A stretch of DNA of 33,575 nucleotides, taken from IMG/VR virus record IMGVR_UViG_637000261_000005. One strand, written 5' to 3'. The DNA is from a virus (taxonomy: Duplodnaviria > Heunggongvirae > Uroviricota > Caudoviricetes). Positions within the stretch are counted from its first letter, which is position 1, and each line of letters begins with the position of its first letter. The notes under the pieces were generated by a model that was not told the origin of the DNA, ran no database searches, and was given only the letters and a program-made list of their open reading frames with translations. Below, one piece after another: positions 1-33,575 of this stretch. The position numbers and the translations under genes are program-made.

Positions 1-141
1 TTACTGCTTACACTGTAAGAACGCCGCAAACTCCGCTCCCCAGAAGCTCATCCGTATTTCGCACAGCGAACCGTGCAGCATCCAGATGATGAGGATTGCC
101 GTCACGCAGAACGTGATGGCCGTAAGCGATTTTTGCGACAT
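1..141 (-). CDS. Hok/Gef-family type I toxin (46-aa small membrane toxin)
   Basis: Not in ORF track (<60 aa). Minus-strand ATG at 139-141, TAA at 1-3, AAGGAG-type RBS upstream. Translation MSQKSLTAITFCVTAILIIWMLHGSLCEIRMSFWGAEFAAFLQCKQ has one hydrophobic helix followed by SLCEI and AAFLxCK motifs typical of Hok/Gef toxins. Confidence 0.7.
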   Translation of the reverse strand: MSQKSLTAITFCVTAILIIWMLHGSLCEIRMSFWGAEFAAFLQCKQ

Positions 142-400
142 AGCGCTTGCTCCTTTTTCGGGGAGGCGCTAACCTATCACTTGCTTAGGGTAGACGGTTA
201 GGGCCTCGGTTAAACAAAAATGTTTTCCGGGGCCTTTCCACATCTGGCCTTCAGGTATTCCCTCCGACCATCAGCCGAAAGGCACCCGCGCGTAATCTAT
301 CGCTTTTTTGTTACTCCGGCAATTCTGCTCGTTAATTCTGAGGTAAGGGCAAACTCATCTGATTGTTTCCTCTGTGTGAAGTTGGCAGTTCATGCCACGG
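142..400 (-). other. hok leader region; antisense (sok-like) RNA and overlapping mok-like frame expected here but not pinpointed
   Basis: Position immediately upstream of the hok start; known organisation of hok/sok loci. No element boundaries could be read from sequence. Confidence 0.3.
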
Positions 401-479
401 TAGACTGGCCCCCTGAATCTCCAGACAACCAGTATCACTTAAATAAGTGATAGTCTAAAAACTAGTCATTGGAGTACAG

Positions 480-845
480 ATGATTGATGTCTTAGGGCCG
501 GAGAAACGCAGACGGCGTACCACACAGGAAAGGATCGCAATTGTTCAGCAGAGCTTTGAACCGGGGATGACGGTCTCCCTCGTTGCCCGGCAACATGGTG
601 TAGCAGCCAGCCAGTTATTTCTCTGGCGTAAGCAATACCAGGAAGGAAGTCTTACTGCTGTGGCCGCCGGAGAACAGGTTGTTCCTGCCTCTGAACTTGC
701 TGCCGCCATGAAGCAGATTAAAGAACTCCTGCGCCTGCTCGGCAAGAAAACGATGGAAAATGAACTCCTCAAAGAAGCCGTTGAATATGGACGGGCAAAA
801 AAGTGGATAGCGCACGCGCCCTTATTGCCCGGGGATGGGGAGTAA
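480..845 (+). CDS. insC: IS2 transposase OrfA (InsC)
   Basis: 121-aa [43 protein letters not shown]... recognised as IS2 InsC. Confidence 0.9.
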
Positions 846-1708
846 GCTTAGTCAGCCGTTGTCTCCGGGTGTCGCGTGCGCAGTTGCACGTCATTCTCAG
901 ACGAACCGATGACTGGATGGATGGCCGCCGCAGTCGTCACACTGATGATACGGATGTGCTTCTCCGTATACACCATGTTATCGGAGAGCTGCCCACGTAT
1001 GGTTATCGTCGGGTATGGGCGCTGCTTCGCAGACAGGCAGAACTTGATGGTATGCCAGCGATCAATGCCAAACGTGTTTACCGGATCATGCGCCAGAATG
1101 CGCTGTTGCTTGAGCGAAAGCCTGCTGTACCGCCATCGAAACGGGCACATACAGGCAGAGTGGCCGTGAAAGAAAGCAATCAGCGATGGTGCTCTGACGG
1201 GTTCGAGTTCTGCTGTGATAACGGAGAGAGACTGCGTGTCACGTTCGCGCTGGACTGCTGTGATCGTGAGGCACTGCACTGGGCGGTGACTACCGGCGGC
1301 TTCAACAGTGAAACAGTACTGGACGTCATGCTGGGTGCGGTGGAACGCCGCTTCGGCAACGATCTTCCGTCGTCTCCAGTGGAGTGGCTGACGGATAATG
1401 GTTCATGCTACCGGGCTAATGAAACACGCCAGTTCGCCCGGATGTTGGGACTTGAACCGAAGAACACGGCGGTGCGGAGTCCGGAGAGTAACGGAATAGC
1501 AGAGAGCTTCGTGAAAACGATAAAGCGTGACTACATCAGTATCATGCCCAAACCAGACGGGTTAACGGCAGCAAAGAACCTTGCAGAGGCGTTCGAGCAT
1601 TATAACGAATGGCATCCGCATAGTGCGCTGGGTTATCGCTCGCCACGGGAATATCTGCGGCAGCGGGCTTGTAATGGGTTAAGTGATAACAGATGTCTGG
1701 AAATATAG
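803..1708 (+). CDS. insD: IS2 transposase OrfB (InsD), DDE catalytic domain
   Basis: 301-aa ORF overlapping insC in another frame; sequence recognised as IS2 InsD. Confidence 0.9.
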
Positions 1709-1719
1709 GGGCAAATCCA

Positions 1720-1915
1720 ACGGGATGCCCTCTGATGAGTGAATGGGGGAGGCGTGCTTTGAAGTGAATTTGTGGAAGGCTTCCAGTGTTGAGAAACATA
1801 CGCCGCATTCTAGATTGTTACACTGATAATACTTTTGTCTCACGGTGTTTGAATCATTTTCCGGACGACTGGTGCGGATACGGGCAGATGCGCCACAAAG
1901 CGGACAACGGAACAT
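1720..1915 (-). CDS. ogr: Ogr/Delta-type zinc-finger late-gene activator; native 3' end replaced by IS2 (ORF reads on into IS2 to a stop at 1679)
   Basis: MFRCPLCGASARIRTSRPENDSNTVRQKYYQCNNLECGVCFSTLEAFHKF... has the C-x2-C...C-x4-C pattern and MF-CPLC start of P2 Ogr; the last 11 codons ([11 protein letters not shown]) are reverse-complement IS2 terminus; AGAGAGG RBS before the ATG at 1913-1915. Confidence 0.75.
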
Positions 1916-2010
1916 AGCGACCTCTCTTATTGTAGTGCTTACACTATTCTAGGTTGTATTCTCTAAGATTTAAACATGACTTTCTCTATATAATGATTTT
2001 TAGCATTAGT

Positions 2011-2040
2011 TAATAAACGAACGGCACTCTAAGGAGCGCC
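2011..2040 (-). terminator. Candidate intrinsic terminator after the cargo gene
   Basis: Minus-strand RNA GGCGCUC-CUUA-GAGUGCC hairpin (2023-2040) followed by GUUCGUUUAUU, starting 11 nt after the stop at 2051-2053. Confidence 0.4.
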
Positions 2041-2050
2041 GTCAAAGATA

Positions 2051-5000
2051 TTATTCTGATGTCACTCTTTGCGAGTGAGCTATTTTTAAATCAGCGTTTC
2101 CTTCAAATACTATATTCAACTCATAGTTAAGAGTTAGCTTGAATTTATCTGAGTCACTTTTGATATTCTCTGAAGTGACATTTACTAACTTATTATTATC
2201 ATATTCTCTAATAATTAATTTAGTGAAGTAGTTATCCTTTACCACAAGAGAAAATGGTTGATTAACAAATGGTAAGAAGTAAACCTTACGGGTACCGGAT
2301 TCAGTAGTTATGTTCATAGAGCCATCATCATTTTTTCTCATTAGTTCTCTGAGGTTGGGATTATCGAAAAGCATACGATTATATTGCTGAAAGATCTCTT
2401 TACTCATCACAAGAACCAGTTTGCCAGCCAAGTCAGCAGATGATTTTATGTGATCAATCAACATATTGAAATCTTCTATTACGGTATGTTGCGAACAGCC
2501 AGTGCTAAATAAATTTGAAAGTATTATTCTCTGGATGTCCTTGAGAATTAAGTCTGCTTGAATATCACCTTCATTGATATAAGGGATGGATTCTATTCCT
2601 TCGGCATACGGTTCTTTATCTATCTTAATAGATATCTTATGTTTTGTGAAACAATCGCTAGCCTGCTTAAAATCAATAGATTTGAAAAGTGAAAGAGGGA
2701 GCGTTTTCTTGATGCGTTTACGAAGATGTTCTGATGTTTTACGTGCAGTGCTATCTAGTCGATGTACATCTATGGCAGCATCCTGAAGTCTCATATCAAG
2801 ATCTTTCTTTAGCATGTTAATATGCTCTTGAAGCAACTTTCTTAAGTTTTCTTTTTTTGTTTGGAGATCGTCCAATGTTAAAGTCAGCTTGATTTTAGTG
2901 TATTCGATGGAGTTACAAATTTTTGATAATACTCCAATGAGTCGTTGCTTCTCACGATATGTTATATAGTTGTTTTCTATTGCTTCTTTTATTTCTTTTG
3001 ATACGCTATCGTTCTTTTTAGAAAAAATTAATAATAGCTGAACCCATGATTGTTCCATATCAATAAATCCACAGTCAAAAACATTACTGTAAACTCTGCC
3101 CATCACCATGTCTGTTTTATCATAGTCACGTAAACGCCTTGCTAAACTATTCATCCACCCATTGTGCTCCATATTTTCAGACCATGTCCACAGGCAGATT
3201 CTAATTAATATCTTGATTAGTTGGCTTGCATTATCAATTTCTTCAGTGGGAGTTTCATATCCACCGGTTTGGTCAATAAGTTTACCCTCTAAAATAAGTT
3301 TAATGTAATGTGTCATTAGTTTGTCAGAAGTATTGATTCTTGATGTCAGATAAAGACATGTGCATATACGCATGTCAGTCAACGCATTTATGATGGCAAT
3401 ATTGAACCACTCTCTGTCTGAATTGAAGTTTAGTTTTTTGGATATGAAAAAACCCGGGTTAAAAAGCTGGCCTTTGTAACTGTATTTTTCTACCGAATGG
3501 CTGTCAATATTCATTGAGTGCTGCCATCGGTTAATAAGATCGACGGCTGTATCAATAGTAGAAGGATCGCGAGTCTGTGTTGCATCAATAATCATCGATG
3601 GAAGTTCTTGTAGTTGCGTTTTGCAAAATAATTCAAATAAATCTGAATTCTCTGTATTGCAGAAACGAAAGTTTATGCTTTCTTGATATTGCTCCCAAAC
3701 AGTGATATAGGTTCTTAATATACGATTATAACGTGAACGAAGCGAGGCATTTAAGAGTGATTGGTTGTTTCGGAACCATTCTGTTAATATTGACCATTGT
3801 GAACGAGTAATTCCCATATAGATACAAAGTTCATTGCTGATAAGATGTTTTCTATTATTGATAATACGCACTCCGCTCCAAAGACATAATTCAAAAAATC
3901 TTTCAGAAAGATTAATTTTATCCATGGAATTATTTGATATTTTATAAACTTCATCTGAAAACTCATATTGAAAACTCCGTTCAAATAATTCTGTAGTGAT
4001 CAGTAAGAAGTTATTGTTGGTATTATCATCTTGAAAAAAATACAAATCGCAGAGATTATTAAAGTTATTAATTAATGCAGAGATAGCATTGTCAAAACTA
4101 ATGAGATCAGAATCCCGCAGATACATATACGTATCTGCTGTTATAGCCTGCATTGTAAGACTTACGGAAAAATCTCCTCCTTTAATCGGAGCCCTATAAA
4201 AACATTGCTTAAGTATTTTTATTAATAAGCTGTCTGGTTTGATATTTTTAACGCTAAAAAGTATCTTACCCGTGGATTCTGTTTCTTTTGTACGATTATC
4301 ACCAATGACAAATGACGCAAAATGATTCTTCTTTTTTAGTTGGTAATTAATAAGATTAAGAGTAAGTTGAAAAGGACGGTGATATAAACTTAACTCATCT
4401 TCCTTAGAATAACTGCTAGCCACAGATATGTATTCTCCTTTGTAATCGGCTTGCGTGATTTCTAAATTTGAATAGTTATGTTTTTGATAGATAGGGTATA
4501 ACCTAAGCTTGGCTGAGATTTTGTTACAAATATGGGGCATTACTATTTCGAAGGCAATGTATCGCTTTATAATTATTTGCCGTTTTACATCATCAAGAAT
4601 TTCAAGACTCACGATAAAGAACCAAATAGAAAGAACTATGTTTATCAAAAGCCATAATATGCTGATTAGACAAGCTATACCATAAAGATAACTTCCAAAG
4701 ACAGTTTTAATTAGTACACTGAGAAGTATAAATCCTGATAAGAAAAGCCCGCTGAGTCCAGCAAGCATGAATCCTGAGTAACGCTGATAAGCAGTTTGGG
4801 CTATTTTTCTATCTGCCTTTTTTTGGAATAAGACACTTACTAAACCTATAACAAGGGGGTATACAATACCAATAATTGTCAATTGGCCACTTAAAATGGT
4901 TGTTTGCCATTCGGTTAATGAATGCCTAAACGGGAAATAATGTAAAAGATTATTTTTTATAAATAATTCGTTTAAATATCCAACATAAAGTAGTACAAAT

Positions 5001-5170
5001 GAAAAAGCTGATATGCAAAGTACTGATTTAACCGGTGAGGATGTTAATCTTATGATGTTTTTTTCAATAAAATTCCATTTTAAATTCGAATAAAATGGAT
5101 TTTTAACCATTTTATTACGAACATAGTTCTTTGCTAAAATCTCTGTTGCACTTAAAAATTGTCCAATCAT
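2051..5170 (-). CDS. Hypothetical 1039-aa membrane-anchored protein; four N-terminal transmembrane helices plus ~850-aa soluble region; AT-rich cargo gene of unknown function
   Basis: Uninterrupted 3120-nt ORF in conspicuously AT-rich DNA where stops are frequent; hydrophobic segments about aa 48-69, 90-115, 131-155, 161-191; K/E/L-rich probable coiled coil about aa 760-825; no Walker A, RT, TOPRIM or nuclease motifs seen. Confidence 0.85.
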   Translation of the reverse strand: MIGQFLSATEILAKNYVRNKMVKNPFYSNLKWNFIEKNIIRLTSSPVKSVLCISAFSFVLLYVGYLNELFIKNNLLHYFPFRHSLTEWQTTILSGQLTIIGIVYPLVIGLVSVLFQKKADRKIAQTAYQRYSGFMLAGLSGLFLSGFILLSVLIKTVFGSYLYGIACLISILWLLINIVLSIWFFIVSLEILDDVKRQIIIKRYIAFEIVMPHICNKISAKLRLYPIYQKHNYSNLEITQADYKGEYISVASSYSKEDELSLYHRPFQLTLNLINYQLKKKNHFASFVIGDNRTKETESTGKILFSVKNIKPDSLLIKILKQCFYRAPIKGGDFSVSLTMQAITADTYMYLRDSDLISFDNAISALINNFNNLCDLYFFQDDNTNNNFLLITTELFERSFQYEFSDEVYKISNNSMDKINLSERFFELCLWSGVRIINNRKHLISNELCIYMGITRSQWSILTEWFRNNQSLLNASLRSRYNRILRTYITVWEQYQESINFRFCNTENSDLFELFCKTQLQELPSMIIDATQTRDPSTIDTAVDLINRWQHSMNIDSHSVEKYSYKGQLFNPGFFISKKLNFNSDREWFNIAIINALTDMRICTCLYLTSRINTSDKLMTHYIKLILEGKLIDQTGGYETPTEEIDNASQLIKILIRICLWTWSENMEHNGWMNSLARRLRDYDKTDMVMGRVYSNVFDCGFIDMEQSWVQLLLIFSKKNDSVSKEIKEAIENNYITYREKQRLIGVLSKICNSIEYTKIKLTLTLDDLQTKKENLRKLLQEHINMLKKDLDMRLQDAAIDVHRLDSTARKTSEHLRKRIKKTLPLSLFKSIDFKQASDCFTKHKISIKIDKEPYAEGIESIPYINEGDIQADLILKDIQRIILSNLFSTGCSQHTVIEDFNMLIDHIKSSADLAGKLVLVMSKEIFQQYNRMLFDNPNLRELMRKNDDGSMNITTESGTRKVYFLPFVNQPFSLVVKDNYFTKLIIREYDNNKLVNVTSENIKSDSDKFKLTLNYELNIVFEGNADLKIAHSQRVTSE

Positions 5171-5260
5171 GAATTACTCTTCTATAAAGTGTGGGTCTAC
5201 TAACTAAACTGGAACTTTTACTATTGAGTCATATTCCCTTGGACGGGATGGACTGTGAAG

Positions 5261-5266
5261 ATTATA
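5261..5266 (-). promoter_or_regulatory. Candidate -10 element (TATAAT) in the AT-rich leader of the cargo gene
   Basis: Perfect TATAAT on minus strand about 90 nt upstream of the ATG at 5168-5170; no convincing -35 hexamer; GAAGAG Shine-Dalgarno before the start. Confidence 0.3.
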
Positions 5267-5418
5267 CTTGACTTCCTCTGTCATGTGGGAAAAACATCCG
5301 TATTATTGTTAGCATCTGGTTGATGCCCCAACCTCTGACATCTAGTGGGCTGATACATTATCTTTTGTTCTTACTGTCAGTGTAGAAGCACATCTCAAAA
5401 ATAATATTTTTAAGAGAT

Positions 5419-6528
5419 TTATTCTGTTTCTGCTATCCATTCCGGGATTTTTGCTTCAAGTTCAAGCTGCGTGGTAAAGCCGCTGTTATCAATGGTGTGC
5501 TCGGCTTTTGCAATAGTCCAGTCCTGATAATCAATCTCGCTTTTAAAGCCTGTCACTGTGCCATGCATTTCGGGATAGAGTTCTGCACGACCACGCGCCA
5601 GCGTGATGGAGAATGATGCGGCTCCGCGTTGTAGCTGCTGCCACTTTGCCGCCGCTGCGCGTCTTGCTGCCTGCTCGTTCTGATAAGTCTTGCGTAACAC
5701 AAACACGTTGCCTTCCGCACCTTCCATATAGTCGCCTTCCCGACTGCTGCTTTTCTCCTTTTTGGGTTTTGGCGGTTTGCGGCGTTTCACGCTGACTTTT
5801 TTCTTTTTCCCGTAATTAAGATCAAGCCAGTAGGCGCGTACCCCCGTATACGCCTCGCGGTCAGCAATGCGGAACTGATGGCGATCGCCGCTGCTGCGTG
5901 TAATGGCGAACGAGGGCAACGGCTGCCCCTGTGCGTTCACGCCACCACCTGGCATGATGAATAACAGATTGCCGCTTTTTACCGTGGCGATTGCTCCCAG
6001 CATTTCCGCCATGCGCGTAAGAAAGGACATGTCGCTTTCTTCGGTCTGGTCGGCGTGGTCGATTTCGATATCCATCAGCATTTCGCTGATTTGCGGTTTC
6101 AGACCGTACCGATGAGTGATGGCGGATACCACACGCTCAACGGTCACATCATGCCAGGACACCTCACGTTTAACGTTAAATTCATCCCGAAAATCTGCGC
6201 TTCTGGCTGAAACAGTCAGCCTGTCCGGCGGTCCTTCGTGAGCGATTTCATCAACAATGTAAGTGCCTTTTTCTGTCAGCGGTTCCCCTTTCCAGCCAAT
6301 GAGAACCGTCAGACGCGCGCCCCGTGGCGGTAGCTGCAACTGACCATCCGCATCATCCAGCGTGATGGTGAGCTGGTCCGCCTCAAATCCCCGGTTGTCG
6401 GTCAGTTACAGGCTCATCAGGCGCTCCGCCACGCCTGACAGCGTTTTACCCTCCGAGAGAATATCAAAATCCGGCATTTTCACGGGGGCCGTGCCCTGAC
6501 TGAGCAATTGCATGGTGGTGTCGGTCAT
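5419..6528 (-). pseudogene. D: P2 gpD-like tail protein gene interrupted by an in-frame TAA at codon 41 (6406-6408)
   Basis: ATG at 6526-6528 with GGAGGGAG RBS; 40 codons (MTDTTMQLLSQGTAPVKMPDFDILSEGKTLSGVAERLMSL), then TAA, then the same frame continues LTDNRGFEADQLTITLDDADGQLQLPPRGARLTVLIGW... to 5419. Confidence 0.85.
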
Positions 6529-6584
6529 CTGCTCCCTCCCTGTGCGGCATGGTCGCATGTGCGTGCGGAGGGGGTTACTGCTTT

Positions 6585-6608
6585 TTGTTGTCGCCGTGGC
6601 GGGAGAAC
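6585..6608 (+). promoter_or_regulatory. Candidate activator-dependent late promoter element upstream of the sheath gene
   Basis: TTGTTGT-N12-AGAAC about 80-100 bp upstream of the FI start; the same motif recurs upstream of P at 25255-25278. Confidence 0.35.
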
Positions 6609-6685
6609 GGCGCAGGGGTGAGATTACGCGCGTGGTGGGTGATGATTGTTGCTGAATCATTTAACGGATACAAGGGGCTGAAGCT

Positions 6686-7870
6686 ATGAGTGAAACTCGT
6701 TTTCATGGTGCCCGTGTTACGGAGAATACCGACCTGGTAACAGCGATTAACGATGTTGATTCCAGCGTTATCGGTATCGTGGCAACGGCGGATGATGCGG
6801 ACGCGAAGCTGTTCCCGCTGAACAAGCCCACACTGCTGACCCGCGTCAATGACGTGCTGGGAAAATGCGGGACAACGGGGACGCTTTATCGTGCGCTTAA
6901 GGCCATCGCAGACCAGGTGAGCACAAAGGTGATCGTCGTTCGCGTGGCTGAACACAAAGAAGAAGACGGAAAGACGCAGGATCAACTGGTTATCGGTGGT
7001 TCTGAGGATGACGGCAGCTATACGGGGATGTATGCGCTGCTTGTTGCAGAGCAGGATGAAAGCATCGGATACCGTCCGCGTATTCTGGCCGCGCCGGAGC
7101 TGGACACGGAGGCGGTAACAAAATCCCTGTGCGTGATTGCAGATAAACTGCGCGCGTTTGTGTATGCCTCATGTCATGGCTGTAACACGATGGCCGAGGC
7201 AATTACCTACCGCCAGAAATTCAACGAACGTGAGGTGATGCTCTTATGGCCGGACTTCATCGCCTACAACCCGAAAAATGGCAAAAACGAAACGTTCCCC
7301 GCGCCTGCCTATGCGTGCGGCCTTCGTGCGTACATTGACCATGAACAGGGATGGCACAAATCGCTGTCCAACGTTCCGGTTAAAAATGTGCTGGGGATGT
7401 CGAGGCATGTGTTCTGGTCGTTGCAGGCCGAAGACAGCGATGCCAACAGCCTCAACGACAAAGAAATCACGACCATTATTCGTCGCAACGGGTTCCGCTT
7501 CTGGGGTAACCGCACACCGGAAACGAACGCCTACATCTTTGAGGTGTATACCCGAACCGCACAGGTGCTGGCTGATTCAATTGCGGAAGCGCAGTTTGAA
7601 ACCATCGACAGTCCACTGACGCCTGCGAATGTGAAGGATGTTATCAGTGCCATCAGGGCAAAACTGGATTCACTGGTGACTGCCGGGAAACTGATTGGCG
7701 CGGAGTGCTGGTATGACGTGGTGGATAACAGCACCACGGATTTACGTCAGGGACGTGTGCGTATTCGCTACAAATATACGCCCGTTCCGCCACTGGAAGA
7801 CATGGAGCTTTACCAGACGTTTACTGATGAATACTTTGAACCCGCATTTGCGGTGCTGGGAGGTGCCTGA
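6686..7870 (+). CDS. FI: Tail sheath protein (P2 gpFI-like)
   Basis: 394-aa ORF with conserved sheath blocks (KPRILA, LRAF, QGWHKSLSNV, IRRNGFRFWGNRT, YTPVPPLE). Confidence 0.9.
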   Translation: MSETRFHGARVTENTDLVTAINDVDSSVIGIVATADDADAKLFPLNKPTLLTRVNDVLGKCGTTGTLYRALKAIADQVSTKVIVVRVAEHKEEDGKTQDQLVIGGSEDDGSYTGMYALLVAEQDESIGYRPRILAAPELDTEAVTKSLCVIADKLRAFVYASCHGCNTMAEAITYRQKFNEREVMLLWPDFIAYNPKNGKNETFPAPAYACGLRAYIDHEQGWHKSLSNVPVKNVLGMSRHVFWSLQAEDSDANSLNDKEITTIIRRNGFRFWGNRTPETNAYIFEVYTRTAQVLADSIAEAQFETIDSPLTPANVKDVISAIRAKLDSLVTAGKLIGAECWYDVVDNSTTDLRQGRVRIRYKYTPVPPLEDMELYQTFTDEYFEPAFAVLGGA

Positions 7871-8380
7871 TGGCTGTGCCAAAACATCTTCGCTTTTTTA
7901 CGCTGTTTGTGGATGGTGAAAACGAAGTGGGTAATGTGACGTCCGTCACTCTGCCTAAGCTGACGCGCAAAACCGACAGCTACCGGGGTGGTGGCATGAT
8001 GGGTGCGGTAAGTATTGATCTCGGTCTGGACGACTCCGCGCTTGATGCGAGCTTTGTCATGGGGGCGCAGTTCGTGAGCTGTTCCTTAAGTATGGCGGCA
8101 CGATTGACGGCACGCTGCTGCGTTTTGCGGGTGAATACTACACCGATGCAGAAAGCGACCTGTATGAAGTCGAAATGCGCGGACGTGTGACGGAAATTGA
8201 TATGGGGGAAGCCAAACAGGGCGAAGCCACATCACACACTTACGCCATTAAAACACCTACTACAAGCTGAGTGTTAACGATCGCCCGTTGTGGGAGATTG
8301 ACCTGCTGAACTTCATTTACCGGAAGGACGGCAAGGACATTGTGCCCGATCGCATCCGTTCCGCGCTTGGGCTTGGCTGA
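7870..8380 (+). pseudogene. FII: Tail tube protein (P2 gpFII-like) split across three frames by two single-base deletions in homopolymer runs
   Basis: Frame 1 to about 8065 (...DASFVMG), frame 0 (GAVRELFLKYGGTIDGTLLRFAGEYY...HTYAIK) to 8250, frame 2 (TYYKLSVNDRPLWEIDLL...ALGLG) to the TGA at 8378-8380; shifts sit in G5 at 8061-8065 and A4 at 8250-8253. Confidence 0.8.
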
Positions 8381-8435
8381 TAAGTAATATGCTGGCGGCG
8401 CAGTGCGTCGCCTCTGACTGAAAAGGAGACAACAG

Positions 8436-8810
8436 ATGAAAGACATCGATACTGAAACCCGGAATAACACCGTGGCGGATAATGTGACGGCAGTTGAGGA
8501 TATGGCTGTCGAACGTGGCGTAAAACTGACCCGACCAATTGAGCGTGGTGCCGAAAAAATCACGTATGTGGAGATCACCGGGGCTATTGAGCAGGCTGGA
8601 TCCCTGCGTGGTCTGTCGCTGTCTGATGTGCTGAATCTGAAAGCGGATACCATGTTCACGCTGTTGCCTCGCGTGACCTCGCCACGACTGGATGAAGTGA
8701 TGATTAAAAAAATGTCGTCACGCGATTTTATTCAGTTGTGCGCTGTGGCTGTAAATTTTATGAGCGAGCCAGACTCTGGCGCGAAGAGCGTGCAGGAGAC
8801 GGCAGCGTAA
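8436..8810 (+). CDS. E: Tail assembly chaperone (P2 gpE-like)
   Basis: 124-aa ORF with AAAAGGAG RBS, between tube and tape-measure genes. Confidence 0.75.
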   Translation: MKDIDTETRNNTVADNVTAVEDMAVERGVKLTRPIERGAEKITYVEITGAIEQAGSLRGLSLSDVLNLKADTMFTLLPRVTSPRLDEVMIKKMSSRDFIQLCAVAVNFMSEPDSGAKSVQETAA

Positions 8811-8923
8811 TCACCCTGGTGTGCTTTGAGCACATCGAAGATCTGGTGGCGGATATTGCCGCCATTTTTAACTGGTCGCCCGCCGAAATCTTCATGATGA
8901 CGCCCGGCGAAGTGGTTAGCTGA
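8436..8923 (+). CDS. gpE+E' extended chaperone made by programmed -1 frameshift at A_AAT_TTT (8753-8759)
   Basis: Heptamer fits X_XXY_YYZ in the E frame; the -1 frame is open from there (YERARLWREERAGDG...) to a TGA at 8921-8923, 2 nt before the T ORF; position matches the conserved E/E' (G/GT-type) frameshift of myophage tail operons. Confidence 0.5.
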
Positions 8924-8924
8924 C

Positions 8925-11768
8925 GTGAGCGGGCGGCACTTCGTAGCGGGAATGCAGACAATGAAGACTCTTGATATCCGGGTCGCTTTCAGCGCCGTTG
9001 ACAGGCTGACCCGGCCTGCCGAAAACGCCCGCCGCCTGATGGGGCAGTTTGGTGACTCCATCCAGCGAACGCAGGGGGCGATCAAAAATCTCGAGCGTCA
9101 GGCGCGATCATTTGAGCGCGCCCGTGACGCTGTCAGTAAAGCGGATGCTGGCATCGTGAAAGCACGACGCCAGCTTAACGCCCTTAATCAGTTACAACGC
9201 ACGGGTACAGTGCTCAGCGAAAAACAACAAAAGCTGATGCAGCAGTTAAGCACCCGGCTTGAACGCCTGAATGAATCGCGCACACGGGAAATTCAGAAAA
9301 TGCGGGAGCTTGGCGGAGAGCTGAAACGCCACGGCATTTCCCTGACAGGTAGCGATAACACCATCCAGCAGGCCATCAGACGCACCGAACAGTACAACAA
9401 CCAGCTTGAACGCGAACGGCAGGCGCTTGCGCGTGTAACACGGGCGCGTGAGCGGTATTCGCGCGCGCAGGAAACAGCGGGAAAACTGAAAACAGGTGGT
9501 GCGCTGGCAATTGGTGCGGCAGCGGCGGGCGGCTATGCTGCCGGGCGTTTTTTGCAGCCTGCGATCGGGTTCGGCAAAGAGATGTCCCGCGTTCAGGCAC
9601 TGACGCGAATCGACCAGAACAGCCCGCAGTTTAAGGCGCTGCGTGAGCAGGCGTTAAAACTTGGCTCTGAAACGCAGTTCACCGCAGGCGATGCCGCCAG
9701 TGGACAGGCATTTCTTGCAATGGCTGGCTTTACACCACAGGCCATTCAGGCTGCGCTCCCTGGCGTACTGAGCATGGCAACGGCTGGCGGTATGGACCTC
9801 GGTGAGACGGCGGATATTGGCTCAAATATTCTGACGCAGTTCGGTCTTTCTGCTGACCAGATGGACCGGGTCGGCGACACACTCACCGCAGCGTTTACCC
9901 GTACCAACACTGACCTTCGCGCACTGGGTGAAACCATGAAATATGCAGGTCCGGTGGCGGGTAAGCTGGGAATATCTCTGGAGCAGGCCGCAGCGATGGC
10001 GGGCGTGCTGGCGAATATGGGTATCAGGGGGAGTGATGCTGGTACGGCAATGCGTGCCAGCCTGGCTCGTCTGGCATCACCGCCAAAGGCGGCAGCAGAG
10101 GCGCTGAAAGAGCTTGGCGTGTCTGTCTCGGATGCCGGGGGCAAAATGCGCCCGATGGAGGATGTGCTGGCTGACCTTTATAAAGCTACCCGCAAATACG
10201 GGGAAGTTGACCGGGTATCGTTCTTTAAGGACATTGCCGGAGAAGAGGCTTTCACATCATTTATGGCCCTCGTTGATGCGGCAGGTGACGGCTCCTTACC
10301 CAAACTGAGAAAAGAACTTGAAGGCGCGCGCGGTGAGGCTGAACGCACGGCAAAGGTTATGGCCAACAACCTTGACGGCGATCTGAAATCACTCAGCAGT
10401 GCATGGGAAGGGTTGCGCATCCGCATTGCAGATCTGATTGACGGTCCGCTGCGTTCTGTCACGCAGTGGCTCACGCGTGTGGTATCAAAGGTGACGGCGC
10501 TGGCGCAGGCCCATCCCGCACTGACGCGCCAGCTACTGATTGCAGGCGGTGCATTGCTGGCAATGACTGCAACGGTTGGCTCGTTGTCGCTGGCTATTGG
10601 TGTGCTTGCTGGCCCGCTGGCAAAACTGCGTCTTGGTTTTTCCCTCCTGACCGGATCAATGAATGCTGTCAGGGTTCTGCCAGCACTATGGGGAATGGTG
10701 ACGGGTTCCGTTTCTTTACTGGGAGGCGCTATCGGGGCGTTGTTCAGTCCGGTTGGTCTTATCGTGGCTGCGCTTGCCGGAGCTGCCGTTCTTATCTGGA
10801 AATACTGGGATCCCATCAGGGCATTTTTTGCCGGGGTGTTCAGCGGGATTATGGAAAGGCTGACCCCGTTGCGCGAAACCTTTGAACGGTTTGGTCCTGT
10901 TTTTGACGCAATCGGGAGTGGGATCAGCCAGGTGTTTAACTGGTTTAAATCGCTGCTGTCACCGATGGAGTCCAGCAAGGAAACTCTGGATAAATGTACC
11001 AGTGCTGGCGAGATATTCGGTAACGTTCTTGGCGGTGCGTTACAACTTGTTCTGACACCTGCAAAAATGTTGCTGGATACGCTGGCGTGGATACTTGAAA
11101 AGCTTGGTGTGCTTCCGGATGAAGCGGAAAGGGCGCGCAAGAAAATCGAAGACGCACAGCGTGCGGCCATTCTTCAGGACAAGGTTGCCTTGCTTCAGGG
11201 GGATCTGGCGAAAATCAATCCGCCGAAGCCTGTGGAAAATGGCAATGGCACCGGAGGTGATAACCCCAAAGACAATAAACCGCTCACAGACAGCAATACC
11301 GGTACGCTGCGCAGACTCAGCAAAATTGCTGATAACACAGGTAAGCTGGTTGAGGAGACGAAAAAACGCATTGGCCCCGGCGATATTGTCTTTAAAAACC
11401 TGCCCCGAGCACTTGCTGTTCGTGGGGAGTGGCAGGAGCGGAAGATTGCGCAGGTCAGTAAGCCTGCCCCCGCAATTAATATCACACCCGTGGTTCCGGC
11501 TCCGCTGCCTCCGGCGCTGGTCCCTGTTGTTGCAGCCAGCTCCCGCCCGGTGGCGGAGGCTATACGATCTCCAGTGGCATCAGTTCCTGTAACTTCCCGT
11601 AACCGGGAGCCTGTTGCCTTCGGATTTGGTGGTGAAATTCATGTTCATCTGCATAACGTTGTTACGCAGAATCCCCGCGAACTGGCGAAACTGGTCGGTG
11701 AAATGGTCAGGGCAGAAATGGAACGGCGCGCCCGTGCCGGGCGTGGCTGTTTTTACGATAAAGATTGA
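8925..11768 (+). CDS. T: Tail tape measure protein (P2 gpT-like); start uncertain (GTG 8925, ATG 8952 or 8961)
   Basis: 947-aa ORF with coiled-coil N-terminal region, Gly/Ala-rich hydrophobic central segments, located after E/E'. Confidence 0.9.
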   Translation: MSGRHFVAGMQTMKTLDIRVAFSAVDRLTRPAENARRLMGQFGDSIQRTQGAIKNLERQARSFERARDAVSKADAGIVKARRQLNALNQLQRTGTVLSEKQQKLMQQLSTRLERLNESRTREIQKMRELGGELKRHGISLTGSDNTIQQAIRRTEQYNNQLERERQALARVTRARERYSRAQETAGKLKTGGALAIGAAAAGGYAAGRFLQPAIGFGKEMSRVQALTRIDQNSPQFKALREQALKLGSETQFTAGDAASGQAFLAMAGFTPQAIQAALPGVLSMATAGGMDLGETADIGSNILTQFGLSADQMDRVGDTLTAAFTRTNTDLRALGETMKYAGPVAGKLGISLEQAAAMAGVLANMGIRGSDAGTAMRASLARLASPPKAAAEALKELGVSVSDAGGKMRPMEDVLADLYKATRKYGEVDRVSFFKDIAGEEAFTSFMALVDAAGDGSLPKLRKELEGARGEAERTAKVMANNLDGDLKSLSSAWEGLRIRIADLIDGPLRSVTQWLTRVVSKVTALAQAHPALTRQLLIAGGALLAMTATVGSLSLAIGVLAGPLAKLRLGFSLLTGSMNAVRVLPALWGMVTGSVSLLGGAIGALFSPVGLIVAALAGAAVLIWKYWDPIRAFFAGVFSGIMERLTPLRETFERFGPVFDAIGSGISQVFNWFKSLLSPMESSKETLDKCTSAGEIFGNVLGGALQLVLTPAKMLLDTLAWILEKLGVLPDEAERARKKIEDAQRAAILQDKVALLQGDLAKINPPKPVENGNGTGGDNPKDNKPLTDSNTGTLRRLSKIADNTGKLVEETKKRIGPGDIVFKNLPRALAVRGEWQERKIAQVSKPAPAINITPVVPAPLPPALVPVVAASSRPVAEAIRSPVASVPVTSRNREPVAFGFGGEIHVHLHNVVTQNPRELAKLVGEMVRAEMERRARAGRGCFYDKD

Positions 11769-11774
11769 GGAGTC

Positions 11775-12269
11775 ATGGCCATGATGATGATCTACGGCAT
11801 GTTTGTTTTTGAGCTGCGCACGCTGCCGCATCAGCAGTTACAGCAAAACAAAAGCTGGCGGCATGTGAAAAATGAACGCGTTAACCGTTCAGCAAGCTGG
11901 CAGTATATCGGTGCAGGTGATGATCGCATCGTTCTTTCTGGTGTGCTTTATCCTGAAATTACAGGTGGCGAAGTGTCGCTGTCGCTGCTGACTACGCAGG
12001 CGTATACAGGACGACCCTGGCCTTTGATTGATGGCGTCGGGCAGATTTACGGCATGTATGTCCTGACTGAAACGAATACGACCCGCTCCGAGTTTGATCG
12101 CTACGGTAAGGCGAAAAAGATAGAATTTTCACTGACTCTTGAACGCTGTGATGAGGATTTGCGGGAGCGCCTGCAATCCTCATCGTTCAGTGATATGCTG
12201 TCCGGCTTCAAAGATAAGGTGACATCATCTCTTAACAGCGCGGCCAGTTCAGTTAAAGGGCTGTTCTGA
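11775..12269 (+). CDS. U: Tail protein U (P2 gpU-like)
   Basis: 164-aa ORF directly after the tape-measure gene. Confidence 0.8.
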   Translation: MAMMMIYGMFVFELRTLPHQQLQQNKSWRHVKNERVNRSASWQYIGAGDDRIVLSGVLYPEITGGEVSLSLLTTQAYTGRPWPLIDGVGQIYGMYVLTETNTTRSEFDRYGKAKKIEFSLTLERCDEDLRERLQSSSFSDMLSGFKDKVTSSLNSAASSVKGLF

Positions 12270-12278
12270 TTTAACACA

Positions 12279-12308
12279 AAAACCGCTAATGGTCAGATTA
12301 GCGGTTTT
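12279..12308. terminator. Bidirectional palindromic terminator shared by convergent U and invertase genes
   Basis: Perfect 12-bp inverted repeat AAAACCGCTAAT/ATTAGCGGTTTT with 6-bp spacer; overlaps the invertase stop codon (12298-12300). Confidence 0.5.
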
Positions 12309-12915
12309 CATTTTCCTGAGTCTGCCCGGTTGTTTCTTCAGTCTGTATATCGCCTACAGGGTGATAACGATAAATCGTCGATGTGCCAATGCCGTAAATT
12401 ATTGCCAGTTGTTTTCTGTCGTGCCCGTTTTTGATTAGCCTTGCTATTTGCTCATGCTGTTCTTTTGTCAGCTTCGGTCGACGTCCGCCTGTGCGCCCCC
12501 TTGCGCGCGCTGCCGCCAGCCCGGCCAGTGTACGTTCAACAATTAATTCACGTTCCATTTCAGCCAGGGCACCCATCACGTGGAAGAAAAAACGCCCCAT
12601 TGGAGAAGATGTGTCTATGCTGTCGGTCAGACTGCGAAAATTAATCCCTCGCTCCCGTAGTTCCCCGACGAGAGAAATCAGATGTTTCATGCTTCGCCCG
12701 AGGCGATCCAGTTTCCAGACAACCAGCGTGTCACCTTTTTGAAGGCGCTTTAAAGCGCGTTTTAATCCCGGTCGGTCTGTCTTTGTCCCGCTTAATTTAT
12801 CTTCAAATATTTGTTCACATCCTGCACAAACAAGAGCGTTTTGTTGCAGGTCTGTATTCTGGTCATTTGTTGATACCCTTACATAGCCAATCAGCACACT
12901 GAATCTCCCGTCCAA
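12298..12915 (-). CDS. pin: Serine DNA invertase (Pin/Gin/Hin/Cin family); likely true start GTG at 12895-12897
   Basis: LIGYVRVSTNDQNTDLQ...GDTLVVWKLDRLGRSMKHL...FFFHVMGALAEMERELIVERT... carries the catalytic Ser motif and conserved blocks of Pin/Gin; sits immediately outside crossover site 1. Confidence 0.9.
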   Translation of the reverse strand: MDGRFSVLIGYVRVSTNDQNTDLQQNALVCAGCEQIFEDKLSGTKTDRPGLKRALKRLQKGDTLVVWKLDRLGRSMKHLISLVGELRERGINFRSLTDSIDTSSPMGRFFFHVMGALAEMERELIVERTLAGLAAARARGRTGGRRPKLTKEQHEQIARLIKNGHDRKQLAIIYGIGTSTIYRYHPVGDIQTEETTGQTQENENR

Positions 12916-12951
12916 AAGCGCAAATCATGCCATGCAGGCCAGAAACGGCCA

Positions 12952-12977
12952 TTATTTAAAACCTCGGTTTACGAGAA
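12952..12977. other. hix/gix-like inversion crossover site 1
   Basis: TTATTTAAAACCTCGGTTTACGAGAA; inverted copy of site 2 (21/26 identical, core ACCTCGGTTTAC identical); imperfect internal dyad. Confidence 0.7.
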
Positions 12978-13673
12978 CTCGGCACAAGCGGGGAGAAAAT
13001 ACCGTTACTCAGTACAGCGAATACCTGGACCAATCGACAAACATTCAGCGGTGGCCTTTCTGGGGAACTGTCCGGCAATGCCGCTACTGCAACAAAGCTG
13101 AAAACAGCACGAAAAATTGCTGGAGTTGGTTTTGATGGTTCTAGCGATATCTCAATTAGTGCCAAAAATGTCAATGCATTTGCACTCCGACAAACAGGTA
13201 ATACTGTTAATGGTGATACATCCGTTGGATGGAATTGGGATAGTGGTGCATATAACGCCCTGATTGGTGGTGCATCTGCATTAATTCTTCACTTTAATAT
13301 AAATGCTGGTAGCTGTCCTGCCGTACAATTCCGTGTGAATTATAAAAATGGTGGCATTTCCTACAGGTCGGCTCGTGATGGTTATGGGGTTGAATTACGT
13401 TGGTCAGATTTCTATACCACGACACGAAAACCTTCAGCGGGAGATGTTGGTGCATATACGCGGGCAGAATGTAACTCAATGTTTATTACAGGTATTCGCC
13501 TTGGCGGTCTGTCATCTGTTCAGACATGGAATGGTCCCGGCTGGTCTGACAGGTCAGGTTATGTCGTTACGGGTTCAGTTAACGGAAACCGTGATGAATT
13601 AATTGATACAACACAGGCAAGGCCAATTCAGTATTGCATTAATGGGACGTGGTATAACGCGGGGAGTATTTAA
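12966..13673 (+). CDS. Alternative tail-fibre C-terminal segment (Sv'-like), promoterless and without start codon in current orientation
   Basis: Open frame in register with site 1 (...TNRQTFSGGLSGELSGNAATATKL... to ...PIQYCINGTWYNAGSI); ends with the same INGTWYN motif as H; would fuse in frame to H after inversion. Confidence 0.65.
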   Translation, partial: GLRELGTSGEKIPLLSTANTWTNRQTFSGGLSGELSGNAATATKLKTARKIAGVGFDGSSDISISAKNVNAFALRQTGNTVNGDTSVGWNWDSGAYNALIGGASALILHFNINAGSCPAVQFRVNYKNGGISYRSARDGYGVELRWSDFYTTTRKPSAGDVGAYTRAECNSMFITGIRLGGLSSVQTWNGPGWSDRSGYVVTGSVNGNRDELIDTTQARPIQYCINGTWYNAGSI

Positions 13674-13675
13674 CG

Positions 13676-14209
13676 ATGATGCACTTAAAAAACATTACTG
13701 CTGGCAACCCTAAAACAAAAGAGCAATACCAGCTAACAAAGCAATTTAACATCAAATGGCTTTATTCAGATGATGGAAAAAACTGGTATGAGGAACAAAA
13801 GAATTTCCAGCCAGACACTTTGAAAATGGTCTATTACCATAACGGCGTTATTATTTGTATTGAAAAGGATGTTTCAGCAATTAATCCGGAAGGCGCAAGC
13901 GTCGTTGAATTACCTGATATTACAGCAAATCGCCGGGCTGATATTTCGGGGAAATGGTTGTTCAAAGATGGCGTAGTGATAAAGCGAACTTATACCGAGG
14001 AAGAGCAGAGGCAACAAGCGGAAAATGAAAAGCAAAGCCTGTTGCAACTTGTCAGGGATAAAACCCAGCTATGGGACTCACAGCTACGGCTGGGCATCAT
14101 TTCCGACGAGAATAAACAAAAATTAACCGAGTGGATGCTCTATGCGCAGAAAGTCGAATCTACAGACACCTCCAGCCTGCCAGTAACGTTTCCCGAACAA
14201 CCAGAATGA
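13676..14209 (+). CDS. Tail fibre assembly chaperone, alternative copy
   Basis: 177-aa [25 protein letters not shown]...; paralogous to the minus-strand copy at 14238-14766. Confidence 0.8.
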   Translation: MMHLKNITAGNPKTKEQYQLTKQFNIKWLYSDDGKNWYEEQKNFQPDTLKMVYYHNGVIICIEKDVSAINPEGASVVELPDITANRRADISGKWLFKDGVVIKRTYTEEEQRQQAENEKQSLLQLVRDKTQLWDSQLRLGIISDENKQKLTEWMLYAQKVESTDTSSLPVTFPEQPE

Positions 14210-14212
14210 GAG

Positions 14213-14232
14213 AAGGCCCGATATTGGGCCTT
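14213..14232. terminator. Hairpin between the convergent tail-fibre assembly genes
   Basis: AAGGCCC-GATATT-GGGCCTT inverted repeat followed by T-rich tract on plus strand. Confidence 0.4.
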
Positions 14233-14237
14233 AATTT

Positions 14238-14766
14238 TTACTCAGGCTTTTGTGGCCATTCGGGATTTGCTGTATCCACACGGCTGACCAGAACGCTGTA
14301 GCGTTCCCATGACTCCAGTCGTGTGCGTTCCTCATCCATCGCCATATTCAGCCTGACAGCGCGTTCCAGTGGCTGAATAACGCTTTCAGCTTCAGAAAGC
14401 AACGCGACCTTTTGTGATTCGGCCTGTTGTTGCTGTTCGTCTGCTGTATAAATCCGCTTAACCACAGTTCCGTCCTTAAACATCCACTTCCCTGAATCAT
14501 CGGCACGACGATTGGCTGTTATATCTGGAATCTCAACGACACTAAAGCCTTCGGGATTAAGTGTTGGGGCATCTTTGGTTATGGCAACAATAATATTATT
14601 TTCGTCGTATACAATCTTTATGGTGTCGTCCTGAAAGTTATTTACTTCCTCATACCAGTTTTTACCGTCTTCGGACCATAACCAGATAACATCAAAATTC
14701 TTTGTTAGCTGATATTGTTCTTTTGTTTTTGGATTTCCGGACTTAATATTTTTTAATATGCTGCAT
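14238..14766 (-). CDS. Tail fibre assembly chaperone (P2 gpG-like), currently expressed copy; N-terminus disturbed by 1-bp insertion in a T6 run (14749-14754)
   Basis: ATG at 14764-14766, 3 nt after the H stop, reads MQHIKKY-stop; removing one A restores [22 protein letters not shown]..., parallel to the alternative copy. The ORF track frame extends upstream to 14846. Confidence 0.7.
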
Positions 14767-14769
14767 AAT

Positions 14770-16920
14770 TTACACCTGTGCGACGTTATACCATGTGCCA
14801 TTGATGTATTTTTGTATTGGTCTGAAGATGGCTTCATCATCGCCATCTACTTCACCAATGATTCTTAATCCGGTAATTGCGTGTCCGGCTTTTTCATAAC
14901 GACCACCACGCGCCATCAATTGAACAACACGCGTACCCAGGCGAACATCTTTTACATAGCGTGAATCAAAATTCCCCCAGTTGCTGGGCTGTATCTGACC
15001 GTTAACAGAAAATATTACCGAGTTATCTGTATTTCGCTGGCTATAGAAATGCCATCCTGCCTCATTGCCTAACTCTGCAACTACTGGACGGGTTGAAGCA
15101 CCCCATAAATTAAACGTTGCATTCTTTGTGGAGTTGTTGGAGCTGGATAGCGTGAATTTTTTACCATCCCCGGCCTGAATATTTTTAAAAGCAATAGCCA
15201 CTCCATTCTGAAAGCGGAATACACGCTGACTATTAGCATAAACATCCAGAATACCGTCTCCATTCTGTTTAAATCCGGTGTCATTATCACCAAGAACAAT
15301 AGAGCTACCACCTAACGCATTCGTCGAACCAACTCCAAGACTGCCATTAATGACAGCATTAACAAGAATATTTAGTGCATCCCATTTCAGCGTCATCAGG
15401 TCTTTTGTTGTGGTGCTCTGGCGGCTTCTCCATTTGAAATATTCATTGCCGTTGTCGCCTGTTTCAAACCACATGTATGAATCAGTGTCACCATCGGCAT
15501 CATTTTTAAATCCAATCTTCGCCCAGTCAGTATTTCGAATCCAGGCAAGGATTGAGTCATTTTCAAAAGTAAGCCCACCGGACAAGGTATCGCCATTTTT
15601 TTGCACGGCGTTACCAGCCCTGTTTACCGTTTCCTGTAAACCGAGGTATTCGATAACGGCAGCAACGGTCGATTTCGCAAGAATATCCCGCCCGACTTTT
15701 GTCAGGGTTGCCAGGCTGGCGACATCATTCCCCGTAAAATACGGAAACCTGTCTGCCGCAGTAGCAAGCCCGGCCAGCGCCGTCAGGGTGGCATCTTTCG
15801 GTTGCTTACCCGCAAGCGCGTTAGTCATGGTGGTCGCAAAATTCGGGGCGTTTCCCAGCGCCGCCGCTAACTCGTTCAGCGTATTCAGTGCGTCAGGTGA
15901 CGAATCTACAAGGGCGGCAATCGCAGCCATAACGAAAGCCGTGCTTGCGATTTGGGTATTATTCGTTCCCTGTCGCGCAGCTGGCGTTGTTGGCGTTCCG
16001 GTCAGCGCAGGACTGTTTAAGGGCGCTTTCTTGTTCGTTTCATCCATTACCGCCTTAACCGCTTTCGATGTCGCGGCCAGTGTTTCAGACGTGCTGTTGG
16101 TGGCACTACTGAGCTGGACTATCCCTTTTTGTGCCGTCGTGGCGTCCTGAGCGGTATATTTTGCGTTAGCAAGGTCATACGCGGCCTTTACTGCTTTCGG
16201 CGTTGCAGCCTGCGTTTCAGACGTGCTGTTGGTGGCGCTACTGAGCTGGACAAGGCCTTTTCGCGTCGTGCTGGCATCCTGCGCAGTATATTTACCGTTA
16301 GCAAGATCATACGCGGCCTTTACTGCTTTCGGCGTTGCAGCCTGCGTTTCAGACACGCTGTTAGTGGCGCTACTGAGTTGAACAAAGCCTTTTGCGGTCA
16401 GCGAGGCGTCCGGGTGACGTCGTGACTGTTCATGCTCTTTCAGTTTGTCATCCACGTAATCCACTGTGGCCATCACCATGGTGTTGTCCACGGTAAGCGC
16501 CACGGTGGCAGTGCTGGATACGGTCAGAATGGTGCGAAATGTTTGTGCACGACCGGACCCTTCGGCAACGGCTGGCTTGTAACTTTCGGCAGTATTTCCC
16601 ACCGCGATTAAATCGCCGTGCTCATCAAATACACCAATTTCCCGGATCCAGAATCCGCCCGTTTCAGGAGGAATAACCAGCTCCGCAATAATGCGGTTCT
16701 GATGTGTTGCGTCCAGGATGACGCGATTAACAGTATGTCGCCACACCTCATGCACCAGACGGGTCTGCTTACTGTCTGGTGTGGGCAACGTGCCGCCACC
16801 GTCGCCCACGGCCATATGAGTCAGGCGGACAGGCTTACCATCTGGCGCGGCTACCTGAGCTAATTTTTTTGCACCCGTATCGGTGATAATGGTTTTAAAT
16901 TTTCGTGTTGTGGTACTCAT
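14770..16920 (-). CDS. H: Tail fibre protein (P2 gpH-like); C-terminal part (14770 to about 15643) lies inside the invertible segment
   Basis: 716-aa ORF with tandem fibre repeats and C-terminal ...[11 protein letters not shown]; crossover site 2 is within codons ...VIEYLGLQE.... Confidence 0.9.
15631..15656. other. hix/gix-like inversion crossover site 2, inside gene H
   Basis: TTCCTGTAAACCGAGGTATTCGATAA; reverse complement TTATCGAATACCTCGGTTTACAGGAA matches site 1. Confidence 0.7.
16036..16401 (-). repeat. Three tandem ~132-bp (44-aa) repeats within H
   Basis: Protein repeats KG[24 protein letters not shown]...DLAN-x-KYTAQDA at H residues about 174-295; near-identical nucleotide copies visible. 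Confidence 0.6.
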
Positions 16921-16922
16921 GC

Positions 16923-17453
16923 TTAATCGCCTGGATAAATGGTAATAACTTCACCGTCATAAGTTGCCGCCGCTGCGAAAATATCCCCCGGAATTTCCTG
17001 AATGATATTCAGCCCTGTCATGTGGCGGCTGACCGGGCGGGCATCAGCAATCAACCGCTCCATTTCCAGATACATTTCCTCCGTCACGCCACTGTCCAGC
17101 GTGCCGACTTCAACGGTAAATGTTCCCGGTTCTCCGCCGAACTCCCACCACTCAGACACGCGAATGAGGTATCCCAGCGGCTCAATGGCCCGGCGCAGTG
17201 CGCTGATGGTCCCTTTGTGTCGGTGTATCAGCCATGCATCACGAATAACCTGTCGCTTTGTCTCTTCCGGCCAGTTGCGATCCCAGCGGTCAACGGAAAA
17301 CGCCCAGGCGAGATAAGGCAGCAGATGCACCGGGCAGGTGTCCGGCGACCACAGCGTGTTGAGGTCTACCGGAATGTCTGTAATGCGTGTTCCGACGGCT
17401 TCGGCACAACGCATGAAATTGCTGGCTGATGGTGGTAACAACGAATTACTCAT
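16923..17453 (-). CDS. I: Baseplate assembly protein (P2 gpI-like); ATG 17451-17453 preferred over GTG 17486
   Basis: Position between H and J; start overlaps J stop by 8 nt. Confidence 0.75.
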   Translation of the reverse strand: MSNSLLPPSASNFMRCAEAVGTRITDIPVDLNTLWSPDTCPVHLLPYLAWAFSVDRWDRNWPEETKRQVIRDAWLIHRHKGTISALRRAIEPLGYLIRVSEWWEFGGEPGTFTVEVGTLDSGVTEEMYLEMERLIADARPVSRHMTGLNIIQEIPGDIFAAAATYDGEVITIYPGD

Positions 17454-18342
17454 TGCGTCCACCTTCGCTGATGGTGAATGACTCACAGCGCGCCGCCTGT
17501 ATGTCGCTGATGGCCATATTCTGTGTGGGTTCGATTATCTCCACGCGTTGCACACCGTGCACATGCAGTGCGGCAGCAATGGCGGACAACGCCACGTCCT
17601 GACCGATAAGCCCCTGCTCAGCCAGCCACTTCCTGAACGACGATTCAGCCGCGGCCAGAATAGGTTCGGATTCCGGGCCGGGGTAAAAGTACAGTTTTGC
17701 ATTCAGCCGCCATGTCACGATTCTGGCACTCTGTACGGTCAGGCGGTCGGCCACCGGGCGGGTATCCTCTGCATTCAGAACGGCGCGAACGGTATTAAGC
17801 AACGCCTCCGTTGCTGTGCCGTCGCCCTCAGTGGACAGGATGGAAACCGTCACGTTGGCCGGAGACGGGCTGATGGCCCGCGCATCGCGTACCAGACCGC
17901 TGGCGCTGCGTGCAAAATACTCGTATGCACCTGACGGGCCAGCAACACTCAGACCGTCATATGCCCGTTGCGCCCGTAGTCTCAGCGAGGTGTCACTTTC
18001 CATCACTGCATCGGTGGTATCCGTTGCCGGAGTGATAACCAGGCGCTTTGTGTTCATATTGCCCGCGAGGTTGTCCAGGTCTGTCCCGGCGCTGTGGCTT
18101 AGCATGCAGGCGCGTGCACCCTCATTGACCCGCTGGCGTAACAGCATTTCACGAAACGACATGGTTTGAGCGATAACGTTAAGGGGTTCCGATTCCAGCT
18201 CCAGCGCGGCGGAAACGGCTTCACGCTGTTCGGCGGGATAGGACGCAATCATCATGGCCTTTGTGTCAGCCAGAATTGCCTCAAAGTCAGGCTCCGCGAT
18301 GATGGCGGGTTCCGGTAACTGTGAAAGGTCAACGGCAGGCAT
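17446..18342 (-). CDS. J: Baseplate assembly protein J (P2 gpJ-like)
   Basis: 298-aa ORF, synteny W-J-I. Confidence 0.8.
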   Translation of the reverse strand: MPAVDLSQLPEPAIIAEPDFEAILADTKAMMIASYPAEQREAVSAALELESEPLNVIAQTMSFREMLLRQRVNEGARACMLSHSAGTDLDNLAGNMNTKRLVITPATDTTDAVMESDTSLRLRAQRAYDGLSVAGPSGAYEYFARSASGLVRDARAISPSPANVTVSILSTEGDGTATEALLNTVRAVLNAEDTRPVADRLTVQSARIVTWRLNAKLYFYPGPESEPILAAAESSFRKWLAEQGLIGQDVALSAIAAALHVHGVQRVEIIEPTQNMAISDIQAARCESFTISEGGRNE

Positions 18343-18345
18343 GAT

Positions 18346-18696
18346 TTACTCCCTCAGCGTGATGGTTAATTCAACATTCTGCATGGTCTGCATGACAGTG
18401 CCCGACAGCGTCACCCCGGCGCGGCCTCCTGCCTTCCAGACAACGTCGATAGCGTCCAGGGCAATGCGGGGTTCCCATCGTGTCAGCGCAATCACGGCAG
18501 CACTCATGCATTGCAGACGCGTGGTGTTATTCATGGGTTCGTCAATCAAATCAGGCACAAGGCTGCCATATTCCCGTCGCATAACCCGGCTTGCCAGCGG
18601 GGTGGTCAGGATGTCCCTGACTGACTGTTTCAGGTGCTCCATATCGTTCAGGTTTCCCGTTCCGTCCGGGTTCATTCCTGTGTAGCGGGTTGTCAC
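18346..18696 (-). CDS. W: Baseplate assembly protein W (gp25-like)
   Basis: 116-aa ORF, synteny V-W-J. Confidence 0.8.
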   Translation of the reverse strand: MTTRYTGMNPDGTGNLNDMEHLKQSVRDILTTPLASRVMRREYGSLVPDLIDEPMNNTTRLQCMSAAVIALTRWEPRIALDAIDVVWKAGGRAGVTLSGTVMQTMQNVELTITLRE

Positions 18697-19274
18697 TGCG
18701 GGCCTCCTGTCGAATCGCTGCCACCTTTAACGCCACCGTGTTTATGCGTATGCACTGTGATGCCGTTTGAGGTGAAATTGCCGCCGCTGTGCGTGATATT
18801 GCCGCTCATCTTTCCCCCTTTTGTGACGTCAAGCGTCGCCGTTCTCAGAAGGTCTGTGCATTCCACGACGGGCGTATCCAGTGTCACGCTGACGGATGCC
18901 TGCAGGGTGGCTGTTTTCATGCCGCTGGCGCTCAGTGCGCCTGCGTCCGCGTCGTAGCGGAACACCGCGCCATCCGGCGCGCTGACCACGATTTCTTTCA
19001 GGCTTTTGCCGGGGGCCGGAATGGCATCACTCCACAGGCTGCCAATTATCATGGCGGTTTCCGGGTTGCCGCCAATGCAGGCAATTACCACCTGTTCGCC
19101 TGGTGATGGCGGCAGCCACACATTGAAGGCTCCCGCGCGAGAGGTGTTCCAGCGCAGCCAACCTGTTTCCAGTTCGCCGCTGCGAACGCGCACGCGCCAG
19201 GACTTCTCATCAACTTCAGAGATGATCCCGGTGCGGATGATATTGCTCAGTAGCCGCATGAGTTCTGCGCTCAC
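18693..19274 (-). CDS. V: Baseplate spike/assembly protein V (P2 gpV-like)
   Basis: 193-aa ORF with Gly-rich C-terminal tail, preceding W. Confidence 0.8.
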   Translation of the reverse strand: MSAELMRLLSNIIRTGIISEVDEKSWRVRVRSGELETGWLRWNTSRAGAFNVWLPPSPGEQVVIACIGGNPETAMIIGSLWSDAIPAPGKSLKEIVVSAPDGAVFRYDADAGALSASGMKTATLQASVSVTLDTPVVECTDLLRTATLDVTKGGKMSGNITHSGGNFTSNGITVHTHKHGGVKGGSDSTGGPQ

Positions 19275-19915
19275 CGTACAGCCTCCGCAATCCGGCCCAG
19301 CACCGTGTTATAAATCAGGCGCTCATCTGCCTGGCTGATACCCAGCAGCTCACGTACCGGGTAATCGGTGAAAATGCCCGGCGCAACCTGATCGCGCTCA
19401 CCGAACTGATGAACGCGTGCAATACGTGCGGCCACGCCGCTGTAACCCACCGTCACACCGGAAGCATCTGCACGGGCTTTCAGGTAGCGGGCGGTGCGCA
19501 GTTTTACGAACATGGGGACGCGCTTTGTGCTGTCCTGGTTGATGCGCCGGGTGCGTATTTCCAGAAAGCGGTCGATGTCATCCCGGTAAAACGTGCGGAT
19601 GCTGTTTTTATCCTCATCCCACCCGGTGATGGTTCGCCCGTATTTCCCCGTGTCGTGATGCCAGTTTTTCAGCGTGCGTGCTTCGTTATTCCAGATAAAG
19701 CGAATGCGCTCCTGTATCCGGGTTACGTGGCGTCTGCGTGGTGTCCATGCGGTCCCGTCCGGCGCTTTCTGTGGCCGGATACGTGCCTGCTGGGCGCGGC
19801 GTAAATCCTGTGCCAGCTTTCTGGCGATGTTATTGATGGCCTGCTGATTCAGGCTGTCGCGGATGGCCTCAAAGGTTTCATCCACGCGAGTGAATGCCTT
19901 ATCCATCGCTTTCAC
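19271..19915 (-). CDS. S: Tail completion / virion morphogenesis protein (gpS-like; longer than the ~150 aa I recall for P2 S)
   Basis: 214-aa ORF between R and V. Confidence 0.65.
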   Translation of the reverse strand: MKAMDKAFTRVDETFEAIRDSLNQQAINNIARKLAQDLRRAQQARIRPQKAPDGTAWTPRRRHVTRIQERIRFIWNNEARTLKNWHHDTGKYGRTITGWDEDKNSIRTFYRDDIDRFLEIRTRRINQDSTKRVPMFVKLRTARYLKARADASGVTVGYSGVAARIARVHQFGERDQVAPGIFTDYPVRELLGISQADERLIYNTVLGRIAEAVR

Positions 19916-20366
19916 CCCACGTCACATCCTGGAATACATGCGACCAGTCGCCTTCGGAAGATGGCAGGCGGGGTTTTGGCTCCAGCAGGTGTTCTGCCTG
20001 CGGTGTGCCCTGACTGCTGCGCGTGATGCGAACGCGTTCCCGCAGGGGGAGCGTAAACAGGAGATCGGCGCTGTCATCGTCATTGATAACGGCGGAAAAT
20101 TTGATGTCCTGATTACGCTCAGGGTTGAGCAACAACTGTGGCTGATTTTCGGATAACCACGCCAGCAGCGGCAGCGTGAGGTCGTCCAGCTCCCCGGCGT
20201 AATCCATGACAAACATCACCATCTGATAGCGGTAAACAAACGATGGGGTTTCTCCGGTCGTTTCAATGTTGCCGCTCTCCACGAAAATGGTGAATTTTTC
20301 CGGGTTAGCCTGACACCATCGGCATGAACGGGTCATGGCTTCACGCAGGGAATCAGTTTTCAGCAT
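19899..20366 (-). CDS. R: Tail completion protein R (P2 gpR-like)
   Basis: 155-aa ORF after the spanin genes. Confidence 0.75.
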   Translation of the reverse strand: MLKTDSLREAMTRSCRWCQANPEKFTIFVESGNIETTGETPSFVYRYQMVMFVMDYAGELDDLTLPLLAWLSENQPQLLLNPERNQDIKFSAVINDDDSADLLFTLPLRERVRITRSSQGTPQAEHLLEPKPRLPSSEGDWSHVFQDVTWGESDG

Positions 20367-20643
20367 GGTTGTTATCCTCGTTGTTCAGTCGTTGCAGCCT
20401 GCGCTGTTCCAGTAATTCAATGGCCCGTTTATCCGCGTTACAGGTTTCCAGTGCATCCAGAAGGCGGTCGCCCCATATACCGAGATTTCCCCATGTGGGA
20501 GTGTCAGGGAAGGGGGGAGGCGTTACCGGTATGGTCAGCGTCTGCGGTATAAGCCGGACTGACGGCGCTGGCAGTGGCGCGTTCTGCGTGCCTGCGCAGC
20601 CTGTCAGTAAAACGAGCGTCAGGCAAAGCGTGGGCGCATTCAT
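20353..20643 (-). CDS. lysC: o-spanin lipoprotein (LysC/Rz1-like), overlapping the 3' end of the i-spanin gene
   Basis: MNAPTLCLTLVLLTGCAG... signal peptide with LTGC lipobox, Pro-rich mature part; embedded arrangement. Confidence 0.7.
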   Translation of the reverse strand: MNAPTLCLTLVLLTGCAGTQNAPLPAPSVRLIPQTLTIPVTPPPFPDTPTWGNLGIWGDRLLDALETCNADKRAIELLEQRRLQRLNNEDNNHAEN

Positions 20644-20911
20644 CTTTTGCAATATCGTTGCGTAGCTGTTCACGTCTTACCTCTCCGTCCTGATTGCGTT
20701 GCTGATTTTCCACGCGGAGTTGCGCCAGCACCTGCTGCATATCCTGTACCCCGGCGCTGATGATATTCAGGGTGTCGGCGGTACTTTTCAGGGTGCTGGC
20801 CTGCGCTTCGTTTCTGGCGTTCTCCCGGCCCAGCGACCACGACAGACGCATGGATGTTCCCCATCCGGCAGTCAGAAGGAAAGCGACGCCAAGCGTGGGC
20901 CAGAGCTTCAT
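20504..20911 (-). CDS. lysB: i-spanin (LysB/Rz-like)
   Basis: ATG at 20909-20911 overlapping the endolysin stop (ATGA); N-terminal TM segment then coiled-coil-like region. Confidence 0.7.
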   Translation of the reverse strand: MKLWPTLGVAFLLTAGWGTSMRLSWSLGRENARNEAQASTLKSTADTLNIISAGVQDMQQVLAQLRVENQQRNQDGEVRREQLRNDIAKDECAHALPDARFTDRLRRHAERATASAVSPAYTADADHTGNASPLP

Positions 20912-21300
20912 GCCGGATAGGCTCCGTGTGGTAACTGAAAATGCGGTCCGTCTTTCAGGGTCTTCCAGTCGCCGCCCCATTCCACCGGAATATTCAGTTC
21001 CCGGCTGGCCTGTCTGAATGCTGCTGCGATTTTTTCGTACAGCGGCCATTCCCATGACATCTGGCTGCCGATATAAGCCACAACATCCACGGCATGCCCC
21101 GTAAGGTGGCGGCTGTTCATGGTCTGGCTCTTACCCGTGGCCACCAGTTGCTTCTGGCGGTAACGGCTGCGCAACCCTTCGGTGATACCAAAATCCACTT
21201 CCGAGATTTCCAGTGCCCGTCGGGTCACTTTCACCAGATCAGGATTTACACCCTGCAAATTCTTTTCGCTCCGGCTGCTGAATTTAAATGTGTTGCTCAT
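20908..21300 (-). CDS. Endolysin, zinc peptidase M15 family
   Basis: SRHLTGHAVDV and DGPHFQL motifs (His/Asp zinc ligands) typical of M15 peptidoglycan peptidases; position after the holin. Confidence 0.75.
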   Translation of the reverse strand: MSNTFKFSSRSEKNLQGVNPDLVKVTRRALEISEVDFGITEGLRSRYRQKQLVATGKSQTMNSRHLTGHAVDVVAYIGSQMSWEWPLYEKIAAAFRQASRELNIPVEWGGDWKTLKDGPHFQLPHGAYPA

Positions 21301-21620
21301 TCGTCCTTCTCCTTCACCCTGCGATTAAAGGCCGCAATAACCTTGTCGCGTGCTTTCTCTGCACCCATAAAACCGATTGATGCGCCGATAAACGTCACGG
21401 CATCTTCAGGAAACCCGAAGAAGCGCAACGACCCGGCCACGGCCATGGCAAGAACGCCGCACGCCAGCGATCCCGTTACGGTCTGAACCAGTGTTCGTCC
21501 GTCATAAAGGCTCATCAGCGCGGAAATGCTGACCGCCGCGCCTACTGCATACACCGTTGGCAGGTGGTCAAAGAGCCACGCAATAACCTGCTCTGTGATC
21601 CCTGTTTGAATGGTGCTCAC
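21297..21620 (-). CDS. Holin; GTG start at 21618-21620
   Basis: GGGGGGAG RBS then GTG; ~107 aa with hydrophobic helices and charged C-terminus (NRRVKEKDE); between X and endolysin. The ORF-track frame extends upstream to 21839. Confidence 0.7.
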   Translation of the reverse strand: MSTIQTGITEQVIAWLFDHLPTVYAVGAAVSISALMSLYDGRTLVQTVTGSLACGVLAMAVAGSLRFFGFPEDAVTFIGASIGFMGAEKARDKVIAAFNRRVKEKDE

Positions 21621-21622
21621 TG

Positions 21623-21823
21623 CTACTCCCCCCACAACTGAATCATTTCTCGTTTCTTCTTCTCCGGCTCCGGCATCTCCACTTCCTGCCCGGCGTCCAG
21701 AAATACCTGCTGACAGAGTCCGGGGTTGGCATCCAGCACCTTTTCGGTGACGCCCTGCGTCGTGCCGTAGTACCGGAAACAGAGCGAATCCACGGTGTCG
21801 CCTTCCAGTGCCTTCACTTTCAT
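21623..21823 (-). CDS. X: Tail protein X (P2 gpX-like, LysM-like)
   Basis: MKVKALEGDTVDSLCFRYYG...ANPGL... resembles P2 gpX; ATG at 21821-21823. Confidence 0.75.
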   Translation of the reverse strand: MKVKALEGDTVDSLCFRYYGTTQGVTEKVLDANPGLCQQVFLDAGQEVEMPEPEKKKREMIQLWGE

Positions 21824-22326
21824 CAGCACAACTCCGCAAAGATTCGCGGGCGGCACAGAATGTCAGAGATGGCCCAGCTCACATCACGCCACAAATCCGA
21901 TGTCTGTATATCCAGAGCGTCTGCCCGGCGGTCGCCCTTGTCCGTAGTGTCTGCATCACGATAACGCTCCAGAATCAGGGCGCGCGTGGCGGTATAAACA
22001 GCATTGCGCCAGTGCCAGAGATTGACGCTTTCTCCGTTAATTACGGGTGCCGGAACATCGGCCAGCGTCTGATGGCCAGCTGCCTGCTGTTCCTGCTGCC
22101 ATGCTTCCAGCTCGCGGGTAACGTGTGCCACAGCCCCGGTGGCAGTATGCAGCAGGCGGGAGGTGGTCACGCGCCCCGGCAGTCGTACCGCCAGACGCAG
22201 CTCGCGCAGCACAATATCCGGCCAGAATGCACCCGCTGAAATGCGGGTATCGCCATCATCGGTATCGGTGATGTCGTCCTCTGCGGGTCCGGGTTCAGTT
22301 CTGGCAACTATAGTCATGGGGTTCAC
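21823..22326 (-). CDS. L: Head completion protein (P2 gpL-like)
   Basis: 167-aa ORF between M and X; start GTG 22326 or ATG 22317. Confidence 0.75.
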   Translation of the reverse strand: MNPMTIVARTEPGPAEDDITDTDDGDTRISAGAFWPDIVLRELRLAVRLPGRVTTSRLLHTATGAVAHVTRELEAWQQEQQAAGHQTLADVPAPVINGESVNLWHWRNAVYTATRALILERYRDADTTDKGDRRADALDIQTSDLWRDVSWAISDILCRPRIFAELC

Positions 22327-22349
22327 TCCTGAAAAAAAATCGGCGGTGG

Positions 22350-22395
22350 GTGCGCGGTGTAAACGGTCACGGAGTCAAACTGGAACACCGCGCAC
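22350..22395. other. Perfect 11-bp stem hairpin in the L-M intergenic region
   Basis: GTGCGCGGTGT (22350-22360) and ACACCGCGCAC (22385-22395) with 24-nt loop; a smaller palindrome CTGACGGGTCAG follows. Confidence 0.3.
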
Positions 22396-22482
22396 GCCGC
22401 CCGCTGACGGGTCAGTCGTTAACCGCGCTTCGCCTTCTGCGTCGCGGTGGTTTTTCGTGTTGCAGGCTTCCGCGTTGTCTTT

Positions 22483-23229
22483 TTACTTTTGCTGCTTTTT
22501 GCTGCTTTCGTCCTGCGCCTGCTGTGCGCTGGCGTCTTCTGGTTCGGCTGCGGAATCGGCTTTTTTCAGGGCGCGGGAAAGGGTTGCAATCTCGCGTTTC
22601 ACACCTGCGTTCGGGTTCAGGTGCATTGCTTCGCGCAGCAGCTTCAGTGACAGGGCCATGCTGTCCGCATCACTCAGGCCACGGCGGGCAAAGGCGCACG
22701 CTTTGCATAATTTGGCGCGCACTTCGTCCGGCATGTCCTGGTCGGTGACAATCTCCCGGAGGGTGTCCAGTGGTTCGATAAAGGCGGACAAATCCGCGTC
22801 GGCATCCGTCCCGGCCTGCGTCAGTACCGGATTACAGATTTCTTCGGTCAGTACCGTGGCAGCAGTACGGCCAAAGTTATCCGGCATGATGAGGTTGTGA
22901 CGGACTACATACGCGCCGATACGCAGCGCAAGCGGAAGATCGCCACAGTCAATCGCCCACACCATCAGCGTGGCAATCACTTCATCCTGCTGCCCGCCGT
23001 CAGCCTCCAGCGTTCCCTCAATCCAGCCGGAAAAATCCGGCAACAACTCTTTTTTGATGGCGGCTTTCGCGCTTCTGGCCTGTACGCCCTTAAGCCGGGC
23101 CTGTGCCAGACGCAGACGATACAGCACCTCTTCATGCGCGGTACGCGCGGCGTGGTCCACGCCTTCATTCGCCCGGCCTGCGCGCTGTGCCATCACGTTC
23201 TGCCAGTGTTGTTGTGCAGGAGTAATCAT
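22483..23229 (-). CDS. M: Terminase small/endonuclease subunit (P2 gpM-like)
   Basis: 248-aa ORF with acidic Lys-rich C-terminus, between N and L. Confidence 0.8.
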   Translation of the reverse strand: MITPAQQHWQNVMAQRAGRANEGVDHAARTAHEEVLYRLRLAQARLKGVQARSAKAAIKKELLPDFSGWIEGTLEADGGQQDEVIATLMVWAIDCGDLPLALRIGAYVVRHNLIMPDNFGRTAATVLTEEICNPVLTQAGTDADADLSAFIEPLDTLREIVTDQDMPDEVRAKLCKACAFARRGLSDADSMALSLKLLREAMHLNPNAGVKREIATLSRALKKADSAAEPEDASAQQAQDESSKKQQK

Positions 23230-23274
23230 TTTTGCTCTCCGTTACAGGCGGGCATGATGCCCGCCGTGAGTTGA

Positions 23275-24326
23275 TTAGCTGTCGGCGAACTTCAGGCCAG
23301 TAACCATCGCGCACTTGCCATAGTCTTCAACGACATAAGCGTCATTGATGGACTGGTAGGTGGCGATGCGGTTGTATTCCGGCTCGTCTTTCATCAGGCG
23401 ACGCATTGAACCTTTCTGCCAGTAAATCGACAGGTTGTTGAACGAGGTGATCAGCATCGTTGCATCCGGGAAGAACGGCGCAAGGAACACGCCCAGCCCG
23501 CCAATGGTGCGCGATGACAGGATGAGCTGCCCGGCGAGTAATTCCGCATTGGGATTCTGGCCGCTGATGCTGTTCAGCACGGGCAGACGCAGCGAGTTAA
23601 ACAGGTTGCGCCCCATAATCACCACGAGGTCGTCAGCTTCCTTGTGCCATTCATCCAGCAGGGATGAACGCGCGTCCTGTACCAGTGCATCAGCGTTCGC
23701 ATACTTACCCGCGTGCGCCACGGTGTTGTCCATGTTGCGGGAGGTCAGCGTCACGTCATTCATAACGCGTTCGCTGGCGTCGGTTCTGATGTGCTCCAGC
23801 CAGCCCACGTTAACGTCCTGAAGCAGCTTGTTGGTGCTGAAGTTGGACTCATCCGCGTGAGACGTGCCGTTGAAACCGATCATGATGCGGTCAAGCGCCA
23901 CCTGTCGGGCAATCTGTGCGCTGATGCGGGACTGAAAATCAGGGTGTGCCGACCAGGCATCAAGCTGCGGATACGAAATAAACGTGTCGTAGTTCACCTG
24001 TTCACACTGATATTTGCGGTTTTTCAGATCAACCACGTTATTCGGGTTACGGCGTTTTGTGCCGTCATAACTGGTATTCGTGCGCGCAATCGGTCCTGTG
24101 GTATCCAGGAGGATTTTTTCGCCTTTCTGGTCGGTCACGCCGATCACGTTATTTTTTTCGTAAATTCGGTACTTTCCTTTGAGGTGTTTTCAAAACGCTG
24201 CTGCACCGCGGGTTCCACGGTAAATCGCGACACCAGTGCAGATACCGGGATATTATTAAGCGACACCTGCTGCGCCATATAGCAACCCAGCTTGTTGCGG
24301 GTAATATCTGACATCACCAGATTCAT
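23275..24326 (-). pseudogene. N: Major capsid protein (P2 gpN-like) with a frameshift near 24148-24158
   Basis: N-terminal 60 codons (...RFTVEPAVQQRFENTSKESTEFTKKIT-stop) and the 290-aa body (NNVIGVTDQKGEKILL...) are in different frames, joined at an A/T homopolymer (T7 at 24152-24158); one added base restores ...EFTKKINVIGVT.... Confidence 0.8.
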
Positions 24327-24349
24327 AAAAAATTTGCTCCTTTGTCTAA

Positions 24350-25186
24350 TCAGAAGTCGGCCAGCTGGTCGGAGGCTGCGCCCGTTGCGGTGAAGCGGTT
24401 CTGCGGATCGCCGTCCTGCGTGCGCAGTTTTTCCTTCAGTGCTGCCAGCTCTGTGGTCAGTGACGTAATTTTCTGGCGGTCCTGCTGATGGCGGGTTTCC
24501 AGCACATTAAAACGGTCGATAATGTCGGCCTGTGACGTTGCGACGCCTTCCACCGCTTCCTGAATACGGGAAAAACTGGCGTCATCCGCTTTGCGGCCAC
24601 GGCCAATAATCCCCATTACGCGGTTAAACCACTGGGTGCCTTCTTCCTGGCGTTGTTCTGCCATTTCGATGATTTCAGACTCGATGGCTTCGGAGATAAG
24701 CGGCGCTTCACCCTGGATACTGTTAAACGTCATCACCGCCTGACGTTGCTGTGCCGTGAATTTCAGGCGCTCAGTGCCCAGGCTTGCCGGGGTGTCGGTC
24801 ATCGCCAGCCCGACCAGATAGGCGCGCCCGTTAACGGAGAACTGCGGGTGCAGTTCGATACTGGAATAGATTTTCTTGCCGTCCGCAACAAGCTGCTTCA
24901 TGCGCTCGGTCGGTTCGATTTCTGCATACAGCGCAGTACGTCCGGCCAGCGGACCTTCCGTAATCTCTTCCGTACTCAGTGCGGTGACATCGCCCATTGC
25001 GGAAAATTCGCTTGACGGGCATGGCGAGAGATAGTGCTCAACGTTCACGCGGGCAGCGTAAACATCCGGGTTGAAGTTCTCGGCGGCTTCACGCAGATGC
25101 ACCGGACTGATTTCACGGCCATCAACAGTTGATCCGGAGACAGCCACGCGAAACTTTTTGCGGGATGTCTTTTTTTCATTAGCCAT
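24350..25186 (-). CDS. O: Capsid scaffold protein (P2 gpO-like); ATG 25184-25186 preferred, alternative upstream start at 25219
   Basis: MANEKKTSRKKFRVAVSGSTVDGREI... resembles gpO N-terminus; precedes N. Confidence 0.8.
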   Translation of the reverse strand: MANEKKTSRKKFRVAVSGSTVDGREISPVHLREAAENFNPDVYAARVNVEHYLSPCPSSEFSAMGDVTALSTEEITEGPLAGRTALYAEIEPTERMKQLVADGKKIYSSIELHPQFSVNGRAYLVGLAMTDTPASLGTERLKFTAQQRQAVMTFNSIQGEAPLISEAIESEIIEMAEQRQEEGTQWFNRVMGIIGRGRKADDASFSRIQEAVEGVATSQADIIDRFNVLETRHQQDRQKITSLTTELAALKEKLRTQDGDPQNRFTATGAASDQLADF

Positions 25187-25254
25187 AGTTTTTGCCCCTC
25201 TGACTGGTTCTTCAGTCATGATGGCAAAGCGTAACAGGCTGATACAAAGGGCTT

Positions 25255-25278
25255 TTGTTGTAAGAAAACGGCCAGAAC
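25255..25278 (+). promoter_or_regulatory. Candidate activator-dependent late promoter element upstream of P, in the divergent O/P region
   Basis: TTGTTGT-N12-AGAAC, same motif and flanking CTTTTGTTGT as upstream of FI (6585-6608). Confidence 0.35.
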
Positions 25279-25340
25279 AGAGGGTTAAGGAGAACAGTTT
25301 CGCGCGCGGGTAATCTTCCTGTAATTACTCAGGGGGAGCA

Positions 25341-27092
25341 ATGATTCAGGACGCTTTTGTGCGCCAGCGTGCGCGGCAACTTTACTGGCAGGGTTATCCG
25401 CCCGCAGAAATATCACGTCTGATGGGAATAAACCCGAACACGATTTATGCGTGGAAAAAACGTGACCAGTGGGATGAAACGCCACCCGGGCAGCGTGTCA
25501 CGCAGTCCATCGATGCGCGCCTCATCCAGCTTACTGAAAAACAGAATAAAACAGGCGGTGACTTTAAGGAAATAGACCTGCTGACCCGGCAGCTTAAAAA
25601 GCTGCATGATGGCCAGCCGGATGTGATGGCCGCAGGAAAGAAAGGCCGGGCGAAAAAACTCAAAAATCATTTCACGCCGGAACAGATTGCCGCACTGCGG
25701 GAAAAAATCATCAGCAGGCTGGAGTGGCATCAGCGGGGCTGGTTTGACTCCCTGACCCTTTGCAGGGAAGCCGGGATACGTAACAGGATGATCCTGAAAT
25801 CCCGACAGATTGGGGCGACCTGGTATTTTGCACAGGAAGCACTGCTGATGGCGCTGCGTGACGATGTGGCGCAACCTTACCAGCGTAACCAGATTTTTTT
25901 GTCTGCGTCGCGTCGTCAGGCGTTCCAGTTTAAAAGCATTATTCAGAAGGCCGCGGCTGAAGTTGATGTGGAGCTGAAAGGGGGCGATAAAATCATCCTC
26001 TCCAACGGCGCAGAGCTGCATTTTCTCGGCACTTCTGCTGCGTCGGCACAGTCCTATACGGGCAATTTTTATTTTGATGAATTTTTCTGGGTCAGTCGCT
26101 TTGCTGAACTGCGCAAGGTGGCTGGCGCTATGGCAACCCTCAGCGGACTGCGGCGCACCTACTTCTCCACGCCATCCACCGAAACGCACGAGGCATACGC
26201 CTACTGGAACGGCGACCGCTGGAACGAGAAAAAGGCCTCGCATAAACGCCAGCGTTTTTCTGTGGACTGGAAAACGCTGCATAACGGGCTTATCTGCCCT
26301 GACCGGACGTGGCGGCAAATTGTCACGCTGGAAGATGTGGTTAATCACGGCTGGAAACACACCGATATCGACGAAATTCGTGATGAAAACACCGAAGACG
26401 AGTTCCTCAATCTCTATATGTGTGAGTTTGTCCGCGAAGGGGAATCGGCATTTAACCTGAATATCCTGATTGGCTGCGGCGTTGACGGATACGACGACTG
26501 GAAAGACTGGAAACCTTTTGCTCCCCGCCCGATGGGGAATCGTCCGGTATGGATTGGGTATGACGCAAACGGCAGCAGTGGCAACGGCGACAGCGGCGCT
26601 GTGTCCGTGGTGGTTCCTCCGTCTGTTCCTGGTGGCCGTTTTCGAACGGTGGAGACGCGACGCGTTCAGGGGCTGGAGTTTGAAGAACAGGCCAGAGTCA
26701 TTGAAGAGTTCACGTGTCGCTACAACGTGGAACACATCGGCATTGATGTGACGGGCGGGAACGGGGAGGCTGTTTATCAGATAGTGAAACGGTTTTTCCC
26801 TGCCGCTATTCCGTACACCTTCACGCTGTCATCAAAACGGTCGCTGGTACTGAAAATGCTGCAAATAATGCGTGCCGGGCGGTGGGAATACGATCGCGCC
26901 GAACGCGAGCTGGTCGCGGCCTTTAACGCCGTGCGTAAGGTGAAAACACCGGGCGGCTTTATCACTTACGAAACGGACCGAGCGAGGGGGATCAGCCACG
27001 GCGACCTTGCGTGGGCAACCATGCTTGCTGTCATTAACGAACCGATTGGCGGCGAAGGAGAAAACGAGCGTTTCACGGTTATGGAGTTCTGA
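25341..27092 (+). CDS. P: Terminase large (ATPase) subunit (P2 gpP-like)
   Basis: 583-aa ORF with AGGGGGAG RBS; conserved terminase blocks. Confidence 0.9.
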   Translation: MIQDAFVRQRARQLYWQGYPPAEISRLMGINPNTIYAWKKRDQWDETPPGQRVTQSIDARLIQLTEKQNKTGGDFKEIDLLTRQLKKLHDGQPDVMAAGKKGRAKKLKNHFTPEQIAALREKIISRLEWHQRGWFDSLTLCREAGIRNRMILKSRQIGATWYFAQEALLMALRDDVAQPYQRNQIFLSASRRQAFQFKSIIQKAAAEVDVELKGGDKIILSNGAELHFLGTSAASAQSYTGNFYFDEFFWVSRFAELRKVAGAMATLSGLRRTYFSTPSTETHEAYAYWNGDRWNEKKASHKRQRFSVDWKTLHNGLICPDRTWRQIVTLEDVVNHGWKHTDIDEIRDENTEDEFLNLYMCEFVREGESAFNLNILIGCGVDGYDDWKDWKPFAPRPMGNRPVWIGYDANGSSGNGDSGAVSVVVPPSVPGGRFRTVETRRVQGLEFEEQARVIEEFTCRYNVEHIGIDVTGGNGEAVYQIVKRFFPAAIPYTFTLSSKRSLVLKMLQIMRAGRWEYDRAERELVAAFNAVRKVKTPGGFITYETDRARGISHGDLAWATMLAVINEPIGGEGENERFTVMEF

Positions 27093-28138
27093 TGAGCAGA
27101 AAAAATAAAAAAGTGCGCATGAGTTCACGCATTGATCTCGCTGATGCGCTCAGGAAAGAATCATCGCTCAGTGCATTCACATTTGATGGTCCTTATCGCC
27201 TGACCGGGCATGACCTGCTGGACAATATGTACTGTGCTGATAACGGGCGGTGGTATGAAACCCCGGTGGACTGGTACGGTCTGGCAAGAGCTGCCCGGCA
27301 AACGTCCTGGCATCAGTCTGCGCTTTATTTTAAGCGCAATGTATTGCTCGGTTGCTACATCCCGCACCCGCTGCTTTCCCGGCAGGATTTCTCGGCGCTG
27401 GCGCTGGACTGGTTTGTGTTCGGTAACGCATTCCTTGAGCTTCGAAGCAATATGCTCGGCGAACCGCTTAAATTACGGCACGCCCTGGCGAAATACATGC
27501 GACGCGGAAGCGATCTTGAATCATGGAGGTATGTGCAGGATGGCAAGGATGCGTTTCAGTTTCGCCCAGGCAAAGTGTGTCACCTGATGAATCCTGACAT
27601 TAACCAGGAAATCTACGGCATGCCGGAATATCTCGGCGCATTACTCTCGGCCAGCCTGTCTCATTCGGCGGACATGTTCAGAAAACTGTATTACGACAAC
27701 GGATCCCACGCCGGGTGCATCATCTACATCGGTGCCGCGCAGGTAAACCGCGAAAGCATGGACTCCCTGAAAGAAACGCTACAGGGTGCGCGTGGTGGTG
27801 GTGCGTTTAAAAACGTGCTCATTCATGCGCCCAACGGGGGCAAAGAGGGGGTGCAAATTTTGCCGTTCCAGCAGATCACCGCAAAGGATGAGTTCATGAA
27901 TGTTAAGGCGGCATCCCGTGATGATGTGCTGGCTGCGCACCGCGTTCCGCCGCAACTGATGGGGGCGATGCCGGGTGAAAAAAGTGCGTTTGGTGATGTG
28001 GAGAAGGCCGCGCGGGTTTACGCAATTAACGAGCTGATGCCCGTCATGGAGGCCATGAAGCACATCAATGACTGGCTTGGCGAAGAGGTGATCCGCTTTA
28101 ACCCTTACGCACTGTTAGACATCCAGCCCACATCCTGA
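27092..28138 (+). CDS. Q: Portal protein (P2 gpQ-like)
   Basis: 348-aa ORF overlapping the P stop (ATGA-type); position at the cos-proximal end. Confidence 0.85.
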   Translation: MSRKNKKVRMSSRIDLADALRKESSLSAFTFDGPYRLTGHDLLDNMYCADNGRWYETPVDWYGLARAARQTSWHQSALYFKRNVLLGCYIPHPLLSRQDFSALALDWFVFGNAFLELRSNMLGEPLKLRHALAKYMRRGSDLESWRYVQDGKDAFQFRPGKVCHLMNPDINQEIYGMPEYLGALLSASLSHSADMFRKLYYDNGSHAGCIIYIGAAQVNRESMDSLKETLQGARGGGAFKNVLIHAPNGGKEGVQILPFQQITAKDEFMNVKAASRDDVLAAHRVPPQLMGAMPGEKSAFGDVEKAARVYAINELMPVMEAMKHINDWLGEEVIRFNPYALLDIQPTS

Positions 28139-28467
28139 CGCGCTTCGCTTGTCTGCTGCTTCGCCGGGGCATAAAAAATTTATGCCCCGACTCTCCAGCT
28201 CCTGTATCAGTCAGATAATTTCACGACGCCTTCCAGTTTATCGCCACCATCGACGGTCAGACTCTTACGCAATCCCACCGCGTTGACTGCATGTTCTCGC
28301 CGCCTCAGTGCGATTTTGACGGCCTTACCTTTCACCCCATCAAATCAGAATCCCTCACGTATTTTTCACGCTCAGCGTGAGAAATACGGCCATTCTGTCG
28401 TGTCGCTGCGACATCGTTAAGGGAACGCTATTTACCCCCTGAAACGCGGGCTGTTCCCCCGTCACCT

Positions 28468-28492
28468 GCGCGCAGAAAAAGCGCGTTTTTTT
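28468..28492 (+). terminator. Intrinsic terminator in the cos-proximal intergenic region
   Basis: GCGCGC-AGAAAAA-GCGCG hairpin followed by seven T. Confidence 0.45.
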
Positions 28493-28562
28493 GTGCACGC
28501 ACGGATCCTTGACGGATCCAGCCGCCACGCGGGCTGGAAGGGCAAAAATTCGTTCAAAAAAA

Positions 28563-28589
28563 TTGTGCAAATTTGTGCACTATTGTGCA
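28563..28589. repeat. Three TTGTGCA direct repeats at exactly 10-bp spacing
   Basis: AATTGTGCAAATTTGTGCACTATTGTGCAG; followed by a 9-bp-stem palindrome CAGGGCGAT...ATCGCCCTG (28591-28616). Confidence 0.4.
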
Positions 28590-28628
28590 GCAGGGCGATG
28601 TGCGATTATCGCCCTGGTTTGAGGGGGA

Positions 28629-29219
28629 TCAGGTGTTATTTTTATCTGTCGTCAGTGGGCTAAACCATCCACAATTTACATCGCATGACTGATGCGTTCT
28701 GTCCTCGTGTTTCTCCTGCCACAATGCTTTTCCGCCAGCCTTTATGATGGCTCTTTCAACATCCCGCTCGTATCGCAAGGGCTGAAATACGTCATTAATG
28801 AAATATTCGCTTATGTCCGGAAGCGATACTGCAAAATTATTTGTTTGTTGCGCCGTCCTGCTATGCAGCAAAGCGGCATGCTTTAATGCGTCCTGTGCTT
28901 TCTGGAATTTAAGTGCATAGTCAGTGGCGATTTTTTCCAGTTCAGCGATTCGGTTGTCTTTGGTTTCCAGCCAATCAAGTAGCGCCAATACTTCAGGATC
29001 CCCGACATCCAACACTGTTACGCGTGATTTTTCATAATGTTCGTCAGCAAGAGTTCGGCCAATTTTGAAATCTCCATCATCACCATAACCGGAGCAGGCA
29101 TAAACAACCTGTGCTCCAGATATTCGCTGAATTGACATTTCCTCGCCGCAAATAGGGCATTTCGGTACTGGCACAGGTGAATAACGTTCACGTAATGCCT
29201 GATAGTTGATTTCGCTCAT
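28629..29219 (-). CDS. Hypothetical 196-aa protein with N-terminal zinc-ribbon-like motif
   Basis: AAGGAG RBS 7 nt before the ATG; CPICGEEMS...YACSGYG cysteine pairs, central coiled-coil-like region; no family recognised. Confidence 0.65.
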   Translation of the reverse strand: MSEINYQALRERYSPVPVPKCPICGEEMSIQRISGAQVVYACSGYGDDGDFKIGRTLADEHYEKSRVTVLDVGDPEVLALLDWLETKDNRIAELEKIATDYALKFQKAQDALKHAALLHSRTAQQTNNFAVSLPDISEYFINDVFQPLRYERDVERAIIKAGGKALWQEKHEDRTHQSCDVNCGWFSPLTTDKNNT

Positions 29220-29282
29220 TAAGTCGTTCTCCTTGTTTATGTTCTGAGGTGGAGAGCAGGGCGAACTCGCCCTGATGTTGTG

Positions 29283-29594
29283 TTATTCAGGAAATAACGC
29301 CCGGATATTTCCGGCCATCTGACTGGTTATCTGTGCGGTTGATACTGGCTGTGATGCGGGGCGTTCTGTCCTGGTTTGTGTCACTGATAACGCTTCATCA
29401 CCAGCCCATGCAGCCAGTCGATAAGCCTCTGCCGGATTCATTTTCAGAAGTGCCAGCCCGGCCAGAAAAGCCACGCGTTGGCCGCTTTTGCGGGCTTCTG
29501 GTGTAAGGCTGTCCAGCCAGGCGCATGCTTCTCCTTCGTTCTTGACGGCGGTGGGCTTCAGATAGAAACTTATCCGTCTGGTTGGAGTCGTCAT
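29283..29594 (-). CDS. ParR/StbB-like partition adaptor
   Basis: MTTPTRRISFYLKP...SGQRVAFLAGLALL... resembles R1 ParR N-terminus; ATG at 29592-29594 with AAGGAG RBS, just downstream of the ParM-like stop. Confidence 0.55.
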   Translation of the reverse strand: MTTPTRRISFYLKPTAVKNEGEACAWLDSLTPEARKSGQRVAFLAGLALLKMNPAEAYRLAAWAGDEALSVTQTRTERPASQPVSTAQITSQMAGNIRALFPE

Positions 29595-29598
29595 TGGT

Positions 29599-30204
29599 TT
29601 ACTCCTTGTCCATTGCGTACAGCCCATTAACCAGAGCAAACTGTGGCACCCCGTCCGCGATGAAAGTCGCATTAACTCCGCAGGCTTCGCGGATAGCGGG
29701 TGCCACAATCTCCGCCCCTCCACCGACAACCATCACCCGCCCGTAACCCGAAAAAACCGCCAGCGCGCGGATCACGCGTTGTTTCAGTGTTTCTTCCTTT
29801 TCACGAATTACCGCCATCAGGCTGGCGTAATGCGCGTCATTGTGGATGTGCTGGCGCAGCCAGGCTTCATCATGGCGATGTTCGATAATGGTATTGGCGA
29901 TGTGGTGACTGGTGCGCATACCGTTAGTGGCCATCACCGACAGTACGGCATCGGCCATCAGAGAAACGCCCACGTGTGGATCGCAAAACACCTGGCTGAT
30001 ACCTGCCAGTTGCCCCTGAACCTTTGCCACATCCAGCGTGGTTCCGCCCAAATCCACAATCAGCAGGGATTCAAACGGACTCATGTCAGCCAGTGCCTTA
30101 AAGCCAGCCGGAATGGATTCAGGCATAACCTGTACGTTACGGATAGTGAATGCTTCGCCGTTCTGGTACTCCACCGGGCGCATGACGTTCGCTTTTTTGC
30201 GGTT
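29599..30204 (-). pseudogene. ParM/StbA-like actin-type ATPase, 5' end removed by IS911 (C-terminal ~200 aa remain)
   Basis: ...VMPESIPAGF...LLIVDLGGTTLDVA...VMVVGGGAEIV...LVNGLYAMDKE matches the C-terminal half of R1 ParM; the frame runs into the IS911 terminus at 30205. Confidence 0.75.
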
Positions 30205-30212
30205 TGAAGTGG

Positions 30213-31381
<1,169 letters not shown>

Positions 31382-31453
31382 TGGAGCACCTGTGTTGTTC
31401 TGAGGTGAGCATATCACCTCTGTTCAGGTGGCCAAATTCAGTGTGCCACTTCA

Positions 31454-31719
31454 AACCGAAGAACACGGCGGTGCGGAGTCCGGAGAGTAACGGAATAGCA
31501 GAGAGCTTCGTGAAAACGATAAAGCGTGACTACATCAGTATCATGCCCAAACCAGACGGGTTAACGGCAGCAAAGAACCTTGCAGAGGCGTTCGAGCATT
31601 ATAACGAATGGCATCCGCATAGTGCGCTGGGTTATCACTCGCCACGGGAATATCTGCGGCAGCGGGCTTGTAATGGGTTAAGTGATAACAGATGTCTGGA
31701 AATATAGGGGCAAATCCAC
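31454..31719 (+). mobile_element. IS2 3'-terminal fragment (about 266 bp), abutting IS911
   Basis: Near-identical to 1455-1719 of the complete IS2, ending in GGGGCAAATCCA at 31719. Confidence 0.85.
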
Positions 31720-31917
31720 TGCGGCACAGATCAGCTCGGAAAGTTCGTTAAGTGCATCCAGATCATCAGCGTAAAAAGCCACGTCATACAGACTTCGGAT
31801 TGCTCTGGTCAATGAGTCACGGGCCGCACGTTCAGCATGAGCGCCTGATGCACTTAAGCGAAAATAAAAACGCTCAAGTGCTTTGTTAATGAGAGTTTTA
31901 TATTCTTTGCCCATCAC
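31720..31917 (-). pseudogene. Small early-region ORF, 3' end replaced by the IS2 fragment
   Basis: MMGKEYKTLINKALERFYFRLSASGAHAERAARDSLTRAIRSLYDVAFYADDLDALNELSELICAAV then IS2-derived codons; family not recognised; second gene of the early operon by position. Confidence 0.45.
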
Positions 31918-31925
31918 AACGCCCT

Positions 31926-32126
31926 TTAATCTGCTTTCTGTATTTCAGCTTCTGAATCCATACAAATAATTTCGATATAGGGTTCATCGCCATTAACCTG
32001 GCGTGCCTTTTCAGCTTCGCTAATGATTTCTTGTACGGTCTGGTACGGAAGTTCCACAAGCAGTCGCGTGCCGTTCAGATAAACGTAAGTGGCTTCGTCG
32101 GCTCCGTTTTTACCCGCCGGAGTCAC
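31926..32126 (-). CDS. Small early-region ORF open to the IS629 boundary (possibly 5'-truncated); cox-position gene by synteny
   Basis: 66 codons from a GTG at the IS629 junction; no internal ATG near the start; family not recognised. Confidence 0.4.
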   Translation of the reverse strand: MTPAGKNGADEATYVYLNGTRLLVELPYQTVQEIISEAEKARQVNGDEPYIEIICMDSEAEIQKAD

Positions 32127-32168
32127 TGAACCGCCCCGGGTTTCCTGGAGAGTGTTTTATCTGTGAAC

Positions 32169-33059
32169 TCAGGCTGCCAGATCATCGTTTCCGATGGAAG
32201 CATAATAAGCTTTTTCTGCTTCTGCCGGAGGGATGTGGCCCAGCCTTTCCAGCAATCGTCGATTATTATACCAGTCCACCCACGTGAGTGTGGCCAGTTC
32301 CACTTCTGCACGGTTTTTCCAGCTCTTACGGTGTATTACCTCCGCTTTGTAAAGACCATTGATGCTCTCCGCCATCGCGTTGTCATACGAGTCGCCTGTA
32401 CTTCCTGTTGATGCCAGTAATCCGGCTTCCTTAAGCCGCTGTGTGTAGGCCAGCGATACATACTGAGAACCTTTATCACTGTGATGGACCGTGCCGGACG
32501 GTCGACGGGCCCATAACGCCTGCTCCAGTGCATCCAGCACGAATGTCGTCTCCATGGACGATGAGACCCGCCACCCCACGATGTATCCGGCAAACACATC
32601 AATGATGAACGCCACATAGACGAAGCCCTGCCATGTGCTGACGTAAGTAAAATCAGCCACCCACAGCTGGTCAGGTCGTTCTGCCACGAACTGACGGTTT
32701 ACGCGGTCGCCTGCGGCAACGGCTTTCCGGCTGATGGTCGTACGGACCTTTTTACCCCGGAGAACACCGGCAAGTCCCATAACCGCCATGAGACGTGCCA
32801 CAGTGCATCTGGCCACTCTGATGCCTTCCCGTAACAACTGACGCCAGACTTTACGCACACCGTATACCTGATGATTCCCATCGTATACGCGCAGTATCTC
32901 TTTCTTCAGCCAGTCATCGCGCTGCGCACGGGCACTGCGTTTATCAGGATGATGTCGCTGTTGCTGACAGTGGTAATACGTTGACGGGGCAATATGTAGT
33001 TCACTGCATACCGGTCCGACCCCGTACAGCTTACGCAGCTTATCCAGCAGTGGCATCAC
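32169..33059 (-). CDS. IS629-like transposase OrfB
   Basis: 296-aa ORF with DDE domain. Confidence 0.85.
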
Positions 33060-33382
33060 TTTTTCCAGAGGCGGTCGAACTCCGCCTTCGCAAAATAAGC
33101 GGAAGCCTGGCGAAGGATATCGTTACTGCGGCGCAGTTCACGATTTTCACGTTCCAGCTCTTTCAGACGCTGACGTTCAGCGGTGGTGAGCCCGCCATCA
33201 CCGCCTCCGGTATCCCGCTCATGCTGGCGTACCCAGACACGCAGAGTCTCCGGTGTACAGCCAATCTTTGGGGCAATGGAACAAATTGCCGCCCACTGTG
33301 AGTCATATTCGCCCTGACTTTCCAGAACCATACGAATCGCCCTCTGACGGACTTCGGGGGAAAAACGAGTATTTTTAGTCAT
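33056..33382 (-). CDS. IS629-like transposase OrfA
   Basis: 108-aa ORF with helix-turn-helix region and leucine-zipper-like C-terminus. Confidence 0.85.
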
Positions 33383-33436
33383 CCTGTTTACCTCTTTCTC
33401 AGGGAGTTTAGTCTCCAGGATTCCCGGGGCGGTTCA

Positions 33437-33575
33437 CATGATGAACGGCGGCAATATTCTGACGCTCCAGAAAATTCTGGGGCACGCAAAGATTCAGACA
33501 ACGATGATTTATGCCCATCTTGCGCCGGATTACCTGCAGGATGCGGTGAGGTTTAATCCACTAGGAGGTGCTTAA
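33437..33575 (+). pseudogene. int: Integrase C-terminal remnant (last 45 codons of a P2-type tyrosine recombinase)
   Basis: MMNGGNILTLQKILGHAKIQTTMIYAHLAPDYLQDAVRFNPLGGA-stop closely matches the P2 Int C-terminus including the catalytic Tyr region; begins at the IS629 junction and ends at the window edge. Confidence 0.8.

What the first reader, a model, noticed from the sequence alone, without database searches (positions are those of the whole stretch)
1..400. Hok-family toxin gene at the window edge, separated from the prophage ogr end only by IS2
Seen in sequence: a 46-codon minus-strand ORF (1-141) absent from the ORF track encodes a typical Hok/Gef toxin, and IS2 begins 260 bp upstream of its start, within the region where the antisense RNA and leader elements of hok loci normally lie. 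ACGG occurs at both IS2 junctions, consistent with simple insertion. Established knowledge: chromosomal hok loci in E. coli are frequently inactivated by IS insertions in their regulatory regions. Inference: the toxin locus may be part of the prophage end or the flanking host DNA, and IS2 may have altered its control.
Basis: partly seen in the sequence, partly recalled or inferred. Interest (0 to 1): 0.45.

Follow-up and report, generated by a model that had tools for sequence, protein, structure and literature searches.

The report
Prophage hok/sok toxin cassette beside IS2
A small membrane-toxin gene (Hok) with its antisense-RNA antidote sits at the end of a decayed P2-like prophage, and the neighbouring IS2 interrupts the phage's ogr gene rather than the toxin's controls, so this is an ordinary, already catalogued element.

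Summary
Window 1-141(-) encodes a 46-aa Hok/Gef toxin (Pfam 29.9 bits, cut-off 22). IS2 occupies 401-1719, and ACGG flanks it on both sides.

The hok gene belongs to a self-contained cassette of about 440 bp: promoter, leader, Sok antisense RNA, hok, 3' UTR, terminator. It is cargo of P88-like (P2-like) prophages and lies between ogr and attR, next to host ihfA. About 22% of complete E. coli genomes carry the same ogr-hok arrangement.

IS2 is not in the hok control region. It sits inside ogr (codon 65 of 86), 78 bp upstream of the predicted hok -35 and 113 bp upstream of the mRNA start. Every hok/sok element in the window is 100% identical to an IS2-free E. coli twin.

The 3' regulatory elements (fbi, long-range box, terminator) lie 9-120 nt beyond the window's left edge. 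They are intact in the 100%-identical source-like record CP000036.1.

The exact peptide is already catalogued (cluster 72, entry 72_1621), and a 2026 preprint reports it among the homologs that were toxic on overexpression.

Two differences from the plasmid R1 paradigm: no conserved mok frame, and no experimentally mapped Sok RNA. The prophage itself is defective. Low interest.

The parts
1..141 (-). hok coding sequence (46 codons plus TAA; the stop codon is window 3-1)
   Evidence: Pfam HOK_GEF 29.9 bits, above cut-off 22. Identical to WP_000078916.1 and to entry 72_1621 of the Hok catalogue.
142..287 (-). hok mRNA leader. It holds the 5' tac-like end (287-273), the ucb-like box (241-229), the Sok-target hairpin (234-202) with GAGG (207-204), the 5' strand of a long-range helix (192-176), and the hairpin enclosing the hok SD and ATG (171-141).
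   Evidence: Rfam sok RF01794 hit at 287..128(-), 46 bits, E 1.4e-08, below the gathering score of 59. Folds and covariation.
294..322 (-). predicted hok promoter: -35 TTGCCG (322-317), 17-nt spacer, -10 TAGATT (299-294), start at G287
   Evidence: Read from the sequence. The hexamers and their spacing are conserved across homologues in four different genomic contexts. It has 8 of 12 consensus matches, so the 9-of-12 scan did not flag it. Inferred, not mapped.
147..175 (+). predicted sok promoter: -35 TTGCTC (147-152), 17-nt spacer, -10 TAACCT (170-175)
   Evidence: Sequence. The complement AGGTTA is invariant in 14 of 15 homologues; the -35 varies among TTGCTC, TTGACT, TTGTCT and TTGCCT. A weak consensus match. 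Inferred.
183..238 (+). predicted Sok antisense RNA, about 56 nt: a single-stranded 5' tail followed by the hairpin GGGCCUCGG...CCGGGGCC and UUU
   Evidence: Fold of 176-245(+): -24 kcal/mol, z -2.98. Fully complementary to mRNA nt 50-105. The ends are not mapped.
169..243 (-). short leader ORF (24 codons, 'mok-like' AUG). Its UAG stop (171-169) is in frame with hok and forms the base of the hairpin around the hok start.
   Evidence: The AUG is conserved, but ORF length varies from 1 to 79 codons among 15 homologues.
332..400 (-). 3' end of ogr (last 21 codons plus stop), cut off from the rest of the gene by IS2
   Evidence: Intact ogr is L001 4332-4592, 86 aa.
397..400 (.). left copy of the IS2 target duplication (ACGG; ancestrally ACGGG, one G lost)
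401..1719 (+). IS2 (IS3 family), 1319 bp. IRL abuts the hok side. orfA 480-845 and orfB 803-1708. It carries a 12-bp deletion at IS positions 59-70.
   Evidence: 11-14 substitutions against two 1331-bp IS2 copies
1720..1724 (.). right copy of the target duplication (ACGGG)
1679..1915 (-). truncated ogr: 65 native residues, including the whole Zn-finger domain, followed by 13 IS2-encoded residues
   Evidence: Pfam Ogr_Delta 52.7 bits over residues 3-49

Best explanation
The window's left end holds most of a hok/sok-type type I toxin-antitoxin cassette. The cassette is cargo of a P88-like (P2-like, Xuanwuvirus) prophage integrated just after the host ihfA terminator.

Order on the minus strand: ogr, then 9 nt, then the hok promoter, a 146-nt leader, hok (46 aa), and a 3' UTR with terminator. 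The 3' UTR and terminator lie outside the window. The antisense Sok RNA is made from the plus strand inside the leader.

Proposed working, inferred by analogy with plasmid R1 and supported here by folding and covariation:
1. The full-length mRNA of about 408 nt is locked by pairing of its 5' end (GGGUGCCUUUCGGCU) with a 3' fbi-like box (GGUCGAUAAGGCACCC), and by a second long-range helix (nt 96-112 with 320-335).
2. Slow 3' trimming removes the fbi box.
3. The 5' end then captures an internal box (nt 47-59). This opens the Sok-target region and lets GAGGCC (nt 81-86) pair with the anti-SD of hok.
4. Sok binding then leads to decay of the mRNA. Without Sok, Hok is translated and damages the inner membrane.

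IS2 is a separate event. It inserted into codon 65 of ogr with a 5-bp duplication (ACGGG), in an ancestor of several Shigella-type genomes, and left the hok/sok cassette untouched. The prophage is otherwise defective: two more IS3-family elements have removed the replication gene, the immunity region and most of int.
For: Family membership:
- Pfam HOK_GEF above its cut-off.
- NCBIfam best hit is HokA.
- 43% identity to K-12 HokA.
- 67 database relatives, all named Hok/Gef.

Toxicity:
- The identical peptide is construct LRP137, entry 72_1621, in Table S2 of preprint 10.1101/2025.08.07.668861.
- That paper reports 42 of 45 tested homologues toxic and does not list 72_1621 among the three non-toxic ones.

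Prophage cargo:
- The same locus lies next to the ogr-like gene in phages P88, P884B11, Chuche and 500465-2.
- 1,214 of 5,426 complete E. coli genomes hold at least 80% of window 1-400, with Hok and ogr annotated under the match.
- The host junction is 42 nt after the ihfA stop.

Cassette limits: homology across ogr, lom, tail-J and L31-paralogue contexts runs from the -35 hexamer to the terminator.

RNA structure:
- Twin MFE -174.5 kcal/mol, z -6.99.
- In 15 of 15 homologues the 5' 13-15 nt pair with the fbi region. In 10 of 15 the 3'-trimmed RNA refolds its 5' end onto nt 47-59.
- 86.4% of cells are paired against 39-44% when partners are slid. 26 pairs show changes on both sides, against 11-20 when slid. 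The long-range helix has 5 compensatory pairs and the 3' UTR hairpin has 4.

IS2:
- Empty-site comparison.
- Position inside ogr.
- Window 1-400 has 0 mismatches to the IS2-free twin.
- The 5-bp duplication is seen in relatives.

True left flank: CP000036.1 is 100% identical to window 1-1915. It continues with an intact 3' UTR, fbi box and terminator (one substitution in the U-tract), then ihfA.
Against: - No RNA ends or expression data are available, so the hok and sok promoters and the Sok RNA are positional inferences.
- Both promoters are weak consensus matches (8 of 12 and 6 of 12) and were not flagged by the promoter scan.
- The Rfam sok hit is below the gathering score (46 against 59).
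- No conserved mok frame overlaps hok. The leader ORF is 24 codons here, and 1-79 codons in relatives. The R1 coupling step therefore cannot be assumed.
- The computed accessibility of the hok SD barely changes between full-length and trimmed RNA (0.50 against 0.51-0.56). The proposed relay is not backed by thermodynamics.
- The structure tested for covariation was derived from one of the aligned sequences, which inflates the paired-cell measure (caveat).
- Half of the regulatory elements are not in the window itself.
Confidence: 0.88

Rival explanations
1. IS2 has changed hok/sok control. There is no terminator between ogr and the hok promoter. In intact phages, ogr or late-operon transcripts would therefore read into the cassette and collide with sok transcription, helping to switch Hok on during lytic growth. 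IS2 would sever this link or add a promoter of its own.
For: - Only 9 nt separate the ogr stop (334-332) from the hok -35, and no terminator-like site lies between them.
- For a different prophage hok locus (hokW of Sp5), Sok RNA disappears and Hok appears on prophage induction (PMC8621323).
- Independent IS2 insertions recur around ogr in related prophages.
Against: - IS2 lies 78 bp outside the conserved cassette, and all cassette elements are identical to the IS2-free twin.
- The IS2 end facing hok is IRL, with the transposase genes pointing away. No promoter-like site was found at the junction on the hok strand.
- The read-through coupling is itself hypothetical.
- The prophage has lost int, its replication gene and its immunity region, so lytic coupling is moot here.
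Confidence: 0.08
2. The cassette is a silent relic, like the K-12 hok loci. Without a functional mok frame, Hok is never translated from its native mRNA, and the locus persists only because it is young.
For: - The leader ORF is truncated at 24 codons and ends before the hok SD.
- A long hok-overlapping frame survives in only 2 of 15 relatives.
- In R1, premature stops in mok abolish Hok translation (PMC9841398, Table 1).
- The prophage around the cassette is decaying.
Against: - The RNA fold carries compensatory changes across diverged copies in four kinds of mobile element.
- The cassette is 99.8-100% conserved in six genomes that share the old IS2 insertion, while IS2 itself picked up deletions.
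- The peptide is toxic when expressed.
- The short or variable leader ORF is the rule for the whole subfamily, including phage copies. This suggests a mok-independent design rather than decay.
Confidence: 0.1
3. The hok gene is host chromosomal DNA flanking the prophage, not phage cargo.
For: It lies beyond ogr, which in phage P2 is the last gene before attR (my recollection of the P2 map).
Against: - K-12 has only 100 bp between ihfA and btuC and no hok there. Identity with K-12 stops 42 nt after ihfA, about 140 bp beyond the hok terminator.
- Sequenced phages carry the locus.
- The same ogr-hok pair occurs at a different chromosomal site, next to raiA.
Confidence: 0.01

Closest known systems
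Hok cluster 72 (entries 72_1621 and 72_1589) of the Hok catalogue, Escalera-Maurer et al., bioRxiv 10.1101/2025.08.07.668861
   Same: 72_1621 is the identical 46-aa peptide. It was cloned (LRP137) and is not among the three homologues reported as non-toxic. [quoted passage not shown]
   Different: That work analysed coding sequences only. It does not describe the ogr-attR position, the RNA elements or IS2.
hok/sok (parB) of plasmid R1
   Same: - A small hydrophobic toxin with the LCE motif.
- An mRNA of about 400 nt whose 5' end pairs with a 3' fbi box followed by a terminator.
- Alternative pairing of the 5' end with an internal box.
- An antisense RNA made from within the leader.
   Basis: definitions from PMC9841398.
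   Different: - No conserved mok frame overlaps hok, and no start codon follows the GAGG that corresponds to the R1 mok SD.
- The toxin is 46 aa rather than 52.
- It is carried by prophages rather than a plasmid.
- No experimental RNA data exist.
hokA/mokA/sokA of E. coli K-12
   Same: Closest named toxin: NCBIfam best hit is HokA, with 43% identity. It shares the MxQK...WM...SLCE...AAFLxCK pattern.
   Different: - It scores 34 bits against the HokA equivalog cut-off of 89, so it is not HokA.
- In K-12, IS150 sits inside the leader, 32 bp from the ATG, and splits the locus. Here IS2 is outside the cassette.
Phage P88 gp52 and homologues in Xuanwuvirus and Chuche ('MokW-like host killing')
   Same: Same cassette (94-97% nucleotide identity) in the same place, next to the ogr-like regulator.
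   Different: Those phage genomes lack IS2. The 'MokW' label is a misnomer, since the product is the Hok-type toxin.
hokW/sokW of Stx2 prophage Sp5 (Takada et al. 2021, PMC8621323)
   Same: A prophage-borne hok/sok. It is shown to be a type I TA system and to aid phage release on induction.
   Different: A different toxin: 51 aa, MKQQKAM..., cluster 35 (HokD type). The cluster-72 homologue in 933W-type phages is a second, separate locus next to lom, unannotated in NC_000924.

Membership tests
Hok/Gef toxin family (Pfam PF01848) | Profile score above the curated gathering cut-off | tested here: met
   29.9 bits against a cut-off of 22, residues 7-44 on profile positions 5-42 of 42
Hok/Gef toxin family (Pfam PF01848) | Small peptide (about 50 aa) with an N-terminal hydrophobic helix and the conserved L-C-E motif | tested here: met
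   46 aa. S25, C27 and E28 are invariant and L26 is nearly invariant (at least 90%) among 17 relatives. The logo positions L30/C31/E32 are described.
Hok/Gef toxin family (Pfam PF01848) | Toxic when expressed | not testable with these tools
   Reported for the identical peptide (72_1621, LRP137) in preprint 10.1101/2025.08.07.668861.
HokA (NCBIfam NF007290 equivalog) | Score above the equivalog cut-off | tested here: not met
   34 bits against a cut-off of 89. 43% identity to K-12 HokA.
[quoted passage not shown] | 5' tac element pairing with a 3' fbi element in the full-length mRNA | tested here: met
   Seen in the MFE of 15 of 15 homologues. Helix 1 is 85% paired. The fbi box lies outside the window but is present in the identical record CP000036.1.
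[quoted passage not shown] | Alternative tac/ucb stem in the 3'-processed mRNA | tested here: inconclusive
   Predicted in 10 of 15 trimmed RNAs and chosen by RNAalifold, with 2 compensatory pairs. The processing site is unknown.
[quoted passage not shown] | Antisense Sok RNA with its own promoter and terminator hairpin inside the leader | tested here: inconclusive
   Conserved hexamers at 147-152 and 170-175 and a hairpin with U-tract at 201-237. The promoter match is weak and was not flagged by the scan. No RNA data exist.
[quoted passage not shown] | mok reading frame overlapping hok and translationally coupled to it | tested here: not met
   The leader ORF is 24 codons and ends 27 nt before the hok ATG. 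A 78-79-codon overlapping frame is present in only 2 of 15 relatives, and frame +2 is closed inside hok in most.
Rfam RF01794 (sok) | Covariance-model score above the gathering score | tested here: not met
   46 bits against 59, E 1.4e-08, over the full model length, on the hok-sense strand
IS2 (IS3 family) | Terminal repeats TAGACTGG... and ...CAAATCCA, orfA/orfB with an A6G slippery site, and a 5-bp target duplication | tested here: met
   Ends at 401 and 1719. orfA is 121 aa and orfB is 301 aa. About 99% identical to two 1331-bp copies. The 5-bp ACGGG duplication is seen in relatives with the same insertion; the window has lost 1 bp.
Ogr/Delta zinc-finger late activator (Pfam PF04606) | Profile score above the cut-off, with four Cys ligands | tested here: met
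   52.7 bits against 26.3, residues 3-49. C4, C7, C32 and C37 are retained. The C-terminal 21 aa are replaced.

The most novel reading that the evidence does not exclude
Cluster-72 hok loci work without mok. After 3' trimming, the 5' end captures nt 47-59. That frees GAGGCC (nt 81-86) to pair with the anti-SD of hok, so the hok ribosome-binding site opens directly, and Sok acts on the exposed loop (nt 88-107).

In P88-like phages the cassette also serves as the 3' end of the ogr transcript. Late transcription would then run against the sok promoter and help trigger Hok at lysis. Recurrent IS2 insertions in or near ogr would cut this link and ground the prophage, while the addiction module remains.
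Probability: 0.12. Interest if true: 0.4.

Novelty: already known. Interest (0 to 1): 0.12.

Why it matters
It matters little beyond correct annotation.

- It shows that the toxin gene at the window edge is prophage cargo with an intact control region, not an IS-disrupted chromosomal relic.
- It shows that what IS2 actually hit is the late-gene activator ogr, in a prophage that has also lost int, its replication gene and its immunity region.
- This widespread 46-aa Hok subfamily (about a fifth to a third of complete E. coli genomes) has no conserved mok frame. It could therefore serve as a simple natural test case for mok-independent control of hok translation.

Tried and rejected
With an alignment, the genome-contig scan gave only 7 loci, three of them on contigs labelled Planococcaceae, Vagococcus and Xanthomonas that are probably enterobacterial contamination.
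- I first took the Takada 2021 hokW/sokW work as covering this toxin. The primers and Table S2 of the preprint show HokW is a different 51-aa, HokD-type peptide.
- The promoter and terminator consensus scans flagged none of the hok or sok promoters. The promoter assignments therefore rest on position and conservation only.
- I searched for a canonical mok: a start codon after the conserved GAGG, and open frames +1 and +2 over hok. None is conserved.
- PADLOC, Pfam and NCBIfam gave nothing for the neighbouring 1039-aa gene.
- A search of complete E. coli genomes for the exact IS2/ogr junction found none. The junction was found instead through the Ogr-IS2 fusion protein.
- The apparent 4-bp target duplication was considered an IS2 oddity. 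It was then explained as a 1-bp loss from a 5-bp duplication.
- The idea that the terminator hairpin is part of the att site was rejected. The hairpin is conserved in non-P2 contexts, and the host junction is about 140 bp further on.

Full report
**The observation**

Window 1-141 on the minus strand is a 46-codon ORF, MSQKSLTAITFCVTAILIIWMLHGSLCEIRMSFWGAEFAAFLQCKQ. It scores 29.9 bits on Pfam HOK_GEF (cut-off 22, E 4.1e-07). Its best NCBIfam hit is the HokA model, at 34 bits against an equivalog cut-off of 89. It is 43% identical to K-12 HokA.

IS2 begins at 401 and ends at 1719, leaving 259 nt between it and the hok ATG. ACGG flanks it at 397-400 and 1720-1723.

**What IS2 interrupts**

Window 1-400 is 100% identical to E. 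coli VG38-53E1 (NZ_CP128578.1), which has no IS2 at this site. In that genome the gene order is pheS, pheT, ihfA, about 300 bp, hok(-), ogr(-), a 1039-aa gene(-), D.

The intact ogr is 86 codons and corresponds to window 332-400 plus 1720-1915. IS2 therefore sits in codon 65 of ogr. The truncated product keeps 65 native residues, including the whole zinc finger, and gains 13 IS2-encoded residues.

The empty site contains a single ACGGG. Three relatives with the same insertion (L023, L026, L027) have a 1331-bp IS2 flanked by ACGGG on both sides. The window has lost one G at the left junction and 12 bp inside IS2. The apparent 4-bp repeat is thus a decayed canonical 5-bp IS2 duplication.

**Source and true left flank**

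The Ogr-IS2 fusion protein is on record in 171 blocks of the assembly collection. Record CP000036.1 is 100% identical to window 1-1915. I recall this record as Shigella boydii Sb227; that is memory, not a tool result.

To the left of window position 1 that record carries the full hok 3' UTR and terminator, with one substitution in the U-tract. The att region and ihfA follow.

**Prophage cargo, not host DNA**

- K-12 has only 100 bp between ihfA and btuC. It matches the twin for 42 nt after the ihfA stop and then diverges. The host junction is therefore about 140 bp beyond the hok terminator.
- Phages P88, Xuanwuvirus P884B11, Chuche, 500465-2 and others carry the same locus next to their ogr-like gene, at 94-97% identity.
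- An ogr-hok pair also occurs in a prophage next to raiA.
- 1,214 of 5,426 complete E. coli genomes hold at least 80% of window 1-400, with both Hok and ogr annotated under the match.
- About 1,690 genomes hold the whole cassette.

**Limits of the cassette**

Related loci sit in several unrelated settings:
- after lom in 933W-type Stx phages;
- after tail gene J in a lambdoid prophage;
- after an L31 paralogue in an island;
- in Salmonella, E. albertii and Citrobacter.

Across these contexts, similarity starts at a -35-like hexamer (window 322-317, TTGCCG). A 17-nt spacer and a -10-like TAGATT (299-294) follow, and similarity ends at a terminator hairpin.

IS2 is 78 bp upstream of that -35 and 113 bp upstream of the mRNA start at 287, so it lies outside the cassette. 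By contrast, in K-12 hokA the IS150 sits 32 bp upstream of the ATG, inside mokA, and separates hokA from sokA.

**RNA anatomy**

The Rfam sok model aligns over its full length to 287..128 on the hok-sense strand (46 bits, E 1.4e-08), which is below the gathering score of 59.

The predicted full-length mRNA was taken from the twin. It is 408 nt and folds at -174.5 kcal/mol, z -6.99.
- Nt 1-15 pair with GGUCGAUAAGGCACCC at nt 336-352.
- In all 15 aligned homologues the 5' end pairs with this 3' box.
- After the 3' end is removed, 10 of 15 refold the 5' end onto nt 47-59. RNAalifold also picks this pairing.

Counting pairs on the alignment gave the following:
- 86.4% of cells are paired, against 39-44% when partners are slid.
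- 26 pairs show changes on both sides, against 11-20 when slid.
- There are 5 compensatory pairs in a second long-range helix (nt 96-112 with 320-335) and 4 in the 3' UTR hairpin.

These features correspond to the tac/fbi lock and the refolding described for R1 (PMC9841398). All the 3' partners lie 9-120 nt to the left of window position 1.

**Sok**

On the plus strand, TTGCTC (147-152), a 17-nt spacer and TAACCT (170-175) are conserved in the homologues. Downstream lies a hairpin with a U-tract at 201-237. Together these predict an antisense RNA of about 56 nt, complementary to mRNA nt 50-105. This is inferred. The hexamers are weak matches, and the consensus scan flagged nothing.

**mok**

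An AUG at mRNA nt 45 (window 243-241) is conserved. The frame it opens is 24 codons here and ends at a UAG (171-169) at the base of the hairpin that holds the hok SD and ATG. In the relatives the frame is 1-79 codons long, and it overlaps hok in only 2 of 15. No start codon follows the GAGG that corresponds to the R1 mok SD.

The mok feature of the R1 paradigm is therefore not met.

A possible mok-independent relay appears in the predicted trimmed fold, where GAGGCC at nt 81-86 pairs with the hok anti-SD. However, the computed accessibility of the hok SD hardly changes.

**What is already known**

- The identical peptide is entry 72_1621 (construct LRP137) in Table S2 of bioRxiv 10.1101/2025.08.07.668861.
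- That paper reports 42 of 45 tested homologues toxic, and 72_1621 is not among the three exceptions. It also reports that hok is enriched in prophages.
- The hokW/sokW system studied in Sp5 (PMC8621323) is a different, 51-aa, HokD-type toxin.
- RefSeq and the phage records already annotate the gene.

**Context**

The prophage is defective. Compared with the twin:
- an IS3-family element at about 30205-31718 replaces part of parM, the replication endonuclease gene and several small early genes;
- a second IS3-family element at about 32128-33436 replaces the immunity region and most of int, leaving a 45-aa C-terminal remnant at 33437-33575.

**Verdict**

This is a known Hok subfamily in its usual prophage position, with an intact control region. 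IS2 hit ogr, not hok. Interest is low.

Noticed in passing
window 2051-5170 (-): A 1039-aa ORF with 33% G+C (window average 51%) and several N-terminal hydrophobic stretches sits between gene D and ogr. It has no Pfam, NCBIfam or PADLOC hit, and RefSeq calls it 'MFS transporter'. The same D-ogr slot holds a DUF2971 protein in RM9088 and HxsD/HxsB genes in STEC384 and ETEC4068, so it looks like a variable cargo slot of these prophages.
   Followed up: partly
window ~30205-31718 and ~32128-33436; int remnant 33437-33575: Two further IS3-family elements are present: orfA 31079-31417 with orfB 30213-31052, and orfA 33056-33382 with orfB 32169-33059. Relative to the IS-free twin they replace the replication endonuclease gene, part of parM, the immunity region and most of the integrase. 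Only the last 45 codons of int remain, and the window ends exactly at its stop codon.
   Followed up: partly
L019 3063-4393 (E. coli STEC384) and L020 2906-4236 (ETEC4068): There are independent IS2 insertions in related ihfA-site prophages. One is 8 bp from the window's site inside ogr (duplication GTTCA), in the same orientation. The other is just upstream of ogr (duplication GGAAA). That makes three separate IS2 hits within about 300 bp around ogr.
   Followed up: partly
window 459-460 (IS2 positions 59-70 of the 1331-bp element): This IS2 copy lacks 12 bp (TAATACTAGTTT-type segment) between IRL and orfA. Among the loci read, the deletion is shared only with CP000036.1.
   Followed up: partly
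L003 1501-1641 (phage 933W, NC_000924.1 45660-45800): 933W and other Stx phages carry a cluster-72 hok locus (74% aa identity) just after lom. It is not annotated in the reference record and is distinct from the studied hokW. Some Stx2a phages show two hok places.
   Followed up: partly
L005, L006, L009: Contigs labelled Planococcaceae bacterium UBA3378, Vagococcus sp. WN89Y and Xanthomonas pisi DSM 18956 carry 72-98% identical enterobacterial-type hok genes. This is most likely contamination or mis-binning in those assemblies.
   Followed up: no
window 29267-30219 (-): The prophage carries ParM-type plasmid segregation genes. The ParM C-terminal part is kept at 29599-30219, and the partner gene matches the twin's 'plasmid partitioning/stability' gene. 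This is unusual equipment for an integrating P2-like phage.
   Followed up: no
window 169-243 (-) and 1-141 (-): The 24-codon leader ORF is in the same reading frame as hok. One UAG and nine sense codons separate them, so UAG read-through would give an 80-aa fusion. Some database entries of 59-81 aa (P0001, P0005, P0007, P0010, P0011, P0012) are N-terminally extended calls of this gene.
   Followed up: no
L012 2079-3027: In E. coli N63 the ogr-hok pair is followed by Com-like and DNA-methyltransferase (mom-like) genes before the host raiA. This shows that further cargo can sit between the hok cassette and attR.
   Followed up: no

Follow-up and report, generated by a model that had tools for sequence, protein, structure and literature searches.

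The window, i.e. the whole stretch of 33,575 nucleotides that was analysed, contains the decayed remnant of a P88-like prophage (Xuanwuvirus, Peduoviridae), and the original prediction, which had framed it in terms of P2, is corrected on this point. The block 1916-5418 is the exact interval between the stop of gene D (5419) and the start of ogr (1915), and the following features were located in and around it:

1679-1915, minus strand: ogr/Delta-like zinc-finger gene, left border of the slot
2020-2043, minus strand: terminator-like hairpin, 10-bp stem with 6 G-C pairs, eight nt past the stop codon of the ORF
2051-5170, minus strand: unannotated ORF, complete, ATG start, 1039 codons, encoding 1039 aa
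5171-5418, minus strand: AT-rich leader of the 1039-aa gene with TATAAT and Shine-Dalgarno GAAGAG, putative promoter
5419-6528, minus strand: right border of the slot: gene D (late control / tail), here a pseudogene, interrupted in frame by a stop at codon 41 (6406-6408)

Besides the interrupted D gene, the ~21 codons at the 3' end of ogr are replaced by an IS3-family insertion with its junction near 1720. The uninterrupted 3120-nt frame described in the original prediction was recovered at 2051-5170 from its ATG, with a G+C of 32.8% and a GC3 of 29.7%, against 53.1% in D, 53.7% in FI, 56.7% in T and 51.3% in the whole window; in sliding windows the G+C is 0.28-0.38 across 1950-5400. The A+T-rich island between flanks above 50%, earlier judged by eye, is thus confirmed by computation (32.8% vs 53-57%). 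Moreover, per 1167 codons, stop codons number 53-123 in the five other frames of 1916-5418 and 11 in the frame of the ORF, every one of the latter outside the ORF, and these per-frame counts turn the earlier remark that so long an open frame is unlikely by chance into an exclusion of chance. As for the expression signals that had been pointed out, all are present, namely TATAAT at 5266-5261 and GAAGAG at 5182-5177, six nt 5' of the ATG, both on the minus strand, and the GC hairpin at 2043-2020 (minus strand); but the run of T after the stem is weak (CGTTTATTAA), and no good -35 element was found 16-18 nt from the TATAAT. Since the scan returned 26 promoter-like sites where 16 were expected, leader and terminator are plausible as functional signals rather than demonstrated ones.

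The AlphaFold models, built from 36 sequences, reached a pLDDT of 81 for the full-length protein and of 88.1 for its C-terminus. Together with hydrophobicity they give the following parts, from the N-terminus to the C-terminus:

4586-5038, minus strand: four transmembrane (TM) helices, aa 45-195, from hydrophobicity and the model; best-conserved part of the family
3986-4480, minus strand: alpha/beta domain, aa 231-395, in the AlphaFold model, without a recognised fold match
2891-3985, minus strand: all-alpha solenoid (HEAT/ARM-like repeats), aa 396-760, in the AlphaFold model
3071-3112, minus strand: G691-R692-x-Y694 loop, aa 687-700, near-invariant, with the family consensus MVSGRxYSG
2699-2890, minus strand: two long K/E/L-rich helices, aa 761-824 (766-797 and 802-820), N-terminal to the capsid-fold domain
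2066-2698, minus strand: HK97 (phage major capsid / encapsulin) fold, aa 825-1035, by structure match of the AlphaFold model

The hydrophobic helices span aa 45-71, 90-118, 131-162 and 156-196, in agreement with the four strongly hydrophobic helices earlier placed at about aa 48-191, and the K/E/L-rich stretch seen at aa ~760-825 corresponds to the two helices listed above. By the positive-inside rule the predicted topology is N-in/C-in, so that every soluble domain would be cytoplasmic. The residues conserved in the TM domain are Q96, P105, Y128, S132, G138, S140, W173, N177 and F184; those near-invariant in the solenoid (W492, E493, D544, W549, N595, D599 and R657) are scattered, and the segment aa 687-700, with a pLDDT below 50, probably forms a loop that is either functional or flexible. 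Structure searches with the alpha/beta domain and with the TM bundle gave no informative match. A motif scan of the protein found no Walker A, HExxH or YxDD motif, and the absence of Walker and YxDD signatures claimed earlier therefore stands for Walker A and YxDD. Because neither a catalytic motif nor an enzyme fold was found in the soluble part, the membrane domain is the sole candidate effector. The mean pairwise identity is highest in the TM domain (0.64) and lowest in the coiled-coil and capsid-fold part (0.30-0.33), as expected where an invariable effector is coupled to a recognition domain that diversifies; near-invariant residues are concentrated in the TM domain and the solenoid rather than in the capsid-fold domain. 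The copy in the window carries C961R at a cysteine kept in at least 90% of alignment A1, and as it also lies in a decayed prophage, this allele may be impaired.

As modelled, the C-terminal domain (aa 825-1035) belongs to the HK97 structural superfamily. The HK97 matches recur with the full-length model and also, more weakly, with Foldseek, and the structural matches of the C-terminal model are all shell formers, Ccm among them, at an identity of 4-12% to the capsid proteins. The sequence profile of the domain found no capsid protein among PDB sequences, and the capsid families of Pfam and PHROG gave no match to the 1039-aa protein. This fold is the most informative feature of the protein, and one that was not visible to the earlier reader from the sequence. 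A domain that mimics the capsid protein of its own prophage in sequence was considered and dropped, as BLASTP against the P2-family capsid, encoded at 23278-24147, gave E=1.1. In about 9 of 146 family representatives the protein stops immediately ahead of the capsid-fold domain, and L119, which is among these, was verified as a natural short form; hence the domain is dispensable for at least some members. An apparent two-gene split at another locus (L120, 808 aa + 248 aa) was rejected, since both ORFs lie in the same frame with a single TAG between them, which we read as a nonsense mutation or a sequencing error.

Compared with the HK97-fold shell proteins (phage major capsid proteins, encapsulins, PfV), the domain has no sequence relationship to them and is fused to ~820 upstream residues including the four TM helices. 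A working phage major capsid protein was rejected, because besides the missing Pfam and PHROG capsid matches the gene stands alone in varied contexts, outside a virion module and without portal, terminase or cargo partner, and the prophage has a capsid gene of its own. Encapsulins are soluble shell proteins co-encoded with a cargo enzyme bearing a targeting peptide; the 1039-aa protein is membrane-anchored and shows no conserved neighbour (cargo enzyme) in 23 loci, and this assignment was rejected too.

Searches of the sequence databases assigned the protein to no known family, as the original prediction had supposed. No match at E<=1 was obtained in Pfam, NCBIfam or PADLOC (PADLOC-DB v2.0.0, 2023, whose models include PifA, RexAB, Kiwa, Zorya, CBASS effectors and PDC candidates), PHROGs returned only phrog_25965 (E=0.015 over 37 residues, treated as noise), and a whole-family sequence profile found nothing meaningful among PDB sequences. 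Nine distant family members gave only chance-level matches in Pfam, 42 diverse members gave a single chance-level match in PADLOC (PD-T7-3, E=0.005), and tblastn against 50,697 sequenced phage genomes found no protein match. The profile and structure searches suggested earlier as a check thus matched no characterised family, and contributed the HK97 fold of the modelled C-terminus. The family itself is large, with 502 cluster representatives, mostly of 1030-1150 aa, from Enterobacterales and marine Gammaproteobacteria, including many Shigella and E. coli prophages; moreover, 379 PLSDB plasmids carry a member, 218 of them conjugative. In current annotation it is either unannotated or mislabelled as an MFS transporter. 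An MFS transporter has twelve TM helices in two six-helix halves, and the RefSeq/PGAP name was rejected because the protein has only four, the remaining ~850 aa being soluble; the MFS profile models (Pfam MFS_1, Sugar_tr etc. and NCBIfam) gave no match at E<=1, and the nine distant members had none either. The accessions WP_049143931, WP_264716223, WP_013362823 and WP_023909028 are absent from the searchable literature and from the DefensePredictor supplements.

The junction between D and ogr behaves as the cargo slot that had been proposed. In 42 of 74 sister prophages the two genes are 44-46 bp apart, i.e. the junction is empty, and the other 32 carry varied AT-rich inserts of 1.0-4.0 kb that fall into 20 distinct lengths. 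Of the 18 distinct modules tested, four have strong PADLOC matches, namely SIR2+HerA (E 3e-155 and 8e-253), a PifA-like protein in sister prophage L037 (E 1e-64), PDC-S06 (E 2e-277) and PDC-S31 (E 4e-27), and in E. coli genomes the position is held by a PIN-domain protein, a DUF3800 protein or other small ORFs.

Elsewhere the family recurs in variable hotspots beside known systems or in their place, the genomic pattern looked for in a defence gene. For example, the type I R-M operons of three marine species have a member placed between hsdS and hsdR, and in one context a member directly follows hsdS-Abi_2-hsdR; a P4-like primase island holds one together with HNH, FRG and DUF3800 genes, a Serratia island holds another together with DUF3800, HNH_2 and TIR_2 genes, and the copies on IncF plasmids adjoin an S-4TM effector, an AAA ATPase, a DUF3800 gene and TA modules. 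Several marine homologues stand alone between housekeeping genes, outside recognisable defence islands. No conserved partner gene was found, since in all-against-all BLASTP of the flank ORFs no neighbour family was common to more than 3 of 23 loci, which bears out the idea of a self-contained single-gene module. The gene has a lower G+C than its flanks here and in nearly all of the 21 other loci examined, as expected from the foreign low-G+C cargo proposed at first; chromosomal copies too lie in variable places with a G+C below their flanks, rather than being conserved in non-phage contexts of ordinary G+C. It should be kept in mind that hotspots hold cargo unrelated to defence as well, so that guilt by association can lead astray.

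Taken from this context, the 1039-aa protein is likely to be an anti-phage defence protein. Our main reading of the whole, held at a probability of roughly 0.4, is a mobile single-gene anti-phage (anti-MGE) module, carried as D-ogr cargo, that combines a capsid-fold bait with a membrane effector. The bait-plus-membrane-effector mechanism by itself is put forward tentatively. The protein would be held in the inner membrane by its four TM helices with ~850 residues in the cytoplasm, where the capsid-fold domain, as bait or mimic, would engage the head-assembly machinery of the invader, possibly the capsomers of the major capsid protein or their partners (scaffold, portal, protease). This engagement would cluster or rearrange the protein, whose 4-TM domain would then permeabilise or depolarise the membrane (abortive infection), and/or nascent procapsids would be tethered and poisoned. 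Weighing against the main reading are the low identity to capsid proteins and the unmatched sequence profile of the domain, the short forms, the solitary marine homologues, the negative search of the phage genomes and the possible impairment of the allele in the window. It is possible, though we would sooner expect otherwise, that the HK97 capsid fold has been co-opted in this way as a recognition module, a capsid decoy anchored in the membrane, which would join or cap the assembling head and so lead to membrane failure or assembly arrest.

Among the alternatives, an unlikely one that still deserves weight is a defence protein whose HK97 domain is only a scaffold for self-assembly, building either rings that resemble pentamers or hexamers, or a lattice, and thereby arranging the TM helices as a channel, while sensing is left to the solenoid, to the alpha/beta domain, or to a membrane domain that responds to DNA injection or to damage of the envelope. 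Self-assembly is intrinsic to HK97-fold proteins, and the exclusively shell-forming structural matches, the near-invariant residues in the TM and solenoid parts rather than in the capsid-fold domain, and the existence of short forms all agree with it; yet a pure scaffold should be conserved, and the capsid-fold region is the most variable of all.

Quite improbable is a non-abortive poison of assembly, in which the anchor only tethers and the capsid-fold domain co-assembles with the incoming capsid protein, trapping or capping procapsids in a dominant-negative manner without killing the cell. The protein has no enzymatic effector, and a precedent exists in Ccm of SaPIbov5, the capsid-fold protein of a satellite that redirects the capsid assembly of its helper, besides a second one in the capsid-derived animal restriction factors Fv1 and enJS56A1. 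However, the TM domain is the best-conserved part and has many invariant polar residues (Q96, S132, S140 and N177), which is beyond the needs of a passive anchor. Ccm itself is soluble, of ~260 aa and part of the small capsid; it serves satellite packaging without a membrane anchor, in contrast to the membrane-anchored protein here, for which host defence is proposed.

A factor of superinfection exclusion, entry exclusion or plasmid competition, countering at the inner membrane the DNA that arrives by phage injection or conjugation, would explain the abundance on conjugative plasmids and suits a prophage-encoded inner-membrane protein, but we give it only a slim chance, because the protein, at ~1040 aa, far exceeds the known Sie and Imm proteins in size, most of it, capsid fold included, lies in the cytoplasm, and a place inside type I R-M operons better suits intracellular defence. 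The least probable is a non-immune accessory membrane protein (a transporter, an addiction/toxin module or a membrane-anchored encapsulin-like compartment protein), given the four TM helices in place of twelve with no MFS match, the lack of any conserved neighbouring cargo or partner gene, and the patchy, low-G+C distribution on mobile elements with recurrence in defence slots.

Returning to the capsid-fold bait with a membrane effector, its nearest parallels are found among several known systems. PifA of the F plasmid excludes T7; the major capsid protein of T7 is part of the trigger, and the membrane leaks in the end. PifA resembles the 1039-aa protein as a single large membrane-associated protein encoded by a mobile element, and a PifA-like gene occupies the D-ogr slot of L037, but PifA is a KAP-type P-loop NTPase, while the 1039-aa protein has no Walker A and no PADLOC match to PifA. 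In RexAB, Kiwa KwaA and the CBASS/Pycsar/S-4TM effectors the membrane is compromised by a few bundled TM helices, of which RexB and KwaA have four; these systems are multi-gene or signal-activated, whereas the 1039-aa protein would be sensor and effector in one chain, and their PADLOC models gave no sequence match to it. A conceptual likeness, immunity keyed to a viral capsid protein, is shared with CapRel SJ46, Lit/Gol, Fv1 and enJS56A1. CapRel and Lit have no capsid fold, unlike the modelled protein, and Fv1 and enJS56A1 are co-opted capsid (gag) proteins, eukaryotic and retroviral. Our search of the literature on the HK97 fold and defence found no published precedent and no prokaryotic immune protein built on a capsid fold.

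For the P88-like prophages, the D-ogr junction is a productive hotspot, with at least 12 further cargo genes without a PADLOC match. If the family is defensive, a widespread system would be added that annotation misses or calls an MFS transporter. If the decoy reading is true, prokaryotes would for the first time be seen to have an equivalent of Fv1 and other restriction factors derived from capsids, and the protein would define a new class in which one chain is both sensor and effector, common on the plasmids and prophages of enterobacteria. More specifically, a capsid-fold domain that acts as the sensor would mean an immunity made from the structural fold of the virus itself, a first among prokaryotes, and the recognition of conserved phage structural proteins, a long-standing question, would become directly testable.

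We infer, with a probability of about 0.7, that the cargo ORF between genes D and ogr encodes an anti-phage (anti-MGE) defence protein. With the D stop at 5419 and the ogr start at 1915, the gap is occupied by this ORF, and the uninterrupted minus-strand frame of the original prediction was confirmed. Its G+C content, judged by eye before, is 32.8% as computed (GC3 29.7%), against 53.1% in D, 53.7% in FI, 56.7% in T and 51.3% in the whole window. Each of the five other frames of 1916-5418 has 53-123 stop codons per 1167 codons, and the frame of the ORF has 11, none of them inside the ORF; a chance open frame, earlier thought very unlikely, is thus excluded. The proposed promoter, Shine-Dalgarno and hairpin signals are all present, but the U-run claimed after the hairpin is weak:

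2051-5170, minus strand: cargo ORF, ATG start, 1039 aa
5266-5261, minus strand: TATAAT, with a weak -35 element
six nt upstream of the cargo ATG, minus strand: GAAGAG
2043-2020, minus strand: 10-bp hairpin immediately past the cargo stop

Promoter-like hexamers are frequent in this AT-rich DNA (26 observed, 16 expected).

As for the product, four hydrophobic helices lie where they had been placed, all inside aa 45-196, and a motif scan agrees that Walker A and YxDD signatures are absent, as is HExxH. The AlphaFold2 model, built from a 36-sequence alignment (mean pLDDT 81.2, pTM 0.67), has the following parts:

N-terminal helices and four long TM helices (TM 46-190)
about aa 231-395: alpha/beta domain
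about aa 396-760: large all-alpha region
aa 766-820: two long helices
about aa 825-1035: C-terminal alpha/beta domain

For the C-terminal domain, every one of the best 60 structural matches is an HK97-fold shell protein, including encapsulins, PfV, T4 gp24, lambda gpE and HK97 gp5, as well as PICI and SaPI capsid proteins, Ccm and herpesvirus capsid floor domains. In the model this likeness is at the fold level only; the sequence profile of the domain did not find capsid proteins in the PDB, and a BLASTP comparison with the P2-family capsid protein of the prophage itself gave E=1.1. The fold may alternatively be merely an oligomerisation scaffold. By its counts of Lys plus Arg (N-terminus 7, loop 2 5 and the stretch past TM4 4, but loop 1 only 2 and loop 3 none) the protein is N-in/C-in, which places both the solenoid and the capsid-fold domain in the cytoplasm. 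As modelled, the cargo product spans the inner membrane, ends in the cytoplasm with an HK97 capsid fold and carries no enzymatic domain.

Conservation is highest in the TM domain, with a mean pairwise identity of 0.64 against 0.30-0.33 in the coiled-coil and capsid-fold parts, and polar or helix-shaping residues occupy its invariant or nearly invariant positions (Q96, P105, Y128, S132, G138, S140, W173 and N177). Conserved solenoid residues are W492, E493, D544, W549, N595, D599 and R657, together with a G691-R692-x-Y694 loop that is disordered in the model. About nine representatives stop just short of the capsid-fold domain. One of these, the 830-aa member of locus L119, is a genuine short form, because a tRNA-like sequence follows its stop codon. 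An apparent two-gene split in another family locus (L120 2605-2616; ORFs of 808 and 248 aa) was rejected, since the two are separated by a single in-frame TAG, for which a nonsense mutation or a fault in assembly is the probable cause.

The protein matches no characterised family, in agreement with the original prediction: searches of Pfam, NCBIfam, PADLOC v2 and PDB sequences were negative, and PHROGs returned noise only. A word-based search found 183 homologues, exclusively in Enterobacterales; a Pantoea and Erwinia clade is 50-71% identical, and a common 1069-aa clade is ~27% identical to the cargo protein. With an exhaustive profile search, 502 cluster representatives reached E<=1e-3 and 150 reached E<=1e-30, and among the 146 top representatives re-detected by local profile search, 105 have the whole architecture from the TM domain through the C-terminus. 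Further species genomes with members belong to Pseudoalteromonas, Shewanella, Alteromonas, Psychromonas, Vibrio, Oceanisphaera, Psychrobacter, Aliikangiella, Bermanella and Desulforhopalus. The distant members have no Pfam domain and no credible PADLOC match, and the protein's own 90% cluster holds 692 member sequences, the named ones inspected being from Shigella and E. coli. 'MFS transporter', the RefSeq name that PGAP has spread to hundreds of copies (WP_264716223.1 / cluster P0001), is rejected given 4 rather than 12 TM helices and no MFS profile match. One UniRef cluster from the 1069-aa clade, for which Pfam lists no domain, bears the name 'nicotinate-nucleotide adenylyltransferase'.

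All-against-all BLASTP of flanking ORFs from 23 loci revealed no conserved partner gene, no neighbour family being common to more than 3 loci. Only one arrangement recurs, and it is a telling one: Aliikangiella marina and two Psychromonas genomes have the gene inside a type I R-M operon, with hsdS on one side and hsdR on the other. The contexts of members are as follows:

L108 8001-11159, L110 8001-10916, L115 8001-12524: members inside hsdS-hsdR, Aliikangiella/Psychromonas
L119 5001-7493: short form, directly after hsdS-Abi_2-hsdR, ahead of the tRNA-like sequence
P4-like primase island: HNH, FRG and DUF3800 genes
Serratia island: DUF3800, HNH_2 and TIR_2 genes
Pectobacterium: KAP NTPase and integrase
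Pantoea plasmid: PLD and PIN genes
IncF plasmids: AAA_23/AAA_21-type ATPase and RES toxin
IncF plasmids: S-4TM effector, AAA ATPase, vapBC and a DUF3800 gene

In nearly all of 21 loci the G+C content of the gene is below that of its flanks (0.28 vs 0.52 in Psychrobacter). Among 72,556 PLSDB plasmids, 379 carry a member and 218 of these are conjugative; a rival reading would give the protein a part in superinfection or entry exclusion or in competition between plasmids. Some marine copies are solitary and flanked by housekeeping genes. A further rival reading is a role outside defence.

The phage genes around the cargo are 95-98% identical to those of Xuanwuvirus genomes (P88-like Peduoviridae), for example Citrobacter phage Shae_phiSM and P884B11. 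Complete E. coli genomes have this prophage type beside ihfA, reading hok/gef, ogr, cargo, D, FI, and only 5 of 5426 of them carry the cargo ORF at the D-ogr place. The window copy is a remnant. Features of the window are:

480-1720: IS3-family element (orfA 480-845, orfB 803-1708) inserted in the ogr 3' end
5419-6528, minus strand: gene D, interrupted in frame by a stop at codon 41 (6406-6408)
12298-12915, minus strand: serine invertase (Resolvase + HTH_7)
13676-14209, plus strand: tail-fibre assembly gene adjoining the invertase
14238-14846, minus strand: opposite-strand ORF beside the tail-fibre assembly gene
23278-24147, minus strand: P2-family capsid ORF, match beginning at Pfam profile position 50 of 327
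28629-29219, 30213-31052, 32169-33059: Ead/Ea22-like gene and two further IS3-family transposases, beyond the portal gene

The IS3-family insertion substitutes for the last ~21 ogr codons, and hok/gef and the ihfA-side end of intact copies are lost. Codon 41 of D is Ser in the intact homologue of NZ_CP134716, the rest being colinear without indels; since many E. coli genomes share the truncated annotation of D, as 801 nt and a partial ORF, this defective lineage seems widespread. With about the first 50 profile positions missing, the capsid ORF appears N-terminally truncated or disrupted, and this, the extra transposases and the lack of any visible early or replication region in the window point to a remnant in an IS-rich (Shigella-like) genome. 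The invertase, the tail-fibre assembly gene and the ORF beside it look like an invertible host-range segment. Set against P2, the orientation of the FI-FII-E-T-U tail block relative to D is reversed. Despite this decay the cargo ORF is intact. It differs from the 99.8% identical E. coli copy L001 by four nonsynonymous and zero synonymous substitutions, at codons 961 (2288-2290), 239, 489 and 718; they include C961R, whose Cys is kept in 90% or more of the family alignment A1, and may reflect relaxed constraint or an impaired window allele.

The suggestion that D-ogr is a cargo slot was upheld by a survey of 80 viral contigs encoding a close relative of D, 74 of which also have ogr. The two genes are 44-46 bp apart in 42 of the 74, and the other 32 have inserts of 1.0-4.0 kb, in 20 distinct lengths, with 33-43% G+C and mostly one gene. 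PADLOC recognised SIR2+HerA (E 3e-155 and 8e-253), a PifA-like KAP NTPase (1e-64), PDC-S06 (2e-277) and PDC-S31 (4e-27), and at this place E. coli genomes have a gene for a PIN-domain or a DUF3800 protein, or else small ORFs. The D-ogr slot is a defence hotspot; the word 'ogr' never occurs in the survey papers checked, so this junction is not named there. About a dozen or more (~13) other cargo proteins had no significant PADLOC match and are further candidate defence genes. Inserts lacking matches include those of sister-prophage loci L059 (a 932-aa protein), L054, L041, L036, L069, L075, L091, L051 and L022, and L084 has an unmatched radical-SAM gene pair; the single-gene ones encode 229-932 aa at 33-43% G+C.

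How such a defence protein would work can be sketched tentatively. The variable capsid-fold domain would be the recognition module, engaging the capsid protein of the invader or that protein's partners in assembly, and the conserved 4-TM domain would be an effector compromising the membrane; alternatively, procapsids would be tethered and poisoned, and a rival reading is a non-abortive assembly poison. Parts of this scheme have precedents. PifA, a relative of which sits in the D-ogr slot of a sister prophage, is membrane-associated and triggered partly by the T7 capsid protein. Ccm is a satellite's capsid-fold protein acting against the helper capsid, and in animals Fv1 and enJS56A1 are capsid-derived restriction factors. 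Our literature search turned up no immune or membrane protein of prokaryotes that uses the HK97 fold, and we know of no precedent for four TM helices, a solenoid and this fold in one protein, which fits no known family. The cargo gene is mobile, self-contained and foreign, and belongs to a large unannotated family that recurs where defence systems otherwise sit. As far as computation reaches, the defence role first proposed for it is supported, and its product is more unusual than the sequence alone could show.

Follow-up and report, generated by a model that had tools for sequence, protein, structure and literature searches.

In bacteriophage P2, the F operon (pF: FI FII E E' T U D, followed by ogr) is co-directional with V to G, and D is its last gene, starting at the last base of U. 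In the viral DNA analysed here (IMG/VR record IMGVR_UViG_637000261_000005; the whole stretch of 33,575 nucleotides is hereafter the window), FI through U are flipped relative to P2, and D lies outside the operon, head-to-head with FI. This raises the questions of whether the order is a rearrangement of this genome, an assembly error or a native arrangement, and of how D is transcribed away from its operon.

Gene order and identity of the window

The features of the tail region and its surroundings are as follows.

1679–1915, minus strand: ogr, late-gene activator with an Ogr/Delta zinc finger (Pfam Ogr_Delta 4.2e-14; blastn against P88; tblastn)
5419–6528, minus strand: D, baseplate hub (Pfam Phage_GPD; 97% identity to P88 D)
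6529–6685: divergent D–FI spacer, 157 bp, proposed back-to-back late promoter
6686–7870, plus strand: FI, tail sheath, intact (Pfam sheath domains; 99% identity to P88 FI)
7870–8380, plus strand: FII, tail tube, broken (blastn, alignment, tblastn)
8436–8810, plus strand: E-like tail chaperone gene (tblastn with P88 E)
~8819–8974, plus strand: E' (GpE-family) frame, after E (ETEC4088 annotation mapped onto the window)
8961–11768, plus strand: T, tape measure protein (tblastn; 98% identity to P88 T)
11775–12269, plus strand: U, tail protein, last gene of the plus-strand operon (Pfam Phage_P2_GpU 5.5e-39; tblastn)
12279–12308: bidirectional intrinsic-terminator-like hairpin between U and the invertase gene (terminator scan)
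12298–12897, minus strand: Gin/Hin-type serine invertase (Pfam Resolvase and HTH_7, on 12298–12915)
12955–12977, plus strand: left gix-like site, with an inverted partner at ~15627–15655 inside H

Searching the window with P88 proteins (tblastn) placed FI, FII, E, T, U, P and Q on the plus strand, and D, the invertase, G, H, I, J, W, V, S and R on the minus strand together with the lysis genes, X, L, M, N and O; ogr shares the strand of D. Orthologues of D, FI, FII, E/E', T, U and Ogr/Delta, the late tail gene set of Peduoviridae, were all recovered (Pfam, blastp, tblastn). An earlier note, made from the sequence alone, had described the same layout. Its plus-strand FI-FII-E-T-U block (6686–12269) and minus-strand D and ogr agree with Pfam and tblastn, and its minus-strand assignment of the remaining late genes (O to H and the lysis genes) agrees with the P88 protein searches. 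The divergence that it reported between D and FI is the 157-bp spacer, and the palindrome at which it had the block converging on the invertase gene was recovered as a hairpin by the terminator scan. The P2 order that it took for comparison, with D last in the F operon, matches the annotation of NC_001895. D is not directly 3' of U on the same strand in the window, as it is in the canonical operon; it lies upstream of FI on the opposite strand, in line with the claim that it stands outside the FI operon.

The window is collinear with P88 over 5423–12972 (96% nucleotide identity, blastn) and, at 96–98% identity, over 5423–12972 and 15356–28589; the late regions of the two share 96–98% nucleotide identity. 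This comparison covers 28.9 kb of P88, with the early region partly checked. In ICTV practice, genera are delimited at about 70% identity over the genome. By its high identity and collinearity with P88 in the compared regions, the window classes as a P88-like prophage of E. coli, genus Xuanwuvirus, Peduoviridae. P88 itself (Xuanwuvirus P88, NC_026014), P884B11, Citrobacter phiSM and the O157 Sakai prophage Sp13 match it in genes, order and strands: D on minus, FI FII E E' T U on plus, and the invertase and fibre genes on minus; the strands annotated in P88 are those of the window.

Relative to the P88 group, the window copy has a D gene interrupted by a nonsense codon, frameshifted FII and N genes, an IS2 and a cargo insert. 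The D lesion is an in-frame TAA at 6406–6408 (codon 41), where P88 and ETEC4088 encode Ser, and FII has lost one nucleotide at two places, first within a run of six G residues near 8061. The single IS2 occupies ~400–1720 (blastn against P88, Pfam). The insert places 3.47 kb between D and ogr, whereas ogr follows D after 42 nt in P88. The damage in D and FII was absent from the earlier note, as was the apparently complete back-to-back late promoter in the spacer described below.

A fixed order in relatives and the candidate causes of inversion

The window is collinear with the isolated phages P88, P884B11, phiSM, PhiR44_2 and Chuche. At least 80% of the query is covered in one place by 13 phage records, and at least 80% of the whole 8.1-kb query by 1102 complete E. 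coli genomes. A 756-nt junction probe found the D–FI junction intact and contiguous in 1358 of 5426 complete E. coli genomes, about one quarter. The same order recurs in 80 of 80 IMG/VR relatives, in 41 species-representative genomes across Enterobacterales and in the more distant Salmonella SEN4 (Senquatrovirus), Serratia KSP20 and Klebsiella Kp4848-1 (Reipivirus), which differ from the window in their FI (55–71% identity) and in having no invertase next to U.

The orientation of FI–U is thus a real, native and fixed order and not a rearrangement of this genome. Several frameshifts in the window copy could hint at low-quality sequence and a block mis-oriented in assembly, a possibility that the earlier note had raised and that identical junctions in independent complete genomes and isolated phage genomes effectively exclude.

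We examined the resident invertase as a cause of the order. Its region shares 93–96% nucleotide identity with the gin genes of Mu and D108 and, as in the G segment of those phages, gix-like sites flank a fibre segment, here an invertible stretch of ~2.7 kb (about 12965–15643). Gin-type gix/hix-like sequences occur in the window only at 12955–12977 and ~15627–15655, with none at 6529–6685 or 12270–12310, and no inverted repeat joins the two ends of the FI–U block. The block thus lacks the inverted 26-bp sites that bound an invertible segment at both ends. Nor do relatives display both of its orientations: all 80 IMG/VR relatives agree, as do 1358 of the 1377 E. coli genomes that matched the junction at all (the other 19 include a 36-nt partial match). 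The invertase serves the tail-fibre segment and not the FI–U block; we rejected invertase-mediated inversion of the block, which has neither a third gix/hix-like site nor inverted repeats at its ends. The order is also independent of the invertase, since SEN4, KSP20 and Kp4848-1 have it without an invertase next to U.

Insertion sequences fare no better. A search of the window for paired IS copies returned the single IS2, ~5 kb from the FI–U block and nowhere near its ends, so inverted copies of one element do not flank the breakpoints; IS-mediated inversion was likewise rejected. P88 and VG38-53E1 share the order and lack this IS2. A recent inversion in this genome, by a Gin-like invertase acting on cryptic sites or by IS recombination, might be suspected from the invertase gene abutting the block and the IS2 in the window, yet the confinement of gix-like sequence to the fibre segment, block ends without inverted repeats, a lone and distant IS2, and the same order in 1358 E. 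coli genomes and in invertase-free clade members such as SEN4 leave it with virtually no credibility.

The earlier note had inferred that neither the resident invertase nor IS recombination explains the order, and the absence of gix sites, inverted repeats and paired IS copies bears this out. Its statement that 6529–6685 holds no IS copy or hix-like site is correct for that interval, but the window does contain an IS2. It had proposed either an inversion or a different native arrangement: for this genome the native arrangement holds, and an inversion is tenable only if it happened long ago, in the ancestor of a clade. Comparison with related prophages and isolated phages, the check that it suggested, returned the same order throughout, and a stable trait of isolated phages, IMG/VR relatives, E. 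coli prophages and distant phages contradicts a rearrangement particular to this genome.

Because the order is normal and fixed in a large P2-like branch, the finding is an ordinary one and not a recent rearrangement. A search of the accessible literature found no paper describing this order or a D/FI promoter. The result matters mostly as a correction: the branch of P88, SEN4 and KSP20 has the inverted order as its standard layout, and annotators of P2-like prophages should not call it rearrangement, misassembly or decay.

Origin of the inverted order

A species-level genome scan, with loci classified by tblastn, recovered 44 loci with the inverted order. In these, D is encoded on the strand opposite to FI, ~1.25–1.3 kb upstream of it (1.7 kb in one outlying locus), and has ogr after it; U and T share the direction of FI, and J/G, again on the other strand, come past U. 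An invertase is present in 8 of the 44. All 40 loci with a P2-type FI have the canonical order, and FI identity separates the two orders perfectly, at least 55% identity to the window corresponding to the inverted order. Outside Enterobacterales, the six loci in which D was found have a P2-type FI and are canonical (three from Acinetobacter and one each from Paraburkholderia, Collimonas and Solimicrobium). The inverted-order loci are monophyletic in neighbour-joining trees of FI, FII, U and D, and rooting these trees on Acinetobacter leaves them nested as a single clade.

A single ancient inversion most likely produced the order, as parsimony with few outgroups suggests. This event would have taken in the pF activator site and FI through U, with breakpoints at the U/D junction and upstream of the pF dyad, and would have put a dyad-symmetric Ogr-binding site beside the 5' end of D.

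The direction of change comes only from outgroup parsimony, which leaves some room for the opposite polarity, a P88-type order that is ancestral and a co-directional P2-type operon that is derived. The canonical loci from Acinetobacter, Paraburkholderia, Collimonas and Solimicrobium and the nested position of the inverted-order loci both argue against this polarity, which we regard as very unlikely.

Only slightly better placed, and still improbable, is module replacement, in which the ancestor of the clade would have taken up FI–U as a foreign cassette, integrated by chance in reverse orientation. Phages do exchange tail modules, and E and T are further from P2 (31–33% identity) than the other genes. 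Divergence between P88 and P2 is nevertheless uniform across the late region (FI 46%, U 46%, D 49%, P 44%, Q 47%; blastp), and every compared late gene found its match (most at 36–55%, range 26–95%). FI, FII and U within the block stand at 42–46% identity to P2, and D, P, Q, N and V outside it at 41–49%; for the F operon orthologues FI, FII, U and D, amino-acid identity is 42–49%. The block genes have their closest homologues in the P2 family, and the clade recovered by the trees of FI, FII and U, which belong to the block, is also the one recovered by the tree of D, which does not. A single inversion of resident genes remains the preferred origin.

The D–FI spacer as a predicted late promoter

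TGT-N12-ACA is the consensus of the late-promoter activator site, and in Smp131 the promoters PP' and PO' share one 18-bp site read both ways (PMC3931495). Sites of this type lie ~55 bp upstream of predicted starts, as in Peduoviridae late promoters, at two places in the window (6589–6606 and 25259–25276). The predicted elements are as follows.

~6542, minus strand: predicted D transcription start, followed by the Shine–Dalgarno sequence GGAGGG and then the ATG at 6528
6549–6554, minus strand: −10-like hexamer GACCAT of the proposed D promoter, 34 nt beyond the dyad
6589–6606: single Ogr-type dyad TGTCGCCGTGGCGGGAGA (TGT-N12-AGA), centre 6597.5 (dyad-anchored table; position weight matrix, PWM, 18.0 bits)
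6641–6646, plus strand: −10-like hexamer GATGAT of the FI promoter, 34 nt beyond the dyad; predicted start ~6653
25259–25276: the other strong late-promoter dyad, in the divergent O/P spacer (top PWM match, 19.5 bits; geometry)

The D–FI dyad departs from the consensus at one position. A PWM derived from distant relatives picked only the D/FI and O/P spacers within the window, and its score at 6589–6606 exceeds the shuffle maximum of 13.5 bits. P2 pF likewise has a TGT-N12-ACA-type site upstream of FI, at the same distance to the −10. The closest parallel is P2 pP/pO, which has one annotated activator site (3057–3087) and starts at 3016 and 3127. There, as in the D/FI spacer, a single dyad lies between divergent genes with −10-like hexamers 34 nt beyond each end, and starts fall at the dyad centre ±55.5, a position that for D/FI is predicted. 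This rule reproduces the P2 starts of NC_001895 (3016 and 3127 exactly; 17625 against an annotated 17626–17628). The O/P spacer of the window has the layout of pP/pO; the D/FI spacer differs in serving D and FI instead of P and O, with predicted activity.

This geometry is conserved. The D–FI spacers of SEN4, KSP20 and Kp4848-1 (136–193 bp) contain a perfect or near-perfect TGT-N12-ACA dyad, and the clade spacers examined have one dyad each. Of 45 distinct spacers, 42 have a −10-like hexamer at exactly 34 nt past the dyad towards FI, 41 have one at this distance towards D, and 40 have both, counts that overstate independence because the spacers are phylogenetically related; the dyad finder was mis-anchored in 3–4 loci (L109, L111, L112, L114). 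In canonical loci, the left side of pF has such a hexamer in 1 of 39, a crude control only, since the finder is unreliable for about half of these loci owing to longer leaders or different sites. One dyad, equidistant −10 elements and divergent genes, the features of a back-to-back late promoter, are thus combined in 40/45 spacers against 1/39 in the control.

D therefore appears, from spacer sequence and geometry, to have its own late promoter, back-to-back with that of the sheath gene and with predicted starts on both sides. In the clade, the 130–195-bp D–FI spacer would work as a back-to-back late promoter in which one TGT-N12-ACA site, centred ~55 bp from each start, drives FI–U rightwards and D, then ogr, leftwards.

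D could instead have a promoter that does not require Ogr, or a second activator site for itself, in which case the symmetry would follow from the compactness of the spacer. The D-side hexamers (GACCAT, AACTAT, AATCAT, GATCCT) are weak −10 elements, and the conserved CGCGCGCGCATG block beside them could be the site of another factor. Weak −10 elements are, however, general among P2 late promoters, and the P promoter of the window, too, has a GC-rich block of this kind before its −10. Each spacer has a single dyad, and although spacers differ in sequence and length, the offset remains exactly 34 nt on either side. A sigma-70 consensus scan returned no promoter within 6529–6685, which speaks against a consensus promoter for D but is uninformative for late promoters, since those of P2 lack a −35 element. 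We consider Ogr-independent transcription or a second site a minority possibility, though a more serious one than the alternatives for the origin of the order.

We return to the shared Ogr-type site. Jointly, a native fixed order of a deep Enterobacterales P2-like clade, a single inversion as its origin and a back-to-back late promoter between D and FI form a reading that we judge probable. With less assurance, though still on balance, we favour a further step, in which the ancient pF–FI–U inversion succeeded because the Ogr-binding site is a dyad able to activate in both directions. The flip would have carried this site to the 5' end of D and given the clade its second back-to-back late promoter, so that all late genes would run from two bidirectional Ogr sites, P|O...G and D|FI...U; S and V overlap in the clade, leaving no separate pV. 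A dyad-symmetric activator site may thus let an inversion split an operon with regulation kept and, if so, the clade is a tidy, testable example of such a site buffering an operon-breaking rearrangement. On a smaller scale, the conserved symmetric spacer predicts an Ogr-dependent D promoter that shares one activator site with pFI.

At its other end, FI–U transcription would stop at the hairpin 3' of U, which has 12 pairs and a 6-nt loop. With an A-run on its 5' side and a T-run on its 3' side, it could act on both strands, and a hairpin is present 3' of U in 32 of 41 clade loci.

Results and discussion

The window is a P2-like prophage, and the element belongs to the P88-like phages (Xuanwuvirus). 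Gene identity and strand were assigned via Pfam and by comparison with the proteins of phage P88 (NC_026014), giving the following layout:

1679-1915, minus strand, ogr (late-gene activator)
5419-6528, minus strand, D
6686-7870, plus strand, FI
7870-8380, plus strand, FII
8436-8810, plus strand, E
8961-11768, plus strand, T
11775-12269, plus strand, U
12298-12897, minus strand, Gin-type invertase
past the invertase, minus strand, G, H, I, J, W, V, S, R, lysis genes, X, L, M, N and O
further along, plus strand, P and Q

The divergent D and FI genes are separated by a spacer (6529-6685), and the convergent U and invertase genes meet at a 12-pair hairpin (12279-12308), which lies between an A-run and a T-run and can thus terminate transcription on both strands. 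In the P2 record (NC_001895), a single operon read from pF comprises FI, FII, E, E', T, U and D, with ogr following. These gene calls and the P2 order therefore confirm the earlier note's observation that, unlike in P2, FI-U lie opposite in strand to D.

The flipped block is a lineage trait rather than a rearrangement of the window genome. Isolated phages (P88, P884B11, Citrobacter Shae_phiSM, PhiR44_2 and Chuche) and a number of induced E. coli prophages align collinearly with an 8.1-kb region at 93-98% identity, and at least 80% of this region was covered in one piece in 1102 complete E. coli genomes. The P88 annotation itself places D on the minus strand, FI-U on the plus strand and the invertase on the minus strand. 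A 756-nt D-FI junction probe was contiguous in 1358/5426 E. coli genomes, including E2348/69 and O157 Sakai (prophage Sp13). Among IMG/VR loci sharing at least 98% FI identity, 80/80 had D positioned upstream of a divergent FI. The comparison with related prophages that had been suggested thus returned the same order in P88, IMG/VR relatives and E. coli genomes. The earlier note had left a choice between a ~5.6-kb inversion and a different native arrangement; this interpretation is supported in part, the native arrangement being the correct option. The inverted arrangement is already present in public, annotated phage genomes: the 2008-era GenBank record of KSP20 has a gpD-like gene (minus) adjoining a gpFI-like gene (plus). 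Our literature search found no paper commenting on the gene order or on a promoter for D.

We examined the depth of the trait by aligning FI against one genome per bacterial species and classifying the loci by tblastn. The inverted order was found in 44 loci (41 species plus SEN4, KSP20 and Kp4848-1), where D, opposite in strand to FI, lies ~1.25-1.3 kb to its left (1.7 kb in one outlier), ogr immediately past D, T and U co-directional with FI, and J/G past U on the opposite strand. They span Salmonella, Citrobacter, Enterobacter, Klebsiella, Kosakonia, Erwinia, Pantoea, Brenneria, Pectobacterium, Serratia, Providencia, Morganella and Xenorhabdus. Another 40 loci, with P2-type FI, were canonical, among them Acinetobacter (three loci), Paraburkholderia, Collimonas and Solimicrobium. 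Order tracked FI identity with zero exceptions across the 44 and 40 loci, and the inverted loci were monophyletic in neighbor-joining trees of the block genes FI, FII and U as well as in that of D, which lies outside. The most economical reading of these sequences is a single old inversion in the Enterobacterales branch of Peduoviridae, followed by vertical inheritance. Import of the block as a module is disfavored; P88 and P2 are roughly equally distant within the block (FI 46%, FII 42%, U 46% identity) and outside it (D 49%, P 44%, Q 47%, N 41%, V 47%). A change in the opposite direction, from the inverted to the canonical order, is likewise disfavored.

Neither of the mobile systems in the window explains the order, in agreement with the earlier note. 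The invertase region has 93-96% nucleotide identity to gin of Mu and D108, and the invertase adjoins U in only 8/44 inverted loci. The gix-like sequence TTTAAAACCTCGGTTTACGAGAA occurs once (12955-12977) and has an inverted partner within H (~15627-15655); the pair bounds a ~2.7-kb invertible fibre segment containing an alternative H C-terminus (~12965-13673, plus) and fibre-assembly genes (13676-14209, plus; 14238-14846, minus). No gix-like sequence was found at the FI-U block ends, which rules against the invertase, and an inverted-repeat search there returned only short pairs at chance level. The sole insertion sequence, IS2 (~400-1720), lies between hok (4-141, minus) and ogr and encodes InsC/InsD (480-845 and 803-1708, plus; NCBIfam 6.6e-82 and 8.5e-219). 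It was rejected as a cause, being missing from P88 and E. coli VG38-53E1, which nevertheless share the gene order. The slot between U and the fibre-assembly gene is variable (window 12270-12950; comparison loci L167 18551-19096 and L086 17583-17785), holding a Gin-like invertase in the window and P88 and a 'transferase' in VG38-53E1 and being empty in SEN4; it resembles the Z/fun slot of P2.

The D-FI spacer may act as a promoter in both directions. For 45 distinct spacers we aligned the 215 nt preceding FI and then anchored them on the best match to TGT-N12-ACA, the consensus of the four P2 late promoters (PMC3931495). Each of the 45 spacers contained one dyad (TGTCGCCGTGGCGGGAGA at 6589-6606 in the window). 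A -10-like hexamer, with A as its second and T as its sixth base, stood exactly 34 nt past the dyad. It was present on the FI side in 42/45 spacers (e.g. GATTAT, GAATAT; window GATGAT, 6641-6646), on the D side in 41/45 (e.g. AACTAT, AATCAT; window GACCAT, complement of 6549-6554) and on both sides in 40/45. On the D side, the hexamer is followed within ~20 nt by a Shine-Dalgarno sequence and then the start codon of D. As a control, only 1/39 canonical loci had such a hexamer left of the pF dyad. Placing starts at the dyad centre +/-55.5 reproduced the annotated P2 starts of P (3016) and O (3127) and gave 17625 for F (annotated 17626-17628); for the window, the predicted starts are 6653 for FI and 6542 for D. 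With a position weight matrix built from distant clade members only, the top two window matches scored 19.5 bits in the O/P spacer (25259-25276) and 18.0 bits in the D/FI spacer, against a shuffle maximum of 13.5. The third, inside FI (7419-7436, 14.0 bits), barely exceeds that maximum and is probably chance. The nearest functional precedent is P2 pP/pO, which share one listed activator site, and PP'/PO' of phage Smp131 are one 18-bp site read in both directions (PMC3931495). Given this geometry, the P2 rule, the matrix matches and the Smp131 precedent, we propose from sequence conservation and geometry only that the D-FI spacer would be a second back-to-back Ogr-dependent promoter. Novelty is low overall, and this idea is the only part that merits experiment.

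A stable hairpin follows U in 32/41 clade loci, consistent with FI-U as a closed transcription unit. Strong Ogr-type dyads in the window number just two, at 6589-6606 and 25259-25276, and the overlap of S with V (19271-19274) leaves no room for a separate pV promoter spacer. All late genes of the clade may run from two bidirectional sites, whereas those of P2 use three sites with four promoters.

Comparison with P88, ETEC4088 and VG38-53E1, all free of the following gene lesions, revealed that D codon 41 is a TAA (6406-6408), that FII (7870-8380) has lost single nucleotides at two places (the first within a G6 run), that capsid gene N (23275-24326) carries both a frameshift and a stop, and that M is shortened (22483-23229), lacking its last ~19 residues. 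These fall in essential genes; the IS2 insertion was also counted as a lesion. They reflect either a decaying prophage or sequence errors, and D function in the window copy is doubtful under either reading.

RefSeq annotates D (ETEC4088, L002 8220-9329; L167 11520-12320) as a 266-aa 'VgrG/Pvc8 family' protein from an internal start codon, adjoined by a small pseudo-CDS. The full 369-codon frame is open in ETEC4088, and the short form is an annotation inconsistency that might be taken for truncation. Other clade members carry inserts at the D-ogr junction (L088 7455-8615, plus; L111 7514-8764, plus; also L114), which are different uncharacterised single genes (386 aa and 416 aa) whose proteins had no Pfam or PADLOC matches. 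As different inserts occupy the same junction, it looks like a clade-specific cargo hotspot. L088 (NZ_JBQPOM010000071.1) is a contig assigned to 'Vagococcus sp. WN89Y', of a Gram-positive genus, and contains a P88-type prophage; the prophage FI is 97% identical to E. coli FI, and the assembly is likely contaminated or mislabelled.

Follow-up and report, generated by a model that had tools for sequence, protein, structure and literature searches.

The window, the whole 33,575-nucleotide stretch of DNA analysed here (IMG/VR record IMGVR_UViG_637000261_000005), very probably carries a two-state host-range switch of the Mu G-segment type in a P88-like prophage (Xuanwuvirus, Peduoviridae). The locus has the layout of the Mu G, P1 C and e14 P segments: one recombination site lies in the tail-fibre gene H, a constant N-terminal part can be joined to either of two C-termini, and two convergent arms, each with its own chaperone gene, meet at a terminator. 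The features are as follows.

12279..12308, no strand: hairpin terminator between the convergent gpU and invertase genes
12298..12897, minus: serine DNA invertase gene, 199 aa, GTG start, just outside site 1
12813..12876, minus: candidate Fis-dependent recombinational enhancer (Mu sis equivalent), inside the 5' part of the invertase gene
12898..12951, minus: 54-bp fixed spacer from site 1 to the invertase start, with ribosome-binding site GGGAGA
12952..12977, plus: site 1 (gixR equivalent), TTATTTAAAACCTCGGTTTACGAGAA, crossover dinucleotide TC at 12964-12965
12966..13673, plus: silent alternative fibre C-terminus, 235 codons, start-less
13676..14209, plus: assembly/chaperone gene of the alternative tip, 177 aa (Caudo_TAP, 5e-36; 96.6% identical to Mu U')
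14213..14232, no strand: hairpin terminator between the convergent assembly genes, 8-bp stem with five G-C pairs followed by a T run
14238..14766, minus: assembly/chaperone gene of the current tip (96.5% identical to Mu U, 91% to P2 G), frameshifted
14770..16920, minus: current state of tail-fibre gene H, 716 aa (Pfam Phage_tail_fib, Phage_fiber_2, Gp34_trimer)
14770-15643, minus: H variable part, 288 aa, 96% identical to the P2 H C-terminus
15631..15656, plus: site 2 (gixL equivalent), TTCCTGTAAACCGAGGTATTCGATAA, crossover dinucleotide GA at 15643-15644
15644-16920, minus: H constant part, 428 aa

The first 25 kb of the window shows 97-98% identity over 67-79% to Shae_phiSM, P88_4B11 and phage 503458, all of which are classified as Xuanwuvirus. 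Judged by its identity to these classified members, the element is a P88-like prophage and not P2, a correction to the earlier reading. A 1039-aa side ORF had no match in Pfam, NCBIfam, PADLOC or a phage tblastn search.

Recombination sites

Sites 1 and 2 are inverted copies of each other, 21/26 identical after reverse-complementing, and share the 12-bp core ACCTCGGTTTAC. Both 26-mers have an imperfect internal dyad (8/12 and 7/12), and site 2 lies inside H, where it encodes ..EYLGLQE... The hix-like pair proposed in the earlier note is thus present with its coordinates, core and dyads. The arrangement is that of the Din family, with two inverted 26-bp imperfect-dyad sites and identical central dinucleotides (TC and GA, which are complementary). 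A third site, as in the EPEC-like shufflon, was searched for in the window and none was found; there are exactly two.

By itself the 21/26 inverted match is not significant across the window, the analytic chance expectation being ~2.2 in 33.6 kb and ~0.05 in a 5-kb region; independent criteria are significant. Site 1 is identical at 22/26 positions to the Mu site adjoining gin, and site 2 at 24/26 to Mu gixL (the 26-mer taken from the Mu record). A search of the window with the gixL 26-mer returned only site 2, with two mismatches, and there were no matches in 100 shuffles. In a half-site matrix test, which is partly circular as both sites went into the matrix, they scored 32.1 and 31.0 bits; the next best score was 11.1, and the best shuffle reached 16.4. 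Inverted 26-mer pairs with at least 21/26 identities in 12000-16999 were also counted by brute force, which gave 65.5; this figure was discarded as uninformative on the sites, because it is inflated by overlapping windows in inverted paralogous sequence, namely the assembly genes and the fibre ends. In its place, the analytic expectation was used together with the Mu gix pattern test.

Fibre and assembly genes

Between the sites lie, as described earlier, the current C-terminus of H, the two assembly genes and the start-less ORF, and both fibre ends carry the INGTWYN motif. Over its last 165 aa the alternative C-terminus shows 87% identity with the Mu S' (G(-)) tip, and in relatives the ORF is annotated as "phage tail protein, missing N-terminus". 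Modelling of the inversion fused H to 12966-13673 in frame, as had been predicted, and yielded a 661-aa fibre that shares its first 428 aa with the 716-aa form.

Both assembly genes belong to Caudo_TAP and are 55% identical to each other. The earlier gene description needs one correction, in the minus-strand copy. A 1-nt insertion at 14757, after codon 3, shifts its frame, so that translation from the ATG at 14766 yields MQHIKKY before a stop codon; the insertion was carried by 0/332 E. coli records. In this copy the current orientation may not give functional fibres.

Invertase gene and candidate enhancer

The gene just outside site 1 does encode a serine invertase, as reported, with a Resolvase domain (2e-50, residues 3-135) followed by HTH_7 (4e-13, residues 138-180), and its limits are identical to those annotated in relatives. 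Its ORF is intact and includes Ser9; like other Din-family members it has an N-terminal catalytic domain with a serine near position 9-10 and a C-terminal helix-turn-helix. It aligns with Gin (PDB 4m6f) over residues 1-183, including VRVSTNDQ, at E=1e-99. A direct comparison with e14 PinE led to the label "Pin-like" being replaced by Gin-like: identity to Gin is 98% in the catalytic domain and 84.5% overall, against 86% and 77% for Pin.

The two parts of the protein differ in affinity. Residues 1-118 are identical to Mu Gin at 116/118 positions and to the EPEC P88-like invertase at 98/118, while for residues 119-199 the figures are 38/81 and 74/81, respectively. The best solved-structure match of the DNA-binding domain is Hin (52 bits). 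By these comparisons the enzyme is a chimera of a Mu Gin catalytic domain and a P88-lineage, Hin-like DNA-binding domain.

Residues uniquely conserved in enhancer-dependent invertases include the basic helix B residues K47, R48 and K51 of Hin and, in helix 1 of the DNA-binding domain, Q151, R154 and L155 (PMC3798978). The window invertase has K46, R47 and K50 in ..RPGLKRALKR.., and a Q, an R and an L that align with Q151, R154 and L155 of the deposited Hin sequence. The Fis-contact residues given in that paper are thus conserved. Din-family enhancers act in cis, carry two Fis sites and lie ~100 bp from one recombination site. A permissive motif scan, which returns many matches, places two Fis-like G-N13-C 15-mers with centres at 12869 and 12820; they lie 96 and 145 bp from the middle of site 1, as in Mu, and only this pair, position-conserved with Mu, was kept. 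The pair recurs with equal spacing in the Mu and EPEC P88-like genes. Over its first ~200 nt the gene departs from Mu gin at ~4 positions, and from this identity we infer that the region acts as the enhancer. In Mu, sis was reportedly located in the 5' part of gin by Kahmann and co-workers in 1985.

The 54-bp spacer is identical at 43/54 positions to that upstream of Mu gin and presumably contains the invertase promoter; a sigma-70 consensus scan of 12898..12951 called none.

Natural inversion in public genomes

Among complete E. coli genomes with collinear matches over 80% or more of the query, 133 have the orientation of the window and 140 are flipped. Flipped genomes have annotated proteins that agree with the modelled 661-aa fibre at 643-654 of 661 positions, and phage 503458 has a 1986-nt gene equal to it. 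NU14 and UTI89, and likewise 33E and 33F4, are near-clonal pairs of strains, identical over 10,950 bp save for an exact, recent inversion, whose breakpoints in both cases fall inside the 12-bp core (12961-12972 and 15636-15647). The two closest relatives of the window, ETEC4088 and GDSC2BY4G, both 99.6% identical and with a rare cargo gene in common, are in opposite orientations. The earlier proposal that inversion exchanges the H C-terminus together with its chaperone is supported by these genomes. What the strain pairs and the near-equal split demonstrate is inversion of the segment DNA in the lineage, rather than in the window's own molecule.

Alternative explanations

Orientation differences could in principle arise from RecA-dependent recombination between inverted repeats, or from assembly artefacts, and the segment does contain inverted paralogous sequence (the assembly genes, and a 40-nt arm pair at 78%). 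However, the breakpoints avoid the longer paralogous repeats and lie in 12 bp of identity within the gix-like sites, a length much below what RecA needs. The exact event moreover recurs in two independent pairs, and the orientations are about equally frequent across 273 genomes, which makes this explanation extremely improbable. Catalysis mainly in trans, by other Din-family invertases such as e14 Pin or the Gin of Mu-like prophages, is unlikely, and would alter the identity of the enzyme only, not the mechanism. Such enzymes reportedly cross-complement one another (Plasterk and co-workers, 1983), which favours trans action, and E. coli genomes often hold several such loci (median 2, up to 15 matching places per genome). 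On the other hand, both strains of each flipped pair have an intact copy of the adjacent invertase gene with the same product (WP_000905061.1), and this gene is conserved beside the segment in hundreds of genomes; the neighbouring enzyme is probably the one that acts.

Two private lesions bear on the state of this particular copy. One is R19Q in the invertase (codon 12841-12843), by which it differs from the enzyme of the flipped pairs; the position is Arg in all five other aligned invertases, covering Gin, Pin-type and P88-type enzymes. The assembly-gene frameshift is the other, and together they hint at decay or sequencing errors. A switch frozen in this genome, with its architecture intact and the R19Q enzyme inactive, has nevertheless a low probability. 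R19 lies outside the catalytic and Fis-contact positions described in the two structural papers searched, neither of which says anything about Gin R19 or Hin R20; apart from this change, the invertase ORF, the two sites and the enhancer region show no damage, and just 22 differences in 4,951 bp separate the locus from a relative. It is unlikely, too, that this copy works as an ON/OFF gate for infectivity instead of an A/B switch, a reading suggested by the frameshift after codon 3 in the chaperone of the current P2-type arm. If it were true, particles of the current orientation could lack functional fibres, and infectious phage would come from flipped genomes only. In the same reading the whole module of enhancer, site and cassettes would have passed from a Mu-like to a P2-like phage via recombination inside the invertase gene, as is also suggested by the chimeric make-up of the Gin/P88 enzyme and by the points where Mu homology breaks off.

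Proposed mechanism and significance

In the preferred reading, a two-state switch of the Mu G-segment type, invertase dimers would bind the two gix-like sites and synapse, with a need for a Fis-bound enhancer in the 5' part of the enzyme's own gene, by analogy with Gin and Hin. Cleavage at the central TC/GA, rotation and religation would invert 2,681 bp, from 12964 to 15644. Late transcription would come in from the constant part of H, and therefore only the arm adjoining site 2 would be expressed. The present orientation is predicted to give the 716-aa fibre with a P2 H-type tip and the G/U-type chaperone, and the flipped one the 661-aa fibre with a Mu S'(G-)-type tip and the U'-type chaperone. 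A lysogen population would therefore release particles with two receptor specificities. That the host ranges would differ is suggested by the 96% identity of one tip to P2 H and the 87% identity of the distal part of the other to Mu S'.

The switch accounts for the "partial" tail protein that annotation pipelines report here and for the 2.7-kb inversion by which near-identical strains differ in this prophage. Any one P88-like assembly shows one of the two receptor-binding tips, which matters for host-range prediction and phage engineering; a P88 host-range paper does not mention inversion (PMC5285337). With a Mu G segment, a P2 H tip and a chimeric invertase, the locus is a clean example of unrelated phage groups exchanging a whole switch as a module. 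Nothing in the mechanism is new.

Comparison with known systems

The likeness to the Mu G segment recognised earlier extends to the layout (invertase outside, two 26-bp sites, constant fibre N-terminus, central terminator, a separate chaperone for each of the two convergent arms) and, for much of the segment, to the DNA, which is ~90-91% identical over the 5' part of gin and its site, the distal part of S' with U' and U, and the site-2 region. Unlike Mu, the host phage belongs with P2, and the constant part of its fibre is P2 H-like (82% to P2 H overall). The arm in the Mu S position ends in a tip of the P2 H type, with 96% identity to P2 H and 46% to Mu S; the S'-type arm shows no relation to Mu over its proximal ~70 aa and has 235 rather than 319 codons; and the C-terminal domain of the invertase is not that of Gin (38/81). 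The segment is 2.68 kb long, compared with ~3 kb in Mu.

In the P88-like prophage of EPEC E2348/69, inversion at the homologous locus was detected in culture by sequencing and PCR (Goldberg et al. 2014, PMC4272514). The switch described here is real but ordinary, and is already documented for this phage group. The EPEC locus (NC_011601, 1891695-1893703) belongs to the same phage type and occupies the same genomic position, with the same order of gpU (an identical protein, WP_000979945.1), a 199-aa invertase, fibre cassettes and H-I-J-W; the invertases are 86% identical overall and 74/81 in the C-terminal domain. Its inverted repeats, however, are three in number, 215 bp long and Pin-type in their core, and they give four variants, whereas the window has two 26-bp Gin-type sites, two variants and different cassettes.

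P2 has counterparts of the constant part of H, the current tip and its chaperone (89% in DNA; 96% and 91% in protein), and its H retains a 25/26 copy of site 2. The invertase, the partner site and the second arm are absent, and H and G are followed by fun(Z), in agreement with the view that P2 itself has no such switch. The e14 P/Pin and P1 C/Cin systems share the invertase family (e14 Pin is 77% identical to the window enzyme) and the logic of swapping fibre C-termini; e14 has other sites and cassettes (repeat AAACCTTGGTTTGGGAGAA). The Hin/H segment of Salmonella likewise combines a Fis/enhancer-dependent serine invertase with 26-bp hix sites, but Hin lies inside its own segment and switches a promoter of flagellin genes, with no exchange of protein C-termini.

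Recombination sites and the invertible segment

The locus comprises a serine invertase gene and two 26-bp gix-like sites (site 1 and site 2) that bound a ~2.7-kb invertible segment carrying two arms, each of them a fibre C-terminus (tip) with its own assembly gene (chaperone). Its gene order agrees with the earlier note: the invertase is just outside site 1, site 2 lies within the tail-fibre gene H, and two assembly genes and a start-less ORF are found between the sites.

Features of the switch region (window coordinates)
11775-12269, plus, gpU
12279-12308, terminator hairpin 3' of gpU
12298-12897, minus, invertase gene (199 aa, GTG start, Resolvase and HTH_7 domains)
between invertase gene and site 1, fixed spacer of 54 bp
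12952-12977, site 1
12966-13673, plus, start-less fibre C-terminus
13676-14209, plus, U'-type assembly gene
14213-14232, terminator hairpin directly after the U'-type assembly gene
14238-14766, minus, U/G-type assembly gene
14770-16920, minus, H, containing site 2

Within H, three tandem 132-bp repeats (16052-16447, minus; 75-83% identical) encode Phage_fiber_2 repeats of the constant part.

Re-reading the sequence bears out the two inverted 26-mers described previously. Site 1, TTATTTAAAACCTCGGTTTACGAGAA (12952-12977), is identical at 21/26 positions to the reverse complement of site 2, TTCCTGTAAACCGAGGTATTCGATAA (15631-15656, inside H at the EYLGLQE codons); they share the 12-bp core ACCTCGGTTTAC, and each has an imperfect internal dyad, as had been claimed. 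Serine invertases require complementary central dinucleotides in sites of inverted orientation, and these are TC in site 1 and GA in site 2. An inverted match of 21/26 is by itself not rare, being expected by chance ~2.2 times per whole window (~0.05 per 5 kb), and it is independent tests that settle the sites as real. The gixL sequence taken from the Mu record has a sole match in the window, which is site 2 (2 mismatches; 0 matches in 100 shuffles). A half-site matrix, to which these sites themselves contributed, finds exactly two sites when run over the whole window; they score 32.1 and 31.0 bits, whereas the next best position reaches 11.1 and the best shuffle 16.4.

Inversion in natural genomes

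When the stretch 12964-15644 is inverted in silico, the first 428 residues of H join 12966-13673 in frame to give a 661-aa protein, so that the predicted fusion holds. This flipped arrangement is found in phage 503458, UTI89, 33F4, and GDSC2BY4G; in each of them a fibre gene of 1986 nt is annotated, and its product equals the model at 643-654 of the 661 positions. To score orientation, 5,426 complete E. coli genomes were searched twice, with the window sequence and with the modelled flipped sequence, and a collinear match with at least 80% query coverage was counted; a genome in the opposite state reaches only 46% in one place. The window orientation is present in 133 genomes and the flipped orientation in 140.

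In two near-clonal strain pairs, NU14/UTI89 and 33E/33F4, an exact inversion is the sole difference across 10,950 bp, and all solutions for the breakpoint fall inside the 12-bp core, corresponding to 12961-12972 and 15636-15647 of the window. The closest relatives of the window, ETEC4088 and GDSC2BY4G (both 99.6% identical), are in opposite orientations and have in common a cargo gene present in only 5 genomes. RecA-dependent recombination was considered as the cause of the flips and rejected: an identity of 12 bp is too short, and the longer paralogous inverted repeats in the segment are not the breakpoints. The strain comparisons are thus natural evidence that site-specific inversion has taken place recently and repeatedly at the predicted sites, and the proposal that inversion swaps the C-terminus of H is upheld, with both states occurring in E. 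coli.

The invertase

The enzyme is chimeric: residues 1-118 are identical to Mu Gin at 116/118 positions and to the invertase of the P88-like prophage of EPEC E2348/69 at 98/118, whereas for residues 119-199 the counts are 38/81 and 74/81, respectively. Among solved structures, Hin is nearer than Gin to the C-terminal domain. The enzyme had been labelled Pin-like, a description that is valid only at the family level because Gin is nearer than e14 Pin, both in the catalytic domain (98% vs 86%) and overall (84.5% vs 77%). The features unique to Fis/enhancer-dependent invertases, namely basic residues of helix B together with Q151, R154, and L155 in Hin numbering (McLean et al., 2013; PMC3798978), are all kept in the window invertase.

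The first ~200 nt of the gene have ~4 differences from Mu gin, and two Fis-like 15-mers are positioned as they are in Mu, their distances from the site 1 centre being ~96 and ~145 bp. Kahmann and colleagues reportedly located the Mu enhancer within this 5' part of gin in 1985. The 5' part of the window gene may likewise contain an enhancer, judging from these sequence similarities.

The host element

Across most of its first 25 kb the window shares 97-98% identity with Shae_phiSM, P88_4B11, and phage 503458, and it belongs to the P88-like prophages of the genus Xuanwuvirus (Peduoviridae). It is distinct from P2, in which H and G are followed by fun(Z) and there is no invertase; the earlier remark that P2 is without such a switch was accurate. 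The gpD gene (minus) and FI-FII-E-T-U (plus) occupy 5419-12269, the latter converging on the invertase and the H-I-J-W-V block (minus, 12298-19900), whereas in P2 the same genes all run in one direction. The converging order appears to be a genus feature, as it is common to Shae_phiSM, 503458, and P88_4B11.

Two sets of IS3-family transposase ORFs near the window ends (480-1708, HTH_Tnp_1 and rve; 32169-33059, rve) suggest that IS elements have inserted into the prophage or next to it. A 1039-aa ORF (2051-5170, minus), situated between an IS3-family element and gpD/ogr, has a local GC content of 32-34%, whereas the prophage otherwise has ~52-58%. Searches of Pfam, NCBIfam, and PADLOC gave no hit for this ORF, nor did tblastn against 50,697 phage records; its DNA occurs in only 5 of the 5,426 complete E. 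coli genomes, annotated as 'MFS transporter' or 'hypothetical protein'. It is possibly an uncharacterised cargo or defence gene of a P2-like hotspot.

Peculiarities of this copy

In the U/G-type chaperone gene (14238-14766, minus), a single-base insertion at 14757 shifts the frame after codon 3, and the ATG frame encodes MQHIKKY before terminating (7 codons). None of NU14, 33E, P88_4B11, P2, and the 332 E. coli records with the junction has this insertion, which is a mutation private to this copy or else an error in sequencing. Codon 19 of the invertase gene (12841-12843) is CAA (Gln) in place of the CGA (Arg) of relatives; Arg occupies this position in all five other invertases aligned (Mu Gin, both EPEC enzymes, NU14, and GDSC2BY4G), and residue 19 is not mentioned in the two structural papers searched. 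R19Q, like the insertion, could be a sequencing error. If both changes are real, particles made in the current orientation may have defective fibres, and flipping may proceed at a changed rate.

Comparison with known systems

The switch is a mosaic of Mu-like and other sequence. The 5' part of Mu gin with the adjacent gix site is 91% identical to 12509-12972, the distal S' region with U' and U is 90% identical to 13175-14805, and the region by gixL is 91% identical to 15343-15656, whereas 12973-13174 and 14806-15342 are not Mu-like. Among the proteins, the expressed tip shares 96% identity with the C-terminus of P2 H and only 46% with Mu S; the chaperone of this tip shares 96.5% with Mu U and 91% with P2 G. 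In the silent arm, the chaperone has 96.6% identity to Mu U', and the final 165 residues of the tip have 87% identity to Mu S'. By inference from these similarities, the switch would present either a P2-type or a Mu G(-)-type tip. E. coli C and K-12 are hosts of the P2 type; Citrobacter, Shigella sonnei, and Enterobacter are hosts of the Mu G(-) type. P2 H itself contains a 25/26 copy of site 2, TTCCTGTAAACCGAGATATTCGATAA (~2877-2902 of the P2 locus), although P2 is without an invertase, a partner site, or a second arm. Because the site also serves to encode conserved residues (..EYLGLQE..), a lone gix-like site is no evidence of a switch.

Goldberg et al. (2014; PMC4272514) used paired-end sequencing and PCR to show that tail-fibre loci of "P2-like" prophages in EPEC E2348/69 undergo continuous flipping during culture. 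One of these loci (NC_011601 1891695-1893703) belongs to a P88-like prophage and is in the position homologous to the window switch; its gpU protein is identical to that of the window (WP_000979945.1) and its 199-aa invertase is 86% identical. It differs in its cassette set, having three 215-bp repeats and four variants (Goldberg et al., 2014; NC_011601 1886000-1899000), and therefore the part of the fibre region next to the invertase is a hotspot for swaps in this genus. A 2024 preprint describes P2-like phages as often having an invertase in this hotspot, with inversion of adjacent genes. Inversion is unmentioned in the P88 host-range paper (PMC5285337), and P88_4B11, 503458, and Shae_phiSM have GenBank entries in which annotations for the invertase and the two fibre genes are already present.

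Taken together, the original observation is confirmed and its interpretation supported, with three corrections: the invertase is Gin-like rather than Pin-like, the element is P88-like rather than P2, and one chaperone is frameshifted in this copy. Novelty is low because the switch is of the Mu G type, ~90% identical to the archetype, in a genus for which inversion has been shown experimentally at the same locus; the finding correctly identifies a system of familiar type in a phage group that is itself already known.

Follow-up and report, generated by a model that had tools for sequence, protein, structure and literature searches.

A decayed ParMRC-type remnant in a P88-like Shigella prophage and the gpA-linked parMR block of its intact relatives

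Positions 28,629 to 30,204 of the window, i.e., the whole stretch of 33,575 nucleotides that was analyzed, are the decayed leftover of the parMRC module of a P88-like prophage. In intact relatives, comparison of sequences and loci indicates that parMR is a normal, conserved block tied to the gpA replication module in at least six genera, and its ancestral role was probably the segregation or positioning of the transient circular phage genome. The window itself is a defective P88-like (Xuanwuvirus, P2-family) prophage of the Shigella boydii Sb227 type, placed in this group by collinear identity, by its structural genes and by the gpA-parMR-cos-Q-P layout, with the early region mostly deleted in the window. 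Its phage matches are Xuanwuvirus and P88. Window positions 19129-30204 are 98.2% identical in nucleotide sequence to positions 1-11066 of an intact prophage locus, L001 (blastn synteny), and large blocks are shared at 93–97% identity with a complete genome (L004). The gene order of the intact relatives is int-C-cox-...-gpA-parM-parR-(variable cargo)-cos-Q-P. The preliminary description had placed three minus-strand ORFs between gpA and cos/portal of an integrating P2-family prophage; the ORFs were recovered at the same positions and this location was borne out. The features of the region and of its surroundings are as follows.

28139..28628, no strand: cos-proximal intergenic block, from portal gene Q to the cargo gene, with terminator-like hairpins for both converging units
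28629..29219, minus strand: Ead/Ea22-like gene (196 aa, PF13935), in the variable cargo slot
29283..29594, minus strand: parR, intact, encoding a 103-aa putative centromere-binding adaptor (PF10784)
29599..30204, minus strand: parM', codons 119-319 and stop of a 319-aa actin-like segregation ATPase, first 118 residues absent
30205..31453, minus strand: IS911, 1249 bp, with orfA (31079-31417) and orfB (30213-31052), transcribed codirectionally with parM'
31454..31718, plus strand: 3' remnant of a second IS3-family element, with an rve_3 C-terminal fragment (E 2.6e-18)
31719..32127, minus strand: surviving early-region piece, i.e., the DUF4754 gene without its 3' end and a 66-aa ORF, equivalent to L001 16301-16709

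The ParM/ParR pair proposed previously is genuine and of the R1/pB171 type. In the ORF at 29599-30219(-), the ParM C-terminal domain (PF21523) was matched over its entire profile (positions 1-159 of 159, E 2.3e-69), together with just the final 39 positions of the ParM N-terminal domain (PF06406, 119-157 of 158, E 7.9e-15); hence, the gene is 5'-truncated. The 206-aa product of this ORF is exactly GenBank ABB66034.1 of S. boydii Sb227. The motifs VMPESIPAGF, DLGGTTLDVA and VVGGGAEIV, from which the C-terminal half of ParM had been recognized, were all found in the translation, and the best alignment was to ParM and not to another actin-fold family; however, residues 119-319 represent 201 of 319 amino acids (63%) and not half of the protein. 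Starting at residue 119, the window copy has lost the DDGSTN phosphate-1 loop, whereas intact ParM keeps DDGSTN, DLGGTTLD and GGGAE, so that the intact nucleotide-binding motifs of a type II system are present in the relatives and not in the window. Intact ParM aligned with R1 ParM (1mwk) over residues 2-316 (E 1e-92, about 50% identity over the full length). Over 606 nt, parM' differs from parM of L001 by two nonsynonymous and no synonymous changes. PHROGs 691 and 2515, both “partition protein”, were assigned to the ParM/ParR pair (2515 being ParR).

The small adaptor gene expected directly downstream of parM in a type II system is present, its ORF beginning 4 nt past the parM stop. The Pfam family Plasmid_stab_B (ParR/StbB, PF10784) was matched in the ORF at 29283-29729(-) with an E-value of 7.8e-23, and the real ParR is the 103-aa ORF starting at ATG (29283-29594), not the 148-aa ORF starting at TTG. 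The window protein is 100% identical to WP_000211289 of L001. A ParR profile matched pB171 StbB/ParR (2jd3) with an E-value of 1e-14, a single-sequence phmmer search against the PDB giving no match. On the strength of the Pfam and 2jd3 profile matches, the protein is assigned to the ParR family and, by family, would be a ribbon-helix-helix adaptor, consistent with the ParR-like gene of the preliminary description. Residues 1-66 are conserved and are followed by a hypervariable linker and a conserved C-terminal tail, NIRALFPE, which aligns with plasmid ParR tails, that of R1 among them, in a [KR]xN[AI]xxLF pattern. Prophage ParR alleles are 52–97% identical, whereas ParM stays at or above 91%. 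The AF2 model of the ParR monomer, built from 33 prophage alleles, reached a mean pLDDT of 58 without an N-terminal strand, and Foldseek returned no PDB match below E 3; such an uninformative model is expected, since ParR is an obligate dimer with a disordered linker. Compared with R1 ParMRC, the P88-like module has a ParM about 50% identical with all nucleotide-binding motifs, the same order of parM then parR, and a PF10784 adaptor. It differs in its carrier, an integrating P2-family phage and not a plasmid, and in a shorter ParR (103 aa) without the middle helix region.

The loss of the upstream part of the module is associated with IS911. The end of the remnant at 30204 proved exact, the IS911 inverted repeat TGAAGTGGTCAAC... 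beginning at 30205. Copies annotated “IS3-like element IS911 family transposase” share 99.8% identity with the element at 30205-31453, which has the length (1249 bp, about 1250 expected), the terminal inverted repeats, the orfA/orfB pair and the Pfam domains (HTH_Tnp_1 and rve) of IS911. On the left, IS911 interrupts parM at codon 119; on the right, it adjoins the second IS3-family remnant, presumably IS2-like to judge by the IS2 end sequence. This remnant, itself cut by IS911, occupies the position of the missing 3' part of the DUF4754 gene (PF15946, E 1.8e-41), and homology to L001 picks up again at 31719. Between the surviving early-region piece and parM codon 119, 5,234 bp are missing by comparison with L001 (blastn synteny), a stretch that contains gpA, five small early genes, the candidate parC and ParM residues 1-118. 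The palindromes found upstream of intact parM have no copy left anywhere in the window. Since the flanking triplets GTT and AAC differ, IS911 is without a target-site duplication. The truncation by IS911 and the resulting inactivity had been anticipated; a simple insertion, however, does not fit the 5.2-kb loss and the missing duplication. After this rearrangement the parMR module of the window is dead, because gpA, the upstream region and both palindromes are gone together with the first 118 residues of ParM, among them the phosphate-1 loop, while ParR and the Ead/Ea22-like gene persist as intact ORFs. The window is in this respect one more case of a Shigella prophage grounded by IS elements. 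The intact form of the module is found in P88 (gp17/gp18), from which the window differs by the absence of ParM 1-118, the palindromes and gpA; in P88 and in the Xuanwuvirus phages P884B11, 520873, phiSM, PhiR44_2 and Chuche, ParM is 95.6–100% identical and occupies the same position after gpA.

Intact parM-parR directly after gpA was found in 1307 of 5426 complete E. coli genomes (24%), and 1453 of the 1455 parMR places in such genomes are chromosomal. Hence, intact homologs are not confined to plasmids, which would have spoken against a prophage module, but lie overwhelmingly in chromosomal prophages. A P88-type gpA is carried by 1355 complete E. coli genomes (coverage of at least 80%), and a “replication endonuclease” adjoins parMR in 39 of the 40 matches listed across the ranking. 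The order gpA-parM-parR-cargo-portal also occurs in P2-like prophages of Salmonella, Hafnia, Plesiomonas, Serratia and Enterobacter, with a ParM identity of 54–62% in the last four. All 14 loci with at least 54% ParM identity have gpA upstream of ParM, and P2 genes occur at 0 of 24 full-length loci with 52% identity or less. The ParM clade found in phage context nests among plasmid ParMs and was monophyletic in 144 of 200 neighbor-joining bootstraps (72%, moderate). In E. albertii, ParM and gpA are 99% and 97% identical while the portal is just 30% identical; parMR therefore travels with the replication module. ParM is under purifying selection, as dN/dS ranged from 0.00 to 0.17 across nine prophage copies and was 0.065 for a Serratia pair, i.e., about 0.07 overall. 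The presence of parMR in P88-like prophages is an already annotated, known feature: the identical intact arrangement is listed in Table S5 of Rousset et al. (2022, PMC9122126), and the PGAP labels of the intact genes are ParM and “plasmid partitioning/stability family protein”.

Upstream of parM, the intact loci contain two 38-nt repeats 73 bp apart, each with the palindrome ACGGGA-N8-TCCCGT. These palindromes are the sole perfect matches in an entire 34-kb phage genome. They are near-invariant across ParR alleles, the proximal TCCCG arm being TCCTG in two of six sequences. The same two-site architecture, with a distance of 72–73 bp, recurs in Plesiomonas and Hafnia, the distal palindrome of Hafnia falling within a different gene, while in the relatives from Serratia and Enterobacter one long inverted repeat stands upstream instead. 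The two palindromes are therefore presented as a candidate centromere made of putative ParR sites. A search for a centromere-like iteron array upstream of intact homologs had been suggested; paired sites were found there, but no iteron array, which distinguishes the P88-like loci from a plasmid-type relative (L015) with short direct iteron arrays. The paired palindromes, two sites and not an array, might be an operator only. Their reading as RNA hairpins or terminators was rejected, the stems being of 3–4 bp in Plesiomonas and Hafnia and the gene strand having no following T-run. gpA and parM have the same orientation and are separated by a 76-bp spacer in which no terminator-like site was found on the gene strand, suggesting that parMR is co-expressed with gpA as part of the early replication operon. 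A promoter scan of the gene strand upstream of parM found no sigma-70-like site.

Two precedents led us to infer a segregation role for the ancestral module. Carraro et al. (2015, PMC4489591) showed for the srpMRC system of SXT/R391 ICEs that it stabilizes both a test plasmid and the transient excised circle, and that the sites bound by its adaptor are repeats upstream of the M gene. srpMRC resembles the P88-like module as an actin-type partition system on a normally integrated element, but SrpM is distant from R1 ParM, SrpR has no ParR homology, and its carrier is an ICE that replicates from oriT with expression tied to SetCD and int. In Corynebacterium glutamicum, prophage CGP3 encodes AlpAC, an actin-like filament former with an adaptor that recognizes DNA ahead of the operon encoding it; AlpAC is induced early and acts on circular phage DNA, its role being efficient replication and not inheritance (Donovan et al., 2015, PMC4446434). 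Here again an integrated prophage encodes an actin-like protein and a DNA-binding adaptor, although the actin-like family is a separate one and the host is actinobacterial. Judging from family membership, ParR dimers would bind the two GGG-N10-CCC-type palindromes, which precede the parM start codon by about 55 and 128 bp, and the conserved C-terminal tail of ParR would capture the ends of ATP-driven ParM filaments, whose growth would push copies of the circular phage genome apart. Because P88-like phages live integrated, the module would probably be active only in the extrachromosomal circle, be it between infection and integration or, following excision, during the early replication driven by gpA. 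The copies of the circle would then be distributed or positioned, instead of being lost or clumped. In the literature, ParM was found mentioned for P2-like phages (Peduoviridae, P88, Xuanwuvirus) at annotation level only, and no functional experiment on any P88-like parMR was found. The module is not essential to the P2 family, as P2 itself and other members run through the same life cycle without parMR.

Alternatively, parMR could organize the lytic cycle in the manner of AlpAC, positioning or spreading the replicating circles for replication and packaging and not for inheritance, which we regard as rather unlikely. P2 replicates as a gpA-nicked rolling circle, and monomeric circles are its packaging substrate. 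The tight linkage of the module to gpA, which it follows in the same orientation behind the terminator-free spacer of 76 bp, would suit such a role. However, ParMRC is a bipolar pushing machine fit for low-copy DNA, and both P2 and 186 replicate well without parMR. The sole difference between this reading and segregation of the transient circle is which extrachromosomal stage matters.

Facultative phage-plasmids, in which P88-like phages would persist as low-copy plasmids served by parMRC, are improbable. One complete circular record of 34,461 bp, pZ1323PEC0009-2, holds a whole P88-like genome closed at att, and the ParM clade sits among plasmid ParMs. Besides, the sole other phage with this type of ParM in a collection of 50,697 records is D6, whose StbA carries the GenBank note “similar to phage P88 StbA”; D6 StbA/StbB nevertheless includes a ParM only 47.5% identical, and D6 is a true plasmid prophage in which integration is absent. 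Against persistence as a plasmid, 1453 of 1455 E. coli parMR places are chromosomal, the reference loci carry an intact integrase and an intact att, and the annotated replication gene is the rolling-circle gpA only, with no plasmid-type initiator. Among the listed matches in 72,556 plasmid records there was one phage-sized circle, the other strong matches being very large replicons, and long-read assembly can capture a genome in its excised or induced state as a lone circular contig. A query with the attP junction gave no single-place match in complete E. coli genomes, a weak test as it is blind to records that start at the junction. Therefore, the suggestion that the ancestor persisted as a plasmid is not supported as the norm.

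A captured accessory cargo with a non-partition role, such as exclusion of or incompatibility with plasmids and phages with a related centromere, or anti-phage defense, is very improbable as well. The gpA-gpQ interval of P2 is the old/tin accessory and defense hotspot, among whose contents StbA and Plasmid_stab_B were counted (Rousset et al., 2022, PMC9122126), and the diversity of ParR alleles (52–97%) is striking in comparison with ParM (at least 91%). However, parMR is constant while its downstream neighbors vary, and its synteny is kept across genera. The variation of ParR is restricted to the linker, with the DNA-binding N-terminus, the tail and the palindromes fixed, unlike what specificity switching would produce, and PADLOC gave no matches for ParM, ParR or the Ead/Ea22-like protein. 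With all the partition parts conserved and PADLOC negative, this earlier suggestion found no positive support. The assignment of the whole region to an old/tin-type slot must likewise be divided. The map interval is the same, and the Ead/Ea22-like gene behaves as hotspot cargo, since slot contents vary between close phages; parMR, in contrast, forms a constant, lineage-wide block with gpA in at least six genera, is not swappable and has no defense-family match. The occupants downstream of parR differ between P88, MS8345, 569R5, Serratia (HicAB) and Enterobacter (KAP NTPase), the cargo of P88 being two small ORFs and that of the window the Ead/Ea22-like gene. The truly variable slot starts downstream of parR, where this gene sits. 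Finally, a functionless plasmid par cassette acquired by chance and merely not lost yet is scarcely credible: the window copy is decaying and the ParM of phage record 503458 is frameshifted, but dN/dS is about 0.07, the gene order is kept over six genera at 54–62% ParM identity, and catalytic motifs, ParR tail and upstream palindromes are all conserved.

An R1-type actin-like segregation machine is thus a conserved, selected part of a P2-family lineage that roughly one E. coli genome in four carries, whereas databases label parM “plasmid segregation protein” and hotspot surveys count parMR as cargo. This raises the wider question of whether a brief extrachromosomal phase makes active partition necessary for integrating phages, as it does for some ICEs, and a second one, whether two palindromes suffice as a type II centromere. 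Quite tentatively, a minimal, two-site ParMRC may be what P88-like phages, and relatives of theirs in at least six enterobacterial genera, rely on for a short plasmid-like phase in a life cycle that is otherwise one of integration. If so, inheritance of the unintegrated or excised circle would be secured, or a carrier or pseudolysogenic state enabled; the paired palindromes would represent a novel and reduced type of centromere among R1-type systems, and an actin-based step would exist in a very common E. coli prophage family (24% of complete genomes).

The 196-aa protein encoded at 28629-29219(-), previously described as a zinc-ribbon protein, belongs primarily to the Ead/Ea22-like family (PF13935, E 2.1e-32, 113 bits against a cutoff of 27, residues 2-140), a name borne by all its close relatives. 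In this protein a CxxC...C...H module at the N-terminus is followed by a long helix and then by a small domain at the C-terminus. The pattern C21-x2-C24-x17-C42-x18-H61 is conserved in the relatives sharing this N-terminal module (modular family alignment), which gives the protein its zinc-ribbon character, and Pfam zinc-ribbon matches were sub-threshold (E 0.014–0.034). The AF2 model had a mean pLDDT of 64 and no significant fold match was found by Foldseek, the nearest one being the zinc-ribbon region of E. coli topoisomerase I (probability 0.51, E 0.9). The zinc-ribbon label stays tentative because the model is of low confidence and the fold matches are non-significant.

The three genes had been described as directed toward cos, which is right by synteny, as the cargo and portal gene Q flank cos in P2-like phages. 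As the 19-nt cohesive end of P2 found no match with up to three mismatches, cos is placed by synteny only. In the adjacent block, the window sequence and a terminator scan of the equivalent L001 stretch revealed minus-strand terminator-like hairpins at 28565-28580, followed by a T-run, and at 28591-28616, as well as a plus-strand hairpin with a T-run after Q, around 28468-28496. TTGTGCA repeats phased by 10 bp beside cos were considered as an alternative centromere and rejected, being a terminator-like hairpin with a T-run and, moreover, part of the cos-side block (query 1-451), which is kept even in a record without parMR.

The ParMR genes under study form a previously annotated, lineage-typical partition module that is dead in the window copy. 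By DNA similarity, the window groups with P88-like phages (genus Xuanwuvirus, Peduoviridae) as well as numerous E. coli prophages. The intact gene order was read from the E. coli prophage L001 and from phage P88 (L002): int, C, cox and small early genes are followed by the gpA replication endonuclease, parM (319 aa), parR (103 aa) and one or more variable genes, and the opposite strand then carries the portal gene Q and the terminase gene P. The ORF listing and Pfam searches bore out the three minus-strand genes proposed at 28629-30204, which lie in the window together with several IS3-family elements:

~400-1720 (+): IS3-family element, ORFs 480-845 and 803-1708, HTH_Tnp_1 and rve
28629-29219 (-): Ead/Ea22-like gene, 196 aa, PF13935, E 2.1e-32
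29283-29594 (-): parR, 103 aa, PF10784, ParR/StbB type, E 7.8e-23
29599-30204 (-): parM' remnant, PF21523 ParM C-terminal domain, E 2.3e-69
30205-31453: IS911, 99.8% identity to annotated IS911 copies, terminal inverted repeat
32130-33390: IS3-family element, presumably IS629-like, with ALIL frameshift pseudoknot RF01497 at 32985-33101 (116 bits)

The right-hand limit proposed for the cassette, 30204, is exact, the IS911 inverted repeat starting at 30205. According to Pfam, parM' covers only the final 39 positions of the ParM N-terminal domain profile; 201 of the 319 residues survive, the ParM-derived codons starting at N119. When synteny with L001 was mapped by blastn, window 19129-30204 corresponded to L001 1-11066 (98.2% identity) and the next homology began only at window 31719 (L001 16301). 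Therefore, 5,234 bp are missing; gone are gpA with five small early genes, the stretch ahead of parM, and ParM residues 1-118. Their place is taken by IS911 together with a 3' stub of another IS3-family element, which we take to be IS2-like. Since the triplets beside IS911 differ (GTT versus AAC), the event was no simple insertion. The element at 32130-33390 adjoins the final 45 codons of a tyrosine integrase (33438-33575); the prophage, lacking cox, C and the N-terminal part of the integrase, is hence unable to excise. The window prophage is without replication, regulation and excision functions, and the cassette is inactive, as had been supposed. With the element at ~400-1720, four IS copies or remnants are present in 33.6 kb. 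The ~400-1720 element sits in the ogr/hok-side prophage end and is an insertion relative to the complete P88-like genome pZ1323PEC0009-2 (L004).

The ParM/ParR identity given in the preliminary description was confirmed. Intact ParM matched R1 ParM (PDB 1mwk) with an E value of 1e-92 across residues 2-316 and keeps the phosphate-1 (DDGSTN), phosphate-2 (DLGGTTLD) and adenosine (GGGAE) motifs, while Pfam matches to other actin-fold families were much weaker. A ParR profile of ten sequences, one of them an R1 sequence, matched pB171 StbB/ParR (2jd3) over its entire length (E 1e-14). Among 33 E. coli ParR alleles, residues 1-66 and the tail NIRALFPE are conserved around a hypervariable linker (67-92), the layout expected for a centromere-binding adaptor with a ParM-engaging tail. 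Prophage ParR alleles (P0121-P0168; L001 10145-10456, corresponding to window 29283-29594) range near-continuously from 97% to 52% identity. Their variation is limited to linker residues 67-92, and the ParM next to them stays at least 91% identical. Diversifying selection could explain this, as could a loosening of constraint on a disordered segment.

In complete E. coli genomes, parM-parR was found in 1307 of 5426, and 1453 of its 1455 places were chromosomal, which contradicts the possibility that homologs occur solely on plasmids and never in prophages. P88-type gpA at full coverage occurred in 1355 genomes, and a "replication endonuclease" was also present in 39 of the 40 entries listed across the ranking of parMR genomes. 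Beyond a tight Escherichia clade (ParM identity of at least 91%), the next relatives come from Hafnia and Plesiomonas (62%), Serratia (58%) and Enterobacter ludwigii (54%), all in P2-like prophages between gpA and the portal gene. In a context survey that took a single genome for each species and added tblastn, gpA lay upstream in 14/14 loci with ParM identity of at least 54%, and no P2 gene occurred at any of the 24 full-length loci with identity of 52% or below, those inspected being plasmid- or ICE-like in appearance. The phage-context ParMs formed one clade in 144 of 200 bootstraps. In E. albertii NBRC 107761 (L017), ParM and gpA are 99% and 97% identical to the P88 type and portal, terminase and capsid only 27-35%; hence parMR moves together with the replication module. 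L017 is a mosaic prophage, its structural module being nearer the Hafnia/Plesiomonas type. Pairwise dN/dS was 0.00-0.17 among nine prophage copies and 0.065 for a Serratia pair. Taken with distribution and synteny, parMR is therefore a conserved, selected part of the phage lineage. Its proposed status as accessory-slot cargo did not hold, since parMR is constant and the variable content lies downstream of parR. That position holds an Ead/Ea22-like gene in the window and L001, a pair of small ORFs in P88, different hypothetical genes in MS8345 and in 569R5, HicAB in Serratia and a KAP NTPase in Enterobacter.

Upstream of intact parM, two 38-nt repeats lie 73 bp apart, each with ACGGGA-N8-TCCCGT, the distal one within the gpA 3' end. 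No other perfect matches occur in a complete 34-kb phage genome. The repeats are nearly constant across ParR alleles, the proximal TCCCG arm being TCCTG in 2/6 sequences. In Plesiomonas, CGGG-N10-CCCG stands at -132, followed 72 bp downstream by a degenerate copy; in Hafnia, GGG-N10/11-CCC palindromes occur at -129 and at -56, the distal one inside a different gene; Serratia and Enterobacter have a single long inverted repeat opening with the same GGCAAAAA(C/T)GGGA motif. An iteron array of the classical kind, made of TTTATCTC iterons, was seen in a plasmid-type relative. The palindromes may be ParR sites serving as operator and/or minimal parC. Neither is present in the window.

Every part of an R1-type machine is conserved in the intact module, and its carrier is integrated nearly everywhere. 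The reading that appears best supported is that parMRC would work on a transient circular genome, either prior to integration or once excised and in early replication. No terminator-like site was found between gpA and parM, suggesting co-expression with the early operon. There are two experimental precedents: srpMRC of SXT/R391 ICEs stabilises both a test plasmid and the ICE in its excised form (PMC4489591), and AlpAC of prophage CGP3, required for efficient replication, tethers the circular DNA of the phage to actin-like filaments (PMC4446434). Among the rival readings, a stable phage-plasmid lifestyle draws on two points only, kinship with D6 and one 34.4-kb circular record. The latter, L004 (NZ_CP148288.1, 34,461 bp), is filed as an E. 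coli plasmid with its att junction closed, and represents either a rare episomal state or the assembly of a genome that had been excised or induced. Rousset et al. (2022; PMC9122126) delimit the gpA-gpQ interval as a defence hotspot. A defence or exclusion role for parMR found no positive evidence, PADLOC giving no match. The data on selection and on synteny contradict the idea of parMR as a neutral hitch-hiker.

The implied novelty of the cassette did not stand, the genes being already annotated. The exact 206-aa product of the parM' ORF is ABB66034.1, [quoted passage not shown]; PGAP uses ParM and "plasmid partitioning/stability family protein", PHROGs label both proteins "partition protein", and the D6 GenBank record remarks on similarity to "phage P88 StbA". 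Our literature search found no functional study of P88-like parMR. That integrating P2-family phages retain ParMRC is only moderately surprising because of the ICE and CGP3 precedents.

The Ead/Ea22-like family is modular in its alignment. The N-terminal module of the window protein carries a conserved C21-x2-C24-x17-C42-x18-H61, making the earlier "zinc ribbon" label plausible. In the model (mean pLDDT 64), this module is followed by a long helix and then by a C-terminal domain of small size; a fold search gave no significant match.

Elsewhere, a tail sheath/tube/tape-measure block (6686-12269, +) and baseplate, fibre and head genes (14770-25219, -) flank a serine recombinase (12298-12915, -; Resolvase and HTH_7, E 2e-50) and tail-fibre-assembly ORFs of opposed orientation, an arrangement resembling an invertible tail-fibre switch of the Gin/Cin type. 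The tail block and recombinase layout is the same in L004. A record titled Vagococcus sp. WN89Y (L018) holds a 98% identical E. coli-type P88-like prophage region on a 226-kb contig; in an assembly labelled Gram-positive, this is probably contamination or mislabelling.

Finally, a 33% GC island (~1957-5422) holds one further gene, an insertion between ogr and gpD relative to a complete P88-like genome:

2051-5170 (-): 1039-aa ORF, GenBank ABB66007.1

Its name "MFS transporter" looks spurious. The protein has about four hydrophobic N-terminal segments and a ~830-aa domain with no sequence match in Pfam, NCBIfam, PADLOC or PDB. Members of its family are ~1050 aa long and number 244 representatives at E<=1e-3, the best-scoring full-length relatives being 21-28% identical, and seven distant members yielded no Pfam domain. 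ABB66007.1 may be an uncharacterised cargo or defence gene of the prophage, and its novelty arguably exceeds that of the ParMR remnant.
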